Below, one piece after another: positions 1-64,000 of a DNA stretch of 64,000 bases. Numbering within the stretch: position 1 is the first letter of the stretch; every line of letters begins with the position of its first letter. The notes under the pieces are model-generated. The model did not search any database. It was not told the DNA's origin and saw only the letters and a program-made list of their open reading frames with translations. Origin of the DNA: Eledone cirrhosa (Eukaryota); contig OZ024740.1 of assembly GCA_964016885.1 (NCBI GenBank), forward strand, positions 65,844,001 to 65,908,000. The letters run 5' to 3'. A program made the position numbers and the translations under genes.

Positions 1-112
1 CTTAACACCGTATGGTATAAATTCAGGCTGTTCAGTTTGTTGACAAACGAACAAAGCGGCGTTATAATAAGCGTCCGCTAAACTGATGCGTGCATATATG
101 TATGTGTACCTG

Positions 113-188
<76 letters not shown>

Positions 189-291
189 TATATACATATA
201 TATATGTATATATATATATAGAAAAAGAGATGAAAACGAAAATGCAACTGGAGTCTTATTTTTTTTAAAAATATATATATTTATTTGATTC

Positions 292-327
292 CTTTATCGG
301 TTTCGCAGTTCTTCTGCTTTTCAAAAG
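292..327 (-). ncRNA. Minimal type I hammerhead ribozyme, U3-A8 core variant, in PLE pLTR
   Basis: Minus strand reads CUU-UUGAAAA-GCAG aagaa CUGC-GAAA-CCGA-UA-AAG. Stem III differs by one base from the CCGG palindrome of the sister copy. Confidence 0.65.
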
Positions 328-850
328 TAGAGTTGAGATGGAGGGTCTCTAGTTTTTCTCACATCTGGCTGGTCTATGAATGTTACTTGTTTTATATGGG
401 AAGAGTGGCTCAAAATGCCAGGTTTTTCGAGAAGTAATTTGATTGGTTGGTCAATAATTATAATAAATTTCACGCCAGTTCGCGTTACAATAGTTCTTCA
501 AATAAGATTGGGGGTTGTCACAGGTTGTTTCTTTCATATATGAGTGTTTGAATTTCTTTTTACTTGAAAAAAGGGGCTCACGAAGGCTTTCTTTTTATTG
601 GTTATAAATGAAATTATGGACTGTCACGTGAACAAGTTTTCATTAAATTTTCGCGACCTGATTTGGAAATCCATTCTGTAGCCTTTTTAGAGAATTTTAT
701 GATAAGTGAAAGATAATGGTCAAGAGAAATGGGATGGGAGAATTGTTCTGGTTCAGTAAATAGGGTTAGTTCGCTGGGGTGTCAGGATTCAGATTTTCTA
801 TTGAATAAAACAAGTAAAGATACGTGTGTTTATTTGTGTGCTTGTGTGCG

Positions 851-914
<64 letters not shown>

Positions 915-1461
915 GTGTGTGTGTATGTTTGAATTTCTTTTTACTCAAAAAAAAAGGGTGGCTCACGCAGGCTTTTTTTTAATAAACGTGATTTGATTGG
1001 TTATAAATGAAATTTGGCTGTCACGTGAACAAGTTTTCATTAAATTTTCGCGCCCTTATTTGGAAATCTATTCTGTAGCCTTTATAGAGAATGTTATGAC
1101 AAGGAAAAGATAGTGGTCAAGAGAAATGGGATGGGAGAATTGTTCTGGTTCAGTGAATATGGTTAGTCCGCTGGGGTGTCAGGATTCAGATTATCTATTG
1201 AATAAAGAAAGTAAAGATATGTATATATTATTTGTGTGCTTGTGTGTGTGTGCGTGTGTGTGTGTGTGTTGTGTGTGTGTGTTTGAATTTATTTTTACTT
1301 TGAAAAAAAGGGTGGCTCACGAAGGCTTTTTTTTAATAAACGTGATTTGATTGGTTATAAATGAAAATCGGCTGTCACGTGAACAAGTTTTCATTAAATT
1401 TTCTATTGAAGTAAAGATATGTATGTTTAGTCGTGTGCTTGTGTGTGTGTATGTGTGTGTG

Positions 1462-1517
<56 letters not shown>

Positions 1518-1986
1518 TATTGGAAGATGATTCTATTAGTAGAAATGGGGGAGGGAGTTGTGTGTGTGTGTATAGGTGTGTTATGTGTGTGTGTGCGAGT
1601 ATGTTAAGATGGAGAGAATATATATTTTGTGCGTATGTATATATGTGTGTAGGAAAGTGGTTCTATTAGTAGAAATGGGGGAGGGAGTTGTGGTTGTGGG
1701 TGTCGTTATGTGTGTGTATGGGTGTTATGTGTGTGGGAGTATGGTTAGCATGTTAAGATGAAGAGAATATATATATATATTGTGTGTTTGTGTGTGTGTA
1801 GGAAAATGATTCCTTTAGTAGGAATATTTTTGAATTAACATATTTTCCTTACTTATTCGTATTTGTTCTGTTGTATTGTCAGTGCAAACGTATGTTAAGG
1901 TTTATTTAGTTCGGGGGTTTTTTTCTAAAGTAGAAGGTGTTATGTGTGTGTGTGTATGTCATATTATGGTGTTGACATAATGTATA

Positions 1987-4725
1987 TTAAACCATATTTA
2001 ATGCTGGTCTATATTTTTGAATAAACATATTTTCCTTATTTATTCGTATTTGTTCTGTTGTATTGTTAGCGCAAAGGTAACATGGGAAGACTTGGTATTT
2101 GGGTGTCTTATTACTTGCGCAAATGTCTAGATATGCACCTAGTGGTATCTGTCTCGTGGTTGGCTCTCGTAATTGTTGACGATGAACTGTCATTCTGTTT
2201 CTGAGTGTGAGTTTAGTTTGTCCTATATAATTTTCATAGCATCCTTTACATTTAATGGCATGGATTAGATTTTTTGATGAGCAAGTGAAGTGATTTTTTA
2301 CAGTAAAATTTTGTCCTGATTTAAATGTATACGTGTTGTCTTCAATGAGGTGAGTGCAGGTTCCACAATTAGAGCGACCACATTTTTTGATACTTGGTTG
2401 TGGGTTTGTGGTAGGTAATTTGGCATTGGTGAGTAATGTTTTCAGTGATTTTGGTTGTCTTTTGCTTTTGATTATTTTGTGTGTTTCAATGGCTTTTTTT
2501 CATTCTTGGGTTTTGTTTTAGTAGTGGGATGTTCTTGTGAATAATGTTGTAAGCTTCCGCATTTCTTGGGTTGTGTGTTGAGATATATGATAGAATATTG
2601 GACGTATCTTGAATTTGTTTCTGTTTCCGTAATTAATCAATGCCTATTGCTTTAGCCCTTTCTATTCCATTATTTATTAGTAATAGTGGGTACTCTCTCT
2701 CGAGTAGAATTTCCTTCAATTCTTGAAGTCTTTTATTTCGCGTTTAATAATTGGAGACAATTGTGCAAATTCTTCTTGCTAGGTTAAAAGGAATGTTCGT
2801 CTTCGTGTGCTTTGGATGGTTGGAGGTGAATAGCAGATATTGTTTGGAATATTTTGGTTTATAGTGTATGTCAGTTTCGATATTTGTGTCTTTTTTAGAG
2901 ATTAAGATGTCCAGAAATGGGAGTTGAACTTGGCTGTATTCCATTGTGAATTGGATGTGGTTATTGATGCCGTTTATTAAGTTTTTGAAATCCTTCAGTT
3001 GGTCGAATGTGTGGGACCAAAGAATGAGACAATCATCCAAGTAGCGTTTCCAATTATCTAATAAATATTTGTGGAAGTTCAATCCGTATTTTGATTTGGA
3101 CTGTTCATATATCTGGACTTCTAAGTATGCCATGACTAAGTTGGCATAAGTTGGAGCGGCTTTTGTACCCATCGCAGTCCCCGATATTTGCTTGTAAGTA
3201 TTGCCATCGAAATCAAAAAAGTTGTTCTGTAAGATGAATTTTAATCCATCGGTGATGAAGCTTTTTTCTATTCTGTCAGGTATCTCATTGGGATATTTCT
3301 CTAGCCAGAATCCTATTGCTTCTAGTCGGTATTGGTGTGGGATCATTGTGTAGAGATTCACTACATCGGAAGACACAATAATAGTGTCGTTGTTGACATG
3401 TTTGGGGAGGTGGTTTAAGAGGTCCAGATCGTCTCTTACAAGGCTTCGTATGTGTTTGAGAATTTGTTTCATTATTATGTCTATAAAGTTGCTCAGTCTG
3501 TGTGTTTCAAATTGTGGGCCCGCTACAATTGGTCTTTATTTAAGGTCTGTGGGGTATTGTGTGTTCACGCAGGCTGAGGTAGATTGTTTACAGGCATCGT
3601 TGAATATTTTACACGTGTGGATCCTCGGAAGTCCGTAAAGGTTGCTGGTTTTGTATTCAAAATTTGTTAAATAATCGCGTTCTTTTTTAGTTAGGTCTTC
3701 CTGGTATCGATAAATCAGTGTGTTTAATCTGGTCATTATTTTTGATTGCTGGTAGTTTTTTACTCTTTCATAGTAATTAGTATTTTGTAAGAGAGAGAAC
3801 ATAGAATTTTTATATTTTTCAGCCTCCATAATGACAACAGTACTTCCCTTGTCCGCTTCCTTAATTATAATGTCCGTATTGTTTTTTAGTTCATGGATAA
3901 TCTCTCATTCTCTTCGACTCGTGTTGGGTTTGGGTTTAGGTTGCGGTAGTTCATGGTATGGGAAGGTAGCTATGAGGTCACAAAATTTGTCCAGAACTCT
4001 GTTTCTACCTTTTGTTGGGTTGTAGCTGCTTTTATTCCGTACAATTGATTCGTCGTTATTCTCCTTGTCAAATAATTCCTCTGTGAGACGTAATTTTCTA
4101 CAGAAGTGTGATATATCGTCATTTATCTCATTGGGGTTAGAGTATTGTGGTGTTGGTGTGAATTTCAGTCCTTTGGAGAGAATTTTTACTTGTTGGGCTG
4201 AGAGGTTTGTATTTGAAAGGTTGATTATTTTCGGATTTTCAAAATCGGTTTGTGCCACCGGGTGTCGTGAGTCCTGTAGCCTTGGTCTAAAAAATGATTT
4301 TTCTGGAATGTTTTTTCAATGGTATTATTATATCTAATGGTATTTCCCCTGTTGATGTGTGGTCTTGTATAGAAGTTTCGGACGTATTGAGGTTCGGTTT
4401 GTTGATAGTGCGGGTTGTAGATTTTGTTCCTTTGTGTGGGTTGGGATCTACGGTTTTGGAACAGGCTCTGTGTGGGCAGGGCTCTACGGTTTTGGAATAG
4501 GTTTTGTGTGGGTTGTGATCTGTGGATCAGGTCCTGCATTGTGTTCGGGGATCTTTGGATTTTGTTAGTAGAGTTATAGTTTTGTCTATCGTTTCTGGGA
4601 TTATCGTTATAGTTTTGCTGGGGGTATGTTGGACGTTTTGTTACTTTTTTTGTTATTTGTTGTGCATGTGGTGTGTGAGTTTTAGTTCGTTTTAAAAATG
4701 GGTTACCACACACACACACACACAA
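1987..4725 (-). pseudogene. Disrupted PLE polyprotein (reverse transcriptase + Cys-rich linker + GIY-YIG endonuclease)
   Basis: ORF pieces give LSKGLKFTPTP, DVVNLYT, QISGTAMGTKAAPTYANL, WKRYLDD and LPFLD...SNHP. My translation at ~2400-2190 gives CGRSNCGTC and NLIHAIKCKGCYENYIGQT...RMTVH. Frameshifts and stops separate the pieces. Confidence 0.88.
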
Positions 4726-5022
4726 GCACTCAAATAAACATACATATCTTTACTTCAATAGAAAATCTGAACTCTGACACACCAGCGAACTAACCATATC
4801 CACTGAACCAGAACAATGGTCCCATTCCATTTCTCTTGACCACTATCTTTTCCTTGTCATAACATTCTCTATAAAGGCTACAGAATATATTTCCAAATAA
4901 GGGCGCGAAAATGAAATGAAAACTTGTTCACGTGACAGCCAAATTTCATTTATAACCAATCAAATCACGTTTATTAAAAAAAACCTTCGTGAGCCACCCT
5001 TTTTTAAAAGTAAAAATAAATT

Positions 5023-5077
<55 letters not shown>

Positions 5078-5588
5078 GCACACAAATAAACATACATATC
5101 TTTACTTCCTTTATTCAATAGAACATCTGAACCCTGACACCCCAGCGAACTAACCATATTCACTGAACCAGAACAATTCTCCCATCCCATTTCTCTTGAC
5201 CATTATCTTTCACTTATCATAAAATTCTCTAAAAAGGCTACAGAATGGATTTCCAAATAAGGGCGCGAAAATTTAATGAAAACTTGTTCACGTGACAGCC
5301 ATAATTTCATTTATAACCAGTCACAAAAAAGCCTTCGTGAGCCCCTTTATTCAAGTAAAAAGAAATTCAAACACTCATATATGAAAAAACAACCTGTGAC
5401 AAACACCCTCTTATTTGAAGAACTATTGTAACGCGAACTGGCGCGAAATTTATTATAATTATTGACCAACCAATCAAAGTACTTCTTGAAAAACCTGGCA
5501 TTTCGAGCCACTTTTTCCATATAAAACAAGTAACATTCAGAGACCAACCATATGTGAGAAAAACCACAGACCCTCCATCTCAACTCTA

Positions 5589-5624
5589 CTTTTGAAAAGC
5601 AGAAGAACTACGAAACCGGTAAAG
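5589..5624 (+). ncRNA. Minimal type I hammerhead ribozyme, U3-A8 core variant, in inverted pLTR copy
   Basis: CUU-UUGAAAA-GCAG aagaa CUAC-GAAA-CCGG-UA-AAG, with palindromic stem III and one mismatch in stem II. Confidence 0.65.
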
Positions 5625-5763
5625 GAACCAAATAAATATATATATTTAAAAAAAAAAAAAAAATAAGACTCCAGTTGCATTTTCGATTTCATCTCTTTTT
5701 CTTTATACTTTCACTCGTGTAGGACAGCTCGGTTATTTTTCATTTTGTAAAAAAAAACCTCAC

Positions 5764-5853
<90 letters not shown>

Positions 5854-5875
5854 GTATATATATTAGAAAATGAGG

Positions 5876-5916
<41 letters not shown>

Positions 5917-6021
5917 TTCCTGCTATATCAAGCGTTAACCTAATATGTGCCTTCCGTATACTGTACCAATTATGTTGTTGTTTCTGTTTACCTTTTACAC
6001 AGACACACACACACATACACA

Positions 6022-6107
<86 letters not shown>

Positions 6108-6179
6108 CATTATGAAGAGAGAAGAAACATTTAGATATAATTAGTAATAAAATGTATCATACCGAAACTGCTCCTAGAT

Positions 6180-6269
6180 TCCTCGACTACGTAGTTTCGT
6201 GGCATAAACAAAAACAATACATCATAAAGATATAGAGTCCTTGCGAGGTCTGCCGACTTATCAAGAGGA
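6180..6269 (-). ncRNA. Type I hammerhead ribozyme (family A, U3-A8 core)
   Basis: Minus strand reads UCCUC-UUGAUAA-GU(C)GGCA...UGCCAC-GAAA-CUACGUAG-UC-GAGGA. Predicted GUC cleavage lies between 6185 and 6184. Confidence 0.82.
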
Positions 6270-6771
6270 TATCTCATTTTACTAGCTTCAAGAACGCGTC
6301 TACACGACGTGAGCAAGAATCCCAAAAGGCGGAGGGGGAGATAGTCACGCGATATAACGGTCGAGAAACAGAGCTAATCCTCTTATAACCCCGAAGAAAA
6401 TACCACGGAGGCGGAGGGGGTATTTATATCGAAGCCGTAGAAGAGGTGATGAAGGAGGCGAGAAGTATGAGTAATGGCAGCTTTCCAGCAGTCACCACAC
6501 TTCAAAGATTACTCGACCAGAGGGAGTTATGAACAATATATTCGAAACACACAGATACATGCGGACACACACATATACATGAATGCATCCACACCCAACC
6601 GTGAGTTAATGGTGCCAACCTTACCGATGTTGCTCAATGAATGACTGGGACAGACCAATCCGGTTGAATTAGACTGAACCAGTATCAGAGTTAAAAATAC
6701 ATTATGAAGAGAGAAGAAACATTTAGATATAATTAGTAATAAAATGTATCATACCTAAACTGCTCCTAGAT

Positions 6772-6861
6772 TCCTTGACTACGTAGTTTCGTGGCATAAA
6801 CAAAAACAATACATCATAAAGGTATAGAGTCCTTGCGAGGTCTGCCGACTTATCAAGAGGA
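6772..6861 (-). ncRNA. Type I hammerhead ribozyme (family A, second unit)
   Basis: Same motif, but the 3' strand of stem I is AAGGA, giving a mismatch next to the cleavage site. Confidence 0.7.
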
Positions 6862-7077
6862 TACCTCATTTTACTAGCTTCAAGAACGCGTCTACACGAC
6901 GTGAGAAAGAATCCCAAAATGCGGAGGGGGAGATAGTCACGCGATATAACGGTCGAGAAACAGAGCTAATCCTCTTATAACCCCGAAGAAAATACCACGG
7001 AGATGCAGTATGGTTTTTATATATTTGATATATATATTATCCTTATCGAGCTCTCTTCGTTTTTTAGTTCTCACATT

Positions 7078-7779
7078 TATTATTATTATTATTATTGTTC
7101 TTTGACTCTCAGTCATTGATGTTATTTAAATGGAAGGTTTGTTGAAATGAATATCAAGCCGCTACCTGCAGCCTCAGACATTCAGGACGTGTCGGGGGGT
7201 TCTTGCTCTTCGCAGCAAGCATGCCTTTTGAAGTGTTCCAAAAAACCGGGGCTGGGCTAAACTTCTTTAACCATCCTTGGAAACTCTTTGAGATAGTACC
7301 TAGTGCGCCTATCACAATCGGGACGACCTTGATTTCATGGCAGTTCCAAATCTTTTGAACTCCCACTTTAATTTCTGGTACCGCTTAATTTTCTCCCTCT
7401 CCTTTTCTTGCACTCTCGTGTCAAATGGGCAGGCTACATCTACAAACAGGCTCAATCTATTTTCCTTATCCAAAACCACCAGGTCAGGCCTATTGTGTTC
7501 TAATTTCTTGTCCGTCTGTATCCTAAATTCCCATATCACCTTCACCTGATCGTTTACTATCACCGACACTGGTTTATGCTCATACCATTTCTCAGAATGT
7601 GGTAAATTGTTTACTTTACATAGGTGCCAACTGATCACCCTACCCATCACATCATGTCTCCAGCCTTTATAGTGAGTCTGGGCTAGGTGTTTACACTCGG
7701 ATACAATGTGAGCCATAGTCTCCTATCTCTCTCTCCGCAGATCCTACGCAGTGAGCTAGCCTCCTCCTTGTCAATATGT
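7078..7779 (-). mobile_element. 5'-truncated R4/Dong LINE copy (diverged relative of the 9971-13363 element)
   Basis: ORF pieces HIVSEC...RHD...RPDLVVLDK...DVACP; (TAA)n tail. Confidence 0.88.
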
Positions 7780-7789
7780 TATTATTATT

Positions 7790-8300
7790 ATCATTTTTAT
7801 TTCATTTTATTATTGTTTTTGAGATATATGCCGAGTGTCTTCCTGACACCTAGGGCAAATAAATTCACAGCGTTCATTGGTAAACCAGTTAATACAGCAT
7901 TATAATATAATAAAAAATATTAAAAAAAGTATACATATATACACATGTGCATATGCATATGTAAACACAAGGAGGGATATCAATCTTATAGTGCTCTTCT
8001 CAATACGTGTGCAGTACCAGTCAAAACAATGTTTTGCACCTCGTGCAGAGAGAGCAAACCAGGAAACATTCGCAAATATTGTTCTGTTCCTTTCTTGATC
8101 ATACCCAGTCCTCCCACAATCACTGGTATTGTAACGGCCTTGAGGTGCCACATTTTCTCAATTTCAATAAGCAGATCTTCATATTTTCGAAGCTTGTCAA
8201 ATTCTTTTGCCGCGATATTGTGATCACATAGGATGCTCATATCTATCAATAAACAGACTTTTTTATGTTGGCCTTTTATAATGATGTCAGGTCTATTTGC
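7790..8300 (-). mobile_element. 5'-truncated R4/Dong LINE 3' fragment, second family
   Basis: IDMSI..D.NIAAKEFDKLRKYEDL...IPVIVGGLG...GTAHVLRRAL is an RLE C-terminus; bounded by ATT repeats. Confidence 0.8.
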
Positions 8301-8301
8301 T

Positions 8302-9868
8302 TATTATTATAATTATTATTATTATTGTTATTGTTATTCCTTGAATCTCAGTCATTGATGTTGGTTAACTGGAAAGTCCGTTGGATTGAATATCAAGCCA
8401 CTACCTGCAGCCTCAGATATTCAGGACGTATCGGAGGGTTCTTGCTGTTCCAAGCAAGCATGCCTTTTGAAGCGTTCCAAAAAGCGTGAAGGGGCCGATT
8501 TTCTTTAACCATCCCTGGAAACCTTTGGAGATAGTCCCCAGTGCGCCTATGACAATCGGGATCACTTTGACTTCATGGCAGTTCCAAATCCTTTTCACCT
8601 CCCACTTTAGGTCCTGGTATCGGTTAATTTTCTCCCTCTCCTTCTCTTGCACTCTCGTGTCGAACGGGCAGGCCACATCCACAATCAGGCACGATCTTTT
8701 TTCTTTGTCCACAACCACCAGGTCAGGTCTATTGTGTTCCAGTTTTTTGTCCGTCTGTATCCTAAAATCCCACAGCACCTTCACCTGACTGTTCTCCATC
8801 ACCGCCTCTGGCCTATGCTCATACCATTTCTCAGAATGTGGTAGATTGTTTACTTTGCACAGGTGCCAGTGGATCACCCTGCCCATCACATCGTGTCTCC
8901 AGCCCTTATAGTGGGTCTGGGCTAGGTGTTTACACTCGGACACAATGTGAGCCACAGTCTCCTCTCTCTCTCCACAGATCCTGCACAGTGGGCTAGCCTC
9001 CTCCTTGTAGATATGGTGCTTCAACCACTTCGTTTTGAGGGCCTGCTCCTGCGCAGCCATTAGCATTCCTTCTGTAGACTTTTTGAGGTCTCCTCTTCTC
9101 AACCAGTTCCATGTCTGTGGATCTCTAAATTCAGTTTTCTCAAAGAAGGTACTATGAAGGGATTTTCCCTTAAGGCTGCTCTTCCTCCTTGATGTTATTT
9201 CCTCCTTGGATATCCCCTGGCCTACTGTCCCCTCCTTCAGTACAGCTCTGAGCATTGGCTCCTTACTATAGGTCACGTATTTGTATAGGTTGTTTTTCTC
9301 CATCTGAACACAGTCCTCTATGCTGATAAGACCTCTTCCACCCTCAGATCTCCTTAGGTAGAGTCTATCGACATCTCTCCTCTTGTGGAACATGTTGTAG
9401 ATAGTCAATATCTTCCTAGTCTTCCTATCCATTTCTTTTTGTTCAGCAACATTCCATCTCAGAATTCCCGCACTGTACCTAATAATAGACACAGCTCGGG
9501 AATTTACTGCGCTTATGGCATTTCTGCTGTTCAGATGTGACTTCAATACGCTCCTTACTCTCCGAATGTATTCAGTTCTTAACAATTCCTTCATTTTTTT
9601 TGTTCTTTATGCCATCAGCCTCCAGAACGCCCAAATACTTGTATCCTTCCTCAGAGTCAATTTCCTTTATCATCTCACCTGTTGGTATCTGGATCCCGTT
9701 ACTTCTGCTCAACCTACCCCTCTTCATCACAATGACTCCACATTTACCAATACCAAACTGCATACATATATCACTGCTGAAAATACGGACAGTGTCAACA
9801 AGCACATCCAACTCCTTCTCACTTTTCCCGAAGAGCTTAAGATCGTCCATGAAGAGGAGGTGATTGAT
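8302..9868 (-). mobile_element. 5'-truncated R4/Dong LINE copy, nearly identical to the adjacent full-ORF copy
   Basis: The 393-aa ORF 8413-9594 matches the C-terminus of the 1130-aa ORF with only a few substitutions. There is a 1-nt frameshift in a T-run near 9600, and the copy is truncated at INHLLFMDD. Confidence 0.93.
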
Positions 9869-9970
9869 TATTATTATTATTATTGTTATTGTTATTCCTT
9901 GAATCTCAGTCATTGATGTTGGTTAACTGGAAAGTCCGTTGGATTGAATATCAAGCCACTACCTGCAGCC

Positions 9971-12900
9971 TCAGATATTCAGGACGTATCGGAGGGTTCT
10001 TGCCGTTCCAAGCAAGCATGCCTTTTGAAGCGTTCCAAAAAGCGTGAAGGGGCCGATTTTCTTTAACCATCCCTGGAAACCTTTGGAGATAGTCCCCAGT
10101 GCGCCTATGACAATCGGGATCACTTTGACTTCATGGCAGTTCCAAATCCTTTTCACCTCCCACTTTAGGTCCTGGTATCGGTTAATTTTCTCCCTCTCCT
10201 TCTCTTGCACTCTCGTGTCGAACGGGCAGGCCACATCCACAATCAGGCACGATCTTTTTTCTTTGTCCACAACCACCAGGTCAGGTCTATTGTGTTCCAG
10301 TTTTTTGTCCGTCTGTATCCTAAAATCCCACAGCACCTTCACCTGACTGTTCTCCATCACCGCCTCTGGCCTATGCTCATACCATTTCTCAGAATGTGGT
10401 AGATTGTTTACTTTGCACAGGTGCCAGTGGATCACCCTGCCCATCACATCGTGTCTCCAGCCCTTATAGTGGGTCTGGGCTAGGTGTTTACACTCGGACA
10501 CAATGTGAGCCACAGTCTCCTCTCTCTCTCCACAGATCCTGCACAGTGGGCTAGCCTCCTCCTTGTAGATATGGTGCTTCAACCACTTCGTTTTGAGGGC
10601 CTGCTCCTGCGCAGCCATTAGCATTCCTTCTGTAGCCTTTTTGAGGTCTCCTCTTCTCAACCAGTTCCATGTCTGTGGATCTCTAAATTCAGTTTTCTCA
10701 AAGAAGGTACTATGAAGGGATTTTCCCTTAAGGCTGCTCTTCCTCCTTGATGTTATTTCCTCCTTGGGTATCCCCTGGCCCACTGTCCCCTCCTTCAGTA
10801 CAGCTCTGAGCATTGGCTCCTTACTATAGGTCACGTATTTGTATAGGTTGTTTTTCTCCATCTGAACACAGTCCTCTATGCTGATAAGACCTCTTCCACC
10901 CTCAGATCTCCTTAGGTAGAGTCTATCGACATCACTCCTCTTGTGGAACATGTTGTAGATAGTCAATAGCTTCCTAGTCTTCCTATCCATTTCTTTTTGT
11001 TCAGCAACATTCCATCTCAGAATTCCCGCACTGTACCTAATAATAGACACAGCTCGGGAATTTACTGCGCTTATGGCATTTCTGCTGTTCAGATGTGACT
11101 TCAATACGCTCCTTACTCTCCGAATGTATTCAGTACTTAACAATTCCTTCATTTTTTTGTTCTTTATGCCATCAGCCTCCAGAACGCCCAAATACTTGTA
11201 TCCTTCCTCAGAGTCAATTTCCTTTATCATCTCACCTGTTGGTATCTGGATCCCGTTACTTCTGCTCAACCTACCCCTCCTCATCACAATGACTCCACAT
11301 TTACCAATACCAAACTGCATACATATATCACTGCTGAAAATACGGACAGTGTCAACAAGCACATCCAACTCCTTCTCACTTTTCCCGAAGAGCTTAAGAT
11401 CGTCCATGAAGAGGAGGTGATTGATGGTAAGCTCTCCCCTTCCCAACTTGTATCCTGCTCTCACTTTTCGCAGCATAATGGTCAAGGGCATCAGGGCAAG
11501 GACAAACAACAGAGGGGACAGGCTATCTCCCTGGAAGATACCTCTCTTGATCTTCACGCTTCCCAAGGATACTCCAGTTGATGTCAACTCTGTCTCCCAG
11601 GACCCCATACTCCTGCCCAGCAACTGTCTGATGTTATCTGCCACCCTGAAGATCTCCAGGCTTTTGGTGATCCAGGAATGAGGCACCATGTCAAATGCCT
11701 TTCTGTAGTCTATCCATCCCATGGCAAGATCAGTGTGTCTCCTCCTGCAATTCCCCATTACCATCTTATCAATAAGCAACTGGTCCTTTGTACCACGTGA
11801 CTTCTTTCGGCATCCTTTCTGTTCGTCCGGCAACAAGTTGTTTGTGTGGAGGTGATGGTAGATTTCCTCAGACACAATGCTCGTCAACAGTTTCCACATT
11901 ACGGGCAGACATGTGATAGGTCTATAGTTGGTAACATCATTACCCTTGATTCGGTCTTTCATTATCAGAACTGTGGTACCTTTTGTCAACCACTCTGGCA
12001 CCTCACCCGACACCAAGCAGTCATTGAACATGGCCGTCAGCTTCGGGTGGAGGGATGTTAAATGTTTAATCCAATACCCCTGCACACCATCTGGGCCTGG
12101 TGATTTCCAGTTGGTTAGTTTTTTGGCTTGCCCCTTAAGAGTTTCAACTGTGATACTCAAATCAGTCTGTTGCTGTGCCTGCTCACCGATCTCCCTCTGT
12201 ACTGTCTCAATCCACCCTGCCTGGGCATTGTGTCTAACATCCTGCTCCCATATTCCTCTCCAGAATGTTTTAGCTTGTTCCGCCCCAGGGATCAAGTCGG
12301 TGCCTCTTTCTTTCCCCTCAAGCTGTCCAAACAGCATCTTCTGGTTGTTGTCGAACATGCGGTTCTGTTTATACTGACTGACTCTGTTCTCGTATCGCCT
12401 GATTTTGGCACTCTTTGCTACAATGCGTTGCTTCAATTCCTCTATGATAATATTTAGCTTTTTACTCCTAGTTTTGTATTTTATTTCCAGTCTATTTTTA
12501 GTGCCTATGTTTTTTAGTGTCCCATTCAGTAGTGACTCAAGCTTTCCTATGTCATTTCTCATTTCCCCGATTTGCCCACTCAGTCGCTTCTTCCACCACG
12601 GCTCTGCTCTTTCTTGTCTGTTGTTTCCTCTCGCTTTTATACCAAGTAGTTTCCTCACCGTATTTGCTGTTGCTTTGAGGATATTGTTGCACTGGTGAAG
12701 ACTCCTCGCCTCAAGGTATGGGATGACTTTGTTTACCTTAGCTGTTGTTTCTTTTAACTTTTTCCTGTCTACAAATCTTAGGTTCATAGGTCTCCCACTA
12801 TCATTGTTCAACTCATCTACCACTAAATTTAGGATGTCAACCGAATCTTGTCCTAGCCCGTCAGCATTCATCTCCTCAGTGGCCGTATCTCTGTTCCAGG

Positions 12901-13363
12901 TATTATTTATCTCAGTATTCAGATCATTGTCTGCTTCGGGTGGTTCCTCCGCTCTCGGGACCTCCTCACCTTCATTTCCCGCCGGCTCGCTTGTCTGGCA
13001 TACTACACCCGCCATCTCCAAGCCATTCTCTCTGCTCAGTTCCTCCAGTTCCAGCTCGCTTATCCACCCATTAGTTCTTATTACCCGAGCCTGCCCGGCC
13101 AATTTTTGTTCATCTAATTTAAATAAACCAATCTCGTTCCAGATGTTATGCATCCGTCTCCTGTAGCCCCTCTCCTTGGGGTTACTTTTCAGGTAGCATT
13201 GCATAACAGTTCTATTCAATTCTTTCGTCCAGTTGGTTCTGGCCCCTTTCCTTCTTCTTCTTCCTCCAACATCAGCAGTATTTCGTTGACAGTCAGGTTC
13301 CTGCTGCTGAGCCAGGGGGCACCTGTTGGGTGAGAGTCTGTCACATGACGTTCTAGTCTCCAT
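9971..13363 (-). CDS. R4/Dong retrotransposon protein: reverse transcriptase, CCHC zinc knuckle, restriction-like endonuclease (1130 aa, intact)
   Basis: KSPGPDG, YRPITCL, EQKG, WIDYRKAFD, RGIFQGDSLSP, HLLFMDD, YKYLG, GGRGL, CRICGEREETVAHIVSEC, RHD and RPDLVVVD..DVACP.D motifs. Confidence 0.95.
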   Translation of the reverse strand: METRTSCDRLSPNRCPLAQQQEPDCQRNTADVGGRRRRKGARTNWTKELNRTVMQCYLKSNPKERGYRRRMHNIWNEIGLFKLDEQKLAGQARVIRTNGWISELELEELSRENGLEMAGVVCQTSEPAGNEGEEVPRAEEPPEADNDLNTEINNTWNRDTATEEMNADGLGQDSVDILNLVVDELNNDSGRPMNLRFVDRKKLKETTAKVNKVIPYLEARSLHQCNNILKATANTVRKLLGIKARGNNRQERAEPWWKKRLSGQIGEMRNDIGKLESLLNGTLKNIGTKNRLEIKYKTRSKKLNIIIEELKQRIVAKSAKIRRYENRVSQYKQNRMFDNNQKMLFGQLEGKERGTDLIPGAEQAKTFWRGIWEQDVRHNAQAGWIETVQREIGEQAQQQTDLSITVETLKGQAKKLTNWKSPGPDGVQGYWIKHLTSLHPKLTAMFNDCLVSGEVPEWLTKGTTVLIMKDRIKGNDVTNYRPITCLPVMWKLLTSIVSEEIYHHLHTNNLLPDEQKGCRKKSRGTKDQLLIDKMVMGNCRRRHTDLAMGWIDYRKAFDMVPHSWITKSLEIFRVADNIRQLLGRSMGSWETELTSTGVSLGSVKIKRGIFQGDSLSPLLFVLALMPLTIMLRKVRAGYKLGRGELTINHLLFMDDLKLFGKSEKELDVLVDTVRIFSSDICMQFGIGKCGVIVMRRGRLSRSNGIQIPTGEMIKEIDSEEGYKYLGVLEADGIKNKKMKELLSTEYIRRVRSVLKSHLNSRNAISAVNSRAVSIIRYSAGILRWNVAEQKEMDRKTRKLLTIYNMFHKRSDVDRLYLRRSEGGRGLISIEDCVQMEKNNLYKYVTYSKEPMLRAVLKEGTVGQGIPKEEITSRRKSSLKGKSLHSTFFEKTEFRDPQTWNWLRRGDLKKATEGMLMAAQEQALKTKWLKHHIYKEEASPLCRICGEREETVAHIVSECKHLAQTHYKGWRHDVMGRVIHWHLCKVNNLPHSEKWYEHRPEAVMENSQVKVLWDFRIQTDKKLEHNRPDLVVVDKEKRSCLIVDVACPFDTRVQEKEREKINRYQDLKWEVKRIWNCHEVKVIPIVIGALGTISKGFQGWLKKIGPFTLFGTLQKACLLGTARTLRYVLNI

Positions 13364-13933
13364 TTCACCGTTATTCGAACTGTTTATGTTCGATATTTAA
13401 ACACTCTTATCGAGGATTGGCGAATGTATGTTTACATAGCCATCTGTGGATCCGCCATCCCACTTGGCCCTTGTGTGGCATTATCACCACGCTGTATACG
13501 GACACACATAAACAAACAAACACACGGGCAGAAAGGGCCCCAAAAATGAATAAGCATAAGTTTCATTGTAATGTAGTATTCGAATGTCTGACTTAGTTTT
13601 TGTTTTTTAAGTTTTACTTTTTCCCCCCTCTTCTCTGTCCGTCCGCCTGCTTCTCTCTTCATTCTTATTTTCTTTACGTTTTTGGGGTTTCTTTTTTTGT
13701 TTTTGTTTTTTTCTGTTTTTCTCGTTTTTTACTGTTGTTGCTGTGCTGCTTTTGTTGTTTGTTTTTTCTTTTTTCTTTTGAGTCTATCTATATATTTTGA
13801 TGCCTTCCTCTTTGTTAGTAGTAGGAATTCTATAATGTGGAAGTGGTAGCCAGCAGAGACTAGCGGCGTTGGCGATACTAAGACAGTGGTGGCGGTGATG
13901 TCGATACCGAGGCAGTGGTGGCGGTGATGCGAC

Positions 13934-14577
13934 CGTATTACTGTAGTGATGGTGCTGTAGCGGTGGCAGCAGCAGTGAAGGAGTCAGGGGGTGGTGGCGG
14001 CGGTGATGGGATAGTGGTGGTAATGATGGCCGTAGTGAGCGGTGGCGGTGAAGGTGAAAATGCTGTTGTGTTTAGTGTACACAGATGATGGGGTGGGTGG
14101 TGTATCTAGTTTCTGGTGTTGGTGAGTTTCGCTGTCCTATATAGTGTAGCCAGAGGAGAGGAGGGGGGGGGGTCTTCTTCTTCCATTTATAGCCATTTTA
14201 TTTTTTTTTTTTGGATATACAGTGTACAATACAAAGTTGAATATTTGAATATTTGAGCCGTATTACTGTAGTGATGGTGCTGTAGCGGTGGCAGCAGCAG
14301 TGAAGGAGTCAAGGGGTGGTGGCGGCGGTGATGGGATAGTGGTGGTAATGATGGCCGTAGTGAGCGGTGGCGGTGAGGTGAAAATGCTGTTGTGTTTAGT
14401 GTACACAGATGATGGGGTGGGCGGTGTATCTAGTTTCTGGTGTTGGTGAGTTTAGCTGTCCTATATAGTGTAGCCAGAGGAGAGGAGGGGGGGGGGGTTC
14501 TTCTTCTTCCATTTATAGCCATTTTTTTTTTGGATATACAGTGTACAATACAAAGTTGAATATTTGAATATTTGAGC
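13934..14577. repeat. ~322 bp tandem duplication upstream of the R4 ORF
   Basis: ccgtattactgtagtgatgg...gaatatttgagcc occurs twice in tandem. Confidence 0.9.
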
Positions 14578-14746
14578 CTTATAACAATATATTTTGGGTC
14601 CGAATTTTTTGGGGCTCAAGCCGGGTGCTTTACGTAGCATTTGTACTAAGAGTTGTTATTTCACAAATGATTTAAATATGTTAAAAATTCAAAACTTACG
14701 GGAGCGATTTCATGACCTCCGTCACCTCGTGCGTCTTCTTCCCTTC

Positions 14747-14747
<1 letters not shown>

Positions 14748-14838
<91 letters not shown>
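14748..14838. repeat. (TAA)n microsatellite (representative; dozens of (TA)n, (CA)n and (AG)n tracts occur across the window)
   Basis: Directly visible. Confidence 0.98.
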
Positions 14839-14839
<1 letters not shown>

Positions 14840-15083
14840 AGTTGCATTTATCTTGCTTTATGTTCATACGAGTTATCACCAAGTCACAACCAGTGACCTC
14901 AAGAGACAGCAAGGTCCGCCATGTTCAAGAAAGAACATACATACTCACACATGCATCTTTAGTGTTTAGACTTGTGATGTACTTATATTGACAGAATTTC
15001 CTTAGTGTATGGGCAGTTCCCATTAGTACTATCTTTTGTATTTCTCCTATACGCGGGTTTCCTGAGATTTGCGATAAGTAATC
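14840..15083 (-). mobile_element. R4/Dong LINE 3' fragment, third family
   Basis: Minus strand translates as YLSQISGNPRIGEIQKIVLMGTAHTLRK; lies between two ATT tracts. Confidence 0.7.
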
Positions 15084-15260
15084 ATTATTATTATTATTAT
15101 TATTATTGTTATTGTTATTCCTTGAATCTCAGTCATTGATGTTGGTTAACTGGAAAGTCCGTTGGATTGAATATCAAGCCACTACCTGCAGCCTCAGATA
15201 TTCAGGACGTATCGGAGGGTTCTTGCCGTTCCAAGCAAGCATGCCTTTTGAAGTGTTCCA
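15084..15260 (-). mobile_element. Very short 3' fragment of the main R4/Dong family
   Basis: Near-identical to 9869-10038; flanked by ATT repeats. Confidence 0.9.
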
Positions 15261-15261
15261 A

Positions 15262-15321
<60 letters not shown>

Positions 15322-18300
15322 TGGCGACCTACGTAGGAAATCGTATTATCGTGAGCTCCGCAAATGTTTGTTGTTTTCAGTTGTTTCAATTGCCAGTTAT
15401 GGAACATTTTTGTTGTTAAGTGTTTATAATATATTGCTTTCTGAAAATGACACAGAAAATATTGGGTCCTTGAGACCCAAACCTAAACTTGTTATTTATC
15501 AAACAAAATATTTATTTGAAAAAAAAAATATGGACGACAATTTTTCCGTTTTTAACAGACCAACACCCTCCTCCTCCTCCACCACCAACGCCAACACCAT
15601 TGTAAACCTTGCTACGGATCCCAACACTGAAAATATAATTAATAGCAGTTTGAATTATTTACAATTGCCGCATAAAGACATGGATTTCCCGCCATTACCA
15701 ATAACTGCAGGTGTTAAAGTCGCCACCACCACCATCACCTCCACCACCACCACAACAACAGCGACAAAAGAAACCCCCCAAAATAAATTATTCTTTCGTT
15801 ACATCGAAATGGATTCACCCAGAATCGAATCTTCCACGCCGAACACCACTAACACCACTACCTCCACCACAACTGAAACTTAAAATAACAATAACAACAA
15901 CAGCAACAACAACAACAATGAGAATAACAACATCAATACCACCGCGATACAAAATGTGTTGTTTGGCAAAGCAGCCAAGAAAAGCGAAACAATCCAGGTA
16001 AGCTAGGGTGAATTAAATAAAGCCTAGAGAATGGTAAAAAAAGATGGGTACAGGGTCAGCCAAAAACAAAATGCAGAGGGAAACAAATAATCTATCAAAC
16101 AAAATATTTTAGGACAGCTATGCCACCATCCACACCAGCATCACCAACCCCATTACCACAAACACCAACACCATCACCATCTTTAACCCCAACACCACCA
16201 TTACCAACACCACAAAAGTCACCAAAAAGCGAAACAGAAACAAACCCACAACAAACGCAAACAAAACATAACAACCAAAACGATACACACTACACAGCAT
16301 TAAATTTGAACAACAACCAATTATTACACTGCATCCAACACAACACCAGCATCACAGAAAATACTACACAACAACCCAAAAGTTCACACCACCTCCACAC
16401 ATACAAATCACTAGTATCACACAGAAAACGTACACGATATTAAAACAAAAATTCCCCAAAGCCATCGGAGATTTCTGACAAGCACTCTCCAGGAGCATTT
16501 ATAAGGACATCCTTCCGGAGGAGGCCACAGGCAGTGAAAAGAATGGAAAAACCATCCTTCCTCTACGAGAAGTAAGGTAAGTGGTCTTTCCCATCGTTTC
16601 CACTCCAATTCAACATTACCTCACTCAGAATAGGCAGCATAAATGCGCGTTGCTTCTGGTCATCATGGAAGCAGGGCCACCTGCTCAAGGACTTCAGGTC
16701 ACTAAACATAGATGTAGTGGTCATCAGCGAGACCAGAATCTCCGAAGCACGTGCCTTCACACCGATCATCGGCGGCTACGATGTGTACGCATCTCCCAGC
16801 CGTCCTGGATGGGGGGGGGAGGAGTTGCTGTGCTTTTTCAGAGAGGTTTGGATGTCGCCATACGGGCCTTCTTCCTGGACCCAGAAGGTACGTTGGTGGT
16901 GCTGGACGTTGGTGGTGATGGACGTGGCCGTCTATGCTGAGACAGGAGCAGGGTGGCCTGATTTATTCCGGCGTCTGGAGACCTTTCTTTGAACTTCCCG
17001 CACTTTGGTGGTAGTGGGCGACTGGAACGGGATCTTAGATGCAGCTGGGACTGTGTGGGAGGAGGGTGCAATAGCCTCACCAACCTGCTCAGGCTCTGAA
17101 CTGTCTTGGATTTCCCGAATGTGCCAATGTGGATTTGGACAAATCGCATCGGATCATCCAGATTATATCTAGATAGAGTATTTTGTAGGGAAATAGGTAG
17201 GTCTAGCATAGGCTGTCCACAATTCAAGATAGTCAGCTACGCGGACCACAAATTCGTGATCTGTGTGTTTGACTTAGATAGGCTTCATAGACGACGACCC
17301 GGCTACTGGAAGCTAAACGCGTCCTTACCAGAGCACATGGCCTACATAGACCTGATTAGCGAACTAATTAAGCGGGCGTTGACGGGGGCCATCGCCAACA
17401 ACAAGTGGTGGTTTGCTCTGAAAAGAGCGATCAGAATAGAGTCCATTAGGTTTAGTAATAGAGAAAAATAGGGTAGAGGGAGAACTAGTTAGAAAATTAG
17501 ACGAGGCGCTTAGCAAAGGCATCGCGACCGATGTACTTGCGGCGAAATTGGCTCTTGACCAATTCTTCAATGCAAAGCACGAAGGCTACGTTGTCAGAGC
17601 TAGGGTGCATGCTCTCAGACACTAGGGGACGAAAGCCGTTCAATGGGCCCGAGTGGCGGAGGCCGGTCGTGGCAACAAAGCCACGATCCGGTCTTTGGTG
17701 GACCACGACAGGCGCATACTACTCGATCCCGAGCTAATGTGTGAAGCTTTTCAGCGATACTTCGCGGGGGCAGCGGCGGGCCGGAACGAGGGATGGACTT
17801 TAGTGTCTACCTCGACGGACTACCGCGGCTCTCGGCCACTGAGCCCGAGTGTTGCGAAAAGCCGATAACAGCCGCTGACGTACCGGAGGCAATTACTGGC
17901 TGCACAAGGGGTAAATCGCCTGGTTTGGATGGTCTGCCCTACGAAATTTACGTACAGATTCCAGACTTGTTCGGAGGCCTCTTGGCGGACCTCTACTGCA
18001 AATGGCAACAGAACGGGAGAATTCCCAGCTCTGTGAGCCGAGGAGCGGTGTCACTGCTGACAAACGATCCGAACAATAGGGATAACATAGATCATTTCAG
18101 GCCCATAACTCTGCCAAACAGAGTTCAAGATTTTGTACATGGTGCTATCAAAGAGGTTGGCGCTTGTCGTTGGTGGCCTGGTGGGAGAGGCGCAGACATG
18201 CGCCATTCCCGACAGATCCCTCCACGACAATCTCCACCTCATGCGATACATTGTGGAGAAGGTAGCTAGGGAACCTGGCACGGGTGGGTCCTTGATAAAT

Positions 18301-20064
18301 TTAGATCAGTCGAAAGCTTTCGATAGGGTCGACCATCGTTACCTAGCGGCAGTCCTGAAGGCGGCTGGCTTTGGGCCCATCCTCAGAGGCTCGATCGCTG
18401 CCATGCACAGCGACATCTGCTCTGTGGTCAGAGTTAACGGTCACCTTTCGGAACCGTTCAACATCATGCGCTCGGTCCGCCAAGGATGTCTCCTCTCATC
18501 CCTCTTGTACGTATTGACTCTCGAGCCATTACTGCACATACTGGAGACGTTGAGGGGGATTCCGCGCGAACTAGGATGCGGAAGATCCGTGTCAGCATAT
18601 GCGGACGATGTCACCGTAGTGGTGTCGAACGCCAAACACATCGAGGCGATCGGCACTACACTAAGATAATACAAAGCGGTGATAGGAGCAATCGTCAACC
18701 AGGAAAAGTCAGTGGGCCTGCAGCTCGGCACTTGGAGAGGAGGGTCCATGCCGTCCAACAGCGTCGTCCGGAGCTGGACGGACGGACCGGATAAATTGCT
18801 AGGGGTCTGGTTCGTTCCGGAACTCCAGACGGACAAAAAGTGGGACGAATTGACGAGCTGGGTGGCTTCTCTCACCCAGATGTGGGCATGGAGGAGGCTA
18901 ACCCTGAAATGTCGAGCGGGGGTGGCTAAGGCGTACATTGCGTCCGTCTTCTACTACCGCCTGACCGTCCTGCCTTGTCCTGATCCTCGCCTGACTGCGC
19001 CTGAGCGTTTGCTCTTTCGCTTTTTGTGGAAGGGACGCACTCCGATGGTCAGGCGGTCCGTCTGCTGTCAACACCCACTAAGTGGAGGGCTGGGCATGCC
19101 ATGGCTGATGATGAGTAGATACGCGCTTAGGCTACGACATCTCAACCTCTTCCTCGACGGTGATCAGGTGTGATCGCCATTTGCTAGACGCGCATTTCCC
19201 CAGCTGGTCTCCTTGACGGAGCTGCAGTACTGGGTCAAGCGAAGACCGAGAGGGAGCGCTTGGAGACTGGAATGTCTTCAGGCGCTCACAGCCCTCGACC
19301 AATACGGGCAATGTGGTCGGTGTAAACTCCACCTTCGCGTTGTATAGAGGATTAGTGGAGGGGAAGAGCGACGACATACATGGAGAAACTCTAGGCGTCG
19401 TCGACGAAAATCAATTAGCCAATCTCTTCGGAAGAACTTTCGGGCCGGGGCCTATGGAAAACTTCCAGAAATCCCTGGCCTGGCAGTTGTACCGAGTAGC
19501 TTTGCCAGTTCGGGATAAACTCTACAGGCATGGATTGCCCCGCCCTCTTCCTTTAGCCGGGAAGAGCAGGCAATTTTTATCTGTCTGGTGGCCATGGGGA
19601 AAGAGATAGTATGATGGACGCGTTTGAAAGGGCTGAAGACGAGCACTTACCTCTTCGGTGATGCTCTAATTAACTTTTTTAAATTTCATTTAAAAAGGAA
19701 AATCAGGGTAGAGTAGAAGGTGCTCTCTTCACAATATTTTGTTGAAAGATGGATGAGAGACGCAAGAATGGCCCGTGTGATTGGGCCTATTCTGAGTATG
19801 TGCCTGTAAATTGAAGGTTGAAAACTGTGAGCGGGCACTTGCACTAGTGGTCAGGGTCACCGTGGCTTTTTTTAATGGGCTTTCTCCACGAATGTCCTTC
19901 GGAAGTATCCCCCCTATTGGGGAATTTTTCATTGTTTCTTTTTTTGTTACATCCTCTGTTTTTTATTGTTTTTATACGCGCAGAAATGTCCATTTGAGCT
20001 GTATTGTCCTGTACTCTGCTTAATGTCTTACTTTGTGTAAACCCTTGTGGTTAATAAAGAAAGC
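15322..20064 (+). mobile_element. Decayed L1/Tx1-clade non-LTR retrotransposon
   Basis: Low-complexity ORF1-like region, then APE and RT fragments. Ends with AATAAA and has ATT repeats on both sides. Confidence 0.85.
16600..19790 (+). pseudogene. Tx1-like ORF2 (AP endonuclease + reverse transcriptase), frameshifted
   Basis: VISET, YLDRV, DHK, GYWKLNASL, GKSPGLDGLPYE, FRPITL, LDQSKAFDRVDH, VRQGC.LS.LLY.L.LEP, SAYADD and GGLGMP motifs. Confidence 0.88.
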
Positions 20065-21030
20065 ATTATTATAATTATTATTATTATTATTGTTGTTGTT
20101 GTGGTGGTGGTTGTTGTGGTTGTTTTTGTTGTTGTTGTTTATGTTATTATTATTATATGTATATAATAACTCGTAAAAGAAATGTATTCATGTCAGATGT
20201 ATTGTTCTTAATCTCGGAAACAGGTATAGATAGATTACTTCACATGACACACCGGATATTTCTTTAATCCCATAGAAGTGCAATACCGAAGATTTAGACG
20301 ATACTATTCATATAAAGGGTTAGATAATGAGTTTATGAAACACTATAACCCTCATCCCAGACGGAAGTTAAGAATATAGAATATGTTTTGTAGTACATAC
20401 AATAGGACAACAAACAAAGACAGAAGAACAAAACAATGTAACGTGTAAAGGTGGTATTACATGAATGCGATATTCATATCATGCCTCTGACAGCCTTTGT
20501 ATATAGCATTGCCTGGCGATATTTACTGATGGTCATTTCATGGTGAAAGACAAAGTAGAATATACTACGATATATAGAATTTAAACAATAATTGGCAGGT
20601 GAATTCAAACTTTTAATAATCCATCACCTGAACACATCTCATGGTATTGCTATAGAGAACAAAACTTCTCGTAAACAAGTTATAACAGATGTAAAATATT
20701 GGAATTCTTAGATTTTGTATGTCTTCATTCTATCAGAAAAAATGAAGTTGGCGAATCCTCCTATGTCAGGTTTCATTCTGCTTAAAACAATGATAAACTT
20801 GAAAGCTCCTTGAGAGTAATACATAGCGTTTCTAACGACTATGAAGCCTCAGAAGTCGTGGATAATTTTCTGTCGTACAGAACAATGTGACTCGAGGTGT
20901 AGTTCAATATTGATCTTCTATATTTAAAATCACTGATATAAACCTTCTTTAATTTTAAAGCAATCGCAAATGAATACGCTTCTAACGAAGAGGAACATTT
21001 CAAACACACACACGCACACACGCACACACA

Positions 21031-21079
<49 letters not shown>

Positions 21080-21180
21080 ACACACACACACACACGCCCC
21101 ATTCGACCGGAAGATGCGTTATATCCTTGAGAAATTGGTTCGGTCCGATTTGACGAATGTCGATCGACTGCCGATGTATA

Positions 21181-21282
<102 letters not shown>

Positions 21283-21508
21283 ATATATATCCGTAGTTGA
21301 GAGCTGAGAGAGAAGAATACTCAATGCCGATGTAGAATTTCAGTATTCTTTCTACTACGACTAAATAGTTAGTCTTGTTACTCTGGAGTTTCACCTGATT
21401 ATAATATGATTATCATTCGTGTCTGATGATACTGTGATAAGCAGGCGAATCTCCAGAATGACAAGAAGGAATACATATGTATATGTAGGTATGTATACAT
21501 GTACATAG

Positions 21509-21551
<43 letters not shown>

Positions 21552-21821
21552 GTTGTTAAACAATATTCGATGATTATGTCAAAGAATGAGTTTTACAGTA
21601 GATTGGCAGCACTCAACGGTAAATAATTTTCAGGAGTTCTTAATATTAAAATATAAGTATTAATCTATTATTGATCTATTAATTATAGTATAATATAGCA
21701 TATATTTCTTTTAAATATACTTACTTTACTATAAAATCTAAATTTGAGACGGATTCAAACTTATATATAAATGTGAATTTTTCGCTGTACTTTCGATCTC
21801 TTATTTATTTATTTATAATAT

Positions 21822-21979
21822 AATTGTTTCTACTTTAGGCACAAGGCCGGCAATTACCCAGTGAATTACTGGTACTTTATTTTATCGACCCCGTAAGGAT
21901 GAAAGGCAAAGTCAACCTCGGCGGGATTTGAACTCAGATCGGAAAGCATGGCGTCCGACTCTCTACCGATACTGCCAAT
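21822..21979 (-). mobile_element. tRNA-derived SINE
   Basis: Minus strand has an A-box-like TGGCAGTATCGG, a B-box GAGTTCAAATCC and the body ctttcatccttacggggtcgataaaataaagtaccag. Same family as 63735-63930. Confidence 0.85.
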
Positions 21980-23045
21980 ATAATGTTTTATAATATATTC
22001 GTAGTTATATATTGTATTTTATATATTTTTTTTATATTTTTAAATATACCTACCGTACTTCTATATACATGATTCAAATATAGAGAAAATATCCAAACTA
22101 AAGATTATTATAGACATTATTTTGAACTTTATACATGCACTCATTGTTCGTTTTTCATATATGTATATATGTATATATTTAAATGAAACACGTTGTTAAG
22201 AGTATAACTGTTATCATTTCCCTAAAGTATACTACATTAATAATACCTAATATATATCTATATATATACATCCCTATATCTAATAATATGTTGATATCTT
22301 GGTTGAACAATAATTAATGCATTTACACCCAATTATACATATGTATAGATTTTATCCGTAACATATTATTTTATTTTATTTTTATCTTCGTCTGTATTAT
22401 TTACCTTATACATGCTGACTCATTAATATATACCTATATACATAATAGTTTTTCAAATATTTATAACACTAAGTACTTCAAAAGCTTTACATACCTAATA
22501 TGTTGAAATATTTGTTAATGTTTAGATTTAGGTAATTAATCCACAGTATAATATTTCATTCTTTACGTGCCAGCTAAATCCTTTAAAATGTTATTCTCAC
22601 AATTCAGAAGTTTATAAATGATAACACACTTATCGAATTTATATAAATAATATATAAATAAATAGCAAATAATCCTGAAGTCTTGAGTCTTTATATTAAT
22701 ATTATAAATTAAATATTTTCAAATTCTAACCACCGTTTAACTTTCGACCCCCCCCCCCCACACACACTTTATATTTCACTCCTTATAAATCTTTTTCCAG
22801 TGGCTATCACTAGCTGTTATGATTCATGAGACGTTTCCCTAGATATATTGTACTATCATACAATTTAAAATTTTAGAACACTTTAAGTATGCAACGTTTT
22901 TTCTTACTCACACACTTTCTAATGAATTCATTACGTTTTCGCACTCTCACACATATATTATATAAGTAAAATTTTCTATCGGGTAATCACTACCTTTATT
23001 AAATCTTAACCATTTAACATCTCAGGGTATGTCATGTATCATTAT

Positions 23046-23098
23046 ATTTTGTCTGATGAGGACGTACTGTTGTACATCCGAACTATGTATAATAAAAT
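23046..23098 (+). ncRNA. Decayed hammerhead ribozyme at the end of an AT-rich PLE 3' remnant (~21551-23150)
   Basis: AUUUUGU-CUGAUGA-GGACGUAC uguu GUACAUCC-GAAC-UAUGUA-UA-AUAAAAU, with GAAA mutated to GAAC. Confidence 0.6.
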
Positions 23099-23469
23099 GT
23101 AATTGATCAAAAGAACATCTATTTTATTAATACTTATATTTTAATGTATATATATATATATGGGATATCAACTAGAAATTGATTGACATATATATATATT
23201 TAAAATAAACACATGAAACAATCACGGGATAATTTGTAAAGTTAGTAATCACCCATAGCTAGGTAGGTAACTAATTAAAGTTTGACTCCCTTAATTTAAT
23301 TTAGTTATATATATGGGATAACTTGTTATCGTTTTAGGTAATCTAGTTACACGTTGTGAGTACTCTGTACTATTCAGAGTTTTAACGTACGGCGTTGTTT
23401 GACTCAACAAGAGGCTTCCATATTTAGCTAGCGAGTTTGCGAGAATTCGCATGCAGGTTATTCTTGGAG

Positions 23470-23650
23470 TAATAGTAGTAAAAGAGTGAAGAATAACATG
23501 GTTGACTGTACAAAAAGGTTTTCTTTACAGTATTAACAATTGTTTCATTGGTCAGGTGAGCCTAAAGGCCGCTAATCACTCGAAGTTGCGACACTCGACC
23601 TTAAATACAGTGTGTGTCTCTGATCAAATCATCAAATCATCAGTACAACT
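23470..23650 (-). mobile_element. Inverted, diverged pLTR copy related to 25030-25203, with decayed HHR (23528-23648)
   Basis: The reverse complement aligns with 25042-25200 (CUGAUGA...GAAA CAAUUG UU AAUACUG). Confidence 0.65.
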
Positions 23651-23789
23651 TCGTGTGATCAATAAACGATGGTTAATACTGTAAATATCGTCGGCTCTCT
23701 AAATATTTATTTTAAACAAAATACGAAATTCCAATACATATCTGCATACAACTATGCCTGAAGCTAAATTGTATATATACATATATATA

Positions 23790-25203
23790 TTCTACATTAA
23801 TTGACAAGCACTTGCCTAGACTTCACAAATACGATAACATATTTAATAAAAATACTATCAAACTATCTTACTCTACTGCAACCAACATAGAATCACCCAT
23901 ACATAAAATTAATGCAAATAACCTACAAACAAACACCATAACATCAAATATAAAACACAAACACATAACAACATCGCAACCACACACACGTCAGAACGCA
24001 TCACAACAAAACATCAACAAACCCAAATCTTAGCCCATACATAACATACACAACCACATCGTTGATCCGGCATATAGGAAAGCCTCAAAATGTAACTGTC
24101 ACTTACCGGATAAGTCTCCACTACAAAATAGATGCCTGGAGTCAAATATAGTGTACCTGTGTACTATAAATTCAGGAATCCTAGCATGGTACTACATCGG
24201 TTCTACGGCGGGAGAGTTAAAAAAAAGATGGTACGCCCACAGACACTCTATAAAGAACCGTAGACTAATGAACACAACAACGCTCGCCAATAAAATCTGG
24301 CAGTTTAAAGATGCAAACCAAGAATACTGGATTAGCTGGTCGAAACTGTCGGGGGCAAAGGGCTACAGAAATGGAATGTCCTACTGCGGACTTTGCAATA
24401 TAGAGTTGCTTCATATTGTAAAATATGACAAAATGCTGCTTAACAGCAAAAGTGAACGGTCAATTTTCTGTAGGCATAAAGCAGCTACTAAATTCGCTAA
24501 TTTCAAACCAACTTGATTCGACCCAACAATTCCATAATTCAAATTGTACCACCTGAGTCTATAATAACCCATTATTATTATTATTAACTGTCGATAAATG
24601 AACTAATCAATGAATCAACATCATAACCTCCTAACTTTTCTCTCTTCCACTTTCTTTCCTTAAATATATTTCACCTCTTACATTATATCCTATCGTATTC
24701 TCTTCACTTCTAACATAACTTCCAATTTATTAATTTATTGATTTAACCAAAACATATATATATGTATATATTTGAATTTTTCATGTTTATACAAACGCAT
24801 CTTTATATTTTAACTACCAACACCAAAACTATTTTCATCATATCATGTTCACTTTTCTTCGCACACATATACATGTTTTAATTTATTTTTTATCATCTTC
24901 ATTATGAATAATTTATTATTATTTTCTTGTTTTTCGTTATTTTTCTCTATATCGTTTTCTTTTTGTCTTTTTCTTTTTTTATTACTGATGCTGTAATTTG
25001 AATTTCCTTAGTATATTACAAACGCAGTGTATAATTTTAATCAGTTTCTGATGATTTGATTAGGCATACATTGTATTTAAAATTGAGTGATACAACTTCA
25101 AGTGATTAGCAATTTTTAGACAACTTAATCAGTGAAACAATTGTTAATACTGTAAATAAACCCTTTTTGTACTGTTGACCTTGTTATTATTCACTCTTTC
25201 ACT
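23790..25203 (+). mobile_element. 5'-truncated Penelope-like element (GIY-YIG end + pLTR)
   Basis: IFNKNTIKLSYS, CNC...PL...CL, VYLC...YYIGST.GELKKRWYAH, CGLC, CRH; flanked by (TA)n. Confidence 0.85.
25042..25152 (+). ncRNA. Hammerhead ribozyme with long loop II
   Basis: CAGUUU-CUGAUGA-U UUGAUUA...UAAUCAG U-GAAA-CAAUUG-UU-AAUACUG. Confidence 0.6.
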
Positions 25204-27033
25204 ATATATATATATATATGTGTGTGTGTGCGTGTGTGTGTGTATGTGCGTGTGGGTGTGTATGTGTGTGTGCGTGTGTGTATGCGTGTATGCGTGTGTG
25301 TGTGTGTGTCTGTAGATATGTGTGCATAAACGAGTGTATGTGTGTATAAACCTATTTTAGTAATTGTATCGTGCCGTTCAATGAACCGTTAACTACTGAT
25401 AGAGTTGTAGGGACAGCGGAGTAATATCTGGTGGGCATTTAAGCCACGGGGCATCTATCTGCACATCTGTATAATACCACCTTCTCTCTTGCGGTAAAGA
25501 GATGGAAATGAAAGAGTTTACGACAGAGTGAATTGTGAGACAGAAAGAGTAGGAAAGAGATAAGGTCAGAAAAATTGCGGTTGCACTGAAGTGATACTTT
25601 ATTTTTGTCTTGAAATGCAGACAATCAGTGTAAACTCCACGGGATGTAAAGGTAGAACCCAGAGGACTGTCAAGCAAACTGCAAGTCATTCTGTTCGACG
25701 TTCTAACGCCGATATGAAGGAAAAATATGCATTTGAATGTGGAATAACCACACTAATATACAGTTATACAGGCAAGGACGCACATGTATATGTGTAGGTT
25801 TGTCTGTATGTGTGCATAGGTTTATTTCCAAACGTAGCAAAAATCTTACGCCTGAAGGAGTATAGCAATTTTTCTTTTCTTTTTTCCTACACATGAATAT
25901 AAATCCGTTTTGTTTATTAACATTGTCATATTTGTCCCAGTGCATAATCGCTAAGAATAAAATATTGAATAATGATGCTTCCACTTGACATAGAAATAAC
26001 AGAAAGATTTCCCCAAATAAACATCAGTGAAATTTCGTCAGCTGTCCAAGTTTTCTATTTTCATTTCGATATTCTTTACAACCGTCATGTTTTGCTTTTT
26101 AAGAATCGATAAATGTTGGTATTTTTTTGTAAACTGTAAAAATGATTGATCATGTTACCTAAAGCTGAATTCATAACTCTGTCACGATGTTCAACTAAAT
26201 CAATACAATAAAAACTAATATGAGATTTAACCATCATATTTAGATCAAATATATTTCCCTTATTATCTTACTTATTTTTTCGTCCGTTAATTATTGAAAT
26301 ATCACACACAGTGCAGTATAAATAGGTTTCGAATTGTATATCATATTATTATATTATTCATTTACCTCATGTACAGATTTCAGTCATTTGACAACAACTA
26401 GGCTGAGGCACTGCTTTCAAGAAATTTAGTCGATCAAAACGAGACAAATACTTATTATAAATGTTTGATCTCTTTCAATCGACCAACTATAAATTGTCTG
26501 ACAAATGCCCAAGTCATCATCTGTAACATATAATGGAAACGAAACCTAATTCTCATGTCACGTTGACCGAAATCATTGAGTAGATCCTATGATCACATAT
26601 TTCAAGAAATTGTTGTGACAGATGCAAAAAAACAATACGAATTAAATACATGTTTTCTGTACATTATCAAAATAATACATTAGTATTGTCCGCCAACATT
26701 CGTGTATATATATATATATATTTTACTCGTTGCCGTTTAAAATTACCGTTGAAATCTCAGTATTATTAGGCCTACTATTTCAGATGAACCGGAATATCTG
26801 TGTTTTTATATTATAACTATTTGTAAACACAGGCAAAACAATATAATCCACACCAGCAGAACTATTAGTCGAAAAAAAAATGTTCAAAATGACCTTTCCA
26901 GAAATAGAAAATCATATCTTCCTTTCTTGATATGATTTCTGAAAATATGTGGTCAGAATAATATACATGATAAATTTTAATTCATCTTTATAGATACACG
27001 CATACACTTACACAGACGTCACACACACCCACA

Positions 27034-27118
<85 letters not shown>

Positions 27119-27331
27119 CCACACACACATATTTATATATATATATATATATGAGTGTGTGTGTGTATTATTTTTCTTCTCAATTGTATGCTACTCTAAA
27201 CCGAAGTAAAATCTCGAGACAAAAAAATAGTGTTACTCATCTAAACAAACTTTGTCTGAAATATTAAAGATACGGCTGGCTTATTCAGTGTCAGTTAGCG
27301 TCCGCCTTTATTTCCCTCTAATATAACTACC

Positions 27332-28806
<1,475 letters not shown>

Positions 28807-29346
28807 GAGAGACTTAAAATAAGAAAATTATAAAATTAACTTACTTACTAAAATATCACTTCCAACTAATTAGTTTCTGGAATGGTATAAATATATATTC
28901 CGAAGAAGTGATATTTTAGTAAGTAAGTTAATTTTATAATTTTCTTATCTTACGTCTCACATATTATTGTTCTGCAACCCCATGCATTGAACCACATAGT
29001 TACTAAGACAAAACCTACATATTTGCTAGCATTGATATGCATCTGTATGTATATATATGTTACTAGATATTAATTCTTTATAATTATCTCCAAATTATTT
29101 GTCGAGCAATATTGGCCATGACTGCTGCTATGGTAGCAGGCCGCTGTCTTATTAGCAAACCACTTTCCACTGATTGACCTCGATGTCACGTGATTGATTC
29201 TTTTTGAATTTCCCACCGACGCAGAGGCAGTGATTTTCTCAATGGCTAGGAATTCAGTCCACGCTTTGCTATTTCCTATCCACTGAATTATTTTTTTAAT
29301 AAGTTTCCAGTGTCCACTCTTTGCCTCGATACTTAGATGAGAATAT

Positions 29347-29428
29347 ACCTCCCTGACGACGGAATGCTTCTCAGTATCTTCTTCGGAAAATATATTTATT
29401 CCATTCCAGAAACTAATTAGTTGGAAGT
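29347..29428 (+). ncRNA. Type I hammerhead ribozyme (family B)
   Basis: ACCUCC-CUGACGA-C GGAAUG...CAUUCC A-GAAA-CUAAUUAG-UU-GGAAGU. Predicted GUU cleavage after 29422. Confidence 0.75.
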
Positions 29429-29864
29429 GATATTTTAGTAAGTAAATTAATTTTATAATTTTCTTATTTTACGTCTCTCATATTATTGTTCTGCAACCCC
29501 ATGCATTGAACCACAAAGTTACTAAGACAAAACCTACATATTTGCTAGCATTCATATGCATCTGTATGTATATATATGTTACTAGATATTAATTCTTTAT
29601 AATTATCTCCAAATTATTTGTCGAGCAATATTGGCCATGACTGCTGCTATGGTAGCAGGCCGCTGTCTTATTAGCAAACCACTTTCCACTGATTGACCTC
29701 GATGTCACGTCATTGATTCTTTTTGAATTTGCCACCGATGCAGAGGCAGTGATTTTCTCAATGGCTAGGAATTCAGTCCACGCTTTGCTATTTCCTATCC
29801 ACAGAATTATTTTTTAATAAGTTTCCAGTTTCCACGCTTTGCCTGGATACTTAGATGAGAATAG

Positions 29865-29946
29865 ACCTCCCTGACGACGGAATGCTTCTCTGTATCTTCT
29901 TCGGAAAATATATTTATTCCATTCCAGAAACTAATTAGTTGGAAGT
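29865..29946 (+). ncRNA. Type I hammerhead ribozyme (family B, next unit)
   Basis: Same motif 518 bp downstream; cleavage predicted after 29940. Confidence 0.75.
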
Positions 29947-30891
29947 GATATTTTAGTAAGTAAGTTAATTTTATAATTTTCTTATTTTACGTCTCTCATA
30001 TTATTGTTCTGCAACCCCATGCATTGAACCACAAAGTTACTAAGACAAAACCTACATATTTGCTAGCATTGATATGCATCTGTATGTATATATATGTTAC
30101 TAGATATTAATTCTTTATATAGATATATATATATATATATAGAAAGTATATATATATATATATATATATATAATACTAAGAAGTTCTACATTACATAGTC
30201 ATAAAATGCAGAGGTGCTTCGAAGTGATATTATTTACAAAAATGATAAATCCGGTAAATGTTGAATATTATAATTGGCCAATTAGGAACATTTCGTTTCA
30301 AAATAATTTAAAAGTGACATAAATACACATGATAATGCTTCCAAAAACAGAATCACAAAAGACACAGACACACTTACACACAGACATACACACACGCAAA
30401 CACAAATATATACATTTATATATATATATGTGCTGGCTTCCCCCCTCGTTATCGAGTATGGCCATTGCACGAGAAAAAACATGTATATATACATGAATGT
30501 ATATATATATATATAAACATAAGTATGTATACGTACATACATATATGTATACAGACGTACAGTAGTATGTATATATATACATACATGAATACAGATATCT
30601 ATGTACGTATGGATTTACCGAGCATTTATTATAATGATCGGTTTGTTTGTAAACAAACATCCCGAATTAAGCTGTACAGTGTCTAACAACCATCGTTGCC
30701 CTTTTCTTCAACACTGACAAAGGAATGATGTACTAGTTTCAAGCTTATTAACTATCTTCAGCAACGTATACCTTCCTGCTAGATAATTGAACGTCTGAAT
30801 ATATATACTTTCCTCATGCATATTAACGTCTGAGCAGCCTAATTTGCAGATCGAGTGAGTTTTTTCTTTATATATATATAAATATATATAT

Positions 30892-31013
<122 letters not shown>

Positions 31014-31041
31014 CAATATACATATATATATATATATATAT

Positions 31042-32352
31042 TGTTACGCTAGAAAGGTTAGTAGCTACTGTTATCCTAAGTCCTAACTCATTGAAGGTAG
31101 ACGCTAAGTCTCTAGCGTAGATTTCTTAGACATTAATTTAGACCATTTCACACACATCTACAGACCCTTCCATAAGCTAAACGAAAAAGTCAATTACATT
31201 CACAAGGAATAATACCACCCTCCCACTGTTTTTAGAAACTTCGTAAATAATATCAGTACTAGAATCTCAAACCTCTCCTCTAATAAGGCTATATTTGACA
31301 GGGCTGCACTCTACTATAACACGGCATTAGCTAACAGCGGCTTCTCGCAACCAATTTCTTACTCTCCCACTAACAACAACAACAATAAGAAAAAAAGCCT
31401 AACAATTGACAAACTATCTGGTTCTCTCCTCCCTTCTCACTCAACATTAAAACCAATGTAGGCAAAACATGTCTAGTCCTCTTAGACAGACACTTCCTCA
31501 TAGGTCACAAATACCGCTCCATCTTTAACCGACACAAAGTAAAACTAGGATACTCCTGCGCTAAGAACATGAAGGCCCACATCACCAACAGCCCTAAGAG
31601 CACTACCCCACCAGGGTACTCTTGCCGTAAGCCCGAAGCTTGTCCTCTTTAACAGCAATGCAATACACCCGCTGTAGTTTATGAAGCTGTGGTCACTTCC
31701 AACCAACCAAATCAACCACAGGAGATCAAATCCTATGTGGGTATGGCGGGGGGGCGATTTAAGGAACGCTTCTTGAACCACCAAGTGACATTTACAGTAC
31801 CCGGACAGACGTTCATCCACGAAACTCGCGAGCCACGTATGGTCCCTCAAAGACTCAAGTATAAACTACTCCAATGGAAAGCCATCACTAAGTTCAAGCC
31901 ATACGCAAGGGGCAGTCCGTCGTGTGGACTATGTATTGATGAACGAATAAATAGTCTAAAGAGATTACGCAATAGTGATTTCCTATACGAGGAATGAATT
32001 GTTCACACGTCGTCCACACGTCTGGAAACAGCTCTTACATAACCAAAAATCTCCGGATTGAATTACAACAACATCCTAATTTTCTTATCAACCAGCAACT
32101 TTCGGACTTTCGAAGTTATCTCCCTTACACCTCTCGCACGCAATTTAATATTGGCTGTGTGAAGTGATCATTTCTGCGCATGCGCATTCGTACGGTTGTC
32201 CTTCCTCTTCCGTCCATTACGAGCTGAGGATTCGCTGAGGTGAAACAATTGTTCTCGGTATGGTGAACTAAATGTTGTGTAACCATTTCTACCTAACTGA
32301 TCCCTTGGAATGAGTGCCCTACCACTACGGATATTAACTTCCAGTGTTCTAC

Positions 32353-32355
<3 letters not shown>
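31042..32355 (+). mobile_element. 5'-truncated, decayed Penelope-like element
   Basis: VDFLD-like and thumb remnants, IFN...KLGYSC, YVGMAGGRFKERFLNH, CGLC; (TA)n on both sides. Confidence 0.82.
32220..32257 (+). ncRNA. Minimal hammerhead ribozyme in pLTR
   Basis: CGAG-CUGAGGA-uucgcugaggu-GAAA-CAAUUG-UU-CUCG; sister copy at 43402-43439. Confidence 0.7.
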
Positions 32356-32414
<59 letters not shown>

Positions 32415-32447
32415 GTATATACATACGTATTTATATATATATATATT

Positions 32448-33470
32448 TTTATTTTGCGATTTTTTTAATATGAAATCGTGTGTTGAAACAGATATTGTTA
32501 TACTTGGGGAGGGTCATATTGTTGTAATACTATTGCCAGAAATAATAACAGAACACACTCACTCTTTATTTGGTTTTCGTTTCTGTATCTTTTAGAAAAC
32601 CCACTATACTAATAAGAAAAGTTTTATATGTAACGTAAACCCCCAGATAAACCCTAAAACTAGAAATGTAGTCTACAGAGAGTACTTGCTGAAACATGAC
32701 AGCGACAAATATAGGTCAGACAGTTCGAAGCATAGGAGAAAGAATAGACCAACACTGGGGGGAATTACAATGACAAATAGCGGTTCAGTACTATACGAAC
32801 ACGCCAGAAAACAACATGACGATAACATAGACAACATAGAAATTAAAATAATATCTAAACATAAAAATGACCCATCAGGTAGGCAAATCAGAGAAGCGAG
32901 CGAAGTAGAGCTTAGAAAGCCAAAGTTAAAAGAAAAAAAAATGAATTGAATAACAACAACAACCATACCCAAACAAACAATAATGACTTAAGAGAAATAT
33001 AAATATATAAATAAATAAATAAATAAATAAATATATATATACACAAGTACAATAACAAAAAAACATATATAAACACACAATAATAAACAAAACACATACA
33101 CCCAAACGCGAACACACAACCAAACATATACACACACGCAAACGCATGCGCAGAGACGGAGACAAAAATAAATAAATAAATCAATACATAAAATAACAAA
33201 TTCCGTAGACATTACAATACAATACATTAGGAGGAAAAATGATAATAGTACCACTGATGATCTTGCAGATGTGCAACGAAATAATTTGTGTTAGCCTATA
33301 TATATATATTTATATCTGTAGTTTTGACAGTTGGTTAGTCAATGATAAACATTGATGGCCGAATGAATTAACTAGTAAAAGATGAAGAAGCAAAAACCAA
33401 CCAAACAGTGCGTGTGATCTGTTATTATCTCTGGCAGTAGTATTACTACAATATGAGCCTCCCCAAGTAT

Positions 33471-33478
<8 letters not shown>
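32448..33478 (+). mobile_element. Naiad-like PLE 3' fragment with inverted 5' piece (32448-~32595)
   Basis: GSVLYEHARKQHD...RQIREASEVEL matches the C-terminus of ORF 61325-62152. The 3' UTR is homologous to 60742-61325. Confidence 0.8.
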
Positions 33479-33527
<49 letters not shown>

Positions 33528-33609
33528 GCCTGGGACGGTTGGAGGGTCACTGATGAAGGACTTACTTTTTCATATGCCCCACCATTTGCTACGCGCAGCC
33601 ATCATTATT

Positions 33610-33696
<87 letters not shown>

Positions 33697-33699
<3 letters not shown>

Positions 33700-36600
33700 T
33701 ATTTTATATGGTCAGGAACTAGTGAGGTAATTAACTGGTTTAAGAAATCGCAGAATAAGAATACCACTAAGTTTATACAATTCCGATATCTCTAACTACT
33801 ACACTTCGATCTCTCCAACTCTTCTAGGTAAGGCCCTAAACTTTGCTAGCTTACACACCGACTTTACATCTGAAGAAATTAACATTATACTCCTAGCTAG
33901 GAAAACTTTAATTGAGTTCAACGGTGACTTGTGGACCAGGAAAGATTGGCCGAAAAATTGCGACATCACCATCGTATACAAGGACTCGGCCCAGGTGACG
34001 GATCTTGTGGGCTTTTACTTCCTCGGCTGTCTCGGAGTGGAAATGCCCCACTTGGGAGGTGGCGCTTACCGTGACGACGTTTTGTTTACTGTGTCGTTCC
34101 ATAATAATAGTATGGTAGAGAGGGCGAGGAAAAACTAAGCAAATTCTTCAACGACATTACCTACGTATAGTGTTTGAAGAAAACCGGAAGATAGTTAATT
34201 TTCTAGATATTACACTTAACCTCAATTCAGGACTCTTCTCACCCTACAACAAACCCAACGAGAATTTAAATTATGTCAACGCAAAATCGAACCACCCTAG
34301 AATAGTCACTAACGGTATTACCAAAAGCGTCTCTAGTAGAATTTCAGGACTATCTTCCAAAGAAGATCCATTTGATAGGATCTCGAATTACTATAATAGC
34401 GCCCTGGAACGCACGGAGCATAGCGAGGGAATATCATTCAAACGTCCATTAAATAGTAGTAGCAACATTGCCTGCGACAGCTTAGGCCAAAATAGTGACA
34501 CTTTAGTTAAAAGCAGGCGGGATGCGAGGGAGGATCAATATAGACTTCAGGTTGTATTGCCTCCTAGTACCAATGTCGATGGTACCAATAGAAACAATCA
34601 CCCAGGTACAAACACGGAGTCTGAGCACCGTAATGCCAGCGGAAACTCTAATTGTAACCTTAATTTTAGAACAGATAAAACAACCGTTGAACGTAAAATG
34701 GAACGAGGGTCGGATAGAGGGAATAGGGATAAATGTCGCAGGCGCATAGTGGATATAACCCCGGCTATCGAGGGTAATCCCAATAGCTTCCCGGGGGGTA
34801 CACCGCCCTGGAGACTTGGGACGATTCCGAACAAAATCGGGACACCCCAGGACACCATCGACCCACAGGCAGTTTTCAGTTATAATAGACCAGTAGCAAC
34901 TAAGGAGACAGGTAACTATAGTATAGATAGTAAGAACAAGAGGCATTGGACGAGAAAAATCCTGTGGTATAACCCCCCTTACACCACTGGCCTGACCACT
35001 AGTATAGCTAAGCTTTTCTTTAAGGCCTTAAACAAATGCTTCTCTAGATCACACAGATACTATAAAATATTCAATAGGAATACCTTCACGTTGTCCTACT
35101 CCACATGCAGTAAGATAGCTCAGAAGATAGCTAGGATGAATTATATTAGGCTTAGGACAGCCCAAGGGGGGATCATACATGGCAGAACTAATGGCAGCTC
35201 TATGGATGAACGGACTCATGCACGTGAGGCGAGTCGGTCACCCCAACCCCTGGGAACTTACCCATAGAGCAGACAAGAACTGAGACCCGACCCAGAGGTA
35301 CCGTGGTTCCTCTGGAACTACCCAGGTCGATAACAGAAAATGTAATTGCAGGAACACCGCCACTTGCCCCATGGCTGGGAAATGTCTCACAAAAAACATA
35401 GTCTACGACTGTAAAGTCTCCACTTTAGATAGAACCTTCAGATATGTTGGGGCAACTGCCACTGAATTTAAAGATAGATGGTATAATCACCACCATACCT
35501 TTAATAGATTAGATAAAATAAATAGGATGTCGCTTTCTGAATTAGTCTGGAAGCTTAAACAACAGATTATAGAGCACTCCTTATCCCGGTCCATAATTAT
35601 CTCAGCCCAGCCATATAACGGCAGCACTGTCGTCTGTAATTTATGTATAGCTGAAACCTTTAATAGTATTAGAGGCAGCCCCCTATTAATCAATAGGAGA
35701 GCGGATTTTCCCAGCAACTGCCAACATAGAACCTCGAAAACCTTCCGCAGGATTTTTGGAAAGTAACCTACCACTAATTCCTCCCTCTCTACCTTAGCCG
35801 TAGAGTTCTCTCAATTACAAACAAAAACAGACAATCACACACTCTGGTAGTTAGACAGCTAAGATCGTTTGCGCACTTACAAACGGTACTCGACCTGTTT
35901 CCACAGAGTTCTCACAGCTGAGTGCACATTAGAATACCTAGTTAGTAAATAGTTAGAATGATTACACACTCAGGTAAGACCGATTACGTGCATTCACCAT
36001 TACTTTAGAATACCCTAACCATTGACTTCTCTCGGTTAGAATATATCTAGACGTAGTACACACTTATTTAAGACCGATTACGCTCTCTATACATAACTCT
36101 ACACACAATACCCGGTTTCTTTAGACACGGCGGTCCCACAGTTATGACTGGTCACGTTCCTATCGATTGAACACTACACTAGGTTTTGATCCGTGATCAT
36201 CTAACCATGGAGTGCTCACGGTTAAAGATTGGACAATAATACTTACACACCATTAATGAGCCTACACACATCCTCTGGATTTTGCTATTCTTTGTTACTT
36301 ATTTTACTTTTTGTGTTGGATAACACACCTTCACCACTCAAACACCTATCTTAAAAGCCCAAGAGCCCTTATGACGGGGAATGGCACGTACTGACAGATT
36401 AACCTTTTTGGACGATACGGATGTGTATATACCATAGCATACACTATTTGGAGATACGGATGTTACAATTCAATCTATACACGTATAGCAGAATATTGAA
36501 CTGAACTTTCTTGTGTATAGAGTAGCGATTGACCCAATTTTTCCAATTTACATCGTGAAATTGAGATTTGACCAATATAACATTTGTTGTTTTGTAAACT

Positions 36601-37248
36601 AACTTTCGGTGAATACTATGTTGGTATATTTATAATTTTCTTTGACCTCGCGTCGGTGCGTGTGAGTGTGTGTGTTCTCACTCACACTAACTGTGACCGT
36701 CTATAGTTCTACAGATTTGATGCTATGTTGGTATATGTATATATTTTTTCTTTGACCTCGCGTCGGTGTGTGTACCAACTCACATTAACTGTGACCGACT
36801 GTATTTCTACATATTTGATTGATGTCCAGCGTCTTTTACAGCTATTGAGAGATAGAGACTTGAGAGTTTTATGACCCTAACTGAAGACGATAGCAGTCGC
36901 CGTGTTTTGACTGCTTGATCTTCATATGAGGGACTACACTCTGTGAGTGAACATCGTTAATGTTCTCCCTCATATCAAGGATTTGAAGACAATTCATTTT
37001 CAACTGGCGAGATCAGTGATAATCGATCATGGCTACACGATCGATCTATCTCTTATTGAAACATGTGTCGTGATTAAAATAATTGGAAATGTATACCATG
37101 CCTTCGGATCTTTATTTTGATACAAATACTGTGTTTTACATCATCTAGCTGTTCCCATAAATGGAGTTGGAGATATACAAAAGCGTAAAGAACTTAATAT
37201 TGCTAACAAAAATGTATTGGACCGTTTGAGAGAACCAATAATATACCT

Positions 37249-37252
<4 letters not shown>
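33697..37252 (+). mobile_element. Penelope-like element, 5'-truncated within RT, with ~1.5 kb 3' region
   Basis: KFIQF, GAYRDD, VNFLDITLNL..PYNKPN...SNHP, RKILWYNPPY, CNCR..CP.AGKCL.KNIVY...YVG.T.TEFKDRW..H; (TA)n on both sides. Confidence 0.88.
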
Positions 37253-37327
<75 letters not shown>

Positions 37328-37330
<3 letters not shown>

Positions 37331-38303
37331 AACGAAGGAAATGTGGTAAGGAACCAGATGGACTATAACGCACCAAAGTACTCAATACTTAGGGTAGTAG
37401 GGTGGGTAATAGGAACGAGTAGGACCCCGACGGCTGAGCTCAAGCCGTTTCGACGGCTAATTCTGGACTAAATGAAAATGTTTATCCTGGTAATGAATAG
37501 CCGAGCTTCTCATCGGGTAATTCCATATATGGTAAAAGTGATTGTCACAAGGATTGGTCTAATGTTTGTTGTTGAGACACATAATTCTATCATGGCATTT
37601 TGTGGAAAGAAAGTGTAGCTGAACTTGCTAGTAGAAGAAAGAGGGAGAGGGAGTGGAGGAAACCCAGATGTGCGTTGAAATTGCCAACTACAGCAGAATC
37701 CTAAGGATAAGAGGTCAAGAGAAGTATACTAGGGAGGGGGAGAGGGGAGGAAGTCGAAACAATGAGTAAATCTATATGGAGTAAATATATAAAATAATAA
37801 TAAGAACGTTAAAAATATAAAAAAAACACAATTTCTGGTTATAATTCCCCTACCACAATCATCAAATCTCTCACTGGTACTGCTAAACTATAGAAAAGTT
37901 TAATAGGTGGGACGGAATACTAAATACGAGATTGTAGTGAAAGAATTTTATGAGTTAGTAGTAATCGGCCAAATCATATCTTACAGTGACAGGTCAACAA
38001 GTAGGGGGCAAAATACTAAAAAAAAAAACTAATACGAAATAATAATTCAGAGTCCCGAAAATGAATACTAATACTATATATAATAGTACCGCTACAATAC
38101 ATAAATTCTAATACAAACTACATAAATGCTCGTACGATATATATGAAAAATTTAATACGAACAAATTTGACCAATCCTTGTGACAATCACTTTTACCATA
38201 TATGGAATTACCCCCTCAGAAGCTCGGCTATAAAAATATTCATTTAGTCCAGAATTAGCCGTCGAAACGGCTTGTGTTCATCCGTTGGGGTCCTACTCGT
38301 TCC
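37328..38303. mobile_element. PLE-derived remnant bounded by inverted copies of HHR-bearing repeat family C
   Basis: 37417-37560 is the reverse complement of ~38170-38303. A WYN.PY-like remnant lies near 37835. (TA)n on both sides. Confidence 0.65.
37424..37518 (-). ncRNA. Decayed hammerhead ribozyme with long stem III (family C)
   Basis: Minus strand reads AC-CCGAUGA-GA(agcu)CGGCUA...UAGCCG UC-GAAA-CGGCU ugagcuc AGCCG-UC-GGGGU. The 5' core is damaged. Confidence 0.55.
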
Positions 38304-38326
38304 TATATATATATATATATATATAT

Positions 38327-39808
38327 AACGGCGATGAATTAGTTTTGCGAGGTTTTTTATACGAAATCGTGTGTCGAAACAAATATTGTTATACTTGGGG
38401 AGGGTCATTTTTGTGTAATATTGCCAGAATTAATAACAGAACACACTCACTGTTTGGTTGGTTTTCGCTTTTCGCTTCTGTGTCCTTTATATCGGTAATC
38501 TAATTTATTCGGTCCACAATGTTGCCATTGACTGACCAATGGTAAACAATAATAGAGATACAATATAGACACAAAAACATATATATATAGTTTATCAAAG
38601 TTCTTTCGTAGCACATCTGCAACAACGTCAGTGGTGCTATTTTTTCCTCCCGTTACATTGTATTTCTACGCCATTTTTATTTAGTCTGTCTATATAATTA
38701 TTTATTTATTTTTGTGTTTGTTTATTTTATTTTGCCTTCTTTGCGCATGCGTTTGCGTGTGTGTATATTGTTTTGTTTATTGTGTGTTCGTGATTGGGTG
38801 ACTGTGTATCGGTCAATCTATTCTATCTTCTCTAGTGTGTGTTTATATGTGTTTGTTGTTATTGTGCTTGTATATGTATTTATTTATTTATTTATCTATT
38901 TATTTATTTATTTATTTATTTATTTATACTTCTCTTAGGTCAGTGTTGTTTGTTTGGGTGTTGTTATTCCATTCATTCTTTCTGTTTAGTCTTGGCCTTC
39001 TAAGTTCTATTTCACTGGCCTCTCTGATTTGCCTATCTGATGGGTCATTTCTATGTTTAGATATTATTCTAATTTCTATGTTGTCTATGTTACCGTCGTG
39101 TTATTGTCTGGCATGTTCGTATAGTACTGACCCGTTTTTTCGTCCTTTTAGTTCCCCCCAATGTTGGTCTATCCTTTCACCTATGCTACTAGCTGTCTCG
39201 CCTATGTATCCACCTTCCCATGGGAGTCTTTTTTGCCATTGAGGTTATGGTGGGGGGGGGGGGGGGGTTACCTATTATGGGTCTATTAGGGCAGAAACAT
39301 CTAAGGTCATGGCTGTCTAGGTAGTCAGTGTCGTAAGTAAGTCTAAGTAGGAGGCCCAGTTCGTCTGATTCGACGTCGCAGAACTCCACCTCACTCTCAA
39401 TGATCATCTCCACACATTCTTCCACAGCTAAATCAATGATAATGGATGGGTACAGTGATACCACATCCATGCTGCCTATTATGCTGTTGGATAGGTTCCT
39501 GTTTTTGTTGCACTCACTGATTCTGCTGAGGATACGATGTAACGGGAGGAAACAATAGCACCACTGACGTTGTTGCAGATGTGCAACGAAAGAACTTTGA
39601 TAAACTATATATATGTGTTTGTGTCTATATTGTATCCGTATTATTTTTGACCGTTGGTCAGTCAATAGCAACATTGAGGACCGAATAAATTAGATTACCG
39701 ATATAAAGGACACAGAAGCGAAAAGCGAAAACCAACCAAACAATGAGTGTGTACTCTTATTAATTCTGGCAATATTACACAAATATGACAGTCCCCAAGT
39801 ATAACAAT
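38327..39808 (-). mobile_element. Internally deleted Naiad-like PLE copy with inverted pLTR at its 5' side (~39533-39808)
   Basis: 38327-39205 matches 60742-61610, and ~39205-39532 matches ~62745-63040 (IIGSMDVVSLYPSI). ~39533-39808 is the reverse complement of the 3' UTR. Confidence 0.85.
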
Positions 39809-39815
39809 ATATATG

Positions 39816-39914
<99 letters not shown>

Positions 39915-39983
39915 TATGAAGAGAGAAGAAACATTTAGATATAATTAGTAATAAAATGTATCATACCTAAACTGCTCCTAAAT

Positions 39984-40073
39984 TCCTCGACTACGTAGTT
40001 TCGTGGCATAAACAAAAACAATATATCATAAAGATATAGAGTCCCTGCGAGGTCTGCCGACTTATCAAGAGGA
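39984..40073 (-). ncRNA. Type I hammerhead ribozyme (family A, U3-A8 core)
   Basis: CCUC-UUGAUAA-GU(C)GGCA...UGCCAC-GAAA-CUACGUAG-UC-GAGG. Confidence 0.82.
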
Positions 40074-40578
40074 TACCTCATTTTACTAGTCTCAAGAACG
40101 CGTCTACACGACGTGAGAAAGAATCCCAAAAGGCGGAGGGGGAGATAGTCGCGCGATATAACGGTCGAGAAACAGAGCTAAGCCTCTTATAACCACGAAG
40201 AAAATACCACGGAGGCGGAGGGGGTATTCATATCGAGGCCGCAGAAGAGGTGGTGAAGAAGGCTAGAAGTATGAGTAATGGAAGCTTTCCAGTTGTCCCC
40301 ACACTTCAAAGATTGCTCGACCAGAGGGAGTTATTAACAATATATTTAGAAACACACAGATACATGCGGACACACACATATATACATGAATGCATCCGCA
40401 CCCAACTGTGAGTTAAGGGTGCCAACTTCACCGATGTTGCTCAATGAATGACCGGGACAGACCAATTCAGTTGAACTAGACTGAACCAGTATCAGAGTTA
40501 AAAATACATCATGAAGAGAGAAGAAACATTTAGATATAATTAGTAATAAAATGTATCATACCTAAACTGCTCCTAAAT

Positions 40579-40668
40579 TCCTCGACTACGTAATTTCGTG
40601 GCATAAACAAAAACAATATATCATAAAGATATAGAGTCCCTGCGAGGTCTGCCGACTTATCAAGAGGA
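40579..40668 (-). ncRNA. Type I hammerhead ribozyme (family A)
   Basis: Same motif, but stem III is UUACGUAG (C-G changed to a U-G wobble). Confidence 0.75.
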
Positions 40669-41278
40669 TACCTCATTTTACTAGTCTCAAGAACGCGTCT
40701 ACACGACGTGAGAAAGAATCCCAAAAGGCGGAGGGGGAGATAGTCACGCGATATAACGGTCGAGAAACAGAGCTAAGCCTCTTATAACCACGAAGAAAAT
40801 ACCACGGAGGCGGAGGAGGTATTCATATCGAGGCCGCAGAAGAGGTGGTGAAGAAGGCTAGAAGTATGAGTAATGGAAGCTTTCCAGTTGTCCCCACACT
40901 TCAAAGATTGCTCGACCAGAGGGAGTTATTAACAATATATTTAGAAACACACAGATACATGCGGACACACACATATATACATGAATGCATCCGCACCCAA
41001 CTGTGAGTTAAGGGTGCCAGCTTCACCGATGTTGCTCAATGAATGACCGGGACAGACCAATTCAGTTGAACTAGACTGAACCAGTATCAGAGTTAAAAAT
41101 ACATTATGAAGAGAGAAGAAACATTTAGATATAATTAGTAATAAAATGTATCATACCTAAACTGCTCCTAAATTCCTCGACTACGTAGTTTCGTGGCATA
41201 GTTGGGTGCGGATGCATTCATGTATATATGTGTGTGTCCGCATGTATCTGTGTGTTTCTAAATATATATATATATATA

Positions 41279-41409
<131 letters not shown>

Positions 41410-41414
41410 ATATA

Positions 41415-42436
41415 TACAAAATTAAGATAAATTGGATTAAATTAAATTAAATCAAATTAAATTAAGGGTGTCATGTCAGATAGACATGCGCCATATCACC
41501 CGTAAAATATGCTCCAAGATTCTAATGAGTAGATCCGAGCATTTTATATTAACTAGAAATTGATTGACATATAATTAAACATAAGAAACAATCACAGGGG
41601 ATAATTTGTAAAAATGTGTAAGCACACATAGTTAGGTAGCTAACAAAATAAAGTTTAACTAGAACTTCAAAAATAGATACCTTATAATTTGATTAATCTT
41701 CCTCGTATATATTCCATTAAAGAAATATATTTCACCAATTAATCGATTGGTAAACGACAGGAGCCAGGTCCTGGATTTTCCTGAATTACCTACCTATGTG
41801 TGCTTACACACTTTTACAAATTATCCCTTGTGATTGTTTCATATGTTTAATTATATGTCAATCAATTTCTAGTTGATATAAGATGCTCAGATCTACTCAT
41901 TAGAATCTTGGAGCATATTTTACGGGTGATATGGCGCATGTCTATCTGACATGACACCCTTAATTTAATTCGATTTAATTTAATTTAATTTAATTTATCT
42001 TAATTTTGGATATATATAAATTGTAGAGCTAACTCAGTTGAAAGGATTTGACTGCTGTTTCTAGTTGTCGATAACCCTATTCACGCCACTGGGACGAAGC
42101 TGTTATGATGTGTGTATTTTTAGTGGATACAGTACGTGTTACTAGCCAGTCGCTGATTTGAACTTGATGCGTAAACACAGATGGCTGGACCTCTTCCTTG
42201 TTGAAAATCCAGGACCTGGCTACTGTCGTTTACCAATAGATTAATTGGTGAAATACATTTCTTTAATGGAATATATACGAGGAAGATTAATGAAATTATA
42301 AGGTATTTATATTTGAAGTTCTAGTTAAACTTTATTTAGTTACCTAACTAACTATGTGTGCTTACACACTTTTACAAATTATCCCCTGTGATTGTTTCAT
42401 ATGTTTAATTATATGTCAATCAATTTCTAGTTGATA
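41415..42436. repeat. Nested inverted repeats of an unclassified repeat family (related copy at ~23165-23290)
   Basis: ~41415-41640 is inverted against ~41786-42012, and ~41548-41780 against ~42205-42436. Confidence 0.8.
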
Positions 42437-42494
42437 TTTATTTATGTATGTATGTACGTATGTATGTATGTATGTATGTATGTATGTATGTATG

Positions 42495-42678
<184 letters not shown>

Positions 42679-42921
42679 GAGACAGACGAAGGGATGTAAA
42701 ATTTCACCCACGGAGCCAAGCAGTTTGGTGCCGCGGTCAGGATTTTACATATCTCTATAGCCAATCTACCTCTCCTCATTTTTTTAGTACTCATATTATT
42801 AGTGGTCTCTTCAGTCTCAGGAAATCAGATACTTTCTCCCTCTCTTTCTCTCTCTGTCTGTCTCTGTCTCTCTCTCTCTCTCTTCCTATATGCATATATA
42901 TATGTGAGTGTGAGTGTGTGT

Positions 42922-42994
<73 letters not shown>

Positions 42995-43270
42995 TATATG
43001 AATGTTCATATATAAATATTTTTATATGTAGATGTGTGTATGTATGTTGTCAAGAGTTTTGTAATTAGTTTTCATCTATAAAATTTGGAAAAATCAGTTA
43101 AACCCAATAACAAATGTTACTTCTCCATCAGGTGATTAGTACTCACAATAGAGCTATTTACTCTTGCCGTCTCTTGATCAATGAAATGCCAGCAATTAAC
43201 CCACATTATGACAATTTTGAAACATGAATGGAGTATGATCAATCAGTATATATAATTATATGTTTATTTC

Positions 43271-43307
<37 letters not shown>

Positions 43308-43401
43308 GTGGAAAACTGGAAGGTAATATCCGTAGTGGTAGAATACTCTGTCCATGGGACGAGTTGGTAGAAGTGGTTACACAACAGTTAGTTCACCATA
43401 C

Positions 43402-43439
43402 CGAGAACAATTGTTTCACCTTAGCGGATCCTCAGCTCA
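43402..43439 (-). ncRNA. Minimal hammerhead ribozyme in solo pLTR fragment (43303-43460)
   Basis: UGAG-CUGAGGA-uCCgcuaaGGu-GAAA-CAAUUG-UU-CUCG; the fragment is homologous to 32215-32355. Confidence 0.7.
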
Positions 43440-43460
43440 GAATGCCCATTCGGAAATGCC

Positions 43461-43492
<32 letters not shown>

Positions 43493-43639
43493 GTAATAAT
43501 AATAAATTTGAAGACTAAAATCCAAAGAGGGCTCGATAAGGATAATATATATATCAAATATATAAGAACCGTAGAACAAATATTTATTAAAATAACAGAT
43601 TAAAGTTTAAACAAAGAATTATTTTAATAAATATACTCT

Positions 43640-43725
<86 letters not shown>

Positions 43726-43738
43726 CATACATATATAC

Positions 43739-43835
<97 letters not shown>

Positions 43836-43906
43836 TATCCACACATGTATATATATATATATATATAACATATAAGAACAAAAGATGGTTAAAAGAGTTC
43901 CATGTA

Positions 43907-43973
43907 TTTTATTATGCGCATTTCAAAAACAAATATCATCATGCAATAATATTTGTGTTTTCATCAGAAAAAA
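43907..43973 (-). ncRNA. Hammerhead ribozyme within an inverted-repeat cassette (43865-44105)
   Basis: UUUUUU-CUGAUGA-AAACACAAAUAU...AUAUUUGUUUUU-GAAA-UGCGCA-UA-AUAAAA; partial inverted copy at 44016-44100. Confidence 0.62.
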
Positions 43974-44250
43974 GAGGAAGACATGATATCAAGGTTAAAA
44001 AACACTTGTGGATAGTATTATTGCATGATGATATTTGTTTTTGAAATGCGCATAATAAAATACATGGAACTCTTTTAACCATCTTTTGTTCTTATATATT
44101 ATGTATACTCCAGTCCTACAAACTGTAGAGTGCTTCTTATCCGATATCTGCATTGCTTTATTGTAGTACAATAAAACTCACCTCCTACATATATATATAT
44201 ATATATTTAAAGAATGAATAATAACAGGTAGACATCATAAAAAGCTAATT

Positions 44251-44375
44251 CATTCTGTGTGCTTAGAAATGTTTCCACGGTGGTTATACAATCTAGTTTG
44301 CTATGTGCAAATTTATAACTATTTGCAAAACTCAATTATCAAATGCTGTGACCACTGTATCATCAGAGCAGAATG
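44251..44375 (-). ncRNA. Decayed hammerhead ribozyme with long loop II
   Basis: UGCU-CUGAUGA-UACAGUGGU...ACCACCGUG-GAAA-CAUUUC-UA-AGCA; stem III is broken. Confidence 0.55.
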
Positions 44376-44881
44376 GTTTAAATGTAAAATGTAAATACCC
44401 TTAAGTGAGGTTATTATATAGAGTAGAAAAGGAAGAGAGAAAGTAGAGGAGAGGGAGAGAGAGAGAGATATGCTGGGGTTGGAGAAATGGGAGAGAGTGG
44501 TTTGTAAAATACAGATTGATCATACTTCATTCATATATATACATATATATATATATTTAATAAAATGTTGTAGTTTGCTTGAACCATGGAATATAATATA
44601 TAACGTTGAAAGTGATAGAAGCCTAAACAATGGAAAATGGACTGCAAGATGAGGTAACGAAAATTAAGTTAATTGGTAATCATTGTGTTGATTTTGCTGT
44701 TATTGGTTTTTCTGTCCAATATTTCGGGACTTAAAGTTCCTTATTAGTGGATTAAGGAACTTTCAGTGGATAATGTTTCAATTTTCTTTCTTTGGGATTA
44801 AATTTTGATTTTGATTTTAAAAAGTCATTTTCAAGTGTTTTTTGATAATTATTACGCATTTCACGAGCATGACGTCCATAT

Positions 44882-44961
<80 letters not shown>

Positions 44962-45023
44962 AAAATGACAGGAGGCTGACCATACGGAATTGACCAGCTC
45001 TATCCAGTGGTGAACCTCAAACC

Positions 45024-45097
<74 letters not shown>

Positions 45098-45138
45098 CAA
45101 AACATAAGTCAATTGCATGAACTTATAATCCTTTATTT

Positions 45139-45194
45139 ACTGCTATATATATTTCGATGATAGCCATTGAATGGCTATGACCTCATCAGGCAGT
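45139..45194 (-). ncRNA. Type I hammerhead ribozyme at the 3' end of a PLE-like remnant (~45094-45830)
   Basis: ACUGC-CUGAUGA-GGUcAUAGCCAU uca AUGGCUAUcAUC-GAAA-UAUAUA-UA-GCAGU. Confidence 0.8.
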
Positions 45195-46169
45195 TAGTCA
45201 ATTCTTAGATATGCCAACTCTGTGTTTATGATGTTGATTGTATCAGAGACTTGGGACATATGAGCCTGTTAGGAATAATTTAATGTTGTCAGCAGGAATA
45301 GTCTTAATTCTCATTGGTCAGTTTGTAGATGCGAGTAGGGTTGGTATTTGACCTCAAAGAGGCAGGTGGTGTTGTAAAGTTCAAACCGTCAGGCAAGATG
45401 ACAATAGTTCCATATTGCTGATTTTCACAAAAAGCATTCCTGGTCAGATATATATTCAATTGAAGTTAGTATGAAATTCGATACTTCAGGTCATTCTTAA
45501 ATTGAGGAATTTATGTGGAGTGGTACTACTGAAAATTATGGTTAGAGTAGATTACTAGAAATTTTACAAATACAATGAAAATACTTATATAGGTTGACTT
45601 GCACATACACGCACACCCACCGCCACAGACACACACACACATCCACACATACAAATTGAGTAATTAGTGTGGGGTGGTGATGCTGAAAATTATGGTTAGA
45701 GTCAAATACTTAGAAAGTTTAGATTTTAGAAATAAAAAGACTTATGTTGGTTGACTTGTACATACACTCACACCTACCCCCTCAGACACACACACACAAA
45801 TCCATACAGGTGTGTGTATATATATATGTACGCCCAAGTGCATATATATATACAACAGAGGCCCCCAAATCCAAGTATAAGGCAGACATAAAACTAGGTG
45901 GGTGTTTTTTTAAAGAAAAGTAAAATGGGTGTTTGGAAAAGTTATTGTTTAGACTAGACAAAAGTACAGTATGATATATATCTTCACAGCAATAGCTTGG
46001 GGGCTTTGGAGCTTAGGCGAATCCCTTACCCACACTTTTATACTTCTGGATGCGCGTGTATGTCTATATACACATATGCACTCATATAAGAGAGCATATA
46101 CAAATATACTCTTAAGCATACACTCGAACATTTTTCAAATGCGACCAGGTGTATTAGTATGTACATTCA

Positions 46170-46555
46170 CGTAATACCAGTATACACACACAATGCACGG
46201 TTGCGGGCACTCATTCATGCGTATAGGGTTAGTACCTTGGGATAATTGTTCTGCATGTGTGGGCCACTCCCGGGGGGGGGGAGGCGTTCCTCAGGTTCAA
46301 TAAACGTAGTTTTGTTGACTACTAACCAGTAGAGGATCCGGTGGACAATCCACCGTAGGGACCACAAACTATGGGTAGTTGTTGTTGTCCATTGGTCATT
46401 GGTACGGGGCGTAGGGGACCTACAAGGGGGAGGAGGGCGTTGTGGGAGACCCTTAACCGGGGTTTTTCCATATAGCTTGAGGAAAGTTCCCGTCCTTAGG
46501 TGTCTGCAGGCGCCGAATAAGTCGGTCATTCTGTTTAATAGCTTCGTTCCACCAT
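46170..46555 (-). mobile_element. PLE endonuclease C-terminal remnant
   Basis: LLNRMTDLFGACRHLRTGTFLKLYGK resembles LLINRRADFPSNCQHRTSKTFRRIFGK at the end of ORF 35371-35766. Confidence 0.6.
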
Positions 46556-46558
46556 GAA

Positions 46559-46615
<57 letters not shown>

Positions 46616-46619
46616 TTCA

Positions 46620-46880
46620 TTTTACTGTATTACGTGTTCCAACCGACATGCTGAGAGCATGATAAGTTTGACCACCATTGATGGTTCACTTCTACACCTA
46701 TCTTTCCTTTGGAAGTCATTGATGCAAAGGGAGTTTCTTGCTTCCGCCTATATTTGTTGTTCGCCTCAGGCTGTGAGTTCACAGTATGTCAATTGACAAC
46801 ATCTACATACACACCAATTAGATCACTCAGATTGTGTGGCAGCTTACTGAAAAGCTGGGTCATGCTGCCAATAAAAACAT
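46620..46880 (-). mobile_element. Old CR1-like LINE 3' remnant
   Basis: Minus strand gives QLFSKLP..L.DL.GV.VDV, resembling CR1-group ORF2 C-termini; heavily decayed. Confidence 0.4.
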
Positions 46881-48517
46881 ATGCATCAGTTTATTCCAAT
46901 TTATTATTACAATTTTCTGTTGGTTAATTAAATAACCTGAAGGTTGTTTGATTTTTACTTGTGTACATATATTTATTATTCATTTCGAAATAAAAATTAT
47001 ATCTACACACAGAATAAATGCAATGCTCCGACTGATTAGATCAGCAAGGAATAGAAAATTGAATAGAAATCATGAATGGAATAACAACTTCACAGCATAG
47101 TGACTAAGGATGATATCAATAAACACAAGAACATATCTAATAAGATACATAGGCAGAACCATCTCCGCGCAACATTATTCATAGTATACACAATCAGAAT
47201 ATCAACTAACAAGTAAAGATAAAGATAAAATGTACACTCACCCGGATGTGACACATGCCTAATCTAGATGCAAATATTATAAAAAAACAAGATGGTGCAA
47301 GCAGAACAAATAGAAGACGCAAAAGTAGTCATTGAAGAGGTTATAAAAAGTGTGGCGATAGAGCTTTGAAAATTAACAATCAAACAACCATCCGGTTATT
47401 AAACTAACCAACGTAATATTACAATAATAAGTTGAAGTGTATCTCAACAGGTCTGTGTTTGTGTCTGTGTGTTTTTGTAACATGAGCCTCCTGAATATAT
47501 ATATATATAAACATGAATGAAATGAATTGGAACGATGAGTGAATAAAAACTTTCATAAAATTATAGGAGTCTCAAACACAGAAATAGCTGTAAAACAGCC
47601 AGCTGCTATTATGCCGAGCAAGGAATCGGGTTAAAATATGAATTCTTATGAGCGGAAGAACAGTCTTAAGAGTAGGGACAGAGGGGGAAATGAGATAAGT
47701 ATATTGAGAGAGAAGAGCAAAATGTTTTGGGGAGAATTACGAAAAATAAAACAGTAAAGAAAAGATGAAGAATATTAAATTCAAAAAGAAATAAAGAATT
47801 CTGGATTCGTAAACCCATCAGGTTCCTTCTAGCCAACGTGATTTCACCCGGAAAAGGAAATATCAAGTATTCAAGGCTTGCTCACGCAAGAGAATCAAAA
47901 TTGCTATTGGTATGATACTGGTATAAAGAGATTAAAAACAAGAAAAAAGAGCAGTGGAGACACATTTGTACTGTGCTCCCGCTGACCGAGAAAGACTTTG
48001 TCTGTTATTTTAACGGAAACAGCAGCAGTAGTACGCGAAAAGACATTGGAAATATCAGCAGCGGTGTTGGTAACAGTATAGAAAAGGGATGAGAAAAAGC
48101 GACAAAAACAGATAAAGATGTAAAGTTATCTGTCCATAACACCGTTATCAATTAATCTTAGAGGGCCAAATTGGCTCAATATGTGTACGTAAACGTGATT
48201 TAAATGAATTAGAGCGATGGGTGCATAAAACATCGTTCCCGCTCTCGATTTTCTTCTATTCTCTCTCTATATACTTCTCTAATTTCTCATCATATGCTTT
48301 ATACTCTGATCTTTTCGTTTTCTACCTCTTCCTTCTGCTCTGACCATTCCTCCGGTCATAAGGGGTTATAATTTAACCAGACTCTTCCTGTGCATAATAA
48401 CAGCGGGCAGTTTTAAGGCGATTTCCCGTTTGAGATTCGAAATATTTCATAAAAATAACAATATATATAAGCGTGTGTGTGTGTATGCGAGTGTATGTGC
48501 GTGCGTGTGTGTGTGTG

Positions 48518-49190
<673 letters not shown>

Positions 49191-49366
49191 ATATATATAT
49201 ATATATAAATGCTTTGAAAGCACAACACATATCTGATGAACTTGCGAATGCAGAGTCAGGTTAGATCTGTAACCATTCCTACCTTGAGCTGATCGTCGGA
49301 GAAACATATAATATGTTAATAAATTGCATCACTGATTCCTCGTTATCTATAATATATATATATATA

Positions 49367-50065
49367 TTGTTATACTTAGGGAGGGTCATATTTGTGTAAT
49401 AATATTGCCAGAATTAATAACAGAACACTATCACTGTTTGGTTGGATTTCGCTTCTGTATCTTTTATATCAGTTAATTTAATTTATTCGGTCCTCAAAGT
49501 TACCCTTGACTGACCAACAGTCTAAAATACAGATATAATATAGACACAAATACATATGTATAGTCTAACAAAGTTCTTTCGTTGCACATCTCCAAATTCG
49601 TCAGTGGTGCTATTATGTTTCCTCCTATTGTATTGTATGTCTACGCCATCTTTATTTAATCTGTTTATTTATTTATTTATTTATTTATTTTTGTCTTCTC
49701 TGCCCATGCGTTTGCGTGTGTGTATAGAGTTTGGTGTGTGTTCGTGTTTGGGTGACTGTGTTTTGGTTATTGTATTCTATCTTAGTTTACTAGTTTACTT
49801 AGTTTACTAGTGTGTTTATATGTGTTTGTTGTTATTGTGCTTGAGTATGTATTTATTTGTTTATTTATACTTCTCTTAGGTCAGTATTGTTTGTTTGGGT
49901 GTTGTTGTTATTCCATTCATTTTTTCTGTTTAGCTTTGGCCTTCTAAGTTCTATTTCACTGGCCTCTCTGATTTGCCTATCTGCTGGGTCATTTCTATGT
50001 TTAGATATTATTCTAATTTCTATGTTGTCTATGTTACCGTTGTGTTGTTGTCTGGCGTGTTCGTA
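49367..50065 (-). mobile_element. Naiad-like PLE 3' fragment
   Basis: YEHARQQHNG...RQIREASEIEL plus homologous 3' UTR; TA tracts on both sides. Confidence 0.82.
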
Positions 50066-52433
50066 TATATATGTATGCATAGTATATATATGTGTGTGTG
50101 TGTGTATATACATATATATATATATATATGTATGTATATATATACACACACACGCACACACACACACATATATATATATATATACTATACCTACATATAT
50201 ATATATATGTATAGGTGCTGTGAAATAGCGATGTATATATGAATGTACGTATAGTATATTAGATAATATACTGTATGTTTATTTTAAAAAAAAATTTAAA
50301 TAAACATACAGTATATTATCAAATATACTATAAGTATGGATTCATGATGTATGTTTGTATAAATGTATGCTTGTATTTTAATAGTTAATAAGATTATAAA
50401 GTGATGTAATTTTCATCGTCGCTTGCTCCAGATATCGGGATTCATTTAGGAGATACATTTTTCTCCACTTATCGAATTTCAGGCATTCTCTGGTCCAGCT
50501 GTATTTATACATATAACCAGTAACTCCAGTAATAACATGTATAAAGCTGAATGTATATGTGCACGTATTATACACCTTGTCTTCCATTTCTCTCATTATA
50601 CTGCCATCGGACTATTATCGTCTACAGCAGGGTATATTTTTAATGCATGATTCTTAACAACAATATTGTGCTTTAATTTAGTGGCATTTTCTTTTAAATT
50701 TGCAATCCAACTACTATTCGTTTAGGTCATATTTCTCAAACTAATGCTCCTTCTATGTGTGTAAGTATGTATTTAAGTATGTATATATGCATGTATGCAT
50801 TATGTCTGTGTGCATGTGAGTATGTATGTATATATGTACGCAACCATGTATATTTGTATGTAAGTATGTATGTTTGTATATATAAGAATTTTAACTTGAT
50901 ATCTTATAATTTTTCATTCAGCTCGAAGAGACTCTAATAGTAGAGATTTCAAATAAAGCACTCTGTACAGTACAGATAAGAGAGCAGCAATCATATGGGT
51001 TCTATCAATTTTGTTTCATATACATTTTCTTGGGTGTCCATGAATATACTGCTTATAAGCTAAGTAATAAGAGCAACTTGGAACTAGTGCATTAAAAGTG
51101 AAAAACAGCTGTAAGGGAAGGATAAAGTAAAGTAACGCGATTCTGTATCTTGAGTGCTATGTTATTTCATCTTCCCCATATATTTGGAAGGCAAAGTTGA
51201 ACTAGGCCCACGAATTTTGTTTTGTCCACATTTGAAAGACTACTCTACGATGAATGGTGGAAATATTTCGTATTTAGTTGTATCAGTATATGTACACATA
51301 CATAATAAATCACATTACATATAATTATTTCAGAATTGTGATCTTTAGCATAGCGTTGTCAAAGAAGCTTGCCGATCACATACGTCGATATGGAATGTTA
51401 AATATATCTAACTGATTTGGTATCGACATTGTAGATGACTATAATGATATTAGCCATTAATTTTATCGGCAACAATCTAAATTATCGTTTTGGTTTTATT
51501 TCTTGTTAGGTTCTCTGAAGCTGTTATTCTTAATTGTCGAAACTACTATAACCCAACCTTTTATTTTTACAATAATTCAAAATAATGTATATAATTTAGC
51601 TATAAAATAAAATCGCATTCCTCTAAAATGGCAAACTGAAGTAATTATATTTTTGAATAATTCACCCATATATGTCAACTTTGAAGGTACAAAAGATGAA
51701 AATATATATGTAGATGAACAAATTAAATGTGTTGTTTGATTCAATGCTATTTGATGTCCTTTGTTTATGAAATAACTTCTATATGTAATCCTATGTATTA
51801 ATAATATCTTTCAGAAAAATAATAGCATCTTTACAACGGTTAGTGGTAATTTAATAATACTATTGTCTGAGAATTTGATGCAGAGTGAGGTAACTCATTA
51901 GATATATATATATGAAACTATTGAAAATATATAGAATAATTAGATTTAAGAAAATATTTTTGTTAAAATAATTCTGTTTTGTCAAGAAAGTACCTTCATA
52001 TTTGACTTATCTTTGTTAGTGGTGATTTGAAAGTAAAATAATTTCTTCCCGAATTATTTTTTTTCCAGGTTTATTAAATTATTACACCATTTAGATGAAA
52101 TTATCAATTAGCACAAATTACATTTTCTAACTAAATTAAATTGTACATATATATATACGTATTTTTATGCTTCTAATTGCATTATGTCTCGAAAAACCTA
52201 TAGTATATATTCATCAGACTGAAGAAGAATATTGTGACAATAAAAATATAATCCCTGATTAGAAATAAAAAGTATTTTGTTTAGAATATTAATGAATTTA
52301 TGATATAACATAATTTGAAAGCATTATAAAATAACACGCTTAATGTTATTAAACATTTAAAACATTTCGGATTATTGTTTTAGAACGACATCTGTTGCTT
52401 TAAAATGCGGGTACCTGTTAACACTAGGTAAAT

Positions 52434-52640
52434 AATTGTTTCTATTGCTTTCACAACACCAGCAATTATCCCAGTGCATTACTGTTACTTTATTTAATCG
52501 ACCCTGTAAGGAAGAAAAGCAAAGATTAGCTCGGCAGGATTTGAACTCACAACATAAAGGGCCATAACTCACAACATAAAGGGCCATATACTGCAAATCA
52601 TGGCATCCAACCCTCTACCGATACTGCCAATCCACCACAC
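52434..52640 (-). mobile_element. tRNA-derived SINE (diverged)
   Basis: Homologous to 21822-21979, with B-box GAGTTCAAATCC on the minus strand. Confidence 0.75.
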
Positions 52641-53278
52641 TAGGTAAATAATAAGATGAAAATAAAAAAACTTACTAGCAACAGCCAGCACGTAGATAGA
52701 TGGTGTTTGTGCTAGATGGTGAAAGTATTTCAGTAACGTTCAACCGAGAGAAAAAAAAAAAAGAAAAAACAGGGAAACCATACGAAAGTAAAAGACAAAA
52801 CCAATTGAGTAGAATAATAATATTTTTAGTGGTATGCAGGCTCAAGAAAGAAAAGTGAAATGAAATGAAATTATAATAATTACTTAACACAAAATTGAGT
52901 TGTAATATGTGTCAAAGATCGGTATTTTGAACCAACGACCTTGTTGGGATGATACTACTTTTGGAACAAAATAAATTACAAGTACATTACATATTGATTT
53001 AACTTAAAATATATATAGATATGTATCATATATACTTCAACGTGGTAATATACATTGTTTTAATATACTAGTGCATATAAATGTGACATTTAAAAAAAAA
53101 GAAATTTACTGTTCACACCTATGCAGGTGTGACCAGACCAATACATTTTCTCGTCTTTCACGACGTGGAATCTCCATGGAGTATTGTTGAGTGTTATAGC
53201 GATAGCTTATAACATGAACCACATCGTGGAATGAGGCGTTTTGCAGAATAATACAGGCCTGCACTCTTTTATAATTTA

Positions 53279-54062
53279 CTAGCAGAATGGCCCGGCGTTG
53301 CTCGGGATTTGCTATAGGGTTCTTATATATTAGATATATATTTATCCTTATCGAACCTCGTGAAATAAATACGTTTGATTATATTTTGTTATTGTGTATG
53401 CAAAAATATCTGTCCATAAACATATAATTATATATATATATTAAAATAACAGACTAAAGTTTAAGCAAAGAATCACTGCTTTCACCCTTAACGGGATATT
53501 CTACCTAAAAGCAGTATGAAGTATATACACTAAGACTAATTGATGTAATCTTTGGCCTTGTTTGTTTATATTTTGTTTTTGTGTATGCAAAAATATCTGC
53601 ACACGAATATCTATATTAAAATAACATATTAATGTTTAAGCAAAGAATCGCTGCTTTCAACCTTAACGGGATCTTCTTAAACTAAAACAATCAATCTGGA
53701 AAACAGGAAGACGATACTTTGGTTCGTGAAGACGTTCCCTGGCATAAGAATATATATACACACACACACTGATCGCGTCATAATGACGTAATGCAGACAG
53801 TCAGGCATATAGACAGATATTATGAAGGCGCGACGTCATATCTATGTATCTATCTAAAAAGAGAAAGACTAAGAGAAAGAGAAAGAGATCGCTAAATCGC
53901 CTAATGCGGTCCCTAGGGCATTGAACATTTGAAATTGTTTTTGCGCAAAACACTTCCGGGGTCATACGAGTTACATGTATAAAGTTTGAAAAAAACCGGT
54001 TGGGTACTTCTCGAGTTTTAGAGAAACAGACACACAGACATCCTCTGTTTTATATATAGAGA
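53279..54062 (-). mobile_element. Non-autonomous Helitron
   Basis: Minus strand starts A^TC (54062) and ends CTAG^T (53279). A GC-rich hairpin CCCGAGCAACGCCGGG lies 8 nt before CTAG; no TSD. Confidence 0.75.
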
Positions 54063-57000
54063 TATTACCGCACATGTCATATCCAGCGTGTAATTCACGG
54101 CTCAATCATATGACAAGAAACTTGTTTCTGGATTCAAAACGGCATATAATCGTATTCAAGTTCACGTGCATTTCTTTATGATATTGATGCAGCTGAACAC
54201 ATAGATCCCTACGCTTCTAGTGTTTATTTGTTACAGATTTATTCCTTATTCGAAGTTGTAACAACCGAATAACATAAAATAAGCTCCGCGTATATAGCTA
54301 TATAATTTAATGAAACCGTATATCGTAAGGGAATATAGAAAAACTGAACATGCAGTTATTGATGCTGTGCGTTCACTTAGGTAAACTGGAAATAGATATT
54401 TATGTATATTGAAATTATCGAAGAATAATTTGTAGATATAGATAACTGTCTGTACACAATTCTAAAGCGTCCCGCCTTACCAGACAAAATATATTTCATA
54501 GCAAATATGCAGTTCAGTAGCTAAGACTGTACGTAGATAACTCTACTAAAAATGACTATTTTGCGGCGTTAGCTATTTCAATGAGCCATGTCTATGTCCT
54601 GTCAATTGAATCATATTGGACATATGCAATACGGTTGGTTCGAAAAATATAGACTTATTTTGTTTTCATATATGAAAAGAGAATGTGTTTTGTGATGATT
54701 CATACGTAATACTGTACAGTAAATCAAATTACATTTACTCGGATGATATATGCCGGATATGTTATGTTATAATATAGGTAATTGCTCTATAAGTATAAAA
54801 TTATATATTATACAAATTTGATAAAACAGACGAAATTTACTAAGAAGGCTTCATTCTTTTCATAGCAATATTATTAAAATTATATTTGCAAGGGGACACA
54901 TATTTGTTGAAACCAATTCATGTAGAAGGTTCATAATTTATGCTAATAACTGAATGTACTCGAATAATAACTGAAGGTAGTCGATTTTTCGAATTGCATT
55001 CATTGGGAAATACTCTATATTTGATGCTCTACATACCAGGAAGAGCAAATATGTAACTAGGTAATATAGTCAATTAAATATAACTATAATAGTTAATATA
55101 TATATTTGTTTGGTCTTCTGCATATATATGAGCACTTCGTATTAAATGCATCGTTTTATTCCCATGAATCTGATTATTAACATGTTTCCTATACTTGTCT
55201 AAGCTCGTAGTACCTGCTATGTTTGTAATACATCTCACAACAAAAATACAATGGCTTCCCTTATTAGTTATCGTTTTATTTAATAGTATGCCACCATCAC
55301 CATCAGGTCGAACCTGCTCGGCCTTCTACGACACGTTTCCTCCATCCATCCCTGTCTCTCATAGCGTTTGCCAGTTCTTCCGCAGTGCATCCAGTATCGT
55401 CCTCAAATATAGTGTCTAATTATGTTGAAATCCTCAATTTGTCTAGATATTTGGAACGTTTTGCTCCCACAACTTAATACATAAAAGTGTAATTTCATTG
55501 CTATATTTTATTGTAATTCAAAAAGGTGTTTAAAAAAAAAAGAAGAAATGATACAGTGGTTATTGTATAACACTAGAGAATACCTCATTACAAGTATCAA
55601 TTCATTTTTGAATTGCATGTCCAGTTTGTAATTCCAGATAAGATGGATGAGATGAATTTATTTTTGCTGCTGATAAATTATATTAAATCGCCGACATATT
55701 TGTCGGCGATTTAATCCGCTAGAAATCTGAAATCATATTTCTACTTACTTGCGGTTGATATCAAATGCGTTACATATAAGGATATTACCATAATTCGGTA
55801 TTGTACTTACGTAACTACATTTACACACCTAATTTACGAGCCTTTTACTAAAATCTGTATTTCATAGATCATGGATTTACAACGTAAAATCAACGAAGAA
55901 GCAAGAACAATTAAATGAAATAATTTCATACAATATTGCTTTAGTTCCAGATATCTCCAGCAGATTTAATCGCCTGCATACAGGATCACATTTACCCTCA
56001 GTGAATATAACTATATCTTAGCGCTAAATAAATATACAACATAATTCACACCTGAAGCAAAATTCTAGTTAGAATAGGCTTGGAGATTTAGGACACACTC
56101 TCCTGCATTAATGTCTTTATCAAACCGGTCTCTTTCCATATGTATGATATAGCACAGTAAGCAAAGGTTATATAGTAATATAGTAATACTTTATATTATA
56201 TTGCAAAGTTCAAAACGTCCTGAAAATCTAGTCAGCCATGTCATTGAATAGTTGATAAGCTATGAAACTGCTCATTACATAACCTGGTCTGTTATTGTAT
56301 TTTAGTCCAAACACTCATTAAAATATGTTTTTTTTATATATATCAGGTTAATGGGTGAATCAGCAGACGTTAAATTTTGATTGATGAATAAAATGCAGTA
56401 ACAATTTGTGATCATTTATAGTTAGTTGACCCCCAAATTTAGCAACTTTTTATATTTACGCAAGTTCAAATTTTTAATTTAATTTTATTTTAATTTCAGA
56501 GAATTGTATATTACCGTCTATCCTGCAACACTAAAATGTTTGTGATTGCCAACAAACGACGGGTTACTGATAAAGTAAATTTACAAACCAATAGATAATT
56601 GATAAAGTGTCTTCATCTTCACTTAACTTATTTTTAAATTCCGGCATAAAACACACTAGCTTTTTGCAACAAGAAAAATAACATCGAAATAATATGTAAA
56701 ATGTTCCTGTGTGAATTATTAATGGAAGTAAAATAACACTTCACCTGTAAAAGTAGTTATATGATTCATTTATATCCGTTTTCTCTATGCAAAAGCACTT
56801 AAGCACTCTGTCAACATTGCGCATATTGTCGTCGAAGATATATTTTTTTTCTGTTCTTTTTGTTGTTTGTACGTCTTTCGAAGATATGTGTGCAGATAAA
56901 GCGCATTTTCATGGAAATAAACAACAATTTTCTTTTGTTATTTGGAATTGTATCCATTCTCCATTGGTTTACAGTTGAATTATCTTATCAGGTGTCTTAT

Positions 57001-57444
57001 CCTCTACATCACTTTAGCATTAGTTATCCAATTTATCCATTTGTTATCATTTGTTATCCATAATTATCCAATTTATCCATATATAGATAAGTTGACCATG
57101 CCATTTCAAAGTTGACATATTAAAGCATTTGTTGTAGATATATTTTTACTGAGAAACAACTATTTTAAATATATTCATTAATTGTTATTTCATAAAAAGC
57201 ACTTCCAAGATTATGCACACACCAGCGTATATTTATAAACACACAAATATGCACACAGATATCATAGAGTATTTTTGTGTGGTTTTTATTCAAGATACAT
57301 TACGTTCTGAATTCGAGTTGCCTTATATTTGCCTTTGCATTTCATTATTACGAGGTCGATATAATATTCATATATACAGCGTGCTAAAGAATTATCATGC
57401 AAATGGCAGAAATTGTTGTTGACACGCGTACAATTATTGTAGTT

Positions 57445-57630
57445 TTCAGGGAGATTCAGCGTAACACAGAATGCGACAAGGCTAACCCTTTGAATTACAG
57501 GTACAATTCAGTTTTGCCAGGTTAGTTGTCTGGAGCAACGTAAAATAATGTGGCTTGCTCAATAAAACAACGCCGTGCAGTGTATCGAACTCACGACCTT
57601 ATGATTGTCAGCTGAATGCCCTAACAAAAA
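57445..57630 (-). mobile_element. Diverged tRNA-derived SINE, second family
   Basis: Minus strand ggtcgtGAGTTCGATAC B-box, followed by a ttgagcaag-like body. Confidence 0.5.
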
Positions 57631-57879
57631 GTCACGCTCTGAACGACATAATCAGAATGGTAGATAGATGGGTAAATCGATAAATGACATTGTAATGAAA
57701 TACATGATCACGTGATAACCACATTTTGACAGATTTGTGTGGAAAGTGGTAATTGAGAAGTGACTCACAGAGAGAGTTGAGATACCTGGTCAGTGCTATC
57801 TATAGATATTCATGTATAGAATCAGTCAATGAAAACAATCTACCAGTCAAATTATCTGAAAAAGATGTATATTTGGCCA

Positions 57880-58045
57880 CTGAAATTGAGAAAATGTCAC
57901 ACATTCTAAGTTCAAATCCCACCATCTTTGTCTTTCATCCTTATGGCATCGATAAATTAAAGTATCAGTAACGCAGTGAAGTTGTTGTTATGGACATTCC
58001 GCCTCTGCGTCAAATTGCTGGCTTTGTGCCAAAATTAGAAACAAT
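57880..58045 (+). mobile_element. Diverged tRNA-derived SINE
   Basis: aagttcaaatccc...ctttcatccttatgg..tcgataaattaaagta.cagt...gctggctttgtgcc matches the 63735-63930 family. Confidence 0.6.
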
Positions 58046-59116
58046 CATTTTCACTCTGATGCCGTTGAAACTATATCTTTTGGTTGATTTGTGCTCATAG
58101 TCTTTGTAATAACAGTTTTTATCCCTTCACACTATCTCTTTATTCATTCTGTACCCGTAATCGCCTTTCAGAAAAACACATGCAGCCGCAGCATATGAAA
58201 GAATTGAATTGCATTGGAAATATTTGCGTGTTTCAACAAAATATACGTTTGTTCGGGAATACGTTCTGATATATAGAAACATATTACATACAAATACTAC
58301 ATAAGAGAATAAAAGACTGTTTCCTCCCTTGGTGTTATTGATTATACAACTATTGATACAGGGGAAATTCTTTCTCTCTTATAATGCCCTGCTATTTCCT
58401 GATTCTTCGAGAAATGACAACGATAATGTACTTCCAACCATCAGCGTTCATATGAATAGCAAATATTTAATTCAACAAGGTAAAAACTTTTTTTTTATTC
58501 AAGAGCGTGTCATGTTACATGCATATCAGAATCTACAAGTTTCATTATATAGCAATGATTAGATTTAGTTATGTGTCCAAACAAGAATCAATTTCATCAT
58601 TCGTTTATTCTAAACTTAGGAAAGTAGTTACGATATCTTTATATATTACTATATATAAAATAGATATATGCTGATGAGAGCACGTCTTCTGTCGGGTGTC
58701 CCTACAGCGTGTTTATGCGCCTATGTTTGAGTTTATCATGTTGGATTCGTAGATAGGCTGAATTGGGTATATTATTCGTACGAAGAAAAATAGTATACAT
58801 AACGTAGTGCCCTGTACTTAGCTGAATTCTCGAAGCCGTCGGAAGGGACAGCGAAAACGCCTGTGCAAGGATGTTATTAAACGCCAACTGAAGAGAGTAG
58901 GTACATTGATCATGACTACAGAGTACAGCGACTGACCGCAAGAAAATGGAGGAGAAACATTTGTATATTAAAATGGTCGAAATAAAAAGAAAAACACGTA
59001 CCAAACCGAGATCTGCACTAACGACTCTGCCGAATGTATAACATACACACACACAAACATACACTTACACATAACATACGCACACTCACACATATATATA
59101 CATGCATACACGCACG

Positions 59117-59195
<79 letters not shown>

Positions 59196-60269
59196 TTATA
59201 TATGCACACACACACACAGACACACACACAATTATATATATATATATATATACGTGTATATGACTGTGTTTGTGAATATACATAATATCCTTTATTATGT
59301 CTAAGTAGTGATTTTCGTTATTCCAGGCTTTCACCAGTATATTCACAATATCATAAGTTCTGCTGTGTCTTCCCTAATAATTCTATGAGTACACGGATGA
59401 AATTACAGAATAAAAGGAATCATCACCTTATTGTAATAAACATATTACTAAACTCCACTTCGGTATTGAGTAAACAATCTCGCGTCAGACAACATCATTC
59501 GTACATCTGGATATACATAATATATACAAGTGATATTGACTGACGCAATATTGTTTACTCAATACGAAGTAGTGTTTAATAGTAGGGCAGAGGCAGCCGT
59601 CAAATCGTTCGGTATGCAAATTGGGATAATCAGCCGATGTATGTGTTAGAGGAGGTATGGCAAAAATACGGCCCAAGAGCCGTATGCTACTCTTTACAAG
59701 CACACTTGCGGCCCATACACTATTTATTACAGCGCAAATATATATTATCTTCGTAATATATAATATTAAAAAAATAGTTGTAATGTGTGCAGTTAGTTTT
59801 AATATAGAATAGCTTCTACGGGACTAGAACTGTTTCATTCGTGAGAAATCATCGGGAAGCTAAGTGTCCAAGTAGAAATGGTGGTATTTATATATTTTAT
59901 GGTGGTAGGAGAGGGTGAGGAGTGGGATGTGTGCAGGTCGTTGGTTGAAAGAGAAGGGAATTCTTTAAAAGCTAATTCTTTAAAGCTATAATTTATATTT
60001 AGAGTGACAAAGGCTGGAAGAATTCTATAAACAAGTTTAAAATGGAGTGCCACTCCTTATATTTATGTTTCTCTTAAGCTAACAATGCCTATATTCCACG
60101 TGTGTACAGGATGGGTGGAGGTCATGGTTGATCGGTTTAAAGAAAGGGGAATTTTTTAAAAGCTAATTCTTTAAAGCATTACTTAGAGTGACAAAGGCAG
60201 AAGGAATTCTCTCAACAAGTTCAAATTTGAGGTGCCTCTACTTATTGTCCAGTTTTGTGTATAGAATAT

Positions 60270-60620
60270 TATATTAAAAGGAATTCCAACTTTGTCTGAT
60301 TTACTCGTTTTATTTACAATCCTTTAAAATTATAATGATATTATAATGAAATAGTATTGTAGAATATTAAATGTTGAGTGTTAACTGAACAAGTACTTTC
60401 ATGCTTTCGCACTCTTCACGTTCATAGTATGTGGTGACAGTCAAGTTGTCAACGTCAACACAGAGTATGAACCTGGCGATTTCGAAAGCATGAAAGTACT
60501 TGTTCAATTAACACTGAAAATTTAATATTCTACCATACTATTTCATTATAATATCATTATAATTTTAAAGGGTTGTAAATAAAACGAGTAAATCAGACAA
60601 AGTTGGAATTCCTTTTATTA
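60270..60620. repeat. ~135 bp inverted repeat whose arms each begin with a decayed minimal hammerhead (60386-60424 minus; 60468-60506 plus)
   Basis: Minus: UGAAC-GUGAAGA-GUGC gaaa GCAU-GAAA-GUAC-UU-GUUCA. Plus: UGAAC-CUGGCGA-uuucgaaagcau-GAAA-GUAC-UU-GUUCA. Confidence 0.65.
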
Positions 60621-60683
60621 ATATATATATATAAATATACATATATGTATATAAATATATACACACACACAAACACAAACTCG

Positions 60684-60714
<31 letters not shown>

Positions 60715-60741
60715 TTTTTGTATATGTGTGTATATATATAT

Positions 60742-63733
60742 AACGGCGATGAATTAGTTTTGCGAGGTTTTTTATATGAAATCGTGTGTCGAAACAAATA
60801 TTGTTATACTTGGGGAAGGTCATATTTGTGTAATATTGCCAGAATTAATAACAGAACACGCTCACTGTTTGGTTGGTTTTCGCTTTTCGCTTCTGTGTCT
60901 TTTGTATCGGTAATCTAATTTATTCGGTCCTCAATGTTGCCATTGACTGACCAACGGTCAAAAATAATACAGATACAATATAGACACAAACACATATATA
61001 TAGTTTATCAACGTTCTTTCGTTGCACATCTGCAACATCGTCAGTGGTGCTATTGTTTCCTCCCGTTACATTGTATGTCTACGCCATCTTTATTTAGTCT
61101 GTTTATATATTTATTTATTTATTTGTTTGTTTGTTTATTTTATTTTGTCTTCTTTGCGCATGCGTTTGCGTGTGTGTATAGTGTTTTGTTTGATGTGTGT
61201 TCGTGATTGGGTGACTGTGTATCGGTTAATGTATTCTATCTTTACTAGTGTGTGTTTATATGTGTTTGTTGTTATTGTGATTGTGTATGTATTTATTTAT
61301 TCATTTATCTATTTATTTATTTATTTATACTTCTCTTAGGTCAGTTTTTTTTGTTTGGGTGTTGTTGTTATTCCATTCATTCTTTGTGTTTAGTCTTGGC
61401 CTTCTAAGTTCTATTTCACTGGCCTCTCTGATTTGCCAATCTGCTGGGTCATTTCTATGTTTAGATATTATTCTAATTTCTATGTTGTCTATGTTACCGT
61501 CGTGTTGTTGTCTGGCATGTTCGTATAGTACTGACCCGTTTTTTCGTCCTTTTAGTTTCCCCCAGTGTTGCTCTATCCTTTTATCTATGCTACGAGCTGT
61601 CTCGCCTATGTATGTTGTTGTCATGTTTCTGAAAGTACCCTCTGTGTATCTTATGCTATAGACTACGTTTCTAGTTTTACAGTTTATCCGGGGGTTTACC
61701 TTACATATGATACATTTCCTATTAGTACAGTGGGTTTTCTTAAAAGGGTAGGTTTTGCTGATCAGGGATTTTATGGTAGTTCCTGGCTTTTCTACCACCT
61801 TAATCGTTAAGTGGGTCTTCCTCAGGGCCTTTCCACACTGGTTAGCTAATTTCCCTCCAGGGGTGGCGTCCACAAACATGACACTCTGGTATCTCTGGTT
61901 GTCGTACCATGAGGTGGCTTTCCCTATCTTATGTCTAGCCCTATCTAAGCTATTCCATGATTTGCTCCTGTATAATGGGCAAATTCCTTTCATGTCCAGT
62001 TCTATGAGGGTCTTATACTTCTCCATGGCTCCTTCGTATACTCTGCCTCTGTCTCTTTGGTTGTAGCCAGAGAACTGCATGCGGTTGATGAAGTGTTGGA
62101 TGCGTCTTTCCATTTCTGTTGGGTCGCACATGCGAGATACATTCTTCATCACTCATACCAAATCTGCGATCAGAATATTAAACTTAGCACTACTGGACAT
62201 TGCTGAGTTTTTGAGTATCAGGTATTTGGAGGCCATGTGTTTAGCATAGTGTGAGTGAGGATGTGGGCTCTCTCGTCTATAGTGTTAATCCAGAACTCCG
62301 TGTCTAATACAAGTAGTCTATTGTTAGGGTATTTGGAAGGGTAGTCGATAGTTACAGTTATACTCTGGTGTATAGAATTAGCTATCTGCTGGATGCTTTC
62401 CATTGTGCTACGTTCTAAATCAAACTTGTTAGTGCTCTCTAGTGGGGATGTTCTTATAACTATATTGATATCGTCTACGTAACGAGAGTACATGATGAGG
62501 TCTATGGAGCTTTCATTAAGGAGATCTTTAAGTCTCCTTTCCCACCATACCAATAAAAGGTTGTCAACAACACCAGCTATGCTGACGCCAATGGCTGCTC
62601 CCTCATTTTGGGTGTAGATCTTCTCGTTGAACTTGAATATGTGGCCCTTTAGGGTAGTTTTGATACTAGCCCCTATTGCATGTGCGATCATTTTTCTTAC
62701 CTGATCATTGTTTTTGGGGGCCCGTATAGCATTGGTCCACCCAATCCACCTTTCCATGGGAGTCTTTTTTGCCATTGAGGTTATGGTGGGGGGTCTACCT
62801 ATTATGGGTCTAAGGTTATGGCTGTCTAGGTAGTCAGTGTCGTAGGCAAGTCTAAGTAGGAGGCCCAGTTAGTCTGTGTCGACGTCGCAGAACTCCACCT
62901 CACTCTCAATGATCATCTCCACAGATTTTTCCACAGCAAAATCCATGTTAATGGATGGGTACAGTGATACCACATCCATGCTGCCTATTATGCAGTTGGA
63001 TAGGTTCCTATTTTTGTTGCACTCACTGATTCTGCTGAGGGGGTCCTCTGTACTGTCACATACATCTGGGGACATCTTGATTATGGGGCATATAACCATT
63101 GAGACTAAGTAGGAGATCCTGTAGTTGCTAGCTATATTAGCTCCGCATACGGGTCTTGTTGGTGGCCCTGTTGTCGGGTCGTCGACTGTCTTGTGGTCTT
63201 TGCGGTGCCCATACAAGTGTGGTATGCCATTGTTAGACGCCTGGCAGTTGTTGGCAGTACGTCTGCTTGGCTTTAGGATGTCAGTCCACATCATCATGTG
63301 AGCGATGAGGATTTTCTATCTCCCATCATGTGTTTGCTGTGCAATTTCGCTCGTGTTGGTGATGTGGGGTTGCATATCCTTGATGTAGTTCGGCATGCTA
63401 TCTATTGACATCCTACCAGACTTATCTGTGGGTAGACACACTACCTCACCATCCCTTGTGCGCTGCTTGAGGCTAACCAAGCCTTCTACAGGTTTCCTTC
63501 CAAGTTGTTGGGCCTCTGGTCTGCTCTGTCTCTTAGTATACCGGTCTACTACTTGTCTAATCTTATTTCTAGCTATGGTGAACTGTGCCTCTGTCTCGTC
63601 ATCTATTTGTTGTGGTATGCAAACTCTTTTATTAAAGAGTAACCTCGTAGGATAGATATTACCCATCTTATATGTTTTGTCAGCTGGGTTGAAAAATAGT
63701 TTCTCTAAGGGGTTGTCATTATATCTATCGTCA
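60742..63733 (-). mobile_element. Penelope-like element, probably Naiad clade, disrupted ORF (61325-~63730)
   Basis: PTDKSGR, GPPTRPVCG, GSMDVVSLYPSI, Q.EGAAIG, SRYVDD, C..C, CKTRNVVY...YIGETARS. The 3' end abuts (TA)n. Clade assignment is from motif memory only. Confidence 0.85.
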
Positions 63734-63734
63734 T

Positions 63735-63930
63735 AGTGCGGTGGATTGGCAGTATTGGTAGAGATTCGGACGCCATGCTTTCCAGCATAGTTACGTCCCT
63801 TTTCGATCCGAGTTCAAATCCCGCCGAGGTTGACTTTGCCTTTCATCCTTACGGGGTCGATAAAATAAAGTACCAGTAATGCACTGGGTATTTGCTGGCC
63901 TTGTGCCTAAAGTACAAACAATTATATCTA
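63735..63930 (+). mobile_element. tRNA-derived SINE
   Basis: TGGCAGTATTGG A-box, GAGTTCAAATCC B-box and conserved body, followed by a simple-repeat tail. Confidence 0.85.
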
Positions 63931-64000
63931 TCGTCATAATTGTGTGTGTTGCTATTATTGTTATTATGGTGGTTGTTGTTGTTCCTATCATTAGCATTAT

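Follow-up and report, generated by a model that had tools for sequence, protein, structure and literature searches.

A non-coding hammerhead repeat of Eledone cirrhosa, probably a retrozyme copied into (TA)n by Penelope-like machinery

The window analysed here, a 64,000-nt stretch of the Eledone cirrhosa genome (contig OZ024740.1, 65,844,001 to 65,908,000), contains two short arrays of a tandem repeat, Family A, of about 1.5 and 2.2 units, both adjoining (TA)n and 93-94% identical to each other (Table 1). Array 2 is a two-armed insertion spanning 39911-41267, in which each arm ends at a different one of two fixed 3' ends, A and B. Unit coordinates, q1-q595, follow the minus strand from 40505 down to 39911. 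The earlier note had placed two arrays of a unit of about 593 bp without reverse transcriptase (RT) at these positions, and this description holds: the periods are 592 and 595 nt, and a Family A dimer has no ORF, its longest stop-free frame being of 80 codons (48 from an ATG). Nearly all Family A tandems examined have a period of 585-595 nt. The same note's view of the unit as unusually large does not stand, since retrozyme consensus lengths given in the literature span 51-972 bp and average 650 bp in ray-finned fish (Li, Clavereau and Pollet, 2026, 10.64898/2026.07.22.740005).

Table 1. Family A features and the PLE-a remnant in the window (q, unit coordinate)
Feature	Position	Strand	Remarks
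PLE-a remnant	209-5770		Inverted arms; U3-A8 hammerhead near 5590-5625
(TA)n target, 3' end of array 1	6081..6106		
Array 1	6107..7002	-	One full unit and about half a unit, period 592; 3' end is site A in (TA)n; 5'-truncated
Intact hammerhead motif, array 1	6180..6269	-	U3-A8, long stem II, palindromic helix III; predicted cut after 6185
Second hammerhead motif, array 1	6772..6861	-	C-A mismatch in the stem I pair adjoining the cut site
(TA)n target left of array 2	39807..39910		
Array 2, long arm	39911..41200	-	Two full 595-nt units and 100 nt; 3' end is site A (39911)
Splice-donor-like site	39961..39969	-	22 nt past the predicted cut (q539/540); one public contig links its counterpart in another copy to a host exon
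Intact hammerhead motif, array 2	39984..40073	-	Predicted cut after 39989 (q517)
Site B, second fixed 3' end	40339..40347	-	q159-167 at these positions (family range q166-173); at the base of a long conserved hairpin
Hammerhead motif, array 2	40579..40668	-	One helix III change, palindrome broken
Third hammerhead, array 2	41174..41200	-	3' half alone, the rest lost to 5' truncation
Array 2, inverted second arm	41201..41267	+	Ends at site B, running into (TA)n
(TA)n target right of array 2	41268..41399		

The window also holds remnants of several Penelope-like elements (PLEs). One of them is PLE-a (Table 1), and further Penelope-like remnants lie at 61325-63813, 39189-39810, 33731-35766, 23716-24516 and 31653-32949, several of which end in (TA)n. 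Beside array 2, at 41409-42437, are short repeats of about 230 nt in a nested inverted arrangement, and the same family occurs in the flanks of other Family A loci. An open 1141-aa frame of a non-LTR retrotransposon (RVT_1) occupies 9971-13396 on the minus strand; partial copies of this element are found at 7070-9600 and 15090-15389, and its tandem 3' fragments end in (ATT)n. Decayed LINE-like endonuclease and RT frames are present at 16576-19609 on the plus strand.

A relaxed scan finds in Family A, on the minus strand, a type I hammerhead motif with stem I CCUC/GAGG, the palindromic helix III ACUACGUAGU and a GUC site, and a predicted cut after q517. Its core reads UUGAUAA (U3-A8) with a GAAA box, and an extended stem II, closed by G-C, puts 57 nt between the core boxes. 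The features of PLE-type hammerheads are all present, namely the 3-8 pair, the GA boxes, G10.1-C11.1 and the palindromic helix III. It had been claimed that every unit carries a complete type I hammerhead; stem I, helix III and the GUC site are indeed as claimed, but only two of the five positions in the window are intact. The U3-A8 core, the extended stem II, the adjoining (TA)n and the inverted arm of array 2 are absent from the earlier description. Among 270 young pieces that span the ribozyme, overlapping loci included, 258 have an intact core. The whole window gave no match to Rfam at the gathering score. Two-sided covariation was found in none of the 29 pairs of the hammerhead stems, because stems I-III are nearly invariant and hence too uniform to covary; one-sided changes in the stem II extension keep pairing. 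Over the whole unit, two-sided changes affect 4 of 163 predicted pairs and come in effect from one subfamily split. Conservation of the motif is seen against an older subfamily that is 80% identical, where majority differences number 2/47 in the ribozyme region against 95/539 elsewhere (p 0.014).

Folding predictions temper the expectation of efficient self-cleavage. Stem I has a predicted pairing probability of 0.0 whether the full-length unit is folded as linear or as circular RNA, and helix III reaches predicted stability only when two copies pair as a duplex (-12.9 kcal/mol), so that cleavage may be weak or need a protein. The circular monomer fold has a z of -5 against 40 shuffles. Taken as a model, the predicted fold fits a stable circle and also weak cleavage. 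Two other observations concern hammerheads. A different type I motif, with a C3-G8 core and a TA-palindrome as helix III, is present at window 45139-45194 (minus strand), and similar motifs flank L005 and L089. At L202/L203 (G000:C4:341452721-341453343) there is a dimer of period 565 in which both units have the same deletion in the stem II extension.

Family A is dispersed and is not a satellite. One 23-nt half of the hammerhead motif has 7,458 exact matches in the 3.0-Gb genome, against 0 for the reversed control. We took the first 100 exact matches on C1 as a position sample; they represent 50 loci, about two matches per locus, and about 4.5 kb upstream was included where a locus had one orientation. 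Scaled from this sample, there are at least roughly 3,700 loci genome-wide. To it were added sixty best-hit loci (54 distinct arrays) and 25 loci of the older subfamily, which keeps both the period and the two 3' ends. The arms are short, with a median of 558 nt and a longest case of 7.4 units, and thousands of such loci are not the long arrays at few places, lacking fixed ends, by which a satellite would be recognized.

On the ribozyme strand, the 3' ends of Family A are fixed at two sites. Site A (q593-595) lies 78 nt past the predicted cut and site B about 245 nt past it, and (TA)4 is found within 25 nt of 72 of 75 3' ends. Both end regions are conserved toward the older subfamily (1/26 differences at site A, 1/30 at site B). 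Single-arm insertions (n=26) use the two sites equally, 12 ending at A, 12 at B and 2 elsewhere. Two-armed insertions are head to head and combine A with B in 23 of 26 cases in the position sample (one of them a local duplicate) and in 23 of 28 among the best-hit arrays. The only same-site insertion is a dubious A+A, which gives 45 one-of-each insertions against 1 same-site where half would be expected (p about 1e-12). The seven remaining two-armed insertions have one end elsewhere, in two cases at the edge of the retrieved DNA.

The 5' ends behave differently. They are spread across the unit (KS p 0.10); a single arm of the 78 stops within q510-525, near the cut site, which rules out the ribozyme site as a point of insertion or truncation. 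Because truncations ignore the cut site, cut linear monomers are not the template; the template was either uncut or re-ligated. Synthesis of the second arm by fold-back copying of the first was also ruled out, as arms of either type can be the longer one. Correlation of arm lengths, which we looked for as a sign of simultaneous synthesis, was not significant (rho 0.33, p 0.13, n 23). The patch of the unit that could pair best with (TA)n, q119-136, lies hidden inside a hairpin and does not serve as an end; the position of the end sites is therefore not a matter of base pairing alone. Altogether, the marks of PLE insertion are all present in Family A: two fixed 3' ends, 5' truncation, an inverted 5' arm and a microsatellite target.

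It is against this set of ends that amplification at the DNA level has to be weighed. A satellite or MITE-like repeat in which the hammerhead-like motif arose by chance would fit the tandem organisation and the inverted arms, and the missing Rfam match and covariation agree with it. Yet such a repeat would hardly combine fixed 3' ends and variable 5' ends on the ribozyme strand with short dispersed arrays, or keep, over 20% divergence, a motif with the full conserved core and a compensating U3-A8 pair. We regard it as very improbable.

A closer competitor, although still an improbable one, treats the arrays as pseudo-LTRs, the truncated ends of an autonomous PLE whose ORF lies further upstream. 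All the PLE insertion marks listed above speak for it, as does the splice-donor-like site after the ribozyme, a feature of PLE leaders, and the evidence against it comes from a genome sample that is not exhaustive. The unit was joined to a PLE ORF at 0/50 position-sampled, 0/54 best-hit and 0/25 older-subfamily loci; where PLE remnants occur near a locus, either microsatellite lies between them and the array or the array has inserted into them. More than one unit is present in 33 of 78 sampled arms, and these stay in unit sequence throughout, as do arms that run to seven units. As these arms continue without reaching an ORF, an autonomous parent with this terminal repeat can account for at most a small share of the copies. 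We searched for another family with the same helix III and a shorter stem II and found none: the four matches are all deletion derivatives. The earlier note had proposed a stand-alone, non-coding, PLE-dependent retrozyme, against which attachment to a PLE ORF would have told; all 50 position-sampled loci are free of it and thus agree with the proposal.

The same genome offers a candidate for the enzyme. PLE-a is very abundant, with 12,818 ribozyme matches, and many copies elsewhere in the genome have open 775-aa RT and GIY-YIG frames with a CX4CxxC linker; the linker, rather than a tree, assigns it to the Neptune/Nematis type (Craig et al., 2021, PMC8557442). PLE-a resembles Family A in its U3-A8 hammerhead, in a first end about 80 nt past the cut, in its (TA)n target and in its one-of-each ends, and it differs by its coding frame, by a shorter tail of about 63 nt between first and second end, and by having no significant sequence similarity to Family A. 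An upstream ORF begins just after its second end. The first 100 PLE-a matches include 24 close head-to-head pairs; 23 of them were retrieved, and 21 of these 23 two-armed insertions have one end of each kind. This pattern, together with the PLE literature, matches the ends of Family A and indicates that Family A was inserted the way PLEs are. It also means that the A+B rule alone is no proof of a circular template, and we abandoned it as such. PLE-a is a candidate helper only. The unit has no similarity to the PLE proteins of the window (best E 0.09), none was found to PLE 3' regions, and a likeness by eye between ends A and B and the ends of PLE-a was not above background. Other repeat ends abutting (TA)n also occur in the flanks of Family A loci.

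Our preferred reading, to which we give a probability of roughly 80%, is that Family A is a non-autonomous retroelement, a retrozyme with a predicted hammerhead of Penelope type, copied into (TA)n by the enzyme of an autonomous PLE. By its lack of coding capacity, its length, the layout of unit and hammerhead and the coexisting PLEs, it is likely to belong to the metazoan non-LTR retrozymes, self-cleavage being a prediction from the motif. The PLE reverse transcriptase/endonuclease, probably as a dimer, would cut both strands of (TA)n and use both sites, A and B, of a single RNA for priming; the resulting pair of cDNAs would then be joined head to head. Usually, dimeric or longer transcripts would be cut by the hammerhead and ligated into a monomeric circle, which could be read round more than once.

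The last of these steps can be examined through variants that are private to one array. We compared 95 arrays, leaving out the duplicate L012/L081, the mosaic L044 and seven divergent or rearranged loci (L044 was restored in the in-register comparison below). In these arrays, 29 private variants are fixed in all units that cover them, against a permutation mean of 1.1 and a maximum of 3 (200 permutations). Rare variants fixed in one arm are also present in the other in 17 of 18 cases, and in L117 the fixation of private variants, up to three of them, extends over 7-8 units and both arms. Private variants fixed in all units favour one monomer read repeatedly, that is, a circle. The fixed private variants are also enriched in A>G/T>C changes (17/29, against 26/173 of the single-unit variants; p 2e-6), an excess that points either to a stage at which RNA or RT is involved or to selection acting on the fold. 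ADAR editing, considered as its cause, is not separable from the others: the predominance of A>G over T>C is weak (9 v 8, p 0.16), and reaches 21/39 (p 0.04) when pooled with outgroup-polarised changes.

Several arrays show other patterns. In L040, the two arms have three variants in matching register and a further two that come close to it, and this array looks as if it was copied from a mixed multimer, or altered by arm-to-arm conversion. Two variants alternate with period two in the seven-unit arm of L048-L050 (G000:C4:81321754-81326646), as a dimeric circle or the duplication of a dimer would give. The subfamily changes within one arm of L044 (G000:C6:46949426-46952213), between q311 and q482, a position that rules out a template jump at the cut site. 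An in-register check found 68 single-unit variants without a partner in the other arm and 3 shared ones, all in one array, which makes L040 the exception. Local duplications inside some arrays imply that homogeneous sources could arise at the DNA level, and undersampled lineages could also look array-private.

These observations bear on the main competitor of the circular template, which differs from our preferred mechanism in the circle step only and takes somewhat under half of the weight within it. It is the same PLE-driven element copied from an uncut linear multimer; here the motif would persist because it binds protein or cleaves rarely, and arrays would be homogeneous where their sources are young or locally expanded. 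We consider it doubtful but far from negligible. The in-register variants of L040, the local unit duplications and the predicted masking of stem I all fit this alternative, and so do two published results: insertion of a lizard PLE in vitro needs no ribozyme cleavage and yields no reads that end at the cut site (Frangieh et al., 2024, PMC11167929), and cleavage was reported for 1/9 frog retrozyme dimers (Li, Clavereau and Pollet, 2026). On the other side stand the preponderance of single-unit variants without an in-register partner and the private variants of L117, and the fixing of new alleles would in any case need a step from monomer to multimer. On balance we put the odds that a monomeric circle is the usual template slightly above even, judging from these genomic copies. 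The fuller proposal is more tentative and falls somewhat short of even odds: that an RT dimer primes at both sites of one 595-nt circle from the two strands of a cut (TA)n target and travels round it from each, that thousands of insertions directly record rolling-circle reverse transcription, along with changes made in the RNA (possibly A-to-I edits) and fixed in every unit, and that some copies donate first exons to host genes.

Public sequencing runs contribute to the last of these points. Of six runs, none of them recorded as RNA, four were covered, in the form of contigs, from which RNA ends and circles are not visible. In run X4, a contig follows the unit as far as the donor-like site q539 and then passes into sequence that has a single occurrence in the genome. 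This occurrence lies on C22, downstream of a Family A copy on the same strand at a distance of 3.7 kb, and is immediately preceded by a pyrimidine tract and AG. The exon thus joined holds an intronless 363-aa frame of an Anp1-family glycosyltransferase (ORF L061:1643-2734; L062:5258-5761, L062:9396 onward). From this one contig we infer a transcript in the ribozyme sense, spliced from a Family A copy to a host exon, and the copy on C22 may supply a 5' exon to the glycosyltransferase gene. Run X6 gave a low-depth contig of 621 nt, comprising one unit, which fits a tandem or a circle equally.

Family A can be compared with three kinds of known element. Like metazoan non-LTR retrozymes as they are described (Cervera and de la Pena, 2020, PMC7229834; Li, Clavereau and Pollet, 2026), it consists of head-to-tail non-coding units with one type I hammerhead each, coexists with PLEs, and has a weak palindromic helix III suited to cleavage as a dimer, a stable predicted fold and a length inside 51-972 bp. 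It exceeds the units of 150-450 bp whose circles were demonstrated in the account of Cervera and de la Pena (2020), and it is known here from DNA. Unlike the retrozymes of these descriptions, it has a U3-A8 core with an extended stem II and a strict (TA)n targeting, and in place of their long arrays it forms thousands of short, often two-armed insertions.

With PLE pseudo-LTRs and their tail, as characterized by Craig et al. (2021, PMC8557442) and Frangieh et al. (2024, PMC11167929), Family A shares partial tandems, 5' truncation, the inverted 5' arm, the (TA)n bias, two fixed ends 3' of the hammerhead and an extension at one end only. In the former account the PLE 'tail' is found at one end only, and in the latter the lizard PLE used two internal start sites in vitro, with both strands extended and a predicted dimer. 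Family A differs in having no ORF and in a tail of about 167 nt as compared with 30-40 nt in those accounts. Moreover, both its ends have short (TA)n homology, whereas the lizard element starts at a site non-homologous to the cut DNA (PMC11167929).

The hammerhead itself is closest to variants from PLEs. Cores with U3-A8 were described in PLE hammerheads (Cervera and de la Pena, 2014, PMC4209133), and Family A has that of the Schistosoma Cercyon elements. With the Drosophila virilis type of the same study it shares the short helix I, G10.1-C11.1, the bulged helix II and the palindromic helix III. Compared with the variants described there, its helix II extension is much longer, and the motif lies in a non-coding tandem.

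It is thus likely that Family A adds one more retrozyme to a group for which this size is already known and a link to PLEs already proposed; a PLE origin of retrozymes is the thesis of Li, Clavereau and Pollet (2026). Its value is rather mechanistic. It leaves countable genomic footprints, in which two start sites are used once each, there is no stop at the cut site and variants are fixed across arms. Our literature search, which was incomplete and did not extend to supplements, found no count of end pairing or of fixed variants in retrozyme arrays. Circular RNA as the template of multi-unit cDNA (PMC4209133, PMC7229834) and PLEs as the helpers have been proposed and not demonstrated in the accounts cited here. 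The footprints, together with the presence in this genome of an intact PLE that targets (TA)n, open the question of circle or multimer to a direct biochemical test. If the circular reading is true, Family A and the intact candidate helper that accompanies it would allow a step proposed since 2014 to be studied readily in vitro. For the host, the apparent splicing of one copy onto a glycosyltransferase exon represents a possible route by which such an element may touch gene expression.
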